Assembly: GCA_943846685.1 (NCBI GenBank)
Contig: OX044363.1
Coordinates: 1,765,386 to 1,829,385, forward strand
Direction of reading: 5' to 3'
DNA from: an uncultured Pseudomonadales bacterium
Lineage (GTDB): Bacteria > Pseudomonadota > Gammaproteobacteria > Pseudomonadales > Porticoccaceae
Length of the DNA stretch: 64,000 nt
The notes below the pieces were generated by a model. That model was not told the DNA's origin. It ran no database searches and saw only the letters and a program-made list of their open reading frames with translations. The number at the start of each line of letters is the position of its first letter. Within the stretch, counting starts at the first letter, position 1. This document shows, piece after piece, positions 1 through 64,000 of the stretch. The position numbers were made by a program, and so were the translations under genes.

Positions 1-185
1 CAGAGAAAAAATAAGCCCGGCAGCCTCTATAAAGCTGCTATCAAGTCGGTAATCAGCCGCCTGCCAACGACCAAAAGGTTGAAACAGTTCCGACATTTTT
101 AAGGCTTGAAACCTAGACTTAGCCGCCTGATTAACAGCCGTTTATCAATCAAGCTTAAATAGGCGCAATTTCAGTCCATAAATTG

Positions 186-214
186 TTGACTACACCCCTT
201 AGGCCACCTAGAAT
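186..214 (+). promoter_or_regulatory. sigma70 stable-RNA promoter for tRNA-Asn
   Basis: TTGACT (186-191), 17-bp spacer, TAGAAT (209-214), followed by GC-rich discriminator GCGCGC. Confidence 0.8.
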
Positions 215-239
215 GCGCGCTTGTCAGGAAAGACACGAT

Positions 240-315
240 TCCGCCTTAGCTCAGTTGGTAGAGCAAATGACTGTTAATCATTGGGTCGCTGGTTCGAGCC
301 CAGCAGGCGGAGCCA
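240..315 (+). tRNA. tRNA-Asn (GTT)
   Basis: 76-nt cloverleaf: acceptor TCCGCCT/AGGCGGA, D-arm, anticodon stem ATGAC/ATCAT around loop TGTTAAT, T-loop GGTTCGAGCC, encoded CCA. Confidence 0.97.
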
Positions 316-413
316 CTTTTTTTGGGTATCTATTGGATTTCTATCACAGATAGAGCTAATAGATACTATTAAAAGTGCTTTAAAAGGAATTAGGTACAAA
401 TGGAGTACAGCAT

Positions 414-1479
414 ATGATGCAGTATCTGCCATCGCTCGCAGGCGTTGCGATTATCAGTTTTCTGTTCACCAGAATGCTGATCCCCCTCTCTCATAGCATG
501 GGTCTTCTAGACCGCCCCGACACACGCAAACTACATTTAGGTGCAGTTCCCCTTATCGGCGGCATCTCGATCTATTTATCAGTACTTTTTTGTGCAGTCT
601 TATTTCTCAATCTACCCGAACACTTTATAGGCATCGCCCTTATCTGCGGGTTGGTAACCTTTATTGGCGCTCTCGATGACCGCTATCCGGTTCATCCTAA
701 CTACCGACTCTCTATGCAGTTAATCGCCGGTATCACCATCGCCACCATCGGTGACGCCTGTCTTCGCGATCTCGGCAATCTGGTCGGCTTCGGCACCATT
801 ACTCTCGGCTTTCTGGCCATACCCTTTACCGCCATCACCATTGCCGGTCTGTGCAATGCCTACAATATGGTCGACGGCATCGACGGCCTGGCCGGTTCTC
901 TAACCCTAGTATCCATTCTCGGACTGCTGTTCCTGACCAATGGTCGAGCCGCTGACAATGAAGTCGCCCTGCTCGCCTATATGGCCACCTCAATCGGTGT
1001 GTTTTCTATTCTTTAATTTAAAAATAGGCCCCTTCGCCAAAGTGCAAAATATTTATGGGCGATGCCGGCAGTACCTTTTTGGGCTGCAGCGTGGCGATTG
1101 CAATGATCTATTTCTCCCAGAGCGGAGGACAATGTTTTAAGACCAGCTACCGCCCTCTGGCTGGTGGCCATTCCACTGATGGATATGACCAGCACCATGG
1201 TGCGGCGTATGAGCTAAAGGTAAGTCGCCCTTCCATGCCGATCGAACCCATCTGCACCATATTCTGATGCGCGGTGGACTCAGTCAGCAACAGGCTCTGA
1301 TAACCATTATTTTAGCTTCTGCTGGTATCGCCGGAATCGGCATTTTACTGGAGAGAGTATGGCCTCAGAACGACGCCATCTCGTTTGGATTGTTTGTTCT
1401 AACTTTCGCCCTGTACTTTAAGTTTATCTTCAAACACGCGTTTAAATTTGCCAGAGCTATTCGGCGCTTAAATAGCTAG
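414..1479 (+). pseudogene. wecA: WecA/MraY-family UndP-HexNAc-1-P transferase, interrupted by four +1 frameshifts (pseudogene or sequencing error)
   Basis: Motifs LDRP..RKLH, GALDDR, NAYNMVDGIDGL in 414..1016. KIFMGDAGS, PATALWLVAIPLMDM and PFHADRTHLHH lie in successive shifted frames. Removing one base near 1004, 1040, 1140 and 1210 gives one ~353-aa ORF. Confidence 0.85.
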
Positions 1480-1486
1480 CCCAAAC

Positions 1487-1524
1487 AAAAAAGGCATATT
1501 GATTAATACCAATATGCCTTTTTT
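1487..1524. terminator. bidirectional intrinsic terminator between convergent wecA and the polysaccharide operon
   Basis: AAAAAA-GGCATATTG-loop-CAATATGCC-TTTTTT, a perfect 9-bp stem flanked by A and T runs. Confidence 0.85.
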
Positions 1525-1551
1525 ATTACCGTGGTTATTGCCTTGAACGAG

Positions 1552-2286
1552 CTAGTAACCACCGCCCTTCAAAATAACAATCACACCCTTCCAGACAATC
1601 CACAGGTCGAGTTTTAAAAGTCCAAAGGATGAACGGTTTAAGTATTCATCAACATACTCATACTCGTAAACCGAGTTACCCATCTCAGATGTACCTTTGT
1701 TGATATGACCCAGCCCCAGCAAGCCACCCTTGAGTAATGAGCGAGTTACATTACCCTGCGCCTTATCACGCTCATAATGCAACACAGAGAGCGGACGGGG
1801 TCCGACAATACTCATATCACCAATTAAAACGCTCCAGAACTGTGGCAATTCATCCAGATACCATTTTTTGGCAAACGCACCAACAACGGTACGACTATCC
1901 GGTGTCCACTCCGCAGAAAATGCAATCCAGTCATGACGGGCTGCACCTTCAGGTTCTATATATTTGGTCTTGATAAGACGAATCTTCCACTTCTTCATCT
2001 TCTTGCCGCCACTGATACCCCAGTAGTAGAAGAGCATCGGGCCTTTATTCTCAGGGATTAGAATACCTTCAATCACATAAGCTATTTTTAGCAACAATAG
2101 AATCGGCAAGCTAGCCGCTAAAAGAACACTGGCCACCAACTTATCAAACAGCGTTTTGAAAAAACGCGCAGGCAGTGGCTCGGTTATTTCAAAAATATGC
2201 CCGTAGGTAGTTTTAATATGTTCGGTCGGCGGAGAATAGGGAAACGCTTCCGTAGGCTCTACCGCTGCTTCAATCTTGTCACTCAT
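1552..2286 (-). CDS. monotopic sugar-phosphate transferase (Bac_transf; PglC / WbaP C-terminal type)
   Basis: KTLFDKLVA..L helix, LDELPQF, GDMSIVGPRP motifs. ATG at 2286 preferred over the ORF-track start at 2352. Confidence 0.8.
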   Translation of the reverse strand: MSDKIEAAVEPTEAFPYSPPTEHIKTTYGHIFEITEPLPARFFKTLFDKLVASVLLAASLPILLLLKIAYVIEGILIPENKGPMLFYYWGISGGKKMKKWKIRLIKTKYIEPEGAARHDWIAFSAEWTPDSRTVVGAFAKKWYLDELPQFWSVLIGDMSIVGPRPLSVLHYERDKAQGNVTRSLLKGGLLGLGHINKGTSEMGNSVYEYEYVDEYLNRSSFGLLKLDLWIVWKGVIVILKGGGY

Positions 2287-2359
2287 AAAAAAGATTCTCG
2301 AATTCTGGAAAAATATTTTAAATAAAACAACCTTCCAAACTGGCAAGGTCAATTTATAG

Positions 2360-3649
2360 TTATTGGTTAATAAAATTTAAGGTGTTAAAGCCAAGTCGTT
2401 TCTTGACCATATAAACCGCAAGAAGATTTTGACTACCAATGGCTATGGCTGTTGATAGAGCAGCCCCTGTAGCGCCATACAGCGGAGTCAAAATAAAACC
2501 AAGGACCAGAGCTAGAGGTCCGGTAAAGAAAACCAGATTGCGCATATCCTTCTCATGGCCGGTCATATTCAGGAGGTAACCCACCGAGCCAGTCACAACA
2601 TTCACAAACTGACCAACCACAAAGATTCGCAACAAATCTGCGCCCTGACGATATTCTTCGCCAAAAAGGCCCATTAAAAATTCAGCAAACAAAAGAACAA
2701 AAATTAAAATCGGTGTGGCGACAGAGACCATAATGCGGGTACAAAACAACGAAGCAGCTCTAAGGTCATCATTGTTATTAAGCTTGGCACTAGCCGCAAA
2801 ACGAGGGGCTGCGACCATATTCACCGCAACCAGCACAAAACTTGTCAATGCACCCAGGCGCATGGCGACAGATAAAAATGCGATCTCCTCTGCAGGCAAA
2901 AAACCACCGGCAATCAACTGTCCAGACCATTGCACCAGCAGCATCATAACCATCACCGTACACAGCGGCTTGGCACTTTCTACCAGTGCACCCTGTTGAG
3001 AGTAATCCGCTTTAATGTGCCAGTGACCCTGCTTGATCCAGTACCAGAGACCTATAACCAGTGTGATAAAAGCGCCGATAGAAAATACTGCAGCAACATT
3101 GGCCGCCGATAAAACAACGCCAAAGGCTATAGCCACAACAAGCGTCAAGATCACCAACAACTGCGTGGATATATTGAGAACAAAGGCCGATATTAGAGGT
3201 TTATGAACCCCCTGAAAGGCGTAGCCAAGTAATTGGTAAAGCGCAAAGCAAGGTATACCCAGAGCGAATGCAGCAAGAACTGAATGCAGCCCGGCACTCT
3301 CAAACAGCATATCCCCAAATTGACTGCTGACAACATACAGTAAAACCGCACATAGGCAGGCAATTAAGAGTGTCGCTTTAAAACCCGCTCTAAAGACACC
3401 GTTGATAACGCCCCAATTATTCTCCGCTAAAAACCCACCAATAAAACGGATAAAAGCCGTTGTAAGCCCCAGAGTTGATAATGTTCCCAATACCGTAAAT
3501 ATCGCAAAAGCGAAAAAGAACAGACCAGCTTGATCAACCGCCAAATTGGTAGAGATCACAAAAGTCATACATATCCCGGAAGCTGCACCAATAACGCGGG
3601 CAGCGAAGGCTAAACCGGAACTCTTTAAGAAAGACTTTTTACCCTGCAC
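2360..3649 (-). CDS. wzx: Wzx-type polysaccharide flippase (MOP superfamily)
   Basis: 429 aa with ~12 hydrophobic segments; C-terminal LNMTGHEK..LTPLYGATGAALST pattern; operon context. Confidence 0.8.
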   Translation of the reverse strand: MQGKKSFLKSSGLAFAARVIGAASGICMTFVISTNLAVDQAGLFFFAFAIFTVLGTLSTLGLTTAFIRFIGGFLAENNWGVINGVFRAGFKATLLIACLCAVLLYVVSSQFGDMLFESAGLHSVLAAFALGIPCFALYQLLGYAFQGVHKPLISAFVLNISTQLLVILTLVVAIAFGVVLSAANVAAVFSIGAFITLVIGLWYWIKQGHWHIKADYSQQGALVESAKPLCTVMVMMLLVQWSGQLIAGGFLPAEEIAFLSVAMRLGALTSFVLVAVNMVAAPRFAASAKLNNNDDLRAASLFCTRIMVSVATPILIFVLLFAEFLMGLFGEEYRQGADLLRIFVVGQFVNVVTGSVGYLLNMTGHEKDMRNLVFFTGPLALVLGFILTPLYGATGAALSTAIAIGSQNLLAVYMVKKRLGFNTLNFINQ

Positions 3650-3669
3650 AACAATAAGCTCTATATGTT

Positions 3670-4554
3670 CTAAATTGATTTTAGTTTTGAAATAACCACT
3701 TTAATCGCAGACATCCAATCGCTAGATTGAACGGCCCAATCATTCATAATCTTGCCTGAGTCCAATGCCGAGAACGCAGGTCTTTTAGCCGGCGTGGGGA
3801 ACTCAGCAGTACTAATTGGCGTTAGTGCTGGACCACTGGAAATTAGATCGGCTGCCACCGCCTGTTCAAAAATAGCATCGGCAAAACCAAACCAGGTCGT
3901 CGATTGATCACCACAGTAATGATACAAACCCCAGTTCTGATTATTAGACTCAATACCTGACAGAATCTTCACAATAGCCTTAGCAATATCCTGCGCATAG
4001 GTCGGGCAACCAATTTGATCAGACACAATACTCAGGGAATCACGACCCTCAGCCAGGCGCAGCATGGTCTTTAAAAAGTTATTGCCATACTCACTAAATA
4101 CCCAGGCGGTTCGTATAATCAGGTGATTACAGCCAGATTCCTGAACTGCTAGCTCACCCAACAGCTTAGTTTGCCCATAGACACCCTGAGGATTGGTTAC
4201 TGCCGCTTCACCATATGAGATTGTCGCCTCGCCATCAAACACATAGTCAGTGGAAACATGGACCAGCACAGCGCCAATTTCAGCGCATACATTGGCAACA
4301 TTACCCACCGCGAGATTATTGATCAGATTTGCCTGCTCAGTCTCATCCTCAGCCTTATCCACTGCCGTGTAAGCGCTGGCATTAATAACCACATCCGCCT
4401 CGAGAGACACCAGTGCCGCTCTTGTCGTCTCAAAATCCGCAAGATTGATTTCGGCCCTTGAAGCCAGGGTAACCGCATGATTCGTACCGGCTAACTGATC
4501 CGCTAAACAGCGGCCAAGTTGACCATTGGCACCGAGAACTAAAACTTTCATCAT
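3670..4554 (-). CDS. rmlD: dTDP-4-dehydrorhamnose reductase (copy 1)
   Basis: GANGQLG, AYTAVDKAE, STDYVFDG, YGQTK motifs; ATGA overlap with the rmlC stop. Confidence 0.95.
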   Translation of the reverse strand: MMKVLVLGANGQLGRCLADQLAGTNHAVTLASRAEINLADFETTRAALVSLEADVVINASAYTAVDKAEDETEQANLINNLAVGNVANVCAEIGAVLVHVSTDYVFDGEATISYGEAAVTNPQGVYGQTKLLGELAVQESGCNHLIIRTAWVFSEYGNNFLKTMLRLAEGRDSLSIVSDQIGCPTYAQDIAKAIVKILSGIESNNQNWGLYHYCGDQSTTWFGFADAIFEQAVAADLISSGPALTPISTAEFPTPAKRPAFSALDSGKIMNDWAVQSSDWMSAIKVVISKLKSI

Positions 4555-5084
4555 CGAATATCCGCCAAAAATGGCGCTGACTGGTCCTTCTGAGACAGCA
4601 GAGGATTGGACTCTGGCCATGTAATGCCCAGATCAGGATCACTCCACAGAATGCTGCCTTCGTCCGTGGGATCGAAGTAGTCCGTACACTTGTAGACAAA
4701 GTCCGCAATATCCGAGAGAACGACAAAACCATGGGCAAAGCCTGGCGGCACCCAAAATTGTTTTTTGTTTTCTTCCGATAAGATAACGCCTTCCCACTGA
4801 CCGAAGGTACTCGAGCCCTCGCGGATATCAACAGCAACGTCAAATACCTCACCTTTAACTACGCTAACCAGCTTGCCCTGTGGCTTGGTCTTTTGAAAAT
4901 GCAAACCACGCAAAACAGATTTCGCCGAGCGCGAGTGATTATCCTGCACAAATGGCAGACTGATACCCGCCTCGTCTCTGTATCTGGACAACTGAAAAGT
5001 CTCGAGAAAAAAACCACGCTCATCACCAAATATTTTTGGCTCAATAATCACACAATCTTTTAATTTAGTTTGTATTACCTTCAC
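4551..5084 (-). CDS. rmlC: dTDP-4-dehydrorhamnose 3,5-epimerase (copy 1)
   Basis: [34 protein letters not shown] motifs. Confidence 0.96.
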
Positions 5085-5965
5085 TTATAACCACCTGCTA
5101 CCTTTCTTAAATACTGTCCATATGACGTTTTCTTAAGTGCATCCGCCTGACTGAGAATCCCTTCATGGGATAGCCAACCCTGATGGAATGCAATTTCCTC
5201 CAGACAGGCAACTTTCAAGCCCTGCCGGTGTTCAACTGTTTGAACAAACTGTCCCGCCTCAAGCAGGGAATCATGTGTGCCTGTATCCAGCCAGGCAAAA
5301 CCACGACCCAATAGCTGAACACCCAGATCACCTCTGGCCTGATAGGCATTGTTAACATCAGTGATTTCAAGCTCACCACGAGCAGAGGGAATAACTGCCT
5401 TGGCAATTTCTACTACATCATTGTCGTAAAAATAAAGCCCGGTTACCGCATAGCTTGACTTGGGGGTTTCCGGTTTCTCTGCAATAGATAAAACCTTCCC
5501 CTCATTATCAAACTCAACAACACCAAAGCGCTCAGGATCAGGGACATGATAACCAAAGATGGTTGCACCCTTATCCTTACTAACAGCGGCTTTTAAATTT
5601 TCAGAAAAATGTTGGCCGTAAAAAATATTATCACCAAGAACCAGAGCAACATTGCTATCGCCGATAAACTCCTCACCGAGAAGAAATGCCTGCGCCAATC
5701 CATCCGGGCTTGGCTGGATTGCGTATTCGATCTCAATGCCGAACTTTGATCCATCGCCCAACAGTTTCTGATAACTGGCAATATCATCGGGCGTAGAAAT
5801 CACAAGAATCTCTTTTATGCCCGCCAACATTAAAATCGAGATAGGGTAATAAATCATCGGCTTGTCATAGATAGCCAATAACTGCTTGGAGACACCAATA
5901 GTAATGGGGTGCAACCTGGTACCTGAACCTCCGGCTAATACAATTCCTTTATATTTAACTGTCAA
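5081..5965 (-). CDS. rmlA: glucose-1-phosphate thymidylyltransferase (copy 1)
   Basis: [38 protein letters not shown] motifs. Confidence 0.97.
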
Positions 5966-5996
5966 AATAACCTACCTGTCTCAAGTAATAATTAAT

Positions 5997-7061
5997 CTAT
6001 TTCGCTATTCTGCGAAGCAACATTTCTTTCAGGTTTTTAGTCCGCTTAAAATTCATAAGCAGCGCTAAAAAGCCCTTAACAAAAAGAGAACAACCACTGC
6101 CTAGCAAGCTCAACCAAGACCCTTTTATATCCTCAACCACATAGCCATATTCGTGCATCTCAGCTTTAGCGACACGCTGGCATATATCAATCTCAGCGTT
6201 TGACAGCCCGCCCTTTAGCCATGCTTGAGCGCGGTTTTTATCAATGCCAATCTCTTCGGGCTTATCAGTACCAGCCGATGAACCCACCTGTGGCACATCC
6301 AGCATAGAGCTTTCAAAATCCATATTCGCAAAAGCACAGATACCCCGAACAGTTTCTTCAGGGCTGGATAACAGATCCTCAAAACGGATAGACATAAACC
6401 GCTCTCGGCCTTTAAATTTAGAAGCTATTCGAACCGCTGAAACCCAGAGCTTGGTGGTAATTAATGGATGATAATTTGTCCAGGAACGAAACGCCTCATT
6501 GCGTGGAATAGTTGAGCCACCCAGAAACATTCGGCGCCATTTGTTTTTCTGGGAAACTAAAACATCACGGGGATCACGAACTAAATTAACAATCACCGCA
6601 TTGGGAAACTCATCCAGTATCTCATTCAGGAAATAGAGATAACCGGGAGTCTGCTCGCAGGGAATTTCTCTATCCTGGAGATTGGACTCGTAGTGCAAAA
6701 AATTGCGGTAAACATCAATGGGGTTGCGCTCGGCACTCTGCCCCAAAAAAGCCACTGCCTCTTCTTCATAGGCAGCAGTGTTGGCCTTGGAAAATAAGCT
6801 TTCACGAGACGAAGTAAACAGGCGAACCAATAAGGTAACCAGCTTATCCTGACTCCACTGAGAGCCGTCAGTAACCGCCCCGGCATCTACCTGATGATCA
6901 AAAAAGTGCAGCTCTCCAAAGGTATAGACCTTTGAATTTTGGCCGATAATACGACCCAGCATAGTCGTACCGCTGCGGCTATTGCCAACAACGAAAACCT
7001 GCTTTCTTTGATCAGTGCTGTCTATATTTTGCATACAGCTGATATCCACACTGTTGCGCAT
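5997..7061 (-). CDS. PAPS-dependent sulfotransferase 1 (inserted between rmlB and rmlA)
   Basis: 5'-PSB loop VGNSRSGTTML, EQTP, 3'-PB LVRDPRDVLVS, IRFEDLLSSPE. Start may be the ATG at 7034. Confidence 0.88.
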   Translation of the reverse strand: MRNSVDISCMQNIDSTDQRKQVFVVGNSRSGTTMLGRIIGQNSKVYTFGELHFFDHQVDAGAVTDGSQWSQDKLVTLLVRLFTSSRESLFSKANTAAYEEEAVAFLGQSAERNPIDVYRNFLHYESNLQDREIPCEQTPGYLYFLNEILDEFPNAVIVNLVRDPRDVLVSQKNKWRRMFLGGSTIPRNEAFRSWTNYHPLITTKLWVSAVRIASKFKGRERFMSIRFEDLLSSPEETVRGICAFANMDFESSMLDVPQVGSSAGTDKPEEIGIDKNRAQAWLKGGLSNAEIDICQRVAKAEMHEYGYVVEDIKGSWLSLLGSGCSLFVKGFLALLMNFKRTKNLKEMLLRRIAK

Positions 7062-7092
7062 TCAACACTAGAAGCGCTCAAAAAGGCGAGAT

Positions 7093-8157
7093 TCACGAAT
7101 CTTCACCTATTCTTTCCAACCTGTAGGCACCGGATAATACGCGCTTCCACCAGTCCTCATTATTGATGTACCAGACTACGGTTTTACGTAATCCAGTCTC
7201 GAAAGTTTCTTCAGGAACCCAGCCCAAATCCTCACCTATCTTCGATGCATCGATAGCATAGCGAGTGTCATGACCAGGGCGATCCTTCACAAAAGTGATC
7301 AGATCGCGGTAATTAGCGACACCCTCAGGTTTAGCGGGAACCAGTTCTTCCAAAAGTTCACATATAGTCTCAACCACTTCTATATTAGTCTTTTCATTGT
7401 GGCCACCAATATTATAGGTCTCGCCGAGCTTACCTTCCTGAGCAACCTTAAATAGCGCTCTTGCATGATCTTCCACATACAGCCAGTCTCGAATCTGCAA
7501 CCCGTCACCATAAATAGGCAGAGGCATTCCGTGGAGCGCATTCAATATAACGTGAGGTATCAGCTTTTCTGGAAAGTGATAAGGACCATAGTTGTTTGAA
7601 CAGTTAGTAATAATAACCGGCAGTTTATAGGTTCGACCCCAGGCTCTTACAAGATGGTCTGAACTGGCTTTACTCGCAGAATAAGGTGAAGACGGCGCAT
7701 AGGGCGTAGTCTCTAAAAATAGATCATCAGTGCCTTCTAAATCGCCATAGACCTCATCGGTAGAGATATGGTGAAAACGAAACGCTGCCTTTTCACTATC
7801 CGACAACCCTTCATAATAGGCACGGGACTGATTGAGCAGGTTAAATGTGCCCATAATATTTGTGCGCATAAAATCGCCCGGACTATCGATAGAACGATCC
7901 ACATGACTCTCAGCAGCCAGATGCATAACTATTGACGGACGATATTTGGTAAACAGTCCAGCAACGGCAACCTCATCACAAATATCCACTGTCTCAAGAC
8001 TATAGCGCTCACTGGAATCAAAACCGCCCAGAGATTCCAAATTACCGGCGTATGTAAGCTTATCAACATTGACCACATTGAAATCAGACGTATTTAAAAT
8101 GTTTCTTACAACAGCGCTGCCAATAAAACCGGCGCCACCGGTTACTAAAATATGCAA
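7093..8157 (-). CDS. rmlB: dTDP-glucose 4,6-dehydratase (copy 1)
   Basis: [48 protein letters not shown] motifs. Confidence 0.97.
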
Positions 8158-8187
8158 GAGATAACCCTCAGATAAAAATTAAAATTG

Positions 8188-9327
8188 TTAAACCAGGTCT
8201 GCTTTTTCCACATCAATGGATTCAGAACCTGAATGCTTTAAAAGTATGTTTTCATACTGTGAAAGAATACCGTCCCACTGAAATTCCTCGACAAACTTTC
8301 CTTTTGAGCAAGTTCGTTTATCCAGCACAAAATCATCGTCCATATAGCCATTTTCAAAGAAATCACTCAGATCATCGATTCCTGAAAAATAGTGCGCCGC
8401 ATCACCGGCAACCCAGCGATTAAACTTATTGTCATGGGCAATAATGGCACAGCCGGCACCCATAGCCTCAACCAGCGAGGGATTAGTGCCGCCAACCTGA
8501 TGACCATGAATATAGAAACGCGAGAAAAAACGCAGCGCGCTCACTACTGCAAAGTCATAAATAGCACCGGGGAAAACCACATCATCACTTGCAGCATCAA
8601 TGACTGCCTTATGGTAAGGATTAGAATCCGGCAAAAATTTCCCTAAAACTAAAAGTTTGTGATCACGCTTTGTTTTTGAAAATGCGCTGACAATTTCTAA
8701 AAAAGAATTTTCCGGCTCAGGACGAGCAATGATGATTGAATATTTATTTTTCACCACGCCATATTTCTCAATCAGAGATTCATCCGCTTCGGTTACCTCA
8801 GCGGCCCCATAGGGAATCATGGTGATCTTTTTACGCCCAACACGAGTAGCAAGATGATCTTCAATACAAGGATGATCAGCAATAAGGTGATTGCCGAACC
8901 AGCATCCAAAACGCTCGTTCATCCAAAACCATAGTTTGGCAACATAACCCCACTTCTGCCGCTTCCACTCAATACCGTCCATATTGATGACATTAACTTT
9001 TCTAAACAGACGTAAAAATAAACAAAATATAGCGGTGTTATAACCTAGAGTTAAATAAGTGGCCGAATGACGTAACGAATGAAGGGTAGCCTTCAAGTCA
9101 AAAATAACGGTCCCCAGTGCACCGGACGTAGAAACAGGGATATTAATACGCTTAACCCCACGCCATTCGTCCTCATAAATCTTTCCTGAGCCGTCTACCT
9201 GACAATAGACTGTCACCTTCCAATCACGCTTCAAGAGATACTCAGATAAGTACTGTGCAAATGTCTCAAAACCACCATGATTTGCCGGGATACCACGAAT
9301 ACCCAACACAACAAGATCTTTACTCAT
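8188..9327 (-). CDS. GT4 glycosyltransferase, WchF/RgpA-like putative rhamnosyltransferase
   Basis: N-terminal GIRGIPANHGGFETF, INMDGIEWKRQKW, ARPEPEN, GGTNPSLVEAM. Confidence 0.8.
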   Translation of the reverse strand: MSKDLVVLGIRGIPANHGGFETFAQYLSEYLLKRDWKVTVYCQVDGSGKIYEDEWRGVKRINIPVSTSGALGTVIFDLKATLHSLRHSATYLTLGYNTAIFCLFLRLFRKVNVINMDGIEWKRQKWGYVAKLWFWMNERFGCWFGNHLIADHPCIEDHLATRVGRKKITMIPYGAAEVTEADESLIEKYGVVKNKYSIIIARPEPENSFLEIVSAFSKTKRDHKLLVLGKFLPDSNPYHKAVIDAASDDVVFPGAIYDFAVVSALRFFSRFYIHGHQVGGTNPSLVEAMGAGCAIIAHDNKFNRWVAGDAAHYFSGIDDLSDFFENGYMDDDFVLDKRTCSKGKFVEEFQWDGILSQYENILLKHSGSESIDVEKADLV

Positions 9328-10312
9328 AACCGAGTTCTCCCATCAATCTCATAAATTCATCTTTAATTTCAATGGGCAGGTCAACAGGTTGACTGGCCCT
9401 CGGTGAGATCAACTCCTGTCGACAATATGTTGAAAAATCAGCGTCTTCAGACAATTCGCAAAACTTTAAAACGTCCTCCCTGTAAGACTCATCACGAACA
9501 TAACTCTCGTAACGAACCGGAATCATATTTACACTTTCGTCCTGCTGCAGAGCCAGGCCCTGCTTCATGGTTAAAATCCATTCGACGGCAGCCATATGCA
9601 CATGATCGGTATACTTTTTGATTGCTTCAGTACTTTTAGATAAAACCGGATCGCGACTTAATACCTGTTCACAGAGCAACTCCCACTTTCTATTGTTAAC
9701 GCCCCACCAGTCATGGACATCTCCAGCCACATCAAAACCGATACGCTCCGACCATCGCTGAATAGAATTGCAGGTATCCCAGCCATTTCGGTACAAGAAA
9801 AGGAATTTGGCATCAGGAAAAATCTTCTCGACAAAAGAAGTTCTAAATATCAACTCCGGATATTTATCGACCAAACGAGTTCTCGAGGTCAATTTCAGGT
9901 AGCAACCAATAATTGAAGAGAGCTTTTGTTTAATACTGGTACTGGCATCGTCGGCAGTAAGGTAGTAATTGCCAGGTTTATCCTGATAACTACCAATAAC
10001 GTCCTCACCCTTATGGGCATAACTCCAAAGTGCTTTTGGTTCATTTAAAAACCCGACGTCATCATGCATTCCCAATGTTATACCCAGCATTGTTGAGCCA
10101 CTGCGGCCAGTGCCAAGAATAAAAATCGGGCGATCAACTCGGGTCTTAAGTTTTAAGGATGCCTGAACCCTATAAAGAAAAAAGACAACTTGATTGAACC
10201 AACGCCCCTTTGTTGTTAAGGGTCGACCTTCATAGAGCAAATAACTTATAAACCTTACAAGAGTCTTCTTTTTGGACAATTTAACAAAGGTATTATCTAA
10301 TTGTGCAACCAC
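9320..10312 (-). CDS. PAPS-dependent sulfotransferase 2
   Basis: PIFILGTGRSGSTML, LNEP, VDKYP, LYRNG.D, VRYES motifs. Confidence 0.85.
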   Translation of the reverse strand: MVAQLDNTFVKLSKKKTLVRFISYLLYEGRPLTTKGRWFNQVVFFLYRVQASLKLKTRVDRPIFILGTGRSGSTMLGITLGMHDDVGFLNEPKALWSYAHKGEDVIGSYQDKPGNYYLTADDASTSIKQKLSSIIGCYLKLTSRTRLVDKYPELIFRTSFVEKIFPDAKFLFLYRNGWDTCNSIQRWSERIGFDVAGDVHDWWGVNNRKWELLCEQVLSRDPVLSKSTEAIKKYTDHVHMAAVEWILTMKQGLALQQDESVNMIPVRYESYVRDESYREDVLKFCELSEDADFSTYCRQELISPRASQPVDLPIEIKDEFMRLMGELGYE

Positions 10313-10588
10313 TGATCATTTCTCTTAGTTGTAAATAGTTAGAGTTAACAGAAGCTTTACTACCCCAATAGCGAGACAGCGCATACAGGTAGGAGATCAC
10401 CTACAAGTTGAGCCAGAACTTACTATTGGTCGTTAAAAAAAGGCTTTAGCTAACATAGAACGCGGGTAAATTCACTGAGCTATAGTTTTTTAATATTGGC
10501 AGAAACTTTAAAGTGCCAGCAGGGAAAACCTATAGAAAATGACTTACAAATCGAACTAGAACGTTCTTTTTTTATAATTATAATTTTA

Positions 10589-11512
10589 TTATCTAGCAGA
10601 GGAGCCTGTGAGGACTTCTCTTAACTGTACATATTGTGCATTAACAGAAGCTTTAAAATCCCTATAGGGGGACCAATCAAAGTCTTCTGTAACCTTAGAG
10701 ATATCCAAGACAACTTCCTTCACGTCAAAGCTTCTCTTTGGCGTGTAGTTGACTCGAACCTCTGCAGGAGAAATATCTTTAACAACATCTATAATTTGAT
10801 TGACCGACATACCCACGCCACAGCCAGCGTTGTAGGTAGAAGACTTCTTAAAATCCACACAGACTGCAATTAAATCAGCCAAATCTTTTACATAAAGGTA
10901 ATCCCGAATAGATTCCCCATCACCAAAGATTGATGTGGTTCTCTCCTGAATCGAATTTTTAAGCAGAGTTGAAATAATTCCCTGCGCACCGGAGTGGGAC
11001 TGCCCTTCCCCGAAGACATTGGAAGGTCTAAGAATCAGCGAAGAAACACCCCAAATAGAATCACTGATATTGAGGAACTTCTCAATAGCAACCTTGACCA
11101 CGCCGTAACAGGAAATAGGGCTCAAAGGATGCTCTTCGTCGACTGGGCTAGATTGAGGATTGCCATAGACCGTGCCGCCAGAAGACAGATAAATCAACTT
11201 GGGTACCTTCATCTTTTGCATCAGGCTTAATAATTCAAGGGTATTAACCAGATTTGACTGGATATCGGCAACCGGATCCAGCTCGCTAGAAGATGGAACC
11301 GTGCTGCTAATACAGTGCACAACCAAATCTACATCAACAAGCGCCTCAGCTAATTTTGCATGATCTGAGAAGTCACCTTTAATCACAGTACAATTTTTGT
11401 TGCTAATATCACCGGAGCGAAAAAAAGCTTTAACAAAATGTTCTGTATTGGTTAATCGATCGACAACATGAGAGCCGATAAAACCTTTTGCTCCCAGAAC
11501 CAGGATATTCAT
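10589..11512 (-). CDS. NAD-dependent epimerase/dehydratase (extended SDR, GalE-like)
   Basis: GAKGFIG, LSSGGTVYG, YGVVK, RDYLYVKD. Confidence 0.88.
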   Translation of the reverse strand: MNILVLGAKGFIGSHVVDRLTNTEHFVKAFFRSGDISNKNCTVIKGDFSDHAKLAEALVDVDLVVHCISSTVPSSSELDPVADIQSNLVNTLELLSLMQKMKVPKLIYLSSGGTVYGNPQSSPVDEEHPLSPISCYGVVKVAIEKFLNISDSIWGVSSLILRPSNVFGEGQSHSGAQGIISTLLKNSIQERTTSIFGDGESIRDYLYVKDLADLIAVCVDFKKSSTYNAGCGVGMSVNQIIDVVKDISPAEVRVNYTPKRSFDVKEVVLDISKVTEDFDWSPYRDFKASVNAQYVQLREVLTGSSAR

Positions 11513-12723
11513 TTAATAATACTCTTGTAGTTGTCCATAATGTTTTTGTAGAAAATATCGTCAGTAAAATTGTTTTCAACATAGGTCCGAGCCAACTCGC
11601 CCATCTCAGCGCACTTGCTGTCATTCGACCAAAGTTCGTTCATTGCATGAACCAAACTTGCAGCATTATTCGGGTCAAAGACAATTCCTTTATCATCCCC
11701 TATCAACTCGGGTATGCCACCGCGATCAGAGCCAATAACCGGCTTACCACAGGCAAAAGACTGGAAAATCACATAAGGAAAGTTTTCATGCCAAAGGGAT
11801 GGAATAATAACGAACTTGGCATTGAGCAAAATCGCCTTGAGCTCTTCACCCCATTTAGCGCCAACAAACTCAATATTGTTTATACCTTCATTGCTGCAGC
11901 GACTGCGCAGCAGCTCTAGATCTGGCCCATCACCAACAATCTTGATAACAACATCAGACTGTTTTGCAGCATCTAATATTCGATCAACACCCTTTTCCGA
12001 GATAATTCGACCGAAATATAACGCGTAATCACCAGAGTATTTGGGCTGATAGTCTCCAGAGTCAAAGGGGTTCTGCAAAACGCCATAATTAACATCTTTA
12101 TCCGCCCAAAACTCCTTGGTCTTATTCAACATAAACTGGCTTGCGAAAAGATATTTGTCGACACAGGTCTCGTAAATACCCTTATATTTGTGCACATATG
12201 ACTCGACCATAGAAGCCGTTGAGAAAATAAGAGAGTCCTTGCAGCACTTTTTTAAAGCCGCATTATAGAAGCGCTCACCTTTACAGGCCTCACACAGCTT
12301 ATCGCCATCGAATAATTTGTAATTTGGACAGATATGCTTGTAATCATTACATGACATTATGACTGGAACATTTCGCTCTTTAGCCGCCTCAAGCACGGAA
12401 GGCGTTAAATGAACATGAACAGCAAATGCATGAACCACATCTGGCTTAAACTCATCTATAGCTTCAAGCATTTTTCGCTTTTTACTTCCTGAAAAGAAGA
12501 TATCTATAGAACCGATCAGCTTTTTAAACAAACCATCACTTGCATAGTCCGGGGCAGGAACAGAATAAACTGGATCCCCTGTCGAAGCATTATCATCATC
12601 GTAAGTAGTAAAGAAGGCGACCATATGGCCATTCTCCTTTAAGACTCTAGCAACCTCGAAATAAAACAGTTCTGCGCCACCAGTTAACCTGTGGAACTTA
12701 TGAACCAATAAAATTTTTAACAT
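11509..12723 (-). CDS. GT4 family glycosyltransferase
   Basis: GGAE N-terminal loop, YFGRIISEKG, PSLWHENFPYVIFQSFACGKPVI. Confidence 0.88.
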   Translation of the reverse strand: MLKILLVHKFHRLTGGAELFYFEVARVLKENGHMVAFFTTYDDDNASTGDPVYSVPAPDYASDGLFKKLIGSIDIFFSGSKKRKMLEAIDEFKPDVVHAFAVHVHLTPSVLEAAKERNVPVIMSCNDYKHICPNYKLFDGDKLCEACKGERFYNAALKKCCKDSLIFSTASMVESYVHKYKGIYETCVDKYLFASQFMLNKTKEFWADKDVNYGVLQNPFDSGDYQPKYSGDYALYFGRIISEKGVDRILDAAKQSDVVIKIVGDGPDLELLRSRCSNEGINNIEFVGAKWGEELKAILLNAKFVIIPSLWHENFPYVIFQSFACGKPVIGSDRGGIPELIGDDKGIVFDPNNAASLVHAMNELWSNDSKCAEMGELARTYVENNFTDDIFYKNIMDNYKSIIK

Positions 12724-12760
12724 TCACCTCAATCCTAAACAATTATTTATGTGCAGTAAT

Positions 12761-14002
12761 TTAACGTAACATCATTCTTTTTTTCTTCGGATTTAGCCTG
12801 TTACCTTCCCTGACACTCAAAATAATTAAGAATAGAATCATCACAATCAGTGAATAAAAAACATCCGTAAAGACATTTCTGAAAAAGCTGATATATAAAA
12901 TCACTAGCAATAAAATCAGGATATCTGGACCCTTCAATGATCTTCTACCTATAAAATAAAAGCCTATCCCGGCCATCAAAAATGCTAAGAACCCTCCTAA
13001 AAAGCCATACTCTCCCATAAGCCCGCCTAACCCACTGTCGTAAATCCCAGTGCCATCAATCACCGTAGCCCAGTGGGCAATACCTACAACATTGTAAACA
13101 GGCGAACCTAGCGACATAGAAGAACCAAAGGTTCCACCACCTGCGCCAAAAGGAAAATTATCTAATGCGAGCTGAACACCCGAGCTAAACATCGCAATCC
13201 TGATATATCTGGACTGCCCATCTAAGGTAGATTCTGCAGCACCAAAAGTAGTGCCGATATCACCAAATAAAACAATAAATATGATTAATGGCACTGCCAC
13301 TAGAGGTAGCACAAGGAGGCTTCTGGCAAAGCTATACCTCATAGAACTTAGATAAAAGAAAAGGATAGGGGCAAGTAAAATAAACGATCTGGAATTTGTT
13401 AAAAGCAGCGCTGTTAGACAGATTAGAACATAAAAAAATCTGCGCTCAACAAACCAGAAATACAATGCGAACGCAACTGCCCAGGCACCACAGCGATTAG
13501 CATTAAGACTGAATCCGACCAAGCGGTCTGTTTTTACGCCAAAATTAGTATCTCTTAGCAAGCTGATAAAAAAATCAGTAAATATGATATTGAGAATTAT
13601 GCCAAGAACGTAAATAAAGAAGCCTAGCTTTATAAACGGGCTAACAATCTCTGGATCCAGGTTTCTTGCCAAATACATAACCAAAAAGAGCTTGGAGAAA
13701 AGTATCGTACTGACCAGCGAAACCCATATCCCCCTAGAATAAGCGCCTAATTCGGAGAGTGTAAAGAAAACCAAAACGACTAGACCAAACAAAACAAGGA
13801 CGGTTTTAGCTTTTATCGCCAGAATGTCTTTTAGTATAAATATGCCTGTCAAAACTGCGAAATAAGCATTACTTAACAGGATTATTTGATTGAAGTTTGT
13901 TGCACGTGCGACAAATATTGCGACCATATTCACCGCTAAAAACACCAGAATTAAGACGCCCAATCTTTGATCAGAGCGAAATAAAACAGATTTTAAAATC
14001 AC
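12761..14002 (-). CDS. wzy: Wzy-like polysaccharide polymerase / O-antigen ligase-like membrane protein
   Basis: 413 aa, AT-rich, ~11-12 TM segments, TNSRS motif and a large late periplasmic loop; located among the GTs. Confidence 0.65.
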   Translation of the reverse strand: MILKSVLFRSDQRLGVLILVFLAVNMVAIFVARATNFNQIILLSNAYFAVLTGIFILKDILAIKAKTVLVLFGLVVLVFFTLSELGAYSRGIWVSLVSTILFSKLFLVMYLARNLDPEIVSPFIKLGFFIYVLGIILNIIFTDFFISLLRDTNFGVKTDRLVGFSLNANRCGAWAVAFALYFWFVERRFFYVLICLTALLLTNSRSFILLAPILFFYLSSMRYSFARSLLVLPLVAVPLIIFIVLFGDIGTTFGAAESTLDGQSRYIRIAMFSSGVQLALDNFPFGAGGGTFGSSMSLGSPVYNVVGIAHWATVIDGTGIYDSGLGGLMGEYGFLGGFLAFLMAGIGFYFIGRRSLKGPDILILLLVILYISFFRNVFTDVFYSLIVMILFLIILSVREGNRLNPKKKRMMLR

Positions 14003-14859
14003 GCCTGAGCCTCAGACCAGGATTTTATAATCTCAGCTGTTTTAGCATCTATCTCAGAAGCAGAACCCACTAACTCTTTATATATAAAGCTCCGAAGGAA
14101 AACAGAAAAGGGCTTAAGCTTCTTTTTGATCGCTGGGAACATGATCATTTTTTGCGAAAGCTTACGGCGAACTACATTATAAGTTCGGGACAGCGACTGT
14201 GAGCGAGCAACCTTAGTCCTATTCTCAACACCCAAAGACTGGCGATCAATAGCAACATCTTTCAGCCCCAAAAAGCGAGTAACAGTATCAACACAGCGAT
14301 GCGGATCTTTTTTAAGGACTTCAAAATCAAGAACTAAAAGACGATCCCCATAAGCGGCCTTCCAGCGCTCCAAATATACATCCGTTCGACAATGATCCAG
14401 AGCACGGAATTGAACCGGAGTCTGAGAAGTAACCTTATTCTGATCCTGAAATAAAACATAATCACTCAAAGTCATATCCGATGGAATACGGCCACTCTGC
14501 TTAAAAAACCTAAAAGCGGAAACAACACGCTCAATTGGATCACGTAATATCACCACCGCTCTGGCATTAGGGAGCTTTTCTGAGGCTTCTAATGCGTTTT
14601 GGTTGTACAGATAATCAGGTGTGGCATCCATTAAGACCGAATTATCCGGCTTCTCAAAAAAACGCATATATTCATCTAAATTTGAGCCGTCATATACAAA
14701 CGGACGCTCCAATGGATACGAGTGATCTAAAAAGAAACGCGCTTCCTTAAGGCTTGAACCACAGATGTCCGGATGCTTAAGCAACCACTTAAAAAGCGAT
14801 GACGTACCCGCTTTAGGTTGCCCAACTATGAATAGATAATTTTTATTTGAAAGGTTCAT
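13999..14859 (-). CDS. PAPS-dependent sulfotransferase 3 (heparan-sulfate/NDST-like fold type)
   Basis: IVGQPKAGTSSL, LKEARFF, DATPDY, LRDPIERVVSAF motifs. Confidence 0.88.
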   Translation of the reverse strand: MNLSNKNYLFIVGQPKAGTSSLFKWLLKHPDICGSSLKEARFFLDHSYPLERPFVYDGSNLDEYMRFFEKPDNSVLMDATPDYLYNQNALEASEKLPNARAVVILRDPIERVVSAFRFFKQSGRIPSDMTLSDYVLFQDQNKVTSQTPVQFRALDHCRTDVYLERWKAAYGDRLLVLDFEVLKKDPHRCVDTVTRFLGLKDVAIDRQSLGVENRTKVARSQSLSRTYNVVRRKLSQKMIMFPAIKKKLKPFSVFLRSFIYKELVGSASEIDAKTAEIIKSWSEAQA

Positions 14860-15132
14860 TTAACATCAAGGCAACCGAATTAAACTCTCGAGTAGACTCA
14901 GTCATTTTTTGCCTTTCAGATAATTTTAAATTTAGAGATATATTGAAAGACAACAGTCAAAACAGTCGGGAAAGCCCCATATGTTCAGCGGTCAAACAAT
15001 GAATCAATTAACCTCAACAGCAAGGTTAACCTAAAATAAGCAATCTCTATGCCAACAAAGACAGCGCTTAAGACAGGCAATTCAACGGGAAAATAATAAG
15101 ATTTAGAAATGACAAATTTATTGCAGGCAGGC

Positions 15133-16305
15133 CTAAATAGCAGCGGAATGCTGAATCGATCGACGACCAAGACCTGTTAGATAAAACACAAAACCGTACA
15201 TAAGACATTCTAGAGCAAAGAAATAACCCCACTCATTGCTGGAACAGCTCCACCACTGGTTAAGGTAGCCAATCAGAACAAGACCTGAAGTCGAGCCTGA
15301 AATCAATAGTCCGGTGAGGGAATTAGAAGCAACCTGAGAACGGACTCTGGAACGCAAGAAGAAATGAATTCTATTGTGAAGGTGTTCATTATCTGGTGAA
15401 AATGGCGAACGGCCCACCAGCATTCTTCTTAATATGCTAACAAGGAAATCAACACAGGGGTAAGCAAATAATGCAGCCAGGAAGCCCAAAGAGAACACCC
15501 CAGCATTAAAGAACACCAGACCATAGATAGCCAAAGCTGCACCTAACCCATAGGTACCCGCATCACCCAGGAACAGACGACCAGTAACAACATTGAAAAA
15601 CAGGAATACCCCGCAGGCCGCCATAAAGCCCTCATCAACCACACTACCCGTCTGTATAGAGAACAGAAGGATAGAGAAGAATGCGATCCCAGAAATAAGA
15701 CCATTAGCCCCATCAGCCATATTTACGGCATTGATAAAGCCAACCAGAAATATAATTACAACAACCGCGCCGACAATGGGCAATGAGAGAACATAGTCAA
15801 GCCCGGCAAACCCTATGGATTCCGGAACCAGATCAGGCCAGACAAAGATAATGCCAGCGAAAAGGGCAAATTTTAGAGCGAGACGAATAGTCGGAGAGAG
15901 AAAATCAGCCTTTAAATCCTCTGCAAGCCCCATAGCCGCACAGCACATAATAGCGAAGATACCAAACCTGTGATTGCCATAAGTTTCAAGGTCATTGAGA
16001 AAAGAGGTACTGTTTTCAAAGTAGTTAGCCGCAAAAAACACCAGCACAGACACCATCACCGCCAAACCACCCAGCCGAGAAGATGTGCGAGCGCTAATCC
16101 CGTGCTTACTGGCCGAGTCTGTTCCCGACTGCTGAAGCGAAAACCATTGAAGAAGAAGGGCAACAATCGAACCCAACACACCAAAGCAAATGCCAGCAAT
16201 AACCACTACTATTGAAAGATGTACAAAGTCCTTTTTGGATAGAAGTAAATTAGAGATAAAAACCACCCAAATACATTTTAAGAAACAGAACCGCAGACCG
16301 CTCAA
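15133..16305 (-). CDS. second MraY/WecA-family polyprenyl-phosphate HexNAc-1-P transferase
   Basis: SRLGG, GLAEDL, NAVNMADGANGL, LFLGDAGTY, PDNEHLH motifs; start uncertain. Confidence 0.85.
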   Translation of the reverse strand: MSGLRFCFLKCIWVVFISNLLLSKKDFVHLSIVVVIAGICFGVLGSIVALLLQWFSLQQSGTDSASKHGISARTSSRLGGLAVMVSVLVFFAANYFENSTSFLNDLETYGNHRFGIFAIMCCAAMGLAEDLKADFLSPTIRLALKFALFAGIIFVWPDLVPESIGFAGLDYVLSLPIVGAVVVIIFLVGFINAVNMADGANGLISGIAFFSILLFSIQTGSVVDEGFMAACGVFLFFNVVTGRLFLGDAGTYGLGAALAIYGLVFFNAGVFSLGFLAALFAYPCVDFLVSILRRMLVGRSPFSPDNEHLHNRIHFFLRSRVRSQVASNSLTGLLISGSTSGLVLIGYLNQWWSCSSNEWGYFFALECLMYGFVFYLTGLGRRSIQHSAAI

Positions 16306-16570
16306 AGCTTTTCGCTAAGAAATAGGTTGAGCGCAATAAGCCGCGCACAATACTTGAGCCACAAGCTCAAATCAACCAGTTTCATAGCTTGAACGAAAAT
16401 AGCTCGATCGCAAAATATACTGTTATATCAGTTAGATAGCAAACAAGAGCAAAATTCAGGGGCCACTCAAGTGAATAGATTTAAAGCTCAAACTCTTATA
16501 ATTCAGGGGGTTAAAACAGGTCTGCAATCAATGATAATTCACAGGTGAATAGAGCGAAATAAAGACAAAT

Positions 16571-16600
16571 AAAAAAGCCCGGCTGTTTAGCCGAGCTTTT
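16571..16600 (-). terminator. intrinsic terminator downstream of the gmd-fusion ORF
   Basis: Minus strand AAAAGCTCGGC-TAAACA-GCCGGGCTTTTTT. Confidence 0.75.
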
Positions 16601-16742
16601 GGGTAAAAACTGGTGGGGTAATAACTGAAATGACCTGAAATACAGAATCGACACTAACAAACCACTGACAAATACTATTTTTTACACCTCTTGTACCTTT
16701 TTTAAACAGCAAGTATCCACCCTGCCGCTATTCCATTAACTA

Positions 16743-17660
<918 letters not shown>

Positions 17661-17697
17661 TTAATCCGTTTTCAAACTTCCATTTTTAACTACAGTT

Positions 17698-18027
17698 TTA
17701 TTGCTTTTGCACTTCACCCTTCAAAGACCGAATCTCCTTCTGCAGCCGCTTATACTCATCCTGCTTATACTTCAAAAACCGCTTGGCCAGTCTCGCCTTC
17801 TCGCGCAGGCCTTTACCGGTCAAGACGTACATAGAGCCGATCTTGTTATCTGATTTTTGGAAGTGTTCGATTTTTAGACAGCCAACATCGACCAGGGCTT
17901 TAACCACATAATGGCCTTTGCCGAGGCTGACACCGAGGTTTTCGGCGATCTGGCGCTGGGTTAGTTCGGGTTGTTTTTGAAGAAGCTTGAGGGTGCGGTA
18001 ATAGTATTCCTGGGTGTCCATAAGCAT
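17698..18027 (-). CDS. EPS-associated MarR-family transcriptional regulator
   Basis: PELTQRQIAENLGVSLGKGHY.VKALVDVG, Y.LT.KG, AKRFL..K..EY..L pattern. AGGAGG RBS 7 nt upstream of the ATG at 18027. Confidence 0.85.
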   Translation of the reverse strand: MLMDTQEYYYRTLKLLQKQPELTQRQIAENLGVSLGKGHYVVKALVDVGCLKIEHFQKSDNKIGSMYVLTGKGLREKARLAKRFLKYKQDEYKRLQKEIRSLKGEVQKQ

Positions 18028-18042
18028 AACTTTTCCTCCTGA

Positions 18043-18054
18043 CAGGCTACCGCA
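18043..18054 (-). promoter_or_regulatory. ops-like (RfaH loading) element
   Basis: TGCGGTAGCCTG vs consensus GGCGGTAGnnTG, immediately upstream of the AGGAGG RBS; rfaH is encoded in the same region. Confidence 0.55.
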
Positions 18055-18209
18055 GGAGCCGGTCATGAGCTCCTGCTTTTATATGACTTGGGTCTGTGTT
18101 TTGACCCGATCGTACAGTCCGTGAACGATGTTTTAAAAGTAGACCAAACTGGTGCAGTTGCCAGTTTATTTGCCGATTTAATTAACTGTTGTTATGCCGT
18201 TGTTATAGA

Positions 18210-19169
18210 TCAGTATTCATTGGGGGTTTTATTGCTTTTTGGCTGCCGGCCATAGTGCATCACTAATACTGCAAGTATTGATAGCATGGCGCCCAAGAGT
18301 ACGGCTAATACACAGATAAGTGCTCTTTTCGGGGTCGACTTTTCCTCTGGCACCATGGCTGGGTTTACGGTAACAAAGGCATATTCTGGGCTGGCTTCGG
18401 CGAGCATTTTGTTTTTTATCTGTTCTTCAATCACTTGATAAAACACTTCTTTCATGCCGGCGATGGCGGTTTTCTCTATCTGCGCTTCTAAATATTCAAT
18501 ATTGCTGTTGGTCTGTCCCAGTTTTCTGGTGCGCATATAGTCGTTAATGGTAGTGATATAGAGGTCTACCCATTGTTTGGCGAGTATTGGGGAATAATGT
18601 TCGATGGATATAGAGATCATGCCTGATGTTTTGTCGGTGGTGACGACTAGGCGCTCGGAAAACTCTTTATACAGTTCCCAGCTGGTGGGGTCGATGGTTT
18701 TACCTGCTGGTGGATTTCTTACCCAGTGTTTTTGCTGGCTGTCGTAGAGGCTGCTGTCATAGCTGAGTTGGTTGATTTCTCTGTCCCACCCGTCGGCGGC
18801 AAAGATTTCTGCAGCGAGGTTGTTGGTTTTTATAAATTGCTCAATAAAGCTCCAAGATTGCATTATTTCCATGGCTGCTTGGGCTTCTCCTCCCTCGTCT
18901 GAAGGGGCTTTGATTCCGGCTAGGGAGGCGAGCCCACCAAGCTGTGAGCTCATGGCGCCTAGCATGGAGGTGCTGCCACTTTGGGCTGGGGAGACTACGG
19001 CTGTGGCTTGGTATTGATTGGGGATTAGCAGTACGACAATCACTGCTATTACGGCGAATAGGCTGGTGACGGTGAGGATGTTTTTTTTGCCTGACCAGAG
19101 TACGGATGCGAGTTCTCGTAGGTCTATTTCATCGTCGGCTGGTTGGTTTAGGTGCATTTCATTTTGCAT
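18210..19169 (-). CDS. wzz: Wzz/FepE chain-length determinant (copy 1)
   Basis: DEIDLREL..LW, two terminal TM helices, PEEKSTPKRALI. ATG at 19169 has an AAGGA RBS; the ORF-track extension to 19247 is repeat-derived. Confidence 0.9.
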   Translation of the reverse strand: MQNEMHLNQPADDEIDLRELASVLWSGKKNILTVTSLFAVIAVIVVLLIPNQYQATAVVSPAQSGSTSMLGAMSSQLGGLASLAGIKAPSDEGGEAQAAMEIMQSWSFIEQFIKTNNLAAEIFAADGWDREINQLSYDSSLYDSQQKHWVRNPPAGKTIDPTSWELYKEFSERLVVTTDKTSGMISISIEHYSPILAKQWVDLYITTINDYMRTRKLGQTNSNIEYLEAQIEKTAIAGMKEVFYQVIEEQIKNKMLAEASPEYAFVTVNPAMVPEEKSTPKRALICVLAVLLGAMLSILAVLVMHYGRQPKSNKTPNEY

Positions 19170-19200
19170 GGTTGTATTCCTTTGTTCTTGATCCTTGGTA

Positions 19201-19380
19201 TAGACCCCAGCCTTCGCTGGGGTGACGTTCCGTTGTTGGGGTGACAACTCTCATGTTATTTCGACTAGCGGGAGAAATCTTATGGAGGTCCCTCGTCGCT
19301 TCGCTCTGTCGGGATGACAGTGTTAATAGAGTGCTCTGTCGGGATGACAGTATTGACAGGGTGCTCTGCTGGGATGACAG
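19201..19380. repeat. cluster of REP-like palindromes and a 30-bp tandem repeat
   Basis: Hairpin ACCCCAGC-CTTC-GCTGGGGT (19204-19223); GTTATTTCGACTAGCGGGAGAAATCT (19255-19280); 36-bp element 19285-19320; GCTCTG(TC/CT)GGGATGACAG x3 with a 30-bp period. Confidence 0.85.
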
Positions 19381-20392
19381 TGGGTTGTAAGCATTGTGCT
19401 TCCAGTGTTTTGGCTATGCCTGTCTCGAAGGTTTCCTGTGGTTTCCAGCCTATCTCTCTGGCTATTTTTTCTGCGTTTATGGCGTATCTCCAGTCGTGGC
19501 CGGGTCGGTCGGCGACGAAGCTAATCAGTTTTCGGTGGGGGGCGGCAGCTGGGTTTTGTTGGTCCATCAGGTCGCAGATGGTGCGGCAGATATCGATATT
19601 GGCCCATTCGTTGATACCGCCAATATTGTAGGTTTCACCGAGTGTGCCCTTGCGCACTACGGCATCAATGCCGGAGCAGTGATCTTCGACATACAGCCAG
19701 TCGCGAATATTGCTGCCGTCGCCATAGATGGGTATCTGCTGTTGCTGTTGGCAGGCTCTTATGACGGTGGGGATAAACTTTTCGGCGTGCTGACAGGGGC
19801 CGTAGTTATTCGAGCAGTTGCTGGTGGTGACGGGTAAGCCATAGGTGTGGTGCCAGGCTCTTACCAGATGGTCTGAGCTGGCTTTTGAGGCGGAGTATGG
19901 CGAGTTGGGTGCGTAGGCGGTGGTTTCTGTAAATGCCGGGTCTGTGAGCTTTAGGGTGCCAAAGACTTCATCGGTGGAGATATGGTGAAAACGGCATTGC
20001 TTGTTATCGAGACCGTTGGTTTGTTGCCAGTAGCTTCTTGCTGCTTCGAGTAGTGCAAAGGTGCCGATTACATTGGTTTGTATAAATTCACTGGGGCCGC
20101 TGATGGATCGGTCGACATGGCTTTCAGCGGCGAAGTGCACGAGGGTATCTATTTGATGTTGCTCGAGCAGTTTGGCGATTAATGTTTGGTTGCAGATATC
20201 GCCTTGCACAAAATGGTGGCGGGTTTTATCTGCCAGTCCGTCTAAGTTGTCCATTGAGCCGGCGTAAGTAAGCTTGTCGAGATTAACAATGTTTACGTCG
20301 GGGTATTTGCCGAGCATATAGCGGACGTAGTTGCTGCCTATAAAGCCTGCGCCGCCGGTGACGAGGATATTGCGTGGTTGATACTCAGTCAT
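19280..20392 (-). CDS. rmlB: dTDP-glucose 4,6-dehydratase (copy 2) with repeat-derived C-terminus
   Basis: [36 protein letters not shown]. Ends VIPAEH..VIPTEH..VIPTERSDEGPP, encoded by the repeats. Confidence 0.93.
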   Translation of the reverse strand: MTEYQPRNILVTGGAGFIGSNYVRYMLGKYPDVNIVNLDKLTYAGSMDNLDGLADKTRHHFVQGDICNQTLIAKLLEQHQIDTLVHFAAESHVDRSISGPSEFIQTNVIGTFALLEAARSYWQQTNGLDNKQCRFHHISTDEVFGTLKLTDPAFTETTAYAPNSPYSASKASSDHLVRAWHHTYGLPVTTSNCSNNYGPCQHAEKFIPTVIRACQQQQQIPIYGDGSNIRDWLYVEDHCSGIDAVVRKGTLGETYNIGGINEWANIDICRTICDLMDQQNPAAAPHRKLISFVADRPGHDWRYAINAEKIAREIGWKPQETFETGIAKTLEAQCLQPTVIPAEHPVNTVIPTEHSINTVIPTERSDEGPP

Positions 20393-21278
20393 GGTCTTGC
20401 AGGGCTCCTATGGTTTCATTGAGGCTGTCTTGCCATGGCTTGATAGTTAGGCCAAAGGTGTTTTCCAGTTTGCTGGTGTCAAGCTCTGAGTTGGCGGGCC
20501 GTTGGGCATGGGTGGGATATTCGCTGCTGGGTATTGGCTGCAGGTCGCTGACTAGCAGATGATTGCTCCAGTAGTTTTTATCGAGACTGCGGGCCTGCGC
20601 AAAGATTGCCTGTGCAAAGCTGTACCAGCTGAGTGCTTGGGGCTGGGCGAGGTTGTAGATGCCCCAGTGGTTTTCGATTTTTGGCAGTATCTGCAGTATC
20701 AGGCGGACAATTTCCCTGGCGGAGGTTGGCTTGCCTATCTGGTCGTCGACAACGTTCATTTTTTCGCGCATGGAGCCAACATGCAGCATGGTTTTGACAA
20801 AGTTGTGGCCGTACTCAGAGAATACCCAGCTGGTGCGAAAGATCAGGTGTTTGCTGTGTATCTGGGTAATGGCTTTTTCTCCGGCGAGTTTACTGGCGCC
20901 GTATATTCCCAGTGGGGCTGTTGGGTCATCTTCGAGCCAGGGGCCCTGTTTACTGCCGTCAAAGACATAGTCGGTGGAGAAGTGGACTAGGGGGATATCC
21001 AGTCGTTTGCAGACTTCGGCGAGGTTGGCTGGGCCGGTTTCATTGACCAGATAGGCGTTTTCTTTTTCAGATTCAGCGAGGTCTACCTGTGTGTAGGCGC
21101 TGGTGTTGATGACAAAGTCTGGGCGCTCGCGGGCTATCACTGTTTGGGCTTCGTCGACACAGGTGACGTCTAGGTCGCCGCGGCTATAGGCTGAGAATTG
21201 AATGTCTCTGTTGGCTTTTAGTTCGCTGACAAAGGCTTTGCCGAGTTGGCCGGCGGCTCCGGTGATCAGTAGCTTCAT
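20385..21278 (-). CDS. rmlD: dTDP-4-dehydrorhamnose reductase (copy 2)
   Basis: GAAGQLG, AYTQVDLAE, STDYVFDG, YGASK. Confidence 0.95.
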   Translation of the reverse strand: MKLLITGAAGQLGKAFVSELKANRDIQFSAYSRGDLDVTCVDEAQTVIARERPDFVINTSAYTQVDLAESEKENAYLVNETGPANLAEVCKRLDIPLVHFSTDYVFDGSKQGPWLEDDPTAPLGIYGASKLAGEKAITQIHSKHLIFRTSWVFSEYGHNFVKTMLHVGSMREKMNVVDDQIGKPTSAREIVRLILQILPKIENHWGIYNLAQPQALSWYSFAQAIFAQARSLDKNYWSNHLLVSDLQPIPSSEYPTHAQRPANSELDTSKLENTFGLTIKPWQDSLNETIGALQDHD

Positions 21279-21847
21279 AACTTTGACCCCGGATATAAGT
21301 CTTTAACTTGCTCTTTAAACAGTTCTGCAAAGCTCTGCCCTGCTCTATCTTTATCGGAAAGTATCGGGTTGGTTATCGGCCAGTCGATATTTAATTGCGG
21401 GTCATTCCACAGCAAGCAGCCTTCGTCGCTGGGGTCGTAGTATTCGGTGCATTTGTATTCAAAGTCGGCGCTGTCGGAGGTGACCACAAAGCCATGGGCG
21501 GTGCCCGGGGGCAACCAGAATTGACGGTGATTTTCTTCGGATAGCCAGACGCCGTGCCATTTCCCAAAGCTGGGTGAGTCTTTGCGCAGGTCGACGACTA
21601 CATCAAATACTTCGCCGCGCACAACTCTGACTAATTTGCCCTGGGGTTTGGTTTTCTGAAAGTGCAGCCCACGCAGTACGCCTCTGGATGAGCGCGAGTG
21701 GTTGTCTTGAACAAATGGTAGGTCGTTATGAATTTGTTTCTGGTAGCGCTGGGCTTGATAGGTTTCAAGAAAGAAGCCTCTCGCGTCGCCATAGACTTTG
21801 GGTTCAATTACTACGGCGCCTTGTACGGCGGTTTCAATTATATTCAT
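21275..21847 (-). CDS. rmlC: dTDP-4-dehydrorhamnose 3,5-epimerase (copy 2)
   Basis: [33 protein letters not shown]. Confidence 0.96.
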
Positions 21848-22740
21848 TGGTAGCCCTCGACAACTTTTTGCAGGTATTGGCCGTAGCCGGTTTTGTGCAG
21901 TGCGGCAGCTTGTTTCTGCAGACGTTGCTCACAGATCCAGCCCCGCTGATAGGCTATTTCTTCGAGACAGGCGACTTTTAGTCCCTGGCGGTGCTCGACG
22001 GTTTGGACAAATTGACTGGCTTCAAGCAGTGAGTCATGGGTGCCGGTGTCGAGCCAGGCAAAGCCGCGCCCGAGTTGACTGACATGCAGGTCACCACGCT
22101 CTAGGTAGACGTTGTTGATATCGGTTATTTCGAGTTCGCCGCGGGCTGAGGGTTTGATACTTTTGGCGATTTCAATAACGTCATTGTCGTAAAAGTAGAG
22201 GCCGGTGATGGCGTATCGGGATTTTGGATTTTGCGGTTTTTCTTCAATGCTGATGGCTTTGCCTTGTGCATCAAATTCAACCACACCAAAACGTTCGGGG
22301 TCGTTGACATGGTAGGCGTAGATGGTTGCGCCCTGATCTCGTTGTGTGGCATTTTCGAGCTTGTCGGTGAAGTGTTGGCCGTAAAAGATATTGTCGCCAA
22401 GTACTAGGGCTACGTTATCGTCGCCAATAAACTCTTCGCCGATAATAAAGGCTTGGGCTAGTCCGTCTGGGGATGGCTGTTCGGCATAGCTGATGCTGAC
22501 GCCAAATTGACTGCCGTCGCCAAGCATACGCTTGAAGCCGGGCAGGTCGACGGGGGTTGAGATGATTAATACTTCGCGGATCCCGGCCAGCATTAATACT
22601 GACAGGGGGTAGTAGATCATCGGCTTGTCGTAGACTGGCAACAGCTGCTTTGAGGCTGCCAGTGTGATCGGATGCAGACGTGTGCCTGAACCGCCGGCGA
22701 GGATAATCCCTTTGTAGTTCTTCCTTTCAGTTTCTTCCAT
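21844..22740 (-). CDS. rmlA: glucose-1-phosphate thymidylyltransferase (copy 2)
   Basis: [39 protein letters not shown]. Confidence 0.97.
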
Positions 22741-22834
22741 AAACTGTAAACAATTCCTTTGTTTAATTTTCGCTTAACTTGCGTTTTTTACGGCTGTTTT
22801 TTAGTCAGCCTTCCTATGCTGCCTGTGGTGGGAT

Positions 22835-23020
22835 GAGATCCCTCGTCGCTTCGCTCTGTCGGGATGACAGGTTAAATCCTCTGCCGCAATGACAGGGTAA
22901 ATCCTCTGCCGCAATGACAGCTTAAATCCTCTGCCGCAATAACATACTGAACCCTCTGCCGAAACGGCAGCCCAACCGCTCTTAATTCCGAGCGAAGCCG
23001 AGGGGTCTTGCAAGACCCCT
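22835..23020. repeat. REP-like cluster: 36-bp element, four 25-bp tandem units, inverted REP remnant, 20-bp perfect palindrome
   Basis: 22835-22870 matches 19285-19320 at 35/36. Units of the form xxTAAATCCTCTGCCGCAATGACAG span 22871-22970 (3rd and 4th degenerate). AGGGGTCTTGCAAGACCCCT at 23001-23020. Confidence 0.85.
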
Positions 23021-23045
23021 CATTGTTCTAACTTATAATTAGATA

Positions 23046-24572
23046 CTAGTAAAAATTGTAGTTAACCGACGCGGCTACGCGCAATTTGTCTTCCTGACGA
23101 CCAAATTGATCAATTATTTTGTCGGTGTATCGCCCTTCTATCTCTATTTCGCCCCAAACAAACGGACGCAGCCATTTTGCTGATACTGTGTTCAGTGCTG
23201 TTTTCTTTGAGGTGATTGAGTGACGTGAGCTAGGGTCTTCAGTCAGGCTGTCATAATTAATGTCGCCAAAGCTGTAGCGCGCTTCAATTTTATCGCCATT
23301 ACTGAGATGGCCTATAGCACCAAGACTGGTCACTTTTGAGTCATTGTCCCAGGTTGCTCCAATCACTCGACCTTCATAGCGGTAGCCAGAACGGTAAATT
23401 CTGTGATTGTAGAGACTGTTATAGGGGCTAGGGGCGGACTTTAGGCTGGTGCCATCATGTTCAATAAATACCGCGCCCTCAAACCACTGACTAGTCAAAT
23501 CGAACTGCATACCCATCTGACTGGCTCGGCGAGAAGGCAGTCCACCCGCTTCATCTTCACCGATGGTCTGGCCGTAAAAGGATGCATCTAGCCAGGGTAA
23601 ATCCCAGCGGAAATCTATGCCGCCTAACTGATTGCCGGGCTCATCGAGTTTACAACTTTCTTCAACACAGTTATCCGAAAGACCGGTCATCAGTCTTAAA
23701 AAATTGCTCAAGCTTTCAGGTCTGCCCTCGCCTCCCCACTGCGCAGTGCGTCGCAGGTTAATTTCCAAGGACTGAGTGGGACGAAATCCAACCGTCATGC
23801 CAACCAGCTTGGCATCTTTGATATGTCGCTCGTCATCCAGCTTGGTGACAAACATATTGGTAGTCCAGGGGCCCAGCCACTTTATTACTGGTAGTTCTGA
23901 GGCTTCGGAGTAATTGCGCTGCAGGCTTATACCGGTGGTTGGGCGGGCATTATTGGTCATGATTAAGCTGCTGTTCCAAGAGGGTCCCCACCAGCGCTCA
24001 ACACTGCCAATAAGACCGACCCAGTTGCCCATCACTACACCGAAGTAGCTGTTGTCGTAGTGGGTTTCTTCACCATCCCAGGGGTTGTTGGTTTTAGTGA
24101 CTTCAAGGTTGTAGGTGAAGTTTTCTGTAATGTCGCTGCGGCGCAGGGTTATCTCGGCTTCTTCACGAGCTTTGTCTCCGAAGTGCCGAAACAGCTGTGA
24201 TTGATTGGCAACGGTCAATTTGACTGACTGACTGGGCTTGTGGATGCGCGCGGCTTTTCTTCCAGCGGTCAGAACTCGTGCATAACTATTTTTTAGTTTA
24301 TCTGGAACCGCTTTACTGTCTGTGGCTTCAAGATTGTTAATGATACTCAACCACATTAATGGTCGAGTGTTGATAGGAACTTTAATAATGCCGGCGCTGG
24401 AGAGTCTCTCTATATCAACTCGCAGGCCTGAGTCTCTGGTATCAATCCATGGCTCTGCGGCGGCAAGGTAGGAGCCGTTCATCAACAGAACAAGAAACAG
24501 AGTGCAACTTCTAAGCCAGCTATTTGTTTTTTTATTATTAGTGATCAACACATTACGTTGTATCTTTAACAT
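23046..24572 (-). CDS. wzi: capsule assembly Wzi-family outer-membrane protein
   Basis: Signal peptide, EPWI..LRVDIERL..AGII, RWWGPSW.SSLIMTNNARP, NQLGG, C-terminal aromatic F-Y. Confidence 0.85.
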   Translation of the reverse strand: MLKIQRNVLITNNKKTNSWLRSCTLFLVLLMNGSYLAAAEPWIDTRDSGLRVDIERLSSAGIIKVPINTRPLMWLSIINNLEATDSKAVPDKLKNSYARVLTAGRKAARIHKPSQSVKLTVANQSQLFRHFGDKAREEAEITLRRSDITENFTYNLEVTKTNNPWDGEETHYDNSYFGVVMGNWVGLIGSVERWWGPSWNSSLIMTNNARPTTGISLQRNYSEASELPVIKWLGPWTTNMFVTKLDDERHIKDAKLVGMTVGFRPTQSLEINLRRTAQWGGEGRPESLSNFLRLMTGLSDNCVEESCKLDEPGNQLGGIDFRWDLPWLDASFYGQTIGEDEAGGLPSRRASQMGMQFDLTSQWFEGAVFIEHDGTSLKSAPSPYNSLYNHRIYRSGYRYEGRVIGATWDNDSKVTSLGAIGHLSNGDKIEARYSFGDINYDSLTEDPSSRHSITSKKTALNTVSAKWLRPFVWGEIEIEGRYTDKIIDQFGRQEDKLRVAASVNYNFY

Positions 24573-24597
24573 TTCTAATACCTTTTAATTTTTTAAT

Positions 24598-27135
24598 CTA
24601 AAAGCTGTTGATTGCTGCTGCACCCAGTGCCAGCTGGTAAACAATTGCACTGGCTTCTCCCCAGAGCGTTAGCTTGCGGCGGCGGTCAACATCCAGTGGA
24701 ACTATAACTGTATCTCCAGGTTCAATATTGTTGATTCTGTGTTTAAACCAGCCAGAGCGACCTGGCAAGGACACTGATCCATCAGCTTTTACTACATAGA
24801 TACGCTTGTTGTCGGCGCGGCGGGTCACACCGCCACTAAGATCAATATAATCATCAATCTTTAAATTTCTATTAAACAAATGTGATGATGGGTGCTGAAT
24901 TTCGCCCACCACTGATATCTCTTGGCGGTATTCGGGGACAACCAGCAGATCACCATCTTTTAAAATAATATCGTCTAAACTGGCATCGAGAATACCAGAA
25001 AGGTCTATAACCAGTCGCCCTAATGCTTCACTGGCCTCTAGCTCTGAAAGTATTTTGGTTGAATCATCGAGACTGGACGACTTGCCTTCATTGGTTTTTT
25101 CCAAGCTACTTGCAGCTATGTCTGCGCGTAAACGCTGGCGCAACTCTTGTAATTGTTTGGCTTCCTGTTCACGGAGTACTTCGCGAGTAAATACGGCTGC
25201 ATCTTGGTGCGCGTGCTCGGTTAAGCCTCCAGCGCGCTTGATAACTTCGCTTAATTTCTCGCCACGCTTAAATCGATAGTGGCCGGGAAATCTGACTTCT
25301 CCCATCAGGCTAATGCTCAGGGATTCTCTAAATTCGGGTATGGTGCGCACCGACACAACATCATAGGGGTGCAGTACTGGGTCTTTGCTCGGATCGCCTA
25401 TGGCTTCAGCCAGAGTGATGGCGAAATGGTCTGCTTGTGCCTTTTCTATATTGGTAAAATCATGTCGAGATAGCTCGACGACCTGCGTGTACGCTTCTTC
25501 ATTGAGCCCACCTGCTGTTGCAATTAACTGGGTCAACGTCATGTCTTTTGTCAGTGGGTATTCTCCGGGGGAGCGAACGGTACCGGTGATTGTGACAACC
25601 CGTGCCATTTCTCCAGAGCGCGATTGCAGTCTTAATAACTTCACCAGTTCTTCAAGCTTGGCGGCGCGGTTTGCCTCATTGGAGAAGACAATAAGTTTGT
25701 CGCGGGGCAGGAAGTTAATATTGGCGCTGCTGTCGGGATCGGCGAGCACTGCACGCAGGTCGACAAATAACGGTTCTATTCTTCCCACTGGCGGCAGTTC
25801 GCGGTGGATTAGGGCAAAGTCTAGGTCTGCATTGGGTTTTAGGCTTGCAAGACTTTTAACCAGGTCTGAGATTTGCAGCCCTTCACGCCATAAAAAATCA
25901 CCGGGGTAGTAAACATGGCCGGACAGTGTGACAACCAATTCCTGCCGCTCTACTGCGCTGTCGACCACTAAAAGATCACCACTTTTGATCGCGGTGTTCT
26001 GGCCTTTCGAGGTACTTAAATCTATATCAACTACACCCATAAATCCGGAATTGCCAACGCGGTGAATTCGCGCGCTTTTCGAAAATGCTTTGGGTGTTAA
26101 ACCTCCGGCCAGCTTTATAAGCTCATGGGCCGTGACGCTGCCTTTAAGCTCATAGATAGCGGGTCTGCGCACCTGGCCATTGACTGAGGCAGTTTTGTTG
26201 ACGGTGGGAATATAAATAGTGTCGCCGGACTGCAACTGTGCATCATCGCGAGTATCGCCATGTAACAGCAAGTCATAGAGATCTAGGTTGGCGACTACTT
26301 TACCGGCACGTTTTAGCTGCAGGTTGCGCAGCGAGGCAATATCACTGAGCCCCCCAGATAGGAACAGGGCGTTGGTAATGGTGGAAAGTGCGGAGATGGT
26401 ATAGGTGCCGGGCTTGTAGGCTTCACCTAACATAAACACCTGCATGGAGCGCAATTCACCGAGGCTGATACTGGCTTCGATACCAATAATTTCTTCTTTA
26501 ATACGGCGCTGTAATAGCTGTTTGGCGTCACTAAAGGTCATGCCGGCAAGGCTGACTGGGCCAAGCTGCGGGAAGTCTATGGAACCGTCACGATTAATTT
26601 CCAGTTTATGGGATTCATTGACCTTGCCATAAAAAAGCACCTGCACCGTATCTCCGGGCCCAAGAATATAGCTGGGGGACACAGGAATTCGTGATGCGGG
26701 TTCAAAACTGGTTGGCTCTCCAGAGAAAAGATCGTAGCCATAGGCTGTTAATGCTTTCGCTTTAGCGATTTCACTGAGTTCTTCTGCTGAGGGCAACGGC
26801 GATGGCATAGTTTTATCTGCATCTCTCTTTGCATCTTCGCGAGGCAAGACCAGTGGTTCATCATCGACGGAACTTTCCGAAAGCTCAAATAGATCAAGGC
26901 TGCTGCAAAGCGTGTCTATATCATAACCGGCGGATTTGGCGAGGCGCTTGTTCGACTCACTCATCCCACTACACAGCTGACGCGCTTCTTTTATACTTTC
27001 CTGAGCTGAGCTGAGAGATAAATCCTGAGCAGACAGCATTGCGCTTAGTAACATTAAGGCTAAGCCAATAGAAAAGGCGTAAAAAGTGGGGGTCTTAAAC
27101 ATAAGTAGTCTCATAATGTATTTTTTTGCATCCAT
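24598..27135 (-). CDS. large polysaccharide export protein with tandem SLBB domains (Wza-like, OtnA/WbfF/KpsD type)
   Basis: YILGPGD, G.V..PG.Y repeats, AGGL motifs x4, C-terminal PGDTVIVP and amphipathic helix. Confidence 0.85.
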   Translation of the reverse strand: MDAKKYIMRLLMFKTPTFYAFSIGLALMLLSAMLSAQDLSLSSAQESIKEARQLCSGMSESNKRLAKSAGYDIDTLCSSLDLFELSESSVDDEPLVLPREDAKRDADKTMPSPLPSAEELSEIAKAKALTAYGYDLFSGEPTSFEPASRIPVSPSYILGPGDTVQVLFYGKVNESHKLEINRDGSIDFPQLGPVSLAGMTFSDAKQLLQRRIKEEIIGIEASISLGELRSMQVFMLGEAYKPGTYTISALSTITNALFLSGGLSDIASLRNLQLKRAGKVVANLDLYDLLLHGDTRDDAQLQSGDTIYIPTVNKTASVNGQVRRPAIYELKGSVTAHELIKLAGGLTPKAFSKSARIHRVGNSGFMGVVDIDLSTSKGQNTAIKSGDLLVVDSAVERQELVVTLSGHVYYPGDFLWREGLQISDLVKSLASLKPNADLDFALIHRELPPVGRIEPLFVDLRAVLADPDSSANINFLPRDKLIVFSNEANRAAKLEELVKLLRLQSRSGEMARVVTITGTVRSPGEYPLTKDMTLTQLIATAGGLNEEAYTQVVELSRHDFTNIEKAQADHFAITLAEAIGDPSKDPVLHPYDVVSVRTIPEFRESLSISLMGEVRFPGHYRFKRGEKLSEVIKRAGGLTEHAHQDAAVFTREVLREQEAKQLQELRQRLRADIAASSLEKTNEGKSSSLDDSTKILSELEASEALGRLVIDLSGILDASLDDIILKDGDLLVVPEYRQEISVVGEIQHPSSHLFNRNLKIDDYIDLSGGVTRRADNKRIYVVKADGSVSLPGRSGWFKHRINNIEPGDTVIVPLDVDRRRKLTLWGEASAIVYQLALGAAAINSF

Positions 27136-27182
27136 TCAATTGTGAGCATTGCCGATAATATCTTACTTTTACAGGAAACACC

Positions 27183-27710
27183 CTAATCGGGGTTCTTATC
27201 ACTTGCCGTCAGGCTTTTAAACGGTAGCGATGCTTTTACCTGTTGGTTGAGTAAATTAACTAAAACAACGGCGCGCTGGTTGCCGTCTATTTCGGTAAAG
27301 ACTGCGTTGAGGCCTCTAAAGGGGCCGTCGATAATCTGTAGCTGATCACCAATCTTGGGTAGATCAGAAACCACCTCACCACTGGTTGCGTCAGTGCGCT
27401 CTTGCAGTTGCTCAATAAGGGTATCCGGCACCATAACCGGTGAGCCGGCACTGGTGACAAAATGGCTGACTCCTCGGGTAGAGCGAACGGTGGTGGCTGA
27501 CACTTTGCTTTGGTTAAAGTTTACAAAAAGGTAGCTGGGAAAGAGCGCTTCCTCTTTAATCACTCTGGTGCCTCGAGAGACTTTTTCGATACGAACCATT
27601 GGGCAAAAAGAGTCTACGCCCTGGCGTCCCAAATTCTCTACAGCCCGGGCTTCCTGCCTTGATTTCGTCTGAAGTAAAAACCAACTCCCTTCTTTCATAC
27701 CTGCATCCAT
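27183..27710 (-). CDS. rfaH: transcription antitermination factor RfaH
   Basis: NGN domain WFLLQTKSRQE..LFPSYLF..VRSTRGVSHFV and KOW GDQLQIIDGPFRGL. Confidence 0.92.
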   Translation of the reverse strand: MDAGMKEGSWFLLQTKSRQEARAVENLGRQGVDSFCPMVRIEKVSRGTRVIKEEALFPSYLFVNFNQSKVSATTVRSTRGVSHFVTSAGSPVMVPDTLIEQLQERTDATSGEVVSDLPKIGDQLQIIDGPFRGLNAVFTEIDGNQRAVVLVNLLNQQVKASLPFKSLTASDKNPD

Positions 27711-27743
27711 ATCCTTAAACTTTTTGACCTGTTTGCCTATACT

Positions 27744-29111
27744 TTAATCCAGTAGAGCAAGCAGCTCACTCTGACACTGAGCCAACAACTCACTATCACC
27801 GCGAGTTTCCAGATTCAGCCGCACTACCGGCTCGGTATTACTCATACGCAGATTAAAGCGCCACTCGGGGAATTCCATGGATATTCCGTCGGTGTCATCA
27901 ATAACCAATGCACTTGATTCGTAATGTTCGCGCACGCGCTGAATAGCCGCTGCGGGATCGGCAATTTTGCGATTGAGCTCACCCGGCGACGGATAGGCTA
28001 AAACCATATCATTGACCAGCTCAGAGAGTGGCTTGCCTGTGGTTGAAACCAGTTCTACAACCAATAACCATGGAATCATACCGCTGTCGCAGTAAAAGAA
28101 GTCACGGAAATAATGGTGGGCGCTCATCTCGCCGCCATAAATGGCGTCTTCTGCTCGCATACGCTCTTTAATAAAGGCGTGTCCAGTTTTTGACTGAATC
28201 GCTTGGCCACCGTTCTTTTCGGCGACTTCAATGGTGTTCCAGGTAAGCCGAGGGTCGTGAACAACTTTGGCTCCGGGGTTCTTCAACAAGAAGGCTTCTG
28301 CCAATAGGCCGACAATATAGTAGCCTTCAATAAAGTTGCCCTTTTCATCAACCAGGAAACAGCGATCAAAATCACCATCCCAGGCGATACCCATATCTGC
28401 TCCGTGCTCGAGAACCGCATCAATGGTTGGTGCACGATTCTCGTGGAGAATAGGATTGGGGATACCATTGGGGAATGTGCCATCTGGCTCATTGTTGATC
28501 TTGATTAATTCAATCGGCAGGTTTAACTCTGCAAAGCGCTTTTCAATGGCATCTACCACATGACCAGCTGCGCCGTTACCGGCATTCATAACCAGCTTGA
28601 GCGGCTTGACTTTGGAGACATCTAAATACCCAAACAGGTGGTCGAGATAGGCTTCCAGAACTGACATTTTCTTATAGCCGCCACGCTGTTCTTGAATGGC
28701 AGGAGAGAATTGATTTTGCTCTGCGAGTCGCTTGATATCCAGCAGGCCTGTATCGGCACTAATGGGTCGCGATCCCTCACGAATTGGTTTCATTCCATTG
28801 TGGTCAATCGGGTTGTGACTGGCTGTTACTTCGATACCACCGTCTGCATTGAGGTGCGAGGTGGCGAAATAGACTTCTTCGGTACCTACCATGCCAATAT
28901 CAATAACGTCTGATCCAGCATCACGGATACCTTCACTCAGGGCTGTTTTAAGAGCTTCGCTGGTTAAGCGAACATCACCGCCGAGAACAATGCTTTTTGG
29001 CTGAAGAAATTCAGCATAGGCACGACCAATACGGTAGGCTATTTCTTCGTTTAATTCAGTGCCCAGTTGCCCACGGATATCGTAGGCCTTAAAACAGGTT
29101 AACTCAGTCAT
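27744..29111 (-). CDS. manB: phosphomannomutase / phosphoglucomutase
   Basis: [39 protein letters not shown]. Confidence 0.95.
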
Positions 29112-29282
29112 TCATCTCTCTCTTAGATAGGCCTCTTTTGAGGCTTTTTCAGTCTGGCCAATAGCAACCAGATCCATTGACGTTTAATTTAAAATTACCC
29201 TGCTATATAAGCTTGTGTAAACCTTTATGAGAGACTCATGAAGATTTTTTCTACATTAGTATAGCTGAGATAATTCAGTTAG

Positions 29283-31052
29283 CTAGAAGGGCCAAACTAT
29301 TGGCACCAGAAATACCACCATTACTCCCACTAGTATGCTGAGTAGTAACCCGACCCGAAAGTAATCAGAAAACTGATAGCCACCAGGTCCCTGAACCATC
29401 AGGTTAGTCTGGTAGCCAAAGGGGGTCAAAAAGCTTGCCGATGCGGCAAACATGATGGTCATTACAAATGGCAGCAGACTGACATCAAGCTCGGTACTGA
29501 GCGCCTGTGCCAGCGGAAACATTAAAACTGCAGCAGCATTGTTGGTAATCAGTTCTGTGGCAGCGACGGTTACCAGATATAAAAGCAGTAAGTTTATAAA
29601 GGGGTTGCCATCGGCAAGGGACATAATTCCCTGGGCCGCTATATCAGCTAATCCGGTTTTTTGTAGGGCAAAGCCGAGAGACAGAGATGCGCCAATCGCG
29701 AGTATCACGCGCATATCAATACTGCGTTGAGCAAACTCCAGAGAAATACAGCGCGTGACTGCCAGTCCTGCAACCAGTAACAGTGAGGCTGAGACCAGTG
29801 ACATTAGCCCCAGCAAAACAACAACGATAAATAGTCCCAACAAGCCCAGCGCCACTGGGGCTCTTGAGACATCGGGAATGGTCGCGTCATCAATTCGACT
29901 GAGCAACAGGAAATCACGGTTATAGCGATGGCGACGAACAAAGCCGCGAGCGGCTTCCAGCAACAGGGTGTCACCGGGCTTAATAACAATGCTGCCTACC
30001 TTTTCATTGATTCGCTTGCCGTTGCGCGAGATAGATAGGATAACGCCGCCAAACAATGTTCTAAAGGTCGATTCCTTAACGGTCTTGCCAATCATATTGG
30101 AGACCGGTGAAACTACAGCTTCTATAAGGGCTCTACTGCTGTAGGGAACATCCAGCTCTAACACTTCACTTTCGGCTGGTGTCAGACCTCGAAATTGACG
30201 CAGTTCGCTTACGGCTTCTGGCTGACCAACAAAGACTAAAATATCATTACCACTAAGAATTTCCTCTGGACCCACAGCAGGAATGACATGGCCTTTGGAT
30301 TGAATCTCAGATAAAAAGCTGTATTGCAGATGGCGTAGGCCAGCATCGGCAATCGACATACCGGCCAATACACCGCCCTCTTCTACTCGCATAGATACTG
30401 CATATTGACGGGTATCAATAAGGTCTTCGCCGAGGCTCTTGCGCTCAGGCAGTAAGTGATGACCGATTAAAACGAAGTAGCCGATTCCTACCAGTATAAG
30501 GGGAAGACCAACTGCCGCCGGGCTGAACAGGTTAAGGCTCTCTGCCTCTGGAGACCCTTGCAGCATACCTACAATGATAATGTTGGTACTGGTGCCGATC
30601 AGTGTGCAAGTGCCACCCAAAATCGATGCGTAACTGAGCGGTATTAATAACTTGGATACTGATACATTATGGCGCCTTGCCCAATCCTGTATCAGCGGAA
30701 TAAATATAGCCACTACCGGAGTGTTGCTAATCACCGAGCTACTGACTGCGACTGGTGCCATAATCAGTGGAATAGCGCCTTTGACGGATTTGTTCTTGCC
30801 CAACCAGCGCATAATCCACCAGTGTAATGCGCCACTCTCTTTGAGGGCGGAGGAGACAATATAAAAGCTGGCAATAATAAAAATCGCCGGGTTAGAAAAG
30901 CCCTCAAAAGCTTCACTGGGAGTAAGTACACCAAAAACCAACAAAGCTGTCATGCACAGCGCTAAAGCAATATCTACCGCTATTCGGCCGCTGACTGCGA
31001 CAACGAGAAAGCTGATCAAAACAACTAATGTAATTACTGCATCGAGGCTCAT
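29283..31052 (-). CDS. SLC13/DASS-family permease with two TrkA-C domains (possible sulfate/anion transporter)
   Basis: SNTPVVA, LGGTCTLIGTSTN, TrkA-C-like central repeats, TELITNNAAA, FLTPFGYQTNLMV.GPGGY. Confidence 0.88.
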   Translation of the reverse strand: MSLDAVITLVVLISFLVVAVSGRIAVDIALALCMTALLVFGVLTPSEAFEGFSNPAIFIIASFYIVSSALKESGALHWWIMRWLGKNKSVKGAIPLIMAPVAVSSSVISNTPVVAIFIPLIQDWARRHNVSVSKLLIPLSYASILGGTCTLIGTSTNIIIVGMLQGSPEAESLNLFSPAAVGLPLILVGIGYFVLIGHHLLPERKSLGEDLIDTRQYAVSMRVEEGGVLAGMSIADAGLRHLQYSFLSEIQSKGHVIPAVGPEEILSGNDILVFVGQPEAVSELRQFRGLTPAESEVLELDVPYSSRALIEAVVSPVSNMIGKTVKESTFRTLFGGVILSISRNGKRINEKVGSIVIKPGDTLLLEAARGFVRRHRYNRDFLLLSRIDDATIPDVSRAPVALGLLGLFIVVVLLGLMSLVSASLLLVAGLAVTRCISLEFAQRSIDMRVILAIGASLSLGFALQKTGLADIAAQGIMSLADGNPFINLLLLYLVTVAATELITNNAAAVLMFPLAQALSTELDVSLLPFVMTIMFAASASFLTPFGYQTNLMVQGPGGYQFSDYFRVGLLLSILVGVMVVFLVPIVWPF

Positions 31053-31079
31053 TTGGGCACCGCTTTTATTCGAATCTAC

Positions 31080-32021
31080 TTAGATGTTACTTTTTGATGA
31101 GACACGGAGTGAATGCCTTACCAGAACTACGAGCATTGAAAAAATAACTGCAAAAAAACTGCCAAGAACAACTATAAGAACGCGCCTTGGTCCTATTTTT
31201 TCCTCAGCAACCATACTTTGATTAACCACAACGAATGTGTGCTCAGGGGTGGCTTCTGCAAGCATTTTATTTTTAATCTGTTCTTCGATAATAGTGTAAA
31301 ACACATTTTCCATATGTGAGATTGAGGTTTTCTCCACCTGAGCCCTTAGGTATTCGATATTACTATTTACCTTATTTAATTTTCTCTGCTGCATATGTCT
31401 GTTGATTTCCTCGAAAAGCAAATCAACCAGCTGTTTGGCAACGTAGGGAGAATAGTGCTCAATACTCAGTGTAACCAAACCGGCTTCTGAGTCCTGGCTA
31501 ACCGAAAGCATATCGGAAAATCTTTTATAGAGTTTCCAACTTGAGGGGGCACCTAAATCTCCATTAGCATCTTCAATCAACCATTTTTTATTTTTCTCAT
31601 CATAGATATCACTATCAATGATCAGGCTATTAGTGCTTTTATCCCATCCAGAGACTGCGTATAAGGGTATTTGAAGATTATTTTTTTCAATGAATTCCTC
31701 AATAAAGCCCCAAGATTCCATAATTTCCTGAGCGATTTGAGCTTCACTACCGTCTCCAACCCCAAAACTTAACCCAGCTAAAGAAGCTACACTACCTAAA
31801 CGACTTAAAGCACCAGGCAAGCCACTGGCTTCAGGGGTTACAGGAGCCAAAACAGACGCAGATGCGTACCTGTCAGGTAGAATTAAAGCTATGACAAGAC
31901 ATAGAACTGCAAAAAATGATGACAAGGCAACAATTAGTTTCCTGCCATTCCAAAGAGCTCGGACGACCTCACGAAGATCAATTTGGTCTTCGTTTACAAG
32001 AAGTGGAATGTCATTCTGCAA
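31080..32021 (-). CDS. wzz: Wzz/FepE chain-length determinant (copy 2)
   Basis: DQIDLREV..LW, two TM helices, EEKIGPRR; clearly paralogous to 18210..19169 (shared IIEEQIKNKMLAEA). Confidence 0.9.
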   Translation of the reverse strand: MQNDIPLLVNEDQIDLREVVRALWNGRKLIVALSSFFAVLCLVIALILPDRYASASVLAPVTPEASGLPGALSRLGSVASLAGLSFGVGDGSEAQIAQEIMESWGFIEEFIEKNNLQIPLYAVSGWDKSTNSLIIDSDIYDEKNKKWLIEDANGDLGAPSSWKLYKRFSDMLSVSQDSEAGLVTLSIEHYSPYVAKQLVDLLFEEINRHMQQRKLNKVNSNIEYLRAQVEKTSISHMENVFYTIIEEQIKNKMLAEATPEHTFVVVNQSMVAEEKIGPRRVLIVVLGSFFAVIFSMLVVLVRHSLRVSSKSNI

Positions 32022-32142
32022 AATATATGGCCCTTAATTGGTGCATAGCACCATAATTAGCTTAATTAGTGAGTTATTAGTTACTGCGATATTTCAAGAC
32101 ACTTTTTATTGATGAAAAAGCAAATAGCAGTGCGCAAATTTA

Positions 32143-34035
32143 TCACATATTCAAAGTTCTCATGAGGTTTTTTTCGCCCTGAGATCTGATTGCGTTTTCA
32201 ACGGGCTTTTTGGTTAACAACCCGGCATCTCGACAGTGGTAGCGCAGTAACCTATGCGAAGTTACTCGCGATGCCCTTCCCGGCGGTCTTGTAGGCTCTT
32301 TAATAAAATACATATTAAATGCGTCAAGTCGCTCGGAGGCTTCATGCCGGCTGTTCCAATCTCGGCAAACCCATGCGCCATAGTGCGTACGATGCTTTGC
32401 ATTACGCTTTAGCCAGAGAAAGTTTTTATACTTGCGCCAGCGATAGCTTTTAAACTGCTCACTGCTTTCAGGACGCACTGCCGAGGGCAATTCAAGCTTA
32501 TCGGCGGTCACATTAACCAGCTTGCCGTTTCTCAGAACGCCGGGGGTTATAAACCAGCCATCGTTCTTTTGCGGATAAGGGGCAAACATACTCCAGTACT
32601 GCTCGAGGCGAAGTCCGCGATAAAGCGGATCAAAAAATTTCGGCGCGGGAATTCGATAGCCTTTGGTAACACCGGTGTCTATTCCATGGACTGGATTCCA
32701 GACCTTAATTGAGGAGAGGTTCTGCCACAACAGAAGTGCGGTCAAAACAGCGACAAACACTGAGCCGGTTAGGCCGACACGGGGGTAAGTTTTACGCCAA
32801 GGCATCCAGCGGGCAGTCAGGGTTCCGAAGCCATAGCGGTGATCGCCGATCCAGTTATAGGCGCGATCTCCTGCAGCACCGGCTTTTTGCATTTGCTTCG
32901 CGAGCCAGGCAAATCGTGGATTAGACTGTATAACAAATACCAGTGCTTCCCAGCGCAAACGCTGAACTCCCTGCTCGTCTACCACGACCCAGCTATTCTC
33001 ACGCTCGAGAATTGGGCCTATATGTTTATCATCCTGAGCCGCTGCAATGGTTGCATTCAATCCCAGCAGGTAGCGAAGCAGATAACAGGTTTTCTCGCAG
33101 AAGGTACATTCCTTATCAAAATACATCTGTATTAAAGGCTTATTCTTCTTTTCCGACTTTCCTGAGCGCCACAGAAAATCCATTACTGAGGATGGCAAAA
33201 TGGCGATAAGAGATAAACTGGAGATAAACGGAAACAGACCAATACGCAGATTAAACATAAAGCCTATTTCCATAGCGATAAGAGCGACCACTACCAGTGT
33301 ACGGAAACCTGCAAACCACAGTGGACTCAAGGCCAATATTGGCCCTATCAACTCTAGCCACCAGACATATTGAGTTAGTACGCCAGTAAATCCATGCCAG
33401 TCGCGCCATAGAGAAGCCAAACCAAAAGCGACCTGATCATTGTGCAAGGCATAGTAAATACCGGTGCCATCACGCACCCATTCAACCCCGGTTTTAAGCA
33501 GCGCCGAGAAAAAATAAACCGACATAACCTGCAATACCAGAGCCACACTTACCGTACTAAAGTAGCGGTTCGATGTTCGCGGCTCACGGACCATAGAGGC
33601 ATCTATAGAGGCACGTTCACCCCAGGGAAGGAAGCAACCCCAAAAGGTTAATAGCAACAATAGGTTATCACCACCCTGCTGCAGGTAAGGGTTGCGTGTA
33701 TGTAGGGAGGCGAGAAATATAAAGCTGGCGATCGATGCCAGGCGCGTACGTATACCAAGCATCAGCATCATCGCAAAACCTGCGGCGATAACCATTAGCG
33801 ACATAGCCCATAATGGTTCAGCGTTAACCCAATATAACGACCAGTGCCAGCCAGAATTTACCGACATCGATATCTCGCGGGACATAACACCCCGGTCGGT
33901 CATAAATGCCATAAAACTGGGCGCACGCAACAAAAGATCGGTCAAAATCAATGCGCCAACACCAATACGCATTAACGCCAGTGCACGAAGATCGAGAGCG
34001 AAAGGATTGGATAATGATTTAAATAACGAACGCAT
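32143..34035 (-). CDS. HTTM-domain membrane protein with inserted DCC1-like thiol-disulfide module
   Basis: LDLRALALMRIG, SLHTRNP..QGGD.LL.L..FW..FLP, W..G (HTTM); FDKECTFC (DxxCxxC); C-terminal Q.WSMFAP. Confidence 0.8.
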   Translation of the reverse strand: MRSLFKSLSNPFALDLRALALMRIGVGALILTDLLLRAPSFMAFMTDRGVMSREISMSVNSGWHWSLYWVNAEPLWAMSLMVIAAGFAMMLMLGIRTRLASIASFIFLASLHTRNPYLQQGGDNLLLLLTFWGCFLPWGERASIDASMVREPRTSNRYFSTVSVALVLQVMSVYFFSALLKTGVEWVRDGTGIYYALHNDQVAFGLASLWRDWHGFTGVLTQYVWWLELIGPILALSPLWFAGFRTLVVVALIAMEIGFMFNLRIGLFPFISSLSLIAILPSSVMDFLWRSGKSEKKNKPLIQMYFDKECTFCEKTCYLLRYLLGLNATIAAAQDDKHIGPILERENSWVVVDEQGVQRLRWEALVFVIQSNPRFAWLAKQMQKAGAAGDRAYNWIGDHRYGFGTLTARWMPWRKTYPRVGLTGSVFVAVLTALLLWQNLSSIKVWNPVHGIDTGVTKGYRIPAPKFFDPLYRGLRLEQYWSMFAPYPQKNDGWFITPGVLRNGKLVNVTADKLELPSAVRPESSEQFKSYRWRKYKNFLWLKRNAKHRTHYGAWVCRDWNSRHEASERLDAFNMYFIKEPTRPPGRASRVTSHRLLRYHCRDAGLLTKKPVENAIRSQGEKNLMRTLNM

Positions 34036-34203
34036 GTTTTTTTGTGTACCAGAATTATAATAATTATGCGCGTATCCTACAGAAGGGCAGGTAAAAAAGG
34101 AACCAGAGATAAAACCCAAAAAGCCTATTCTATGGGGGGGGGTAAATGGCCTATTCGAGTACTCAAAAACGTTAATAAAATGCGGCTTATAAAGTTGGCA
34201 GAC

Positions 34204-34229
34204 AAAAAAACGGCCGCCTAAGCGACCGT
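34204..34229 (-). terminator. intrinsic terminator after comEA
   Basis: Minus strand ACGGTCGC-TTAG-GCGGCCGT-TTTTTT. Confidence 0.75.
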
Positions 34230-34251
34230 ATTATCTAACAGCAGCAGATTG

Positions 34252-34596
34252 TTACTCGAGAGTTATACGCTGCATATTTTTCTTGATTGTTTTACTTCCC
34301 ACGCCCTTGACCATCATCAGGGCATCAAGACTCTGGAAGGCACCGTTGGCATCTCGATAGGCGACTATGGCTTGCGCTGTCTTTATTCCTATACCTTTGA
34401 GAGAAGCTGCAAGTTCGGATGCGGATGCGCTATTGATATTAACCTGCTGCTGAGTCTGCTCAGAGACAAGCGCCCTACCCTGATCTGCTGGCGCAGAAAA
34501 AACAACAGAGGAACCGCAGAGGGCGATAAGAGAGGCACCGATCCAGAGAATTTTCTTACTTTTATTTAATCTGTTTTTTAACCTTTGTTTCAACAT
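34252..34596 (-). CDS. comEA: ComEA-family helix-hairpin-helix DNA-binding protein
   Basis: Signal peptide, VNINSASASEL..LKGIG.K.AQAIVAYR..NG.F.S.D.L..VKGVG; AAGGAG RBS. Confidence 0.92.
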   Translation of the reverse strand: MLKQRLKNRLNKSKKILWIGASLIALCGSSVVFSAPADQGRALVSEQTQQQVNINSASASELAASLKGIGIKTAQAIVAYRDANGAFQSLDALMMVKGVGSKTIKKNMQRITLE

Positions 34597-34785
34597 GGTC
34601 TAACTCCTTGTAGATTGATATGTTTTTGCGTCACAACTATCAATGATCATCCCTGTTTCATTCCCTTGAAGCTAAGCTTCACAGAGTCTTCACCACAAAA
34701 CAGCCTGCGACAGAGCAATACTGGCAAAAAGTCAGCGATAAACGGCAAGATCAGATCACAAAAACATTAATTTCGCCTCTTCTAA

Positions 34786-34814
34786 TTGACAAAAACTTCA
34801 GCGGTTACTATAGT
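34786..34814 (+). promoter_or_regulatory. near-consensus sigma70 stable-RNA promoter
   Basis: TTGACA (34786-91), 17 bp, TATAGT (34809-14), GC-rich discriminator CGCGCCCGC. Confidence 0.85.
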
Positions 34815-34973
34815 TCGCGCCCGCTGTGAGAGCTGGTGCAATAAGACCACAAAAGCTGATCACAGATATCGAGGAAACAGTCTCGGTGAAGGACAGGACG
34901 CCCGAAAGCGACCACGCGCGGGTCGACGTGAAATTAGCGCAGTTTTAGAAGTAAAAAGTCCATCTAGTTATAT

Positions 34974-35060
34974 GCCCAGGTGGTGAAATTGGTAGACACG
35001 CCAGCTTCAGGTGCTGGTCCTCGCAAGGGGGTGGAGGTTCAAGTCCTCTCCTGGGCACCA
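34974..35060 (+). tRNA. tRNA-Leu (CAG)
   Basis: 87-nt class II tRNA: GCCCAGG/CCTGGGC acceptor, CCAGC-TTCAGGT-GCTGG anticodon arm, long variable arm, GGTTCAAGTCC, CCA. Confidence 0.97.
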
Positions 35061-35434
35061 TTAAATATCTAAAGTCGATTCGGCTGAAAATTCTATCTAT
35101 CGCACATTATCCCAACCGGGACTTGAACCGGAACGAGGTTCACAAACTATGCCCACGGCAGAGTTTGGACGAGGCGCAAAGCGACGATGCCCCGAAGGGG
35201 TCAAAACAGCCCATAGGCTGTTTTTATCAACCCTCTCCTGGGCACCATAGATATCCAAAGCCTATTCGGCTGCAAAAGCAAACTATCTCTCTAAGTTCCA
35301 ACCGGGACTTGAACCGATAAGAGGTTCACAAACTATGCCCACGGCAGAGTTTGGACGAGGCGCAACGCGCCGATGCCCCGCAGGGGTCAAAACAGCCCAC
35401 AGGCTGTTTTTATCAACCCTCTCCTGGGCACCAT
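35045..35434 (+). repeat. tRNA-linked tandem repeats (two 186/187-bp units, each ending in a copy of the tRNA 3' end)
   Basis: CCTCTCCTGGGCACCAT at 35045, 35232 and 35418; the intervening units are highly similar. Confidence 0.92.
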
Positions 35435-35440
35435 ATATAG

Positions 35441-35470
35441 AAAGGCCGTCACTTTTGAGACGGCCTTTTT
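35441..35470 (+). terminator. intrinsic terminator of the tRNA-Leu unit (possibly bidirectional)
   Basis: AAAGGCCGTC-ACTTTTGA-GACGGCCTTTTT. Confidence 0.85.
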
Positions 35471-35496
35471 CGTTTCTGAGCAATAAGCGATTGAAT

Positions 35497-35802
35497 TTAC
35501 GAGGCGTATTCGCCCTCTTGCCTCACAATCAACTCAACCAATGGCTCGTTAATGTAAAAATTATTACGCCCCACCTTATGCTTGCTGACAAAGCCTTTCT
35601 CAGTCAGCGCCTCAAGGTATTTAGTCGCAGTTATACGAGTGACACCCAATTGATCAACCACAAACTGCACTTTGGTATAGGGATGAAAAAAAAGGTTATT
35701 CAGTAACTCCTGACTATACATTTTAGGCAATTCTGTACGCATGCGTTGCTTGGTGAGCATTATCAGGTCACGCATCTGATGCACAAAGTCAATCGTCTCC
35801 TT
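35497..35802 (-). pseudogene. C-terminal fragment of a Fic-family (SoFic-like) protein
   Basis: ELPKMYSQELLNNLFFHPYTK..LGVTRITATKYL..L...GF..K.KVGR.NFYIN matches the Fic C-terminal HTH. No FIC motif is present, and the frame is closed upstream by a stop inside the repeat array. Confidence 0.8.
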
Positions 35803-35938
35803 AAACTCTCATCTGACCCCAATTTACTCATCTGACCCCAATTTACTCAATTTACTAAACTCTCATCTGACCCCAATTTACTCTCAATTTACTTCTGACC
35901 CCAATTTACTCATCTGACCCCAATTTACTCAATTTACT
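35803..35938. repeat. irregular tandem array of TCTGACCCCAATTTACT
   Basis: Five exact 17-mers at 35812, 35831, 35866, 35894 and 35913, plus three extra CAATTTACT sub-units. Confidence 0.92.
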
Positions 35939-36057
35939 TCAGCCGTGGTTAAAACATCATCTATGGTAGCCGCCATGCCTTGCCACCCCAGTATCAAAAG
36001 CATTATCGAAATCACTGCGGCAAATAGTCTCGCTAAAACTCTACCCAAAGTGAACTT

Positions 36058-37959
36058 TTAGGCTGGCCCCTGTGTACAAAAACTATCCGATCGCTTTTCC
36101 TGACGGCTAAAAAACTTGGTGTTTTTATAGGGTAACTTCATAAAGCCCGACACCCCCAGACCATCAATCTGATCAAGATTGGTCAGTATCTCACTGAGAC
36201 AGCGGCGAAACTCATGCTCCCTAGATTTATCCAGCAGGGTGAAATAGTTATGAATTTTTAAATCCTTTTCCACCGCCTCAAAAATAATGCAACCGGTGTG
36301 ATGTATCTGATTCATAACGGCCAGTATCTGCATAATTGATTCTGGCAACTGTAGCCTCTCATCTGGATCACTGCCATCTTCAAAGTAGGAGTGCAGGCGG
36401 GTTTTGTTATCGTCATTATCTGAAGGGCTAATCTCTGAAGGACTTATCTCTGAAGGCAAGAGCTCGCCTATATCAAAGGAAATCTGCAAATCCGAGTCGA
36501 CCAAAAATTTTTGCTGGGCATTTTCACGCTCTATATGCAGGGTTTTTCGCGCATCAAACATACAGCTTTTAAACACCCCTTTTTTATTGATCGCACGACC
36601 CAGAGATACCACATTGTTAATTGCATTGATCAACGCTGGAGCATATTCAGCATCGTAGAGATTGAGATTGGAGTCTATATAGACACCACCATCATCCCAT
36701 CTAACCGCCAGACCGCCCGCGACGGGATAACGGCCTAGATGGGTAACCGCAATCACAAAGGCCTTTTCTGTATCACCCATACCGCTGAGATAATTTTTAT
36801 ACTCACCATAGCCCCCCAGACTTCCCACCAGTGGATGCTTGGCATAGCGGGGCTGAGCTTCAAACACGTCGGAACCAATCTCCTGACGGAGAAAACCCTT
36901 GCGCGAGCTGTACACCACTGTCTCTACCGTCACTTCACTGGAGGTAATCTGCAGTGGAATAAGTGACTCTTCCTGAGCCCTTATGGCGGGCTCTGAGCGA
37001 CTGACAATATGCTTCATATAGCGCATATTCTCGAAAAAGTAGTCCCCTGCTCTGCAGCGAGTATCGGCATCGTCATCGAGCATGCCGGCCAGGGTTCTGG
37101 CAAATTCTATCGGCAGCCCCAGAGACTCCAGAGTGATAACCTTTTTACCAAAACGACTGCCCTGCCCTGAGGCCAATGCGTAGAGAGTTCCGGCCAGACC
37201 CTGTTCATCAAAGCGCGGTGTGGAGCAGGCTCCCTGCAGCTGCTCTTCGCCGATAAAATATATATCGCCGAGTTTTGCATTGCTCTTTTGGTATTCCATA
37301 TTGATGGCGTCTATACCGAGGCTATCAATGCGATCACCGAGATGATTCTCCTGGGCAACCACCGCTGCACCCCAATCAATCAACGAGACTGTTTCAGAGT
37401 CGGGATCAAACATTATATTTGATGGCTTTATATCGCCATGAACTATAGTTGAACGGCCGGAATTATTGCGCAGACGCAACAGAATATCTGACATCTGTGC
37501 GGCAATTTTCAGTACCAGCCGTGGTTCGAGTTTGCCCACCTGACGGGCATAATCTTGCAGGTTAATCCCCGGTGCGCGGGACATCATCAATATGGATTGG
37601 CCGCGCACATGTTGAAAGGCGATATATTCAGGAATGCCCTGATGGGCAACCTGACTGAGCATAAAGCCCTCTTCTTCGAGGCGATCTTTAATATGCTGTG
37701 GCAGTGTGATACGCGAGAATTTAAAGACATATTGCTGTGTCTGCGAATCATCTTCACCGCCACTGGTACCGGCAAAAACAAAGCCGTAGGCGCCGTTGCC
37801 TATTAGCTCAATATTGCTGTATCCGAGACGCTCTAGCTGCGACTCACAGAGCTCTAACCAACTCTTTAGCTTGCGTGCATCTTTTTGACTGAGCAGATAA
37901 AACGATTGCTCTTCATTGATATAGAAATGCTGTAGGTTTTTGCTCTCATGTAAACTCAC
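36058..37959 (-). CDS. Hanks-type Ser/Thr protein kinase domain protein with long C-terminal domain
   Basis: IGNGAYGFVF Gly-loop, VFK lysine, helix-C EE, HGDIKPSN catalytic loop, DWG; GAGG RBS before GTG. Confidence 0.85.
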   Translation of the reverse strand: MSLHESKNLQHFYINEEQSFYLLSQKDARKLKSWLELCESQLERLGYSNIELIGNGAYGFVFAGTSGGEDDSQTQQYVFKFSRITLPQHIKDRLEEEGFMLSQVAHQGIPEYIAFQHVRGQSILMMSRAPGINLQDYARQVGKLEPRLVLKIAAQMSDILLRLRNNSGRSTIVHGDIKPSNIMFDPDSETVSLIDWGAAVVAQENHLGDRIDSLGIDAINMEYQKSNAKLGDIYFIGEEQLQGACSTPRFDEQGLAGTLYALASGQGSRFGKKVITLESLGLPIEFARTLAGMLDDDADTRCRAGDYFFENMRYMKHIVSRSEPAIRAQEESLIPLQITSSEVTVETVVYSSRKGFLRQEIGSDVFEAQPRYAKHPLVGSLGGYGEYKNYLSGMGDTEKAFVIAVTHLGRYPVAGGLAVRWDDGGVYIDSNLNLYDAEYAPALINAINNVVSLGRAINKKGVFKSCMFDARKTLHIERENAQQKFLVDSDLQISFDIGELLPSEISPSEISPSDNDDNKTRLHSYFEDGSDPDERLQLPESIMQILAVMNQIHHTGCIIFEAVEKDLKIHNYFTLLDKSREHEFRRCLSEILTNLDQIDGLGVSGFMKLPYKNTKFFSRQEKRSDSFCTQGPA

Positions 37960-38040
37960 GTTTTAGTACCTCACTTCTGGTAACTGACAGCTAAACTCTA
38001 ATTATCAAGAGCTAACATTAAGAGCTAAAAATTAAGAGCA

Positions 38041-39285
38041 TCAGATCATGGCAGCCAGCATGGTCGATGGAACTTCTAAATAACCCATCCATAAATTATT
38101 AAACCGGGCCATGGTGCCGCCATCGATTACCCGATGGTCACCAGACCAACTTACAGTCATGATCTTTCGCGCCACTAAATCTCCCTGCTCGTTGTAACGG
38201 GGCAGGGTCTGAATCTTGCCTAGGGCGACAATCGCCACACCGGGCTTATTGATAATCGGTGTCGCGGCCGTGCCGCCAATAGCACCTATATTGGAGATAG
38301 TGATGGTGCCCCCGGAGAGATCCTGAGGGTCAATTTTTCCACTGCGAGCCGCCGCAGTTAGACGCATCACTTCCCGTGCTATATCCAATATGCCCAACTG
38401 CTGGACATTCTTGATATTTGGCACCAACAGGCCGGTTTTTCCATCCACTGCCATACCTATGTTATGGCTGCCTACATAGGTCAGCTCGCTAAAATCATCG
38501 TTGGTGCGGCTATTGAGAATCGGAAATTCTTTTATCGCCAACGACAGCGCTTTAATAAATAACGGCATCAGGGTTATTTTTATATCATCTTTTCCATAGC
38601 TCTCTTTCAGTTTTTGGCGCAGCTCCATCAACTCAGTGACATCGACTTCATCCACATAGGTAAAGTGGGGAATGGTTGAGACCGCATCTCTCATGCGCTC
38701 AGCCATAATTTTTCGCACGCCTCTTATGAGCTCAACACGCTCCTCCATTACAGGCGATATTCCAGCCGTAGTGGATGACGGCGAAGATTGATTAGCCCCG
38801 ACCAAAAAACCAAGTATGTCTTCTTTTAATACGCGGCCCTGTCTTCCTGTCCCCACTATGGTTGCCAAATCTAATTGATGTTCGCGGGCCATTTTGCGAA
38901 CTGCGGGGGTACTTAATACCTTCTGGTTCACAGTATTGTCTGAGGTCACAGCATCTGAGGCTATAACCGATGACGGAACAGCTACCGCCTGTTCAGCAGG
39001 CGCGGCTGCCTTCTCAGGCAAGCTTTCGGTGACTGCTGCCTCTTCGCCATCCAATTCAATAGCAAACAGCGGCTCATGGACTTTAGCGGTATCGCCCTCC
39101 GCATAATGCAGCCGAGTAATACGACCGTTGTACATTGAGGGAATTTCCACAATGGCTTTGTCAGTGCTGACATCGACAACAATCTGATCTTCTTCAATTC
39201 TGTCGCCCTCTTTGATCTTCCATTCGATCACTTCACACTCGACAATACCTTCGCCAATATCCGGCAATATAAAATCTTTTTGCAT
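38041..39285 (-). CDS. bkdB: branched-chain 2-oxo-acid dehydrogenase E2 (dihydrolipoyl acyltransferase)
   Basis: LPDIGEG, lipoyl STDKA, TPAVRKMARE E3-binding domain, DHRVIDG. Confidence 0.93.
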   Translation of the reverse strand: MQKDFILPDIGEGIVECEVIEWKIKEGDRIEEDQIVVDVSTDKAIVEIPSMYNGRITRLHYAEGDTAKVHEPLFAIELDGEEAAVTESLPEKAAAPAEQAVAVPSSVIASDAVTSDNTVNQKVLSTPAVRKMAREHQLDLATIVGTGRQGRVLKEDILGFLVGANQSSPSSTTAGISPVMEERVELIRGVRKIMAERMRDAVSTIPHFTYVDEVDVTELMELRQKLKESYGKDDIKITLMPLFIKALSLAIKEFPILNSRTNDDFSELTYVGSHNIGMAVDGKTGLLVPNIKNVQQLGILDIAREVMRLTAAARSGKIDPQDLSGGTITISNIGAIGGTAATPIINKPGVAIVALGKIQTLPRYNEQGDLVARKIMTVSWSGDHRVIDGGTMARFNNLWMGYLEVPSTMLAAMI

Positions 39286-39336
39286 AACTGCTTCCTCTCT
39301 CCTCTTTCCTCGTTCCCTGGAATTCTATCGGCCGCT

Positions 39337-40329
39337 CTAAAAGGCCAGACTCGACTTAATCGCTTGGTAAATTTTTAGATAATCCGGTAGATACTGTTTT
39401 TCCTGGATCAGCGGGAATGGTGTATCTAACCCTGTAACCCTAGTGATAGGTGCTTCCAGATTTAAAAAGCAGCGCTCTTGAATAGTCGCGGCGATTTCAC
39501 CGGCAAAGCCACCGGTTCGTGGTGCCTCATGGCTGATTAGCAGACGACCGGTTTTACTCACCGAATTAGCCACACAGTCCCTGTCCCAGGGCAGTAAGGT
39601 ACAGAGATCGATCACTTCACAGGCGATACCATCAGCGGCGGCAAGTTCGGCGGCTTTATTAATCTGAATCATCTGTGCCCCCCAACCCAGCAGGGTTATA
39701 TCGGTGCCCTCACAAACCACTTCAGCAACGCCCAGCGCTAACTCATAATCCTGCTCTGGAACCTCGCCTACCGAGGCACGATAGATCGCCTTGGGTTCAA
39801 AAAAGATCACTGGATTCGGGTCGCGGATGGCGGCTAATAACAGCCCCTTAGCCTGATAGGGATTGCTTGGAATAACTACCTTGAGGCCTGGGGTATGGCA
39901 GAAATAAGCTTCCGGGGATTGGGAGTGATAGAGCCCGCCGTCGATACCGCCACCATAGGGTGCGCGAATAGTCAGGCCGCCGCAGTTAAATTCATCGCCA
40001 CTGCGATAGCGAAATTTGGCTGCTTCATTAACAATCTGATCAAAGGCGGGAAAGATATAGTCGGCAAACTGAATTTCTGCCACCGCCACTGAGCCCTGGG
40101 CCGCCAGACCAATGGCAAAGCCGGCGATACCCTGTTCGGTAAGCGGGGTATTAAAGCAGCGCGGCTTGCCGTACTTTTCCTGCAGGTTGCTGGTAGCGCG
40201 GAAGACACCGCCAAACTTGCCTATATCTTCACCCAGACAGATAACCTGTTCATTTTCCGCCATGGCTATATCCAGCCCGCTATTGACCGCCTGAAGTAAG
40301 TTCATCTTTGTTGTTGTCATCTCGTCCAT
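39337..40329 (-). CDS. bkdA2: branched-chain 2-oxo-acid dehydrogenase E1 beta
   Basis: [45 protein letters not shown]. Confidence 0.95.
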
Positions 40330-40332
40330 CAG

Positions 40333-41535
40333 CTAGCCCTCCCCGTGCATGCGGTTGCTGTCTGGATAGTTGTTGGGATACTTGGCTATATGCTTTTCAA
40401 GACTTTCAAACTGCTCGAGAAGATGCGCCGGAGGGGTTTTATAGACATCGGTAATCAAGTCTTTGAGGGACGGCTTGGGGCGCTTCTCTGCCAGTTTGAG
40501 CTCGGCGAGAATCTCAGCGTGGTAGGTTTTATGCAGCTCTTCGTCACGACCTTCATCCCACCACTGCTGGTTGATCAGCCAGTTTTTCATGCGGCTGATA
40601 GGATCTTTCTGTCGCCATTTTTCCTCTTCCTGCGGACTGCGATAGCCACTCGGATCATCGGAGGTTGAATGAGCGCCAAGACGGTAGCTCATGGTTTCAA
40701 TCAATACTGGTTGCTGCTGTTCTACGGCTATTTTTCGCGCCTCAACGGCCGCGGCATACACCGCCAGAATATCGTTGCCATCAACGCGGATAGTTTTAAT
40801 GCCATAGGCCACGCCGCGCGGAGCAATACCATCCCCTGCATACTGTTCCGAAGAGGGCGTGGAAATGGCATAGCCATTGTTGCGCACCACAAAAACCACT
40901 GGACTCTTTAGCACTGCCGCCATATTTAGGCCGGCATGGAAGTCTCCTTCCGAAGCCGCTCCATCACCAAAATAGCACAGCGTACAGGCATCATTTCCCG
41001 CCAGCTTTTGCCCGTAGGCATAACCCGCAGCCTGAGGTATCTGGGTTGCCAGTGGCGAGCGAATAGTCATAAAGTGAAGATCCCGGCAGCCGTAATGAAC
41101 CGGCATCTGACGGCCTTTGCCCAAATCTTTACCATTGCTGAATAGCTGGTTCATAAACTGTTCGGTGGTGAAACCGCGAAAACGCAGGGCGACCTGTTCT
41201 CGATACTGGCCCATCACCATATCGTCTGGATTAAAGGCTGCGATAGTGCCTGCAACCGAGGCTTCTTCCCCGGTACAGGTGAGATAAAAACTCAAGCGCC
41301 CCTGCCGCTGTGCGCTGACCATGCGCTCGTCAAGAGTACGGGTATAAACCATATCGCTGTAGATTTTCTTCGCCAGCTGTTCACCAATCTGTGGTGTTTG
41401 CGCGCCTTTGGTTAAGCGTCCATCCGCCTTTAAAACACTCAGCGTGGGAATAGTTAATGCGGACCCATCGATAAACATTACGCTGGCTGCTTGCTTACTC
41501 TTAGCTGAATTTTTTTGTGCATTTTTAACTGCCAT
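40333..41535 (-). CDS. bkdA1: branched-chain 2-oxo-acid dehydrogenase E1 alpha
   Basis: QRQGRLSFY, GKGRQMPVHY, TPP motif GDGAASEGDF..N, YRLGAHSTSDD; ATG at 41535 with AGGGG RBS. Confidence 0.95.
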   Translation of the reverse strand: MAVKNAQKNSAKSKQAASVMFIDGSALTIPTLSVLKADGRLTKGAQTPQIGEQLAKKIYSDMVYTRTLDERMVSAQRQGRLSFYLTCTGEEASVAGTIAAFNPDDMVMGQYREQVALRFRGFTTEQFMNQLFSNGKDLGKGRQMPVHYGCRDLHFMTIRSPLATQIPQAAGYAYGQKLAGNDACTLCYFGDGAASEGDFHAGLNMAAVLKSPVVFVVRNNGYAISTPSSEQYAGDGIAPRGVAYGIKTIRVDGNDILAVYAAAVEARKIAVEQQQPVLIETMSYRLGAHSTSDDPSGYRSPQEEEKWRQKDPISRMKNWLINQQWWDEGRDEELHKTYHAEILAELKLAEKRPKPSLKDLITDVYKTPPAHLLEQFESLEKHIAKYPNNYPDSNRMHGEG

Positions 41536-41839
41536 GTGACACCCCTGCAATTCCGTTTATAACTTATATTTCAGGGCATAAAATTAGCATGATGATTGCT
41601 AGGGAATCCTGCCAAAGTGCTTAAGCCGCACAGACTGTTAAGATAGGTTGTAGCGCAAAGATTGGATTTAATAACGAAATATTGCGCAATCTTTCCTATA
41701 CTCAAATAAATCACTAATTACTCTGTTAGCTATGGCAGATCACTGTATTTGCTCGCATTTGCCCGTATCAGATTTTCCAATGCCGTCGTTGAGACTGGCC
41801 AACCGCAAAATTAATCACTATAAAAAGTATAGAAGCCCT

Positions 41840-42334
41840 ATGAATGAATACAAATTGGATAGTATTGATTGGAAGATTCTCAATACCCTGCAAGCCGATG
41901 CAGGGATTTCCAATCTGGAACTGGCGGATCAGGTCTGCCTATCTCCCTCACCCTGCTCCAGACGGGTGAAAAACCTTGAGGTCCTCGGTTATATCAGTCG
42001 CCGTGTCACACTGATCGACCCGCTGAAAGCCGGGTTGCCAGTGACTGTCTTTGTTCAGGTCACCATGCACCATCAGGTCAAAAAAGATCTCGATCACTTC
42101 GCCCATCAGGTGCTTAACTGGCCGGAGGTGATGGAGTGTTATTTAATGACTGGCGATTTTGATTACTTGATTCGCGTAGTCGCACCCGACCTGCTTGCCT
42201 ATCAGGCTTTTCTCGACAAACTGACCCAGGTCGAAGGCCTGGATCATGTCAAGAGCAGCTTTTCCCTTAAACCGATTTGCTATAAGACTGAGTTGCCGTT
42301 GGGGCATTTGACCGAGTCGGTTGCCAACAGTTAG
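41840..42334 (+). CDS. bkdR: Lrp/AsnC-family regulator divergent from the bkd operon (BkdR-like)
   Basis: [43 protein letters not shown]. Confidence 0.85.
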
Positions 42335-43397
42335 TGGCGCTATTAAAGCGCTCTTCGGCAACCCGGTCGGCGATCACAAAAGTCGGCAGATTCTCTGCTT
42401 CACTGCGCGCAAATATTTCTTTTAGAGTGGTACCAATCCCCTCAACTTTAGTCGATAGATCACTGGCATAGTTTTCCGCGCTGTAGTCAGCACTGAGCAT
42501 TTTTCGTTGGTAGTAGACATCGATAATACCGCCGGCATTGACCACATAATCAGGCGCATATAAAACACCGCGATTATGAAGTAGCTGTCCATGGTCAGTG
42601 GTGGCCAATTGATTATTGGCGGCGCCGGCGACAATCGTGGCCCTGAGTTGATCAATGGTTTGGTCATTAATTGCAGCGCCCAGCGCACAGGGGGCAAAGA
42701 CATCGACATCTAGCGCAAATATCTTATCGCCAGCCACTGCAGTGGCATTTAATTCGCCAACTGCACGGTCGACATTGGCCTGAACTATATCGGTAACAAA
42801 CAGTTCTGCTCCGGCTTCATGCAGATACTCCGCCAGACGATAACCAACATTACCCAGCCCCTGAATAGCCACCCTAAGCCCCTGCAAATTAGCCCGCCCC
42901 AACTTATAGGTCACTGCTTCACGGAGGCTGACAAACACTCCGTAAGCGGTACTCGGCGATGGATCTCCACCGTGATCAGAGGCTTTATCGACACCACTGA
43001 TGTAACTGGTACGCTGGCTCATTTTAAGAATATCGGGTACCGAGGTTCCAGAGTCTTCCGCAGTGATATAGCGACCGCCCAAACCTTCGATAAAGTCACC
43101 CATGGCATAAAGAAGTTCATCGCTCTTTTGGCTGCGTGGGTCGCCAATAATCACCGCCTTGCCGCCGCCTAACTTCAGGTTGGCCAATGCAGACTTGTAA
43201 GTCATGCCTCTGGAGAGCCGCAGCACATCAGTTAAAGCCTCTTCATCAGTGGCGTAGGGCCACATTCGACAGCCGCCGAGGGCTTGACCCAGATTGGTGT
43301 TGTGAACGGCAATAATGGCTTTTAAACCGGTTTTTTTATCTTTGAAGAAAGCGACCTGCTGATGATTATCAAATTCGCGGTGAGAGAAAACCGACAT
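42267..43397 (-). CDS. ldh: leucine dehydrogenase (Glu/Leu/Phe/Val family)
   Basis: [52 protein letters not shown]. Confidence 0.93.
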
Positions 43398-43597
43398 ATT
43401 CCAGGCTCCAGTTCCATTGGTATGTTTATCAATAATTATCTGGAATTCTAGCACTGGCACTGCGAAGAGAAATTGCGTATCCGTACTTTTAGCAAAGGCT
43501 TTTAGCAGTACTCGCTGTATTTTTCTGAGCGGCGAAATTATTCACCAAATGGAAGGCTTGCGATTGATATAAGGCTTGGTAATTCAACATCTGCTAG

Positions 43598-43638
43598 TTG
43601 ATGACCATCAATTTTCTCAGGCGACTGTTACTTATAAT
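43598..43638 (+). promoter_or_regulatory. FNR-dependent class II promoter of hsp20
   Basis: Perfect TTGATGACCATCAA (43598-43611) and perfect TATAAT (43633-43638), box centre 28.5 bp from the -10. Confidence 0.85.
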
Positions 43639-43707
43639 TTTAGCTACAGCTTTGCAGGCAGCTTAAAAATTAATTTTCATCTAAACATATATAAAAGGAG
43701 ATTTAAG

Positions 43708-44163
43708 ATGAGTCTAATGTTGAGAGAACCCACCCAGATAATGAATCGATTTCAGGACGAATTTAATCATTTATTCCGCAACTTCGGCGAGAGATCTTCA
43801 ATATTTCCCGACGAGGACAGCAATGTGATTACCAGTGAGTGGATACCGACGGTTGATATAGTCGAAGACGAAAATGAGTTTGTTATCAGCGCGGATATTC
43901 CGGGAGTCAAGACCAAAGATATTGAGATCAGTATGAACGATGGCATTTTATCCATTAAGGGCGAACGACAAACGGAAAAAAGTGAAGAGCACAACGGTTA
44001 CTATCGCAGCGAGTGTTCCCATGGCACTTTTCATCGACGCTTTAGTCTTCCCGACTCTGCGGATCCCGAAAAAATAGTCGCCAAGGGTAAAGATGGGGTT
44101 TTGACAATCACCTTGGGCAAGCGTGAAATATCCAAGCCAAAACTCATTCGTATTCAGTCCTGA
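43708..44163 (+). CDS. small heat-shock protein (Hsp20/alpha-crystallin)
   Basis: WIPTVDI.E...ADIPGV..I.I..LSIKGER, G.F.RRF.LP, DGVLTI.L.K; AAGGAG RBS before the ATG at 43708. Confidence 0.93.
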   Translation: MSLMLREPTQIMNRFQDEFNHLFRNFGERSSIFPDEDSNVITSEWIPTVDIVEDENEFVISADIPGVKTKDIEISMNDGILSIKGERQTEKSEEHNGYYRSECSHGTFHRRFSLPDSADPEKIVAKGKDGVLTITLGKREISKPKLIRIQS

Positions 44164-44248
44164 TCTATTCTCTGGATAGGTTTAAAACCTCCGCTATACA
44201 AGGTAAAAAGTCCTCTGGCGGAGGTTTCCCCTTTTCTCAAAAACTGCT

Positions 44249-45718
44249 CTAACGCTGGGCAACCAGCAGTGACTTATACAGCTGAGCGTATTCTTTGGCG
44301 CTGCTCTCCCAGGAAAAATCCTCGCACATACCCGCGCGCTGCAAATCACGCCACAACAATCTGTTGCTGTAGACAAACTCCAGCCGTTGCAGGGCTTCAA
44401 CTAAGGCGCTGCTACTGTACTGCCAAAACAACACTCCCGTGGCATCGGCAATATCCTCTGAAAATGGCGGTATATCAATAATCGTATCCGCCAGCCCGCC
44501 TACACCCTGGGCGACCGGTATGGTGCCGTAACGCTGGGCGTACATCTGGGTTAGACCGCAGGGTTCATAGCGCGAGGGTATTAACAGCGCATCGGCACCA
44601 GCAATAACAAGGTGGGCGATTTTTTCGTCGTAACCCAGTTTGACCTCAATACGCGATGGATACTTTAATGCTGCCTGCTTAAAAGCTTTCTCCAGCTTCT
44701 GGTCACCGCTACCCAACAGCAGAATATCCACTGGCATCTGCATAATCAGTGGCAGAGCTTCGAGCAGCAGGTCGAACCCTTTCTGTGGGGTCAGGCGCGA
44801 GACTACACCGAGCACCAGACGCTCACTGTTGCGCGCATGAAAAAACGCTTCCTGCAGGGCTAATTTATTAAAAACTTTGCGATGCAGGCTGCTGGTTCCA
44901 TAGACCGTATCAATTAATTGATCGTTACCGGGATCCCACAATCGGTTATCAATGCCGTTGGCAATACCTGAAAAACGCGGCCCAATACTCTGCAAAAGCC
45001 CCTCGAGACCGCAGCCAAACTGTTCGGTTAACACCTCTCTTGCATAACCTGCACTTACCGTATTGACTGCATCAGAGAAAACAATAGCGGCTTTCATAAA
45101 CGACATCTGGCCATAAAACTCCACTGCCCGGTAATCCCAAAGGCGCTTGCCATCGACCATCTCAGGCAGCTTAAGGGCTTTAAACTCCTCTTCATCAAAC
45201 AGCCCCTGGTAGGCCAGGTTGTGAATCGTAAACAGGGTTCGCGGACGCGGTTTAGCGGTCGCCAGCAACAGCGGTACCAGCCCGGTATGCCAGTCATTGC
45301 AGTGGACTATATCCGGCTGCCAGGATTGGTCTGCCTGGTCCATGGCAATCAAGGTTACCATTCGGCAAAACAACGCGAAGCGTTTGGCGTTATCCGGCCA
45401 GCCATGCTCCCGGTCTTCACCATAGGGGCCTCCGGAGCGATCAAAAAGCTCAGGGCAATCGATTAAATAGACTGGAATAGCCGTGTTTTCCAGATTGATT
45501 TTTAACAGGCTAAGCCGATAGCCATCAATGCGCGTGCTGAACGCAACAACCGCTCTCAGATGACCTAGCTCGTTTAATAGGCTGCGATAGGCGGGTAGAA
45601 CAATGCGCACCTGATGTCCGAGACGACTCAGGGCAAGAGGCAGGTTATAGGCAACATCGGCAAGCCCGCCGGTTTTGATCAGTGGGTAGAGTTCGCTGCA
45701 GGCAAAGAGAATCTTCAC
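44249..45718 (-). CDS. glgA: glycogen synthase
   Basis: KTGGLADV, HCNDWHTG, TIHNLAYQG, SRLTPQKG, PSRYEPCGL.QM. Confidence 0.96.
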   Translation of the reverse strand: MKILFACSELYPLIKTGGLADVAYNLPLALSRLGHQVRIVLPAYRSLLNELGHLRAVVAFSTRIDGYRLSLLKINLENTAIPVYLIDCPELFDRSGGPYGEDREHGWPDNAKRFALFCRMVTLIAMDQADQSWQPDIVHCNDWHTGLVPLLLATAKPRPRTLFTIHNLAYQGLFDEEEFKALKLPEMVDGKRLWDYRAVEFYGQMSFMKAAIVFSDAVNTVSAGYAREVLTEQFGCGLEGLLQSIGPRFSGIANGIDNRLWDPGNDQLIDTVYGTSSLHRKVFNKLALQEAFFHARNSERLVLGVVSRLTPQKGFDLLLEALPLIMQMPVDILLLGSGDQKLEKAFKQAALKYPSRIEVKLGYDEKIAHLVIAGADALLIPSRYEPCGLTQMYAQRYGTIPVAQGVGGLADTIIDIPPFSEDIADATGVLFWQYSSSALVEALQRLEFVYSNRLLWRDLQRAGMCEDFSWESSAKEYAQLYKSLLVAQR

Positions 45719-45723
45719 TGTAC

Positions 45724-47943
45724 TCAGTCACCCACCCTGGTCAGCACAATTGCTGCCAGCGGCGGCAAGAGCATTATCAGGGAGTGCGGCTGCCCCATAC
45801 AGGCGACCGGCCGGGTTTTAAGCAGACCACTGTTGCCCATATTAGTGCCCGCGTAGAATTGAGAATCAGAATTAATCAGTTCCCGGTAAGTTCCGTTTTC
45901 GGGGACGCCGATGCAGTACTGATGGCGAGGCACAGGGGTAAAGTTAAGAACAACCAGAATCGATTCGCCGTCGGCTCTGCGCCTGTAAGAAAGGACCGAT
46001 TGCTGGCTGTCGTGACAGTCCAGCCAATGAAACCCCTGGGCATCGAAGTCGTACCCATAGAGCGCGGAATGGTGCTGGTAGAGATCATTGAGATCCTTGA
46101 TCAAGTGACTGATACCGCGATGCCTGTGCGAGCTTGGTTCAGAGAGCAGCTGCCAATCCAGTGCCTGATCACAGCGCCACTCCTGCCGCTGGGCAAATTC
46201 GCAGCCCATAAAAAGGCATTTTTTCCCCGGCCAGGTGTATAAAAAGACGTACAGCAATCTGAGGTTGGCAAATTTTTGCCAGTCGTCACCCGCCATCTTT
46301 TCAAGCAGGGATTTCTTGCCGTGGACAACTTCATCGTGAGAGAGCGCCAGCATAAAATTTTCATGGTGGGCATAGAGGGCACTAAAGGTTAAAAGCTGGT
46401 GATGGTAGCGGCGATGGATCGGGTCTTTGCCAAGATATTCAAGACTGTCATGCATCCAGCCCATATTCCATTTCATGGAAAATCCAAGACCGCCAATCCA
46501 GGTTGGCCGACTGACCTGGGGCCACTGGGTGGACTCTTCAGCAATCATCATAGCGCCGGGAAATTGTTCGTGGACAATTTCATTCAGCTGTCGAAGAAAG
46601 GCTATGGCATCGAGGTTTTCATTGCCACCAAATTGGTTTGGCAGCCATTCATTTTCACCGCGCGAGTAATCCAGGTAGATCATCGAGGCCACTGCATCCA
46701 CGCGCAGGCCGTCGATATGAAATTCCCTAAACCAATAGAGGGCATTGGCCAGTAAAAAATTCTTCACTTCGTTGCGGGCAAAATTAAATGTCAGCGTGCC
46801 CCAGTCGGGATGTTCTGCCAGGCGCGCATCGAAGTGTTCATAGAGGGGCGAACCATCAAACTGTGCAAGTCCATGTTCATCCTTTGGGAAATGCCCTGCT
46901 ACCCAGTCGACCAGAACACCGATCTTGTAACCATGGGCGCAATCGATAAAGTAGCGAAAATCATCCGCCGAACCAAATCTACTTGAAGGAGAATAGTAGC
47001 CTGTGCACTGGTAACCCCAGGATTCATCCAGCGGGTGTTCGGCAACAGGCATAAGCTCAATATGGGTAAAGCCGAGATCCTTTACGTAAGGCAGCAGTTG
47101 ATGAGCGAGCGCTCTCCAGCTGAGGAAGCTTCCGTTCTCATCGCGCCGCCAGGAGCCCACATGAAGTTCGTACACAGAGACTGGCTGGTGCTGCCAATCC
47201 CACTGGCGGCGCCTCTCCATCCACAGATGATCAGACCAGCTAAAAGTACTTTCAGCGCAGACAACAGAGGCATTTTCCGGTCGCAGTTGGGCGCTCTGGG
47301 CATAGGGATCGGCTTTTAGGGAGAGTTTGCTGGTGCCGCGCTGGGATATTTCGTATTTATACAGCACTTGCACACCGAGCCCGGGAATAAACAATTCCCA
47401 TACCCCGCTTCTGCCCCGGGAACGCATGGGATGACTACGACCATTCCAGTTATTGTGATCGCCAACCACACTGACACGCTCGGCCTCTGGCGCCCAGACG
47501 GCAAATAAAACACCGTTTATGTGATCGACTTTATGCAGATGGGCGCCGAGCTTTTGGTAGATATGCTGATGGCAGCCCTCCGCAAACAGATGTAAATCAA
47601 GGTCGCTCAGCTGTGGTGCAAAGCTGTAGGGATCACAGGAGTAATGACAGTTCCCCTCATAGTCCACCCAGCGGATCATATAATGTTTAGGCAACGCCTC
47701 GCTTCCGACCCATTCAAACAGATCAGTATTGCCAAGCCGCTGCATTGGCAGCGATGGATCTTCGATTGATGCGCTGCCCGCATTGGGCAACAGCACACAA
47801 ACTCGCCACTGATCATCAGCGATCCAGTGACGCCCCAAAACACTAAATGGATCGTGATGGCGCATCTCCAATAACCGCTGCAGCGGCTCGGTAATCTGCC
47901 CGCAAACTGCTGAACTGAGGTCGGGATTAATTTCTGGCTCCAT
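45724..47943 (-). CDS. glgB: 1,4-alpha-glucan branching enzyme (GH13)
   Basis: HHDPFSVLG, VWAPEA, YELHVGSW, WGYQ, DGLRVDAVASM, AEEST, SHDEVVHGK. Confidence 0.96.
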   Translation of the reverse strand: MEPEINPDLSSAVCGQITEPLQRLLEMRHHDPFSVLGRHWIADDQWRVCVLLPNAGSASIEDPSLPMQRLGNTDLFEWVGSEALPKHYMIRWVDYEGNCHYSCDPYSFAPQLSDLDLHLFAEGCHQHIYQKLGAHLHKVDHINGVLFAVWAPEAERVSVVGDHNNWNGRSHPMRSRGRSGVWELFIPGLGVQVLYKYEISQRGTSKLSLKADPYAQSAQLRPENASVVCAESTFSWSDHLWMERRRQWDWQHQPVSVYELHVGSWRRDENGSFLSWRALAHQLLPYVKDLGFTHIELMPVAEHPLDESWGYQCTGYYSPSSRFGSADDFRYFIDCAHGYKIGVLVDWVAGHFPKDEHGLAQFDGSPLYEHFDARLAEHPDWGTLTFNFARNEVKNFLLANALYWFREFHIDGLRVDAVASMIYLDYSRGENEWLPNQFGGNENLDAIAFLRQLNEIVHEQFPGAMMIAEESTQWPQVSRPTWIGGLGFSMKWNMGWMHDSLEYLGKDPIHRRYHHQLLTFSALYAHHENFMLALSHDEVVHGKKSLLEKMAGDDWQKFANLRLLYVFLYTWPGKKCLFMGCEFAQRQEWRCDQALDWQLLSEPSSHRHRGISHLIKDLNDLYQHHSALYGYDFDAQGFHWLDCHDSQQSVLSYRRRADGESILVVLNFTPVPRHQYCIGVPENGTYRELINSDSQFYAGTNMGNSGLLKTRPVACMGQPHSLIMLLPPLAAIVLTRVGD

Positions 47944-47970
47944 ATCAGAAGGATCACTAATAGCAGAACC

Positions 47971-48438
47971 TCAAACCGTCAATGGCATGGGTGCATGATG
48001 GCCAGTGACCGCCTTTAACATTCCCTCGGTGCGATAAAACGGCAGCTCTGCATCATCGGCGCTATTCGAGCGGGCGATAATATCACCAGAGGTGACAATA
48101 CCCGCCAGCTTGCCTTGACTGTTGACCACCGGAAGTCTGCGTACGCTGTGTTCACGCATTAAATCCAGCGCCTGCTCAATATCCGTCTCAGTTTCACATT
48201 TATACAGCTGCTGGCTATCGGTAATATCCCGAGCGTTTAACTCCCACAGCGGTTTCTTTTGCAGGGCTGCACCCATGGCTATATCGCGATCAGTAATCAT
48301 CGCAATGGGATTCTGTTGATCATCGACAACGGGCACTGCACCGCAGTCATTATTCCACATTGTCATGGCCACAGAATTTAATGGGGTGGTTGGTGAGCAG
48401 GTGTATACCTGACTCGTCATCATCTCTTTTACGTTCAT
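47971..48438 (-). CDS. tandem CBS-domain protein
   Basis: VKEMMT, GAVPVVD..ITDRDI, RRLPVV..GIVTSGDI. Confidence 0.9.
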   Translation of the reverse strand: MNVKEMMTSQVYTCSPTTPLNSVAMTMWNNDCGAVPVVDDQQNPIAMITDRDIAMGAALQKKPLWELNARDITDSQQLYKCETETDIEQALDLMREHSVRRLPVVNSQGKLAGIVTSGDIIARSNSADDAELPFYRTEGMLKAVTGHHAPMPLTV

Positions 48439-48514
48439 ATGCTTTCTACTCCTGGTCAGTGAAATCGCGGCAGCGAACTGTTGAGAATAGTCATAGAAAT
48501 TAGCCCGTTAAGTG

Positions 48515-48528
48515 TTGATCGGGGTCAA
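48515..48528. promoter_or_regulatory. FNR-type box in the divergent CBS-glgB-glgA / glgC-GH57-malQ intergenic region
   Basis: TTGATCGGGGTCAA (9/10 to TTGAT-N4-ATCAA). Confidence 0.7.
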
Positions 48529-48615
48529 GATTACCAAGCCTGGTCGGTGGTCAAATTTTCCCTGTTGCCTGTGGTTAATTTCTAACCAGGAATAACTGAA
48601 AGGATTGCTAACACA

Positions 48616-49929
48616 ATGAATCAAATTGTGGTGGATAAGAACTGGTTGCCCGAAACAGTCCGCCAGGCGAGCAATAGTCGTTTTGTCAGTCGACTGACAA
48701 AGAACAGCCTGGCATTAATTCTTGCCGGCGGCTGCGGTTCGCGCCTCAATCAATTGACCCACTGGCGCGCCAAGCCTGCAGTGCCGTTTGGCGGTCAATT
48801 TAGAATTATTGATTTCACCCTGTCCAACTGCGTCAATTCAGGCATTCGCCGTATTGGTGTACTGACCCAGTACAAGGCACATTCGCTGATCAGGCATATT
48901 CAGCGTGGCTGGGGATTTTTACATGGGGATTTCGGTGAGTTTATCGAACTGCTGCCCGCCCAGCAGCGCCTTGAGAGCAGTTGGTATCTGGGCACGGCAG
49001 ATGCGGTGTACCAAAATATTGATATTTTGCGCAATCACAATCCCCGCTATGTGCTGATTTTGGCCGGGGACCATATTTATAAAATGGACTATGGGCCAAT
49101 GCTGGCTAAGCATGTGGAACAGGGCGCGAAACTGACCATTGGCTGTATTGAAATGCCCATGGACCAGGCCAGTGCTTTCGGGGTGATGGCGATTGATAAG
49201 GATGGGCGGGTCAGGGATTTCGTCGAAAAACCCGAACAGCCTAGCCCTATACCCGGCAGGCCAGACCGCGCATTGATCTCCATGGGTATTTATATCTTCG
49301 ACAGCCAGTTCCTGATCGATCAACTGATTGCGGATGCCGAGTGCCCGCAGTCGGGCCATGATTTTGGTGTCGATATTATTCCCTCCCTAATTCACAAACA
49401 CCCTGTTTATGCCTACGCCTTTCGCGATGCAGCGCAACAGCGGCAAGCCTATTGGCGGGATGTGGGCACGGTGGATGCCTACTGGCGCAGCAATCTTGAG
49501 TTGATCGGTGTGACCCCCGAACTCAACCTCTATGACCGCGAGTGGCCGATCTGGACCTGTCGCGAACAGACACCACCGGCAAAATTTGTCTTTGATGAAC
49601 CGGATCGTCGCGGTTTAGCCATAGATTCGATGGTCTCCGGCGGCTGCATTATCTCAGGCGCTAAAGTCAGGCATGCTCTGCTCTTTAACAATGTCACTGT
49701 AGATGAAGGCAGCAGCGTCGAAAACTCGGTGGTACTCCCAGAGGTGAGCATTGGCAAACAGTGCACAATCAACAACGCCGTTATCGACAAGGGCGCAATA
49801 ATTCCGGACCATATGGTTATCGGCGAAAATGCCCAAGAGGACGCCCGGCGCTTTTATGTCAGCCCCGGCGGTGTTGTTTTAGTAACCGCAGAAATGCTCG
49901 GTCAGGTGCTGCACCATGCCCCGAGATAA
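48616..49929 (+). CDS. glgC: ADP-glucose pyrophosphorylase
   Basis: LAGG.GSRL..RAKPAVPFGG, WYLGTADAVYQN, LAGDHIYKMDY, FVEKP, DFG.DII, YWRDVGT. Confidence 0.96.
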   Translation: MNQIVVDKNWLPETVRQASNSRFVSRLTKNSLALILAGGCGSRLNQLTHWRAKPAVPFGGQFRIIDFTLSNCVNSGIRRIGVLTQYKAHSLIRHIQRGWGFLHGDFGEFIELLPAQQRLESSWYLGTADAVYQNIDILRNHNPRYVLILAGDHIYKMDYGPMLAKHVEQGAKLTIGCIEMPMDQASAFGVMAIDKDGRVRDFVEKPEQPSPIPGRPDRALISMGIYIFDSQFLIDQLIADAECPQSGHDFGVDIIPSLIHKHPVYAYAFRDAAQQRQAYWRDVGTVDAYWRSNLELIGVTPELNLYDREWPIWTCREQTPPAKFVFDEPDRRGLAIDSMVSGGCIISGAKVRHALLFNNVTVDEGSSVENSVVLPEVSIGKQCTINNAVIDKGAIIPDHMVIGENAQEDARRFYVSPGGVVLVTAEMLGQVLHHAPR

Positions 49930-51628
49930 CCCGCTTAATGTGGTGCTCTGCTGGCATATGCATCAGCCGCAGTATCGCGACAACCTTAAAGGAAGCTGCA
50001 GCGAACCCTGGACTTATCTGCGAGCGATTAAAGACTACAGTGATATGGCGGCCCATTTAGAGCAGGTGCCCAACAGCCGTGCGGTGATTAATTTTAGTCC
50101 GCTGTTACTGCAGCAGATCGATGATTATAACCGTCAATTTAACGCCTATTTTGTCGATAACAAACCACCCCAGGAACCCATTTTAGCGGCACTGGTAGAG
50201 CCGGTTGTCAATATCGATCCCCAACACCGCTACCAACTGGTCAAGGAATGTCTCAGTCACCACAATTACAACAGCGGCCAACATTTTGAACAGTATGTGG
50301 CACTGACTAATATTGGCCAGCATATTCTCGACAACCCCGGTCATCTCGATTATGTCAGCGACGAGTTCTTTACTGATCTACTGGTGTGGTTTCACCTGAC
50401 ATGGCTGGGGGAAACCGTGCGCCGCGACGATCCCCGGGCCCAGACACTGATCAAAAAAGCGCGACGCTATACGATGTTTGAACGCATCCAGTTAGTGAGA
50501 ATTATCAGTGAGCAGGTCAGTCAGATTGTGCCTCGCTACCAGGCCCTGGCCAGTGCTAAATCAATAGAGCTCTCCATGACACCCTATGGCCATCCGATTG
50601 CACCACTTATCCTCGATCTTCACAGCGCCACTGAAGCCACACCAGAACTGCCAATGCCTCGGGAAAAACAATACCCCGGAGGCGAGCAGCGTCTGCAGTG
50701 GCATATTGATCATGGCAAGAAAATCTTCGCCGAGCATTTTGCTGAGCCGCCCTGTGGCTGCTGGCCTGCCGAGGGTGCGATTAGTCAAGGAACCCTGGTT
50801 GTTCTCAATAACAGCGGATTTAGCTGGGCCGCCAGTGGCGGTGCAGTTCTTCACAACAGTCTCAACTATGATCGGGATATTCACCGGATAAAATCAGACA
50901 CCGAAACCTATTGCGCCTACCATTTACCCGACCAGGAACTGTGCTGCTTTTTTCGCGACGACCAGCTTTCGGATCTTATAGGTTTTACCTACTCCTCCTG
51001 GCATGGCGATGATGCAGTGGCAAATTTTATTCAGCGTCTGGAAGATATCGCCGGGCGCTGCGCCGACCAGCAGGATCCAGTGGTGTCAATTATTATGGAT
51101 GGCGAAAATGCCTGGGAGCACTACCACCAGAACGGCTTTTTCTTTTTACGCGAACTCTACCGGCGCCTGGCCAGTCACCCAGATCTATGCCTGACCACTT
51201 TTTCTGACTGCCTGCAGAACCAGCGCAGACAGCTCAATTATTTGCGCAGCGGCAGCTGGGTGCATGGCAACCTGACCACCTGGATCGGCAGTGCCGATAA
51301 GAACCGTGCCTGGGATATGTTAATCCAGGCCAAGCACTGCTTTGATCGCGTGATACAAAGTGGCCGATTAACCGACAGCGAACAGTCTGTGGCAGAGCAA
51401 CAGCTGGCAATCTGCGAGGGATCTGACTGGTTCTGGTGGCCCGGGGGCGACAATCCACCAGAGACTATCGCCGCTTTCGACAAGCTCTATCGAATGCACC
51501 TGAGTGGACTTTATCAGCGGCTAAAAACCCCATGTCCAGACTATTTACAATGGCCCTTCACCCACACCGCACCCACAGAGCTTACCGACCAGGCGGCACT
51601 GGGTGGTGTTATGCGCAAGGCCCAGTAA
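49916..51628 (+). CDS. glycoside hydrolase family 57 (amylopullulanase/alpha-amylase-like)
   Basis: WHMHQP, TPYGHPI.PL, nucleophile CWPAEG, FRD..LSD.IGF.Y, acid/base IIMDGENAW, EGSDWFWW. Confidence 0.92.
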   Translation: MPRDNPLNVVLCWHMHQPQYRDNLKGSCSEPWTYLRAIKDYSDMAAHLEQVPNSRAVINFSPLLLQQIDDYNRQFNAYFVDNKPPQEPILAALVEPVVNIDPQHRYQLVKECLSHHNYNSGQHFEQYVALTNIGQHILDNPGHLDYVSDEFFTDLLVWFHLTWLGETVRRDDPRAQTLIKKARRYTMFERIQLVRIISEQVSQIVPRYQALASAKSIELSMTPYGHPIAPLILDLHSATEATPELPMPREKQYPGGEQRLQWHIDHGKKIFAEHFAEPPCGCWPAEGAISQGTLVVLNNSGFSWAASGGAVLHNSLNYDRDIHRIKSDTETYCAYHLPDQELCCFFRDDQLSDLIGFTYSSWHGDDAVANFIQRLEDIAGRCADQQDPVVSIIMDGENAWEHYHQNGFFFLRELYRRLASHPDLCLTTFSDCLQNQRRQLNYLRSGSWVHGNLTTWIGSADKNRAWDMLIQAKHCFDRVIQSGRLTDSEQSVAEQQLAICEGSDWFWWPGGDNPPETIAAFDKLYRMHLSGLYQRLKTPCPDYLQWPFTHTAPTELTDQAALGGVMRKAQ

Positions 51629-53176
51629 GTGACCAGCGCCGCTATAGAGAAAGAGCCGGAGAAAGAGCTGGAGAATGAGTTGGATAGCCGCGTCGATATC
51701 TTTCAACAGCGCCGCTGTGGCGCTCTGCTTCCGATTACTTCACTGCCTGCTGTTGGATTAAATAAACAGGCTGGATTTGATTCGGCGCAGCGCTTTATTG
51801 ACTGGATTGCCTCTGCGGGCATCAGTGTCTGGCAGCTGCTGCCGATGGGTCCACCCCATGCTGATCTATCACCCTATCTATGTCTCTCCTCCATGGCCGG
51901 CAACAGCGCATTAATCGGTCTGGACTGGCTGGCTGAAACCGGCTTTCTGCAACCCGAGGCACTTTCACTGCACAAAGACAAACAGCACAGTGACAATTAT
52001 CACAGCGCCGCTATTCGATCCGCCTGTGACCATTTCAGCCGCATACCAGACGAGGATTATTGGCGCTTTGAATTTGATAGTTTCTGTCGCCAGTCCCAGG
52101 CCTGGCTGGATGATTTTGCGCTGTTTATGGCACTGCGTGAGGAGCAGAAAAACCAACCCTGGAACTGTTGGCCCAGAGCCTTGCGCGACCGCGATACCGC
52201 GGCCATTATTGATGCGCAACAGCGTCTCGGCGAAGAAATTTTAGCGATTAAATTTGCCCAGTTTTTATTTTTCCGCCAGTGGCAAAAAATTCGTCGCTAT
52301 GCCCAGGGCAAAGGGGTTTTTCTGTTTGGGGATATGCCGCTTTTTGTCGCCTATGACAGTGCCGATGTCTGGGCCAATCGAGACTACTTTAAACTGACAG
52401 AAGACGGCCAACCCAGGGTTGTTGCTGGCGTACCCCCAGATTATTTTTCCTCGACCGGACAGCGCTGGGGTAATCCCCACTACAACTGGGAGGCGCTGCA
52501 GCGAGATAATTTTGCATGGTGGATTGAGCGCTTGCGTGTTCATTTAAGTCTCTACGATCTGCTGAGGATAGATCATTTTAGGGGGCTGGAGAGCGCCTGG
52601 GAAATTCCCACCACAAGCACAACAGCTATAGAGGGACAGTGGCAAAAGGCACTGGGGGCGGAGTTGCTCAAGGCTCTTCAGAAGGCATTTAAAAACACAC
52701 CCCTGGTCGCCGAGGATCTCGGACTGATCACCGCCGATGTTATGGCACTTCGCGATCAGTTTGGTTTGCCAGGTATGGCGGTATTACAGTTCGCTTTCGA
52801 TGGGGACTCTGACAACCCTTCCCTGCCGCACAATCACAAACCCCAATCGGTTGTGTATACCGGCACCCATGATAACGACACCAGCCTCAGCTGGTTTCAA
52901 TCCCTGCCTGAGCCCCAGCGCAGAAAAATCACCCAATACCTGCGGTGTCGCGACGAAGATCTGCCCGGTGCCCTGGTTGAATGCGCCCTGGCCTCGGTGG
53001 CTAAACTTGCCGTTATTCCACTGCAGGATATGCTCGAGCTTGGCTCTGGCAACCGTATTAACACCCCCGGTACTGTCGGCAATAACTGGCGCTGGTATTT
53101 TCAATGGCAGCAGTTTTCTCCAGCGATAGCCGAGCACTTTTTAATCCTGAACAGACAGTATGGACGCTGTGATTAG
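51629..53176 (+). CDS. malQ: 4-alpha-glucanotransferase (amylomaltase, GH77)
   Basis: WQLLP, SPY..S..AGN, GDMP.FV, GVPPDYFS..GQRWGNP, RIDHFRG, AEDLG, THDNDT. Confidence 0.95.
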   Translation: MTSAAIEKEPEKELENELDSRVDIFQQRRCGALLPITSLPAVGLNKQAGFDSAQRFIDWIASAGISVWQLLPMGPPHADLSPYLCLSSMAGNSALIGLDWLAETGFLQPEALSLHKDKQHSDNYHSAAIRSACDHFSRIPDEDYWRFEFDSFCRQSQAWLDDFALFMALREEQKNQPWNCWPRALRDRDTAAIIDAQQRLGEEILAIKFAQFLFFRQWQKIRRYAQGKGVFLFGDMPLFVAYDSADVWANRDYFKLTEDGQPRVVAGVPPDYFSSTGQRWGNPHYNWEALQRDNFAWWIERLRVHLSLYDLLRIDHFRGLESAWEIPTTSTTAIEGQWQKALGAELLKALQKAFKNTPLVAEDLGLITADVMALRDQFGLPGMAVLQFAFDGDSDNPSLPHNHKPQSVVYTGTHDNDTSLSWFQSLPEPQRRKITQYLRCRDEDLPGALVECALASVAKLAVIPLQDMLELGSGNRINTPGTVGNNWRWYFQWQQFSPAIAEHFLILNRQYGRCD

Positions 53177-53198
53177 GAACCGGTAAAAGCCCTACAAG

Positions 53199-53212
53199 TT
53201 GACCCCTATCAA
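53199..53212 (+). promoter_or_regulatory. FNR-type box upstream of gap
   Basis: TTGACCCCTATCAA (9/10), 55 bp upstream of the ATG, within a 90-bp intergenic gap. Confidence 0.65.
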
Positions 53213-53266
53213 GCTAAAAAACCTGATTCACTGATTTTATAAACCCGATTCCAGCAGGACATTACT

Positions 53267-54298
53267 ATGAAGAAAATTGCTATTAATGGGCTTGGTCGTA
53301 TAGGGCGACTTATATTGCGTCGCTACCTGGATGGCAGCTATAAAAACCTGCATATAGTCGCGGTAAACGACCCCATGCCGAGGAAAAATCTACTCTATCT
53401 ACTGAAATACGACTCAGTTTATGGGCCACTAAACTATAGTGTTGCAATTAACGATGGTGAGTTGTGCATCGACGAAAAATTATTTAGTCACTACAATGAA
53501 ACAGATGCCCATCATTTACCCTGGGATCGCCATGAAATCGATTTTGTTATCGATTGCAGCGGCAAATTCTGCCGCAATAACAAGGCTATGCGTCATATAG
53601 ACGCCGGTGCCGGCCAAGTGATTCTCTCCGCACCTTCGAACGACGCAGATATCACCCTGGTTATGGGTGTTAACCAGCATCTCTTTGATAGCAAACGCCA
53701 TCTTATTATTTCAAATGCCTCATGCACGACCAACTGTCTGGCGCCTGTACTAAAGGTACTCAGTGATGAGTTTGGTATCCTCAGGGCGTTTGCAACTACT
53801 GTGCATGCCTATACTGCCAGCCAATATCTGGTCGATGCCGCGGCCAGCAAATATCATCGCGGCCGGGCCGCGGCAGTGAATATTGTCCCGACCTCCAGCG
53901 GCGCGGATGCCTGCACCCTGCAAGTATTGCCCGATCTGAAAGGCCGGCTCTCAGCCTCGGCGCTGCGAGTGCCAGTGGCCAGTGGCTCCCTTATTGATAT
54001 CAATACTGAACTCGCGGATGGCGCCACCAGAGAAGATATTAATAGGGCATTTGAGCAGGCCGCCGACGGAGAGATGAACAATATTATTCAATACAGCACC
54101 GAGCAACTGGTCTCCAGCGATATTGTCGGCAATCCTCACTCGGCGATTATTCACGGCCTCGCTACCACTGTACTGCAGGACAATATGCTCAAGCTCTACG
54201 CCTGGTATGACAATGAGTATGCCTATGCCTGTCGCTGCCTGGATCTGGTTGAAACGCTCTCTTGCCAACCGTTAAAAGTGACACCTGAGGTTGCTTAA
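53267..54298 (+). CDS. gap: type I glyceraldehyde-3-phosphate dehydrogenase
   Basis: INGLGRIGR, ASCTTNCLAP catalytic Cys, TTVHAYT, RVPV, WYDNEY. Confidence 0.93.
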   Translation: MKKIAINGLGRIGRLILRRYLDGSYKNLHIVAVNDPMPRKNLLYLLKYDSVYGPLNYSVAINDGELCIDEKLFSHYNETDAHHLPWDRHEIDFVIDCSGKFCRNNKAMRHIDAGAGQVILSAPSNDADITLVMGVNQHLFDSKRHLIISNASCTTNCLAPVLKVLSDEFGILRAFATTVHAYTASQYLVDAAASKYHRGRAAAVNIVPTSSGADACTLQVLPDLKGRLSASALRVPVASGSLIDINTELADGATREDINRAFEQAADGEMNNIIQYSTEQLVSSDIVGNPHSAIIHGLATTVLQDNMLKLYAWYDNEYAYACRCLDLVETLSCQPLKVTPEVA

Positions 54299-54348
54299 AA
54301 GAGCTCACAGCAAGGGAAGATTATGGGAAAAATTAATGGAGAAAAATT

Positions 54349-54954
54349 ATGTTAAAGGTATTTAGATTATCAATTATCGTTGGCCTTACTGCGCTTTTGC
54401 TGGGCAGCTGTGCATCGCGCCTGCAGAGTGATGTTGTCACTTTTCACGAGGGTCGGTTGCCGAAGGGCGAAACCATTCATATAGAATCGATAAATGCATT
54501 CGAAGAAGAGAGCCTTGAATTTAGTCATTACAAAAATTTAATCAGTGCCGAGCTTCGTCGTATTGGCTATGTCCCGGTCAAGGATGATCAGGCCGCCGAG
54601 TTAGTTGCGCAAATTGGTTACTCGGTAAGCGATGGTCAGACACAGATTCGCAGTAGTCAGCGCAACTACGTGCGCTATCATTTTTATCACGGCCACTACC
54701 ACAATCCTTTCTACTACGGCTTTTATAATGATTGGCCCCCTGAGTCATACAGTTATATTGTTTACAATCGACAGCTGCATATTAATATTTCCCGGAAGTC
54801 ACCAGAGCCAGAACTGCTATTTGAAGGGAGAGTGCAAAGTATCGGACGGGAAAAAGAGATCGCCTCGGTTATGCCCTATATGATTACCGCAATGTTTAAT
54901 AACTTTCCCGGTGAAAATGGGGTTACCAAGGTGGTGACTATTGAGAAGAAGTAG
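54349..54954 (+). CDS. lipoprotein, DUF4136-like
   Basis: Lipobox LLLGSC, aromatic/Tyr-rich central stretch, L.I.I..LFEG.V and M..AMF..FP C-terminal pattern. Confidence 0.7.
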   Translation: MLKVFRLSIIVGLTALLLGSCASRLQSDVVTFHEGRLPKGETIHIESINAFEEESLEFSHYKNLISAELRRIGYVPVKDDQAAELVAQIGYSVSDGQTQIRSSQRNYVRYHFYHGHYHNPFYYGFYNDWPPESYSYIVYNRQLHINISRKSPEPELLFEGRVQSIGREKEIASVMPYMITAMFNNFPGENGVTKVVTIEKK

Positions 54955-54984
54955 TCGAGAAAGTAGTCGGTGTTTAAGCGCCGG

Positions 54985-57561
54985 CTACAGCCACAGCATA
55001 CAGCCGAGCTCAAAGGGGTGGCTGAGCAGTTCGTGATAGGGATACAGGCGCAGGCGATACTCTTTTAAGCCGCACTCGGTTGGTGTCCAGTCCACCGAAA
55101 AAGTCGCGTCGCCAAAGCTTTGGTCTCCACTCTGGTCTCCACGGTTCTGATCAGCAGCCTGAAATGCCAATCTAATACAGCTGTCGGCGCAGAATTGATG
55201 TTGGGCTATTTTTCCCACCAGGCATTCGACCAATATATCTGCGGTATCCAGTCCATTCAGATTGACCTTAACCCTCAGGGATACTGATTGGCGAAGATTT
55301 ATCTCGGTCACAGGCTGGTCAATACGCCTAGCACTGACCCCCGACCAACAGTCTAGTACACGCTGTTTCCAGTCAGCCAAAAGTTCTGCCTGTCCCGATT
55401 GTGCAAGCCTGCTGCCCTGCTTTGCTGCTGGCAGGTAGGCCTGTTCGATATAGTCGTGAACCATACGGCGAGCGCTGTATTTGGCAATAATCGATGCCAT
55501 GGAGGCCTTGGAAAACTCAATCCATTGCTGGGGATATTGGTCCGTATCGCGCTGCTGCCATACGGGGATAATCTGGTGTTGAATAATATCCAGAATATCA
55601 ATCGCCTCCTGTCGATCGCGGTATTCCGGATCGCAATCCGGATCATGGGGCGCTACAGCCCAACCATTTTTACCGTTGTAGCCCTCGGCCCACCAACCAT
55701 CGCGAATACTCAGGTTGACCACCCCGTTCACCCCGGCTTTTTGGCCTGAGGTGCCACAGGCCTCCATTGGATACTGCGGGGTGTTTAACCAGATATCACA
55801 GCCGGAAACCAACATTCTGGCCAGGGAAATATCATAGCCTTCGAGCAGGATTATCCTGCCGATAAATTCCGACTCCAGGGATTTTTCATAGAGCATTTTA
55901 ATAAGCTCCTTACCGCCATCATCACTGGGATGTGCCTTTCCGGCGAAAACAAAGATAACCGGCCACTGGGGGTCACCCACCAGTTCAGCAAGGCGCTGCA
56001 TTTCCAAAAACAACAGCCCGGCGCGTTTGTAAGAGGTAAACCGACGCGCAAAACCGATCACTAAAGCCTTCTCATCGGTCTGGCACAGGTAACGGATGCT
56101 GCGCTCTATCAGTGCCTCACTCAAACCATTGCGATGATACTGTATACGCAGGCGGTCGGTAATTTCAGCTAACAGTGATTGTTTGATTGCCCGGTGCACT
56201 GACCACCAGGTTTGGCTGTCGATATCCTCCAGTGCTTTCCAGTAGTCAGGCTTGTAAAAATTCTCGCGCCAACCCGCTAGACGCCGATCAAACAATTCGC
56301 TCCACTGCTTGTGTAAAAAGGTCTCTACATGAATACCATTGGTGATATAGGAAATAGGGTTTTCATCAGCGGGAACCTGCGGCCATAAATACTGCTCCAT
56401 TTGCGAGGCGACGCCGCCATGGATGCGGCTAACGGCATTGTGAAACCGCGACCCACGCAGGGCCAGTGCCGTCATATTGAACTGATGTTGATTATCGATT
56501 GACTTGCCCAGGGCCATAAACTGGTCCATATCAATCTCCAGCTCTTGCAGGTAGTGGTTGAAATAATGGATTATCAATTCGGGATCAAAACGATCATGGC
56601 CGGCGGCAATCGGGGTATGCATGGTAAAGACCGAGGCCCCGGCGATTTCTTCCAGGGCAGCATTCAGGGGCTTGCCTGTTTTGCGCAACTGGAGAATTCG
56701 CTCAAACACAGAAAAAGCCGCATGCCCCTCGTTGATATGCCAAACCGTTGGCTCTATTCCCAGCGCAGCCAGTGCGCGTACACCACCTATACCCAGTATC
56801 ATCTCTTGCTGTAAGCGCATCTTACTATCACCGCCGTAGAGCTTACGGGTAATCAGGCGATCATCTCGGCTGTTCTCGTCAATATCCGCATCCAGTAATA
56901 CCAGCTGTATACGCCCTACCGATACTCGCCACAGCTTTACAGCGATATCTTCATCGGCGGAGGGAACGCTGATAATCACGGGATTCCCCTGATCATCGAG
57001 CCACTGGGTAATCGGTGAATCGACAAACGACTGAAACTGATAGTGGAATATTTGCTGTCCCCGAGCATCGATAAGTTGGGTAAAGTAACCCTCGTGATAG
57101 AGTAATCCGACGGCGACAAAGTTGAGCCCAATATCACTGGCCGCCTTGCAGTGGTCACCGGCAAGAATCCCCAGCCCACCGGCATAAATTGGCAGGCTTT
57201 CATGAAAACCGTACTCTGCACAGAAGTATGCGACCAGTGTTTTGTCTGGCAAATTTTGTGCAAGCTTCTGTTGCTCCCCCTCAGCCTGGCAGTAATCACG
57301 CGACCAGTGTAAAACCTGGTTATATTTTTCCAGATAGGCATCATCCTGCGCTGCAGCATTCAACAACTGCTCATCAATCCGCCGCAGAAACAATTTCGGA
57401 TTCTGTTTGCAGGCAAGCCACAGCGGCCGATCCAACAGGGCGAAAAGCTCGCGTATTGAACCCTGCCAGCTGTACAAAAGATTTTCGGACAACGCCTGTA
57501 GTCCCGCTATTTTATCGGGAATCTTGGGTTTGACTTCAAGGCTGTATTTGCTGGTATTCAT
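54985..57561 (-). CDS. glgP: alpha-glucan phosphorylase 1 (GT35, ~858 aa)
   Basis: AYFCAEYG..LPIYAGGLG.LAGDH, H.NEGHA, TNGIH, GFARRF..YKR, PLP-Lys EACGTSGQK. Real start is the ATG at 57561, not 57837. Confidence 0.93.
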   Translation of the reverse strand: MNTSKYSLEVKPKIPDKIAGLQALSENLLYSWQGSIRELFALLDRPLWLACKQNPKLFLRRIDEQLLNAAAQDDAYLEKYNQVLHWSRDYCQAEGEQQKLAQNLPDKTLVAYFCAEYGFHESLPIYAGGLGILAGDHCKAASDIGLNFVAVGLLYHEGYFTQLIDARGQQIFHYQFQSFVDSPITQWLDDQGNPVIISVPSADEDIAVKLWRVSVGRIQLVLLDADIDENSRDDRLITRKLYGGDSKMRLQQEMILGIGGVRALAALGIEPTVWHINEGHAAFSVFERILQLRKTGKPLNAALEEIAGASVFTMHTPIAAGHDRFDPELIIHYFNHYLQELEIDMDQFMALGKSIDNQHQFNMTALALRGSRFHNAVSRIHGGVASQMEQYLWPQVPADENPISYITNGIHVETFLHKQWSELFDRRLAGWRENFYKPDYWKALEDIDSQTWWSVHRAIKQSLLAEITDRLRIQYHRNGLSEALIERSIRYLCQTDEKALVIGFARRFTSYKRAGLLFLEMQRLAELVGDPQWPVIFVFAGKAHPSDDGGKELIKMLYEKSLESEFIGRIILLEGYDISLARMLVSGCDIWLNTPQYPMEACGTSGQKAGVNGVVNLSIRDGWWAEGYNGKNGWAVAPHDPDCDPEYRDRQEAIDILDIIQHQIIPVWQQRDTDQYPQQWIEFSKASMASIIAKYSARRMVHDYIEQAYLPAAKQGSRLAQSGQAELLADWKQRVLDCWSGVSARRIDQPVTEINLRQSVSLRVKVNLNGLDTADILVECLVGKIAQHQFCADSCIRLAFQAADQNRGDQSGDQSFGDATFSVDWTPTECGLKEYRLRLYPYHELLSHPFELGCMLWL

Positions 57562-57607
57562 CGGAAAATTAACAGTGCAATCCAAGGGAGTATTTCTAGC
57601 ATTCCCC

Positions 57608-57648
57608 AATTTAAACAACGCTGCCGAAGTTAACTTGATCATTGTCAA
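57608..57648 (-). promoter_or_regulatory. FNR-type box with class II -10 for glgP1 (divergent from fixL-like gene)
   Basis: TTGATCATTGTCAA (57635-57648, 9/10); TAAATT on the minus strand at 57608-57613, 28.5 bp from the box centre. Confidence 0.72.
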
Positions 57649-57771
57649 TAGCTTAGTATTTACTGGCTCAACAGGTGAAAACATAAGCTTTAATCTATAG
57701 TAGTCTAATCTGTGTTGCGGGCTGCCAGGTTGACGATTGGAAATAAAGTGAACCTCTGGATGACTTACTAA

Positions 57772-59286
57772 ATGAATTATTTGGACTTGCCAAAGCCGGC
57801 TACTCTTATACTGGACGCTGGTGGAAATATTGAACATATCAGTAGCTCTACCTGTGAACTATTGGGGTACCAACCGGCCGAACTACAATCTCTCAATTGG
57901 ATAGATATCTGTGTTCCGCCCCTGTTCCAGATAAAAACCAAACGTATTTTTGATGCAGTTTTATCGGGCAAAAAAGATCTTCCCGACCAGATTATCTTCC
58001 CCGTCCTGAGTAAATCCGGCGATCAACATCTATTCTCCTGGCACAGTGAACCGCGCTTCGATGCCAGCGGCAGGGCCATTGGTTCTATTACTACCGGTAT
58101 AGCAATACCTGAGGACGCCGTTAAGCAAGAAAACTCTTACTTGCAGACCGCCGCTCGTAATCAGGCAGTACTGGATAATGCGATTGAGGCGATTATCAGC
58201 ACCAATAACCGCGGCATCATTACCCATGCCAACAAAACTACCGAGAGTATTCTCGGTTACAAACCAAATGAGTTGCTGGGCAAAAGGATTACCTGCCTGA
58301 TTCCTATGAATATTATTAGCGACTGCGCCAGGGAAATAAGATTCCATATGCAATCCACAGATACCAATACGGTTATCAACAGAGAAGTGGAAGCCAGACA
58401 TAAAGACGGCAGGAAAATCCCTGTCGAACTGACCGTCACCGAAATTACCATTGGTGGCACATTCAGCTTCACCGGCATTATGCGTGATATCAGTGAGCGC
58501 AAACTCAGCGAAGCGCGTTTAAAGAAAAGTAAGGAAGAGGTTCAGCAGGCCCGCGACCGCCTGACACAAATGGATCGGCTGCATCTCGCCAGCGAAATGT
58601 CTGCCGGACTTGCCCATGAGCTCAACCAGCCGTTAAGTGCAATTTCAATGTATGCCCAGGGCTGCCACAACTTGCTTAACAATAGTGAACTGGATCGACA
58701 TAAACTGAGTAATACCCTGCTGCGCATTGACACACAGGCACAGCGGGCTGGTGAAATTATTCGCAATATCAGGGCGCTGATGGAAAGACAGGAACTTCAT
58801 CATCAACTCACCGATATCAATACGCTTATTCGCAGCACAATTGAACTGGCCGAGGAAGATTATGAGTGCAGGGCAATCGATTTCGAATGTATTTTTTCAC
58901 ATTCCCTACCCCAGGTTGAAATTGTCTATGGACAGATACAGCAGGTATTACTGAATTTAATTCGCAACGCCTGTGACGCGATGATTGCTATTCCTGTCGA
59001 AGAAAAGTCCATCAGCATTATCAGCGAACAATATTCTGACAGTTTTATCAAAGTATCTGTCAGGGACAGGGGCAGCGGAATTGATATTCAGCATAGGGAT
59101 AAGATTTTTCAGAATTTTTTCTCAACAAAAAATAGTGGTATGGGTATGGGCCTGGCGATTAGCTATTCGATTATTACCAGTCATGGCGGAGTGATGGATA
59201 TTAACCCTGAATACTCGGATGGCGCTGAATTTTTCTTTACATTGCCAATCATGACCAACCTTAGGAAACCATCCCATGGAGAGTAA
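57772..59286 (+). CDS. fixL: FixL-like PAS-PAS histidine kinase
   Basis: Two PAS domains, RHKDG..IPVELTV.E..FTGIMRDISER, H-box LAHELNQPL, N-box QQVLLNLIRNA, G boxes DRGSG/GMGMGL. Confidence 0.78.
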   Translation: MNYLDLPKPATLILDAGGNIEHISSSTCELLGYQPAELQSLNWIDICVPPLFQIKTKRIFDAVLSGKKDLPDQIIFPVLSKSGDQHLFSWHSEPRFDASGRAIGSITTGIAIPEDAVKQENSYLQTAARNQAVLDNAIEAIISTNNRGIITHANKTTESILGYKPNELLGKRITCLIPMNIISDCAREIRFHMQSTDTNTVINREVEARHKDGRKIPVELTVTEITIGGTFSFTGIMRDISERKLSEARLKKSKEEVQQARDRLTQMDRLHLASEMSAGLAHELNQPLSAISMYAQGCHNLLNNSELDRHKLSNTLLRIDTQAQRAGEIIRNIRALMERQELHHQLTDINTLIRSTIELAEEDYECRAIDFECIFSHSLPQVEIVYGQIQQVLLNLIRNACDAMIAIPVEEKSISIISEQYSDSFIKVSVRDRGSGIDIQHRDKIFQNFFSTKNSGMGMGLAISYSIITSHGGVMDINPEYSDGAEFFFTLPIMTNLRKPSHGE

Positions 59287-59878
59287 AAATATCGTCTATA
59301 TTGTCGATGATGATCCCGATGTTTTAGACGCTACCTGTATGCTGCTGGAATCTACCGGGTTGGAAACACAACGCTTCAATTCCGCTATGTCCTTTCTCAA
59401 CAGTATTAACCAGAACTCTCAGGGTTGCATAGTACTGGACGTGCGTATGCCGAATATGAGCGGGCTAAAACTACAGAGCGAGATAATGCGTCGAGAAATA
59501 TGTTTACCGATAATATTTATCACCGGTCACGGCGATGTTCCCATGGCCGTTGAAGCCATGAAGAATGGTGCCCTGGAGTTTTTCCAAAAACCCTTTCGCG
59601 ACCAGGAGTTTATTGACTGCGTTTACGGCGCACTGGATATCAATCAACAGAGCCTCAACAACTTAAACCGTGTGCATTCAATACAGCGCCGAATAGCCAC
59701 CCTGACCAAACGTGAACAGCAGATTATGCAGTACATGACAGAGGGTCATATCACTAAGGTTATTGCCGATAAACTAGCCATAAGTCCACGCACAGTGGAA
59801 ACTCACAGGGCGCGGGTAATGGAAAAAATGCAGGCCAAAACCCTCGCCCAGTTAATTCATATGGTAATGGAAACATAG
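59276..59878 (+). CDS. fixJ: FixJ-like response regulator (REC + LuxR HTH)
   Basis: IVDDD, CIVLDVRMP, IIFITGHGDVPMAVEAMK.GA.EF..KPF, LTKRE..ISPRTVE.HRARVMEKM; overlaps the kinase stop. Confidence 0.9.
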   Translation: MESKNIVYIVDDDPDVLDATCMLLESTGLETQRFNSAMSFLNSINQNSQGCIVLDVRMPNMSGLKLQSEIMRREICLPIIFITGHGDVPMAVEAMKNGALEFFQKPFRDQEFIDCVYGALDINQQSLNNLNRVHSIQRRIATLTKREQQIMQYMTEGHITKVIADKLAISPRTVETHRARVMEKMQAKTLAQLIHMVMET

Positions 59879-59910
59879 GTACACCAATCAAACATAAATG
59901 CTCTGCAACT

Positions 59911-60702
59911 CTACCCAATGCTACGGCAACTTAGCTGTTCACCGTAGCCCACTTTACTGCCGAGATATGCACCAGTAGCCATACTGTGCAAACCATCAAT
60001 ATCGACAATATGCAACCGGTGACGCTGGGCAACAATAAGCCCCTGCTCTTCCAGACGTTTGAACAAGCGACTTACCGTCTCTACTGCCAGACCGAGATAG
60101 TTGGCAATATCATAGCGAGCCATAGGCAATTTAAACTCATAGGGTGACTGGCGACGCTCATACATTGACTGGGATATATCGAGCAAAAAACTCGCCAGCC
60201 GCTGTTCAGCTCTAATCTTGGTTAAAGTCATCAACAGATGATTGGCTTTGGACATCATGCCGCTAACATTGCAAATTAATTCATCGTAGAGACCCCTGTT
60301 ATCGCGCAGGGAAACCTCTTTAAATAATTGAAAGGGCAGAGTACAAACACTGGAAGTTTCCAGCGCCTCTACCTCACGTATATGCCTGCCGGGATCAATG
60401 CCATCTATGCCAAGAATATCGTGTGAGAAATGAAATCCTGTAACCTGCCTCTCACCGGTTTCATCGGTAAAACAGGATTTAAATGAACCTGAACGAACTA
60501 GGTAAAGTGATTGAAATTTATCACCCTGAAGGAATAAATTCTGTCCTTTACGCATTGGTTTTTCATGCGTGACAAGACCCTCAACATTATTCGCTTCACT
60601 GTCGCTAAACACCCGCATAAGACATGACTTGCGAGTCTGGCAATGTCTACAAGATATCTTGTCTATATTACTTACGCTTATACCACTATTTATTAGCTTC
60701 AT
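59911..60702 (-). CDS. fnr: FNR-type Crp-family regulator with [4Fe-4S] ligands
   Basis: C18-x2-C21-x5-C27 plus central SSVC Cys; recognition helix LGLAVETVSR. Confidence 0.88.
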   Translation of the reverse strand: MKLINSGISVSNIDKISCRHCQTRKSCLMRVFSDSEANNVEGLVTHEKPMRKGQNLFLQGDKFQSLYLVRSGSFKSCFTDETGERQVTGFHFSHDILGIDGIDPGRHIREVEALETSSVCTLPFQLFKEVSLRDNRGLYDELICNVSGMMSKANHLLMTLTKIRAEQRLASFLLDISQSMYERRQSPYEFKLPMARYDIANYLGLAVETVSRLFKRLEEQGLIVAQRHRLHIVDIDGLHSMATGAYLGSKVGYGEQLSCRSIG

Positions 60703-60775
60703 GCTTACTCTCCCTTAACAATCCAATGTTATTTAATGATGGTTATGTAATACGCAAAAAAAAACCGCCCTCCAA

Positions 60776-61099
60776 TTAAGCGGCAAAGACACCAGAAGTA
60801 TTGAAATAATCCGGCCCATGTCCTTTTTCACCCGTCCACATAAGCCCCGCCCGATCATCTTCCGTCCATATAACCAGCGCACTCATACCAGAGTAATTCT
60901 TCATTTCACCCTTGCAGTTGGTCATTGCCTGTAAAAACATATCTTCTCTAAGGCAGCCGTGACAATTGCTGATACCAAAGCCGCTGACACCTATATTACT
61001 TATCGGAAAGGCACCTATCCTGACACCTGAAAGATACAGCTCAACAGTTGTGCTGGAATCCTTGCGATCCCCTATACGATGTTCCATATCGCCTCCCAT
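60776..61099 (-). CDS. stand-alone PilZ-like domain protein
   Basis: RIGDR (RxxxR) followed ~22 aa later by NIGVSG (variant of D/NxSxxG); C-terminal VIW..AGL.W. Confidence 0.6.
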   Translation of the reverse strand: MGGDMEHRIGDRKDSSTTVELYLSGVRIGAFPISNIGVSGFGISNCHGCLREDMFLQAMTNCKGEMKNYSGMSALVIWTEDDRAGLMWTGEKGHGPDYFNTSGVFAA

Positions 61100-61386
61100 A
61101 GCTATCCAGGATAGCTGTATAAATTTTCCACTTTACTCTGCATGATCAGTAGCAAAATATACAGCTCTGCAAGTTACTGATCTGAAGCCGGATTACAGAG
61201 AATAACAAAGCAAGGTAATACAACAATGGGGGAGTCTGCGTAATTTTTTGCGGGAACTACGTATAAAATGATTACAATTTTTTTCGTTTAATCTGGATAA
61301 CAGAATTTTGTTATTAAGTTCACACAAAATAAGTAGTTATCCTTATTTTTATTCCTCGAGCATCGTGTCAAAATTTACTCCAAATT

Positions 61387-61818
61387 ATGAATGAAAACCA
61401 GAGGAAAAAATTGACCAGAAAACCTTCTCTCACTGAAAAAAAAATCAACAAACAGACCTCCGTGGACATAGTGGCCAGCGACGAAGTAATCCAGAAAAAA
61501 GTTGTTGATTTATTATCTTTGATCAATATAAAAACTAACATTCATGTTAATGGCAGCAGCTTGCTAAAGAAAAAAAGACGCCTTAAAAGCGATTGCTTGA
61601 TCATTGAAACCAGGCTTGATGATATGCGTGGAATTATGCTTTTTAAAAAGTTACTGGTGATGTGCAAGAACACGCCGCCGACGATTTTTATCGGTGCGCG
61701 ACCTGGCAGTATCAACGAGGCTATAGAAACCATAAAACTTGGCGCCATTGACTATATTGAAAAGCCCTTCTCATCAAGACGACTGATCACCTCGGTTAAT
61801 CTTGCCCTTGGTACTTAA
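61387..61818 (+). CDS. atypical single-domain receiver (FixJ-type REC, phosphoacceptor Asp replaced by Glu)
   Basis: CLIIETRL vs FixJ CIVLDVRM; TIFIG vs IIFIT; GAIDYIEKPF retained; acidic pocket reduced to VASDE. Confidence 0.7.
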   Translation: MNENQRKKLTRKPSLTEKKINKQTSVDIVASDEVIQKKVVDLLSLINIKTNIHVNGSSLLKKKRRLKSDCLIIETRLDDMRGIMLFKKLLVMCKNTPPTIFIGARPGSINEAIETIKLGAIDYIEKPFSSRRLITSVNLALGT

Positions 61819-61849
61819 CCTGCCACTCCCGGGAGGGAACCATTAGAAG

Positions 61850-61891
61850 TTGACCAATATCAACATCCAGCTGATTTGGATTATCTAGCCT
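61850..61891 (+). promoter_or_regulatory. FNR-type box with class II -10 for glgP2 and P-type ATPase
   Basis: TTGACCAATATCAA (61850-61863, 9/10); TAGCCT at 61886-61891, 29.5 bp from the box centre. Confidence 0.72.
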
Positions 61892-61962
61892 GTAAGATCA
61901 CCAATAATTACAAGCCCGGCTGATTAAAAGCCAGCTAAGTAAACAACAGCTGAGTAAAAAAT

Positions 61963-63660
61963 TTGATTGATCAAAATATCCGTATTGCCTACTTTAGTAT
62001 GGAGATAGCCCTGCACTCGAGTATGCCAACCTATGCCGGGGGTCTGGGAATACTCGCTGGCGATACACTGCACTCGGCAGCAGATATGCATGTCCCCATG
62101 GTGGGAATCTCACTGCTCCCCCGCCGCGGCTATTTTCAACAACAGCTGAGTGACGATGGCTGGCAAACCGAAAACAGCGTCAGCTGGACGGTAGAGGACT
62201 ATCTGCAGGAAGTGGGCCCGCGCACCGCAATTAGTATTGAGGGCCGCGAGGTGCATATCCGCGCCTGGAAATATCAACTCAACAGCCGCAATCAAAACAG
62301 CGTCGATATTTACTTTCTCGATACAGACCTGGAAGAAAACAGCGACTACGACCGTTCACTCGCCTATTTCCTCTATGGCGGTAACAGCCACTACCGGCTC
62401 TGCCAGGAAACTGTTCTGGGTATTGGCGGCGTGCGTATGCTCGCCGCACTGGGTTACAGCGGATTACAGCGCTACCACCTCAATGAGGGACATGCGAGCT
62501 TGTTGATTCTCGAATTACTCGAACAGAAGCGTCGCCAGAATCAGGGCAGTGATGATCCTGAAACTGTGCGCGATCTCTGTGTATTCACTACCCATACACC
62601 AGTGCCCTCAGGGCATGACCAGTTCCCCCTGAGTATGGTCTCCGACGTTCTTGGTGCGGAATATTCCCTGGCCGGCTGTGAGGATAATTTCTGTTTTGAC
62701 CACAAACTGAATATGACCTACCTCGCCCTCGCCAACAGTCGCTATATCAACGGGGTGGCAAAAAAACACAGTCAGTTATCGCGGCAAATGTATGCCGGCT
62801 ACTGTGTCGATTCTATTACCAATGGCGTGCATGCAGAGACATGGACATGTCAGCCCATGCAGCAATTGTTTGACCAGTATATTCCCGGCTGGCAACTCGA
62901 CAACCTGAGCTTGCGGGGAGCACTGAATATTCCCGTTGAGCCAATTCAAAAGGCACACCAGCTGGCAAAGAAAAACCTGTTAAATCATATTAACCAACTG
63001 CCCGGCACAACGCCTGAAAAACAGATGGAGGAGGATATTTTCACCATTGGTTTTGCCCGCCGGTCAACCCTCTACAAACGCCCGGATCTGTTTTTTACCG
63101 ACCTCAAGCGCCTGCAAGCTATTGGAGAGAAATTTGTTCGCCTGCAGATTATCTATGGGGGAAAGGCACATCCAAATGACAACCAGGGCAAGCTGCTTAT
63201 CCAAAAAATTATCTCTGTAGCCAACAGCCTCAATAAACATATCAATATTGTCTACCTAAATAACTACGATATCGCTCTGGCCAAACTGATGACCAGTGGC
63301 TGCGATCTCTGGCTGAACACCCCGCAGCCACCGATGGAGGCCTCTGGCACCAGTGGCATGAAGGCCGCCCTGAATGGCGTTCCCTCTCTAAGCACGATGG
63401 ATGGCTGGTGGCTGGAAGGCTGTATTGAGGGGTTAACCGGTTGGGGAATAGGCAACACAGCAGTTTCAACCACTTCGCCCCCACAGATAACTCAGGAGGC
63501 CTGCTCGCTGTACGACAAGCTGGAGCAGGTTATCCTGCCTCTCTACTACCAGAACCAGCCCGGCTACCTGGAGGTTATGCGTCACACCATTGCCCTGAAT
63601 GGCTCCTATTTCAACACTGAGCGAATGCTTAACCAGTATGTAACCAAGGCCTATTACTAA
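61963..63660 (+). CDS. glgP: alpha-glucan phosphorylase 2 (short GT35, 565 aa)
   Basis: AYFSMEI..TYAGGLG.LAGD, HLNEGH, TNGVH, GFARR..YKR, PLP-Lys EASGTSGMKAALNG. Confidence 0.93.
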   Translation: MIDQNIRIAYFSMEIALHSSMPTYAGGLGILAGDTLHSAADMHVPMVGISLLPRRGYFQQQLSDDGWQTENSVSWTVEDYLQEVGPRTAISIEGREVHIRAWKYQLNSRNQNSVDIYFLDTDLEENSDYDRSLAYFLYGGNSHYRLCQETVLGIGGVRMLAALGYSGLQRYHLNEGHASLLILELLEQKRRQNQGSDDPETVRDLCVFTTHTPVPSGHDQFPLSMVSDVLGAEYSLAGCEDNFCFDHKLNMTYLALANSRYINGVAKKHSQLSRQMYAGYCVDSITNGVHAETWTCQPMQQLFDQYIPGWQLDNLSLRGALNIPVEPIQKAHQLAKKNLLNHINQLPGTTPEKQMEEDIFTIGFARRSTLYKRPDLFFTDLKRLQAIGEKFVRLQIIYGGKAHPNDNQGKLLIQKIISVANSLNKHINIVYLNNYDIALAKLMTSGCDLWLNTPQPPMEASGTSGMKAALNGVPSLSTMDGWWLEGCIEGLTGWGIGNTAVSTTSPPQITQEACSLYDKLEQVILPLYYQNQPGYLEVMRHTIALNGSYFNTERMLNQYVTKAYY

Positions 63661-63679
63661 ATAAATTGCGGCATCTGAT

Positions 63680-64000
63680 ATGGATAATCAATGCAACTGG
63701 CACTGTCTGGAAAAGTCTGCGGTTATCAGCCAGCTGGACAGCGGATCCACTGGCCTAACCACCGCAGAAGCCCGACGCAGGCTTGAACTCCACGGCCCCA
63801 ACCTGTTGCCAGCAGCCAGGCCCAGTCCATTCTATCGGTTTTTCTTGCGCCAGTTTATCAGCCCATTTATCTATGTTTTGATCGTTGCCATGCTTATCTC
63901 ACTGCTGGTGGGCAATCTGGCCGACGCCGCTTTTATCGGGGTTATCCTGGTTGCCAACGCCACCATTGGAGCCCTGCAGGAATATCATGCGCAACGCAGT
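63680..64000 (+). CDS. cation-transporting P-type ATPase (type II), N-terminal part, runs off the window end
   Basis: Manual translation MDNQCNWH..GLTTAEARRRLELHGPN.LP..FLRQF.SPFIYVL..DAAFI..I.VANATIGALQEYHAQRS; open to the window end. Confidence 0.88.
   Translation, partial: MDNQCNWHCLEKSAVISQLDSGSTGLTTAEARRRLELHGPNLLPAARPSPFYRFFLRQFISPFIYVLIVAMLISLLVGNLADAAFIGVILVANATIGALQEYHAQRS

Follow-up and report, generated by a model that had tools for sequence, protein, structure and literature searches.

FixL of B. japonicum and S. meliloti is the textbook heme-based O2 sensor kinase. It senses O2 with a heme-PAS domain and has FixJ as its partner, and a FixL annotation is usually taken to mean heme-based O2 sensing. 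The B. japonicum protein (BjFixL) is about 505 aa long, and FixL constructs without the heme domain are kinase-on. Some other sensors ligate heme through a thiolate, as in the PAS domain of RcoM and in CooA and NPAS2, and the ligand Cys is conserved among the orthologues of these proteins. Precedents for thiol or metal chemistry in PAS domains are the PAS cysteines of ArcB and Zn binding by the PAS domain of WalK.

Not all FixL-type PAS domains carry the heme ligand. In the FixL/DosP-type PAS 'cluster 3', the F-alpha His is replaced in about 40% of members (Xing et al. 2023, PMC10468136). In Caulobacter crescentus, the autophosphorylation of FixL is inhibited by FixT, a protein that consists of a single receiver domain (PMC7078487). 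The literature search returned nothing specific on His-less FixL or on FixL in SAR92/Porticoccaceae.

The kinase described here is encoded in a window of 64,000 nucleotides of Porticoccaceae DNA. It is a FixL by position that has lost the heme ligand and the pocket signature; its catalytic core is intact, its neighbors are conserved and the constraint on the former heme segment is altered. Like the FixL of B. japonicum and S. meliloti, it has the PAS-A/PAS-B/DHp/CA architecture, the same length (504 aa) and a FixJ in the same operon. Unlike them, it has Cys in place of His200 and replacements at Tyr203, Ile215 and Gly219, its FG loop is one residue shorter, its host is a gammaproteobacterium, and its neighbor from the CRP/FNR family is an Fe-S FNR rather than a Cys-less FixK.

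The fixL locus and its orthologues

The features of the locus are as follows.

54985 to 57561, minus strand: alpha-glucan phosphorylase gene (glgP), divergent from fixL
57635 to 57648, no strand: FNR/FixK-type box TTGATCATTGTCAA in the glgP-fixL divergent spacer
57772 to 59286, plus strand: fixL-like sensor histidine kinase (PAS-A/PAS-B/DHp/CA, 504 aa) without the proximal heme His
59276 to 59878, plus strand: fixJ-type response regulator (REC and LuxR/GerE HTH, Asp55; Pfam, NCBIfam)
59911 to 60702, minus strand: FNR-type regulator with Cys18, Cys21, Cys27 and Cys120 in the Fe-S ligand pattern (Pfam, NCBIfam)
60776 to 61099, minus strand: conserved small protein of about 103-107 aa with a PilZ-like RxxxR motif
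61387 to 61818, plus strand: single-domain pseudo-receiver, paralogue of the FixJ receiver (PF00072, E = 9.5e-13)
61850 to 61863, no strand: FNR/FixK-type box upstream of a second alpha-glucan phosphorylase gene (61963-63660)

In the 504-aa kinase, Pfam recognizes PAS_3 (22-104), PAS/PAS_9 (129-242), HisKA (274-336) and HATPase_c (388-493). In its kinase core it resembles the FixL portion of YF1 (4gcz, E = 4e-46), and all catalytic motifs are intact, including the N, G1, F and G2 boxes. The best NCBIfam model is sens_FixL_Rhizob at 242 bits, where the equivalog cut-off is far higher (850). JGI names proteins of this His-less group 'FixL', and the gene is found in metatranscriptome contigs. The start of fixJ overlaps the fixL stop by 11 nt, which bears out the pairing with FixJ proposed in the first-pass annotation; the FixJ model of NCBIfam scores 228 bits, just below its cut-off of 255. 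The alpha-glucan phosphorylase probably starts at Met93 of the mechanical 950-aa ORF. A scan for promoter consensus sequences near fixL gave 7 sites against 9.5 expected. The small protein has no Pfam match even at E = 5, a word-based homologue search found 5 close relatives only, and an AlphaFold2 model from the 5-sequence alignment reached pLDDT 41; its gene is followed by a terminator-like hairpin.

Three His-bearing loci (P0028, P0030 and P0031) have the order GH57-malQ-gap-DUF4136-glgP / fixL-fixJ / fnr-PilZ-like, as in the window, and their FixLs are 44-46% identical to the query. The host of P0031 is a Porticoccaceae MAG. Because the gene order is the same, the query is the positional orthologue of these heme-bearing FixLs, and the ligand was lost in place. 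The His-bearing orthologues (also P0026 and P0027) share the locus and PAS-A with the query, and their PAS-B is nearly identical to it outside the F-helix and FG loop; unlike the query, they keep HD.YI..YL...IIG..RE. Members of cluster 3 without the F-alpha His likewise combine a FixL-type PAS fold with another residue at that position, but they are mostly anonymous repeats in multi-PAS proteins, whereas the protein here is a syntenic bona fide FixL-FixJ orthologue. The loss of the His in this FixL can be dated within one bacterial family.

Residue 185 and the heme pocket of PAS-B

The features of the kinase gene to which the comparison refers are listed below.

57772 to 58122, plus strand: PAS-A, residues 1-117, common to the His-bearing orthologues
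58123 to 58497, plus strand: PAS-B, residues 118-242, homologous to the FixL heme-PAS by sequence and structure matches
58306 to 58380, plus strand: F-alpha helix and FG loop, residues 179-203, the one-time heme-binding segment and fastest-evolving part of the protein
58324 to 58326, plus strand: Cys185 codon TGC, aligned to His200 of BjFixL (HMMER and MAFFT alignments)
58372 to 58374, plus strand: Val201 codon GTT, at the Gly217 column that is near-invariant in heme FixLs; a natural V/G polymorphism
58381 to 58383, plus strand: Arg204, aligned to the distal Arg220 of BjFixL (HMMER alignment)
58615 to 58617, plus strand: His282 of the H-box (AHELNQPL), the predicted phospho-acceptor

The first-pass annotation had aligned the second PAS domain by eye with the FixL heme-PAS and placed a Cys on the heme-ligating His and an Arg on the distal Arg, and formal comparison reproduces that alignment. 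PAS-B matches the BjFixL heme-PAS structures by sequence with E = 1e-10, so the similarity is far above chance, and Foldseek on the PAS-B model returns BjFixL PAS structures as top matches (TMq 0.80). The HMMER pairwise alignment ('lipmniisdCareirfhmqstdtntv.inRev' in the query, 'lmpepdrsrHdsyisryrttsdphiigigRiv' in BjFixL) pairs C185 with the His of FixL and R204 with its Arg, at a spacing of 19 against 20 residues, and a MAFFT alignment of 122 sequences gives identical columns for both pairs. The spacing and the TGC codon are thus as first described. The BjFixL numbering was anchored on 1y28, titled 'R220A', which deviates exactly at the Arg aligned to R204. Another structure, 2cmn, is the R206A mutant; its sequence departs from wild-type BjFixL at position +6 relative to the His, where it has Ala. 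AlphaFold2 models residues 118-251 with pLDDT 88.7 and an F-alpha helix at 179-193, which puts C185 in mid-helix. Cys185 therefore fills the column of the proximal His; H192, raised as another candidate for the ligand position, aligns to Tyr207 instead. Two other histidines were rejected as axial ligands: H152 is also present in the His-bearing P0026, and H210 lies in a column that is R/K/H in heme FixLs (His in 8/81).

The Cys is no misreading. Three independent runs, including one metatranscriptome, yielded contigs with the same sequence across 57600-59900, the exact protein is present on 51 contigs, and C185 is constant in 13 full-length population variants. With the reading frame intact, all catalytic motifs present and dN/dS at 0.07-0.12 across most of the gene, there is next to no chance that the Cys is an artefact of sequencing or assembly or that the gene is a decaying pseudogene.

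Close homologues also lack the His, against the possibility that all homologues carry it, and the Cys is not conserved among them. In sub-clade A, to which the query belongs, Cys occupies residue 185 in 5 of the 6 sequence clusters; the exception, P0004, is 86% identical to the query and has Phe (TTC instead of TGC). The sister sub-clade B (20 clusters, 56-61% identical) has no Cys at this position (Ser in 12, Gly in 3, Tyr in 2, and otherwise Lys, Arg or a gap). Beyond A and B, His is found in 81 of 94 other homologues and first appears at 52% identity. A, B and A+B are each monophyletic in 100/100 bootstraps of an NJ tree, so that all His-less Porticoccaceae FixL of A+B form one monophyletic clade. 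In one B sub-lineage (P0012, L012, L039 and L040) a His lies one residue N-terminal of the canonical column. A wider background was drawn from a PAS-B search of 1.84 billion representative proteins as 1275 FixL-type PAS domains from 150 proteins; giant multi-PAS repeats inflate the scores of this search, and the clade was not mapped by it. The His is missing from 42% of the sampled domains, and Cys stands in the proximal-His column in 5 (0.4%), the query among them; the remaining 4 are without the heme signature.

The rest of the pocket has changed with the ligand, and the signature HD.Y(I/L)..Y ... (I/V)IG(I)GR is not present in the query. Tyr203, found in 75/81 His-FixLs, is Glu, Asp or Asn in the His-less clade, Ile215 is Thr or Gly, and Gly219 is Ser or Asn; the query has Glu, Thr and Asn at these positions and a polymorphic Val at Gly217, and of these residues only Arg220 is kept. 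The distal Arg, retained in the query as first noted, is itself not a constant of the clade: it is present in 79/81 His-FixLs and in 16/26 His-less members, the other 10/26 having Gln or Lys. At the columns of the propionate partners R206 and H214 the residue varies.

The F-alpha and FG-loop segment is the most conserved region in His-FixLs (identity 0.50). Between A and B its identity is 0.14, against 0.62-0.67 in PAS-B, DHp and CA and 0.49 in PAS-A; within sub-clade A it is 0.63, against 0.79-0.95 elsewhere. Its dN/dS in sub-clade A is 0.26-0.44, which is 3-4 times higher than in the rest of the gene (0.07-0.12). Since dN/dS is below 1, the segment is still under purifying selection and is not junk. 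A different pattern is conserved here in each sub-clade: A has 'IPMNIISDCAREIR' and B has 'NIWLLLPDAEFGGS..DIS.YL.AGNNGGGFN'. Many of the hydrophobic residues of the pocket are still there (I173, L176, I177, I189, V206, L220, V222 and F233), so the pocket cavity could persist. Sub-clade B has gained bulky Trp or Phe at pocket positions (N189W, R197F and I218F), changes that look like cavity filling.

Signatures of other cofactors were sought in PAS-B. There is no E-alpha motif GXNCRFLQ of the kind that carries the flavin-Cys photoadduct in LOV domains, and the LOV Cys of YtvA (4gcz) aligns to I173, in the local sequence GKRITCLIP. The four-Cys motif of Fe-S PAS domains (NreB/AirS type) is absent, the only PAS-B cysteines being C175 and C185, and C175 is also present in His-bearing FixLs (P0026-28, P0030 and P0032). 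A Trp on F-alpha is the primary FAD determinant of PAS domains (PMC10468136); residues 118-245 contain no Trp anywhere, and with it the FAD-PAS signature of NifL, MmoS and Aer is missing. There is no Cys-Pro motif at C185, where the sequence is C-A. PAS-A shows neither a cofactor signature nor a significant sequence match in the PDB and, being equally present in His-bearing orthologues, was rejected as a new cofactor site.

Explanations for the loss of the histidine

On balance, the protein is probably a Porticoccaceae FixL orthologue that would have lost heme binding and would still work as a FixJ kinase. In the ancestor of one clade within the Porticoccaceae, the proximal His and several heme-pocket residues of PAS-B would have been replaced; the F-helix and FG-loop segment would afterwards have drifted under relaxed constraint, with Cys185 as the residue where one small sub-lineage happened to end up. 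The Cys itself is probably incidental, and the natural C185F relative hints that it is dispensable. Strong purifying selection acts outside the segment, on PAS-A, the PAS-B beta-sheet and N-cap, the coiled-coil linker, the H-box, the ATP-binding boxes and FixJ, and the kinase is therefore predicted to be still working for its translationally coupled FixJ. PAS-B would no longer sense O2, and by analogy with heme-domain-less FixL constructs the default state would be kinase-on. The first-pass annotation had left four options, namely a sensor built on a thiolate-heme, on a metal or on a redox-active thiol, or a kinase that has no cofactor and whose signal is not O2; the comparison favors the last and speaks against Cys185 as a replacement ligand.

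Three other readings give PAS-B or its Cys a function. It is rather unlikely that PAS-B has been re-purposed, its remodelled pocket binding another small molecule that is neither heme nor held by Cys, so that the fast evolution of the F-helix and FG loop would track ligand differences between sub-clades. Xing et al. suggest a different sensory specificity for His-less cluster members (PMC10468136), and the dN/dS of the segment well below 1, the separate pattern of each sub-clade and the retained hydrophobic residues lining the pocket are consistent with such a role. However, because A and B are just 14% identical in the segment, they have no common set of ligand contacts; the FAD Trp, LOV and four-Cys signatures are absent, and the apparent cavity filling in sub-clade B also argues against a ligand. 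That the Cys sub-clade has a thiol-based sensor, in which Cys185 binds a metal or is reversibly oxidized and thereby switches the kinase, possibly with Asp184, Glu188, His192 or Cys175, is improbable. D184, C185 and H192 lie on one predicted helix face (i, i+7) and are replaced together in P0004 (by G, F and L), a joint loss compatible with the disappearance of a small functional site as a whole, though it is one sequence and an anecdote; the presence of C185 in 5/6 clusters and all 13 population variants points the same way, in a set of about six informative sequences only. Against this, P0005 has Tyr at H192 and yet keeps the Cys, E188G occurs naturally among the population variants, C175 is not specific because His-bearing FixLs also have it, and the sister sub-clade has the same cassette without the Cys.

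The leading idea of the first-pass annotation, that Cys185 ligates heme as a thiolate in the manner of P450 or CooA on a FixL scaffold, is very improbable. The Cys does lie exactly in the proximal F-helix column, the distal Arg is present in the query, and thiolate-heme sensors exist, with RcoM as a PAS example. Like RcoM, CooA and NPAS2, the protein has a Cys where a heme could be faced in the sensor domain; unlike in those proteins, the Cys is not conserved, being lost already at 86% identity and absent from all 20 sister clusters, and the pocket signature has otherwise disappeared as well, including Tyr203, Ile215, Gly219 and a constant partner at R206 or H214. The missing Cys-Pro motif, the rarity of Cys among FixL-type PAS domains, where its other carriers have no heme signature, and the relaxed constraint on the segment all count against it. 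It is unlikely that the Cys sub-clade senses through a thiolate-heme or a thiol/metal site, and there is a slim chance that in this sub-lineage an emptied pocket has become a Cys185 sensor (thiolate-heme, metal or redox-thiol, possibly with Asp184, Glu188 or His192 as partner residues) beside a newly evolved pseudo-receiver that would have taken over from heme as the controller of FixL.

FNR, the pseudo-receiver and the input to FixL

If FixL has indeed lost heme binding, the O2 signal probably enters via the adjacent FNR, as adjacency, motifs and analogy suggest. This regulator has an N-terminal C-X2-C-X5-C and a central Cys, a cNMP-like domain and HTH_Crp, and scores 187 bits with the NCBIfam Fnr model (cut-off 228). 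The 7 loci checked, His-less and His-bearing alike, all keep its four Fe-S cysteines (C18, C21, C27 and C120). The pattern TTGAY-N4-RTCAA occurs 6 times against 0.37 expected, with 5 sites intergenic within 43.6-61.9 kb, and FNR-type boxes precede fixL, glgP, glgC, gap, hsp20 and the second phosphorylase gene. The box upstream of fixL is present in 8/9 His-less loci. At no more than 1 mismatch it appeared specific to them, a notion that was dropped when the His-bearing loci were found to match at 2 mismatches (TTGAC-N4-GTCAA in the same glgP-fixL spacer), and the box is treated as ancestral. The locus also suggests that glycogen turnover in these bacteria is under FNR-type control.

A second input may come from the pseudo-receiver. 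Its acceptor position has changed from Asp to Glu (CLIIET) and the DD pair to SD, leaving a receiver fold without the phospho-acceptor Asp; the 7 genome sequences aligned all have the Glu, and so do all 20 orthologues from metagenomes (IIET). It resembles the receiver of FixJ most closely, with 64 bits in the NCBIfam FixJ model. Among genome loci that reach far enough, the gene is present in 7/8 His-less ones and absent from both His-bearing ones (L023 and L024), and all 10 metagenomic orthologues with upstream DNA adjoin a His-less FixL. Like the FixLJ-FixT system of Caulobacter crescentus, the locus thus encodes a stand-alone receiver-fold protein with a fixLJ/fnr(fixK) module; unlike FixT, this protein has a Glu acceptor, lacks the four-Cys Fe-S motif and is nearest to the FixJ receiver. 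By analogy, the clade-specific pseudo-receiver may modulate the FixL kinase and tune it as FixT tunes the FixL of Caulobacter.

An abundant marine lineage of the Porticoccaceae thus has an orthologous fixLJ-fnr module without the heme ligand, to which a pseudo-receiver has been added in most sampled loci. Predictions of O2 sensing made from a 'FixL' annotation would be wrong for these organisms. Nearly all the difference between His-bearing and His-less orthologues lies in a 25-residue segment, so that they constitute a natural swap experiment on what lets a PAS domain bind heme and on what a FixL kinase does without it.

Cys185 and the PAS-B domain

The reading frame at 57772-59286 (+) encodes a 504-aa product with the following Pfam domains.

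Residues 22-104: PAS_3
Residues 129-242: PAS/PAS_9
Residues 274-336: HisKA
Residues 388-493: HATPase_c

PDB searches matched the kinase core to the FixL part of YF1, a chimera (E = 4e-46), and the second PAS domain (PAS-B) to heme-PAS structures of Bradyrhizobium japonicum FixL (BjFixL; E = 1e-10). In the catalytic core, the H-box (His282) is intact, as are the N, G1, F, and G2 boxes. HMMER aligned the FixL proximal His with Cys185 (TGC, 58324-58326) and the distal Arg with Arg204, MAFFT placed both in the same columns among 122 sequences, and the HMMER alignment reproduced the ligand-to-Arg spacing (19 vs. 20 residues), all as the first-pass annotation had proposed. BjFixL numbering was anchored on 1y28, the R220A entry, whose difference from wild type falls on the Arg that aligns with R204; the R206A mutant 2cmn departs at +6 counted from the His. 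AlphaFold2 modeling of residues 118-251 (pLDDT 88.7) places the F-alpha helix over residues 179-193 with C185 in mid-helix, and the top Foldseek matches of the PAS-B model are BjFixL PAS structures (TMq 0.80). The Cys codon is not a sequence error: positions 57600-59900 are identical among contigs from three independent runs, one of them a metatranscriptome, and 51 contigs encode the exact protein.

The heme pocket across homologues

Residue 185 was surveyed in an alignment of the best 120 homologues. Cys is found in the query and in P0001, P0002, P0003, and P0005 (79-99% identical), while P0004 (86% identical) has Phe (TTC for TGC) together with D184G and H192L. The sister sub-clade B (P0006-P0025; 56-61% identical, marine, 20 clusters) has Ser (12), Gly (3), Tyr (2), Lys, Arg, or a gap. 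Conservation of the Cys in close homologues, a check raised by the first-pass annotation, is not general. The canonical HD.Y(I/L)..Y...IIGIGRE motif occurs in 81 aligned sequences from P0026 downward (<=52% identical). Sub-clade A (the query and P0001-P0005), sub-clade B, and A+B were each supported in 100/100 neighbor-joining bootstraps, and genome-collection matches place both sub-clades in Porticoccaceae MAGs. In P0012 of sub-clade B (loci L012, L039, and L040), two residues are inserted and a His precedes the canonical ligand column by one residue on the N-terminal side (PLEHYRATLWNYM); the nearest relative of this protein, P0010, carries Gln in place of that His.

His was present at the ligand column in 58% of 1275 FixL-type PAS domains taken from 150 representative proteins, in agreement with the roughly 60% that Xing et al. 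2023 (PMC10468136) give for the FixL/DosP PAS cluster. Since about 40% of that cluster is His-less, loss of the His is in itself unsurprising. Cys occupies the column in 5 of the 1275 domains, including the query, and the other four lack a heme signature.

The alignments show that the pocket signature around the former ligand is gone. Tyr203 (BjFixL numbering), found in 75 of 81 His-FixLs, is replaced by Glu in sub-clade A and by Asp or Asn in B, and in the His-less clade the Ile215 column has become Thr or Gly and the Gly219 column Ser or Asn. Arg220 is present in 79/81 His-FixLs vs. 16/26 members of the His-less clade, the rest having Gln or Lys; the distal Arg described as kept is therefore kept in the query (R204) but not across the clade. 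In the full-length alignment, the nearest His-bearing proteins (P0026 and P0027) are nearly identical to the His-less clade over PAS-B save for the F-helix and FG loop.

By mean pairwise identity, His-FixLs are most conserved in the F-alpha+FG segment (query residues 179-203; 0.50 vs. 0.42-0.48 elsewhere outside PAS-A), which in the His-less clade is the worst-conserved region. Between sub-clades A and B its identity is 0.14, compared with 0.62-0.67 for PAS-B, DHp, and CA and 0.49 for PAS-A; the kinase core and the FixJ partner are still tightly conserved. Within A the segment reaches 0.63 vs. 0.79-0.95 for other regions, and within B 0.60 vs. 0.75-0.88. In sub-clade A, dN/dS (Nei-Gojobori) is 0.26-0.44 across the segment vs. 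0.07-0.12 over the remainder of the gene. Constraint on the former heme-binding segment is, by these measures, relaxed about 3-4-fold yet non-neutral. The commonest polymorphism within the query's own species, V201G, falls in the column where heme FixLs have near-invariant Gly217; it is a natural T/G polymorphism at 58373, where the window has Val and Gly is the commoner allele among population variants. E188G is also seen, and C185 is constant across 13 full-length variants. An artefact or pseudogene is ruled out by the identical independent contigs, the number encoding the exact protein, and the low dN/dS.

The first-pass annotation had suggested a thiolate-heme, metal or redox-thiol sensor or a cofactor-less kinase, and the last is favored by the disappearance of the pocket signature. 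A thiolate-heme at Cys185 is very improbable given that the Cys is unconserved and the remaining pocket is lost. Somewhat less remote, but still doubtful, is a thiol or metal site limited to the Cys sub-clade, where C185 is locally conserved and D184, C185, and H192 are lost jointly in P0004, but only about six sequences bear on it. Re-purposing of the PAS-B pocket for another ligand would fit the residual purifying selection on the segment and is the least unlikely of these alternatives, but no contact set is common to A and B, and PAS-B, with no Trp, no LOV motif, and two Cys only, carries no signature of a known cofactor. Most likely, Cys185 is incidental.

The fixLJ-fnr locus

The window carries, in order, glgA, glgB, a CBS protein gene, glgC, GH57, malQ, gap, DUF4136, glgP(-), fixL, fixJ, fnr(-), a small ORF(-), a receiver-only gene, and a second phosphorylase gene. 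The order GH57-malQ-gap-DUF4136-glgP(-)-fixL-fixJ-fnr(-)-PilZ-like(-) recurs around the His-bearing P0028, P0030, and P0031 (44-46% identical), the last from a Porticoccaceae MAG. This shared order identifies the query, at the level of sequence and synteny, as a FixL orthologue in the same position as ordinary heme-type FixL, with the ligand lost in place inside the family. The fixJ start overlaps the fixL stop, and its product (REC + GerE, Asp55) is the FixJ-type partner. The convergent CRP-family gene fnr encodes Cys18, Cys21, Cys27, and Cys120, an FNR Fe-S pattern common to His-less and His-bearing loci.

The sequence TTGAY-N4-RTCAA occurs at 6 sites in the window vs. 0.37 expected (0/100 shuffles reach 6), and five of these exact sites are intergenic, within 43.6-61.9 kb.

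Putative FNR/FixK-type boxes
43598: before hsp20
48515: CBS gene-glgC spacer
53199: before gap
57635: glgP-fixL spacer
61850: before the second alpha-glucan phosphorylase

This excess suggests that the glycogen and glycolysis gene cluster is under FNR-type control. The fixL-upstream box is found in 8/9 His-less loci (<=1 mismatch), and a TTGAC-N4-GTCAA variant in the equivalent spacer of His-bearing loci indicates that it is ancestral.

Upstream of fnr, a small protein of about 103-107 aa (60776-61099, -), followed by a terminator-like hairpin (60784-60764), is conserved whether or not the FixL of the locus has the His. Its motifs are EHRxxxR (RxxxR) at the N-terminus and (N/D)IGxSG. Two relatives in His-bearing loci have a weak Pfam PilZ call, and one relative there (L025) has a canonical NxSxxG; the window copy has no Pfam match, and its AF2 model (pLDDT 41) is too low for use.

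A stand-alone pseudo-receiver (61387-61818, +) is paralogous to the FixJ receiver, with Glu at the acceptor position (CLIIET.LDDM) and SD replacing DD; pseudo-receivers with an acceptor Glu are a known class (PMC12632262). It also occurs at L001, L006, L008, L010-L012, and L035-L054. Of the His-less genome loci long enough to show the region, 7/8 have it (L009 lacks it), and it is missing from both His-bearing loci that extend far enough (L023 and L024). A metagenome scan gave 20 orthologues, all with IIET, beyond which the next-best matches were generic receivers (<=37% identity); a His-less FixL gene adjoins it in 10/10 with upstream DNA. Among the loci sampled, it was seen only beside His-less FixL genes.

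The fixLJ-fnr cassette is flanked by two phosphorylases. The mechanical ORF of the first, glgP (54985-57837, -; 950 aa), overlaps the fixL start; its orthologues are 856-862 aa long, so translation probably begins at Met93 (57561). Met52 or Met66 was picked by gene callers elsewhere; with either choice the FNR box would fall within the gene or at its start. The second (61963-63660, +; 565 aa) is shorter and lacks the DUF3417 N-terminal region that the first has; at L001 it is followed by a P-type cation ATPase. Elsewhere in the window, a 633-aa protein with a eukaryote-type Ser/Thr protein kinase domain (36058-37959, -) is encoded next to a 2-oxoacid dehydrogenase operon (E1 alpha, E1 beta, and E2) and a Glu/Leu/Phe/Val dehydrogenase with an Lrp/AsnC regulator. 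Base composition changes within 8000-22000: GC runs at 0.39-0.43 from about 8 to 18 kb and at 0.50-0.52 beyond, and GC skew, about -0.12 before roughly 18 kb, is about +0.17 after it, with the ORFs on the minus strand throughout. Sugar transferase genes are found at 414-2352. The 8-22 kb region may represent a polysaccharide gene cluster that was acquired.

Proposed signaling and classification

FixL truncations without the heme domain are kinase-on. PAS-B of the query probably neither binds heme nor senses O2 any longer, and by analogy this would leave the query kinase-on by default. Information on O2 would enter the regulon by way of the Fe-S FNR, a probable controller of fixLJ transcription as well. 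Modulation of the kinase may come from the pseudo-receiver, whose fold should dock on the FixL DHp as FixJ does, in the manner of Caulobacter FixT, which inhibits FixL autophosphorylation (PMC7078487). We hold the heme-less core of this account with somewhat better than even confidence and the modulator role with considerably less.

A literature search found no published description of His loss in a syntenic FixL-FixJ orthologue, of a FixL His loss placeable within a single bacterial family, or of a FixJ-derived pseudo-receiver accompanying His-less FixL in most sampled loci. By homology and synteny the query is a FixL-family kinase. It lacks the F-alpha His, the defining feature of that family, and for this reason its annotation as a heme O2 sensor is unwarranted.
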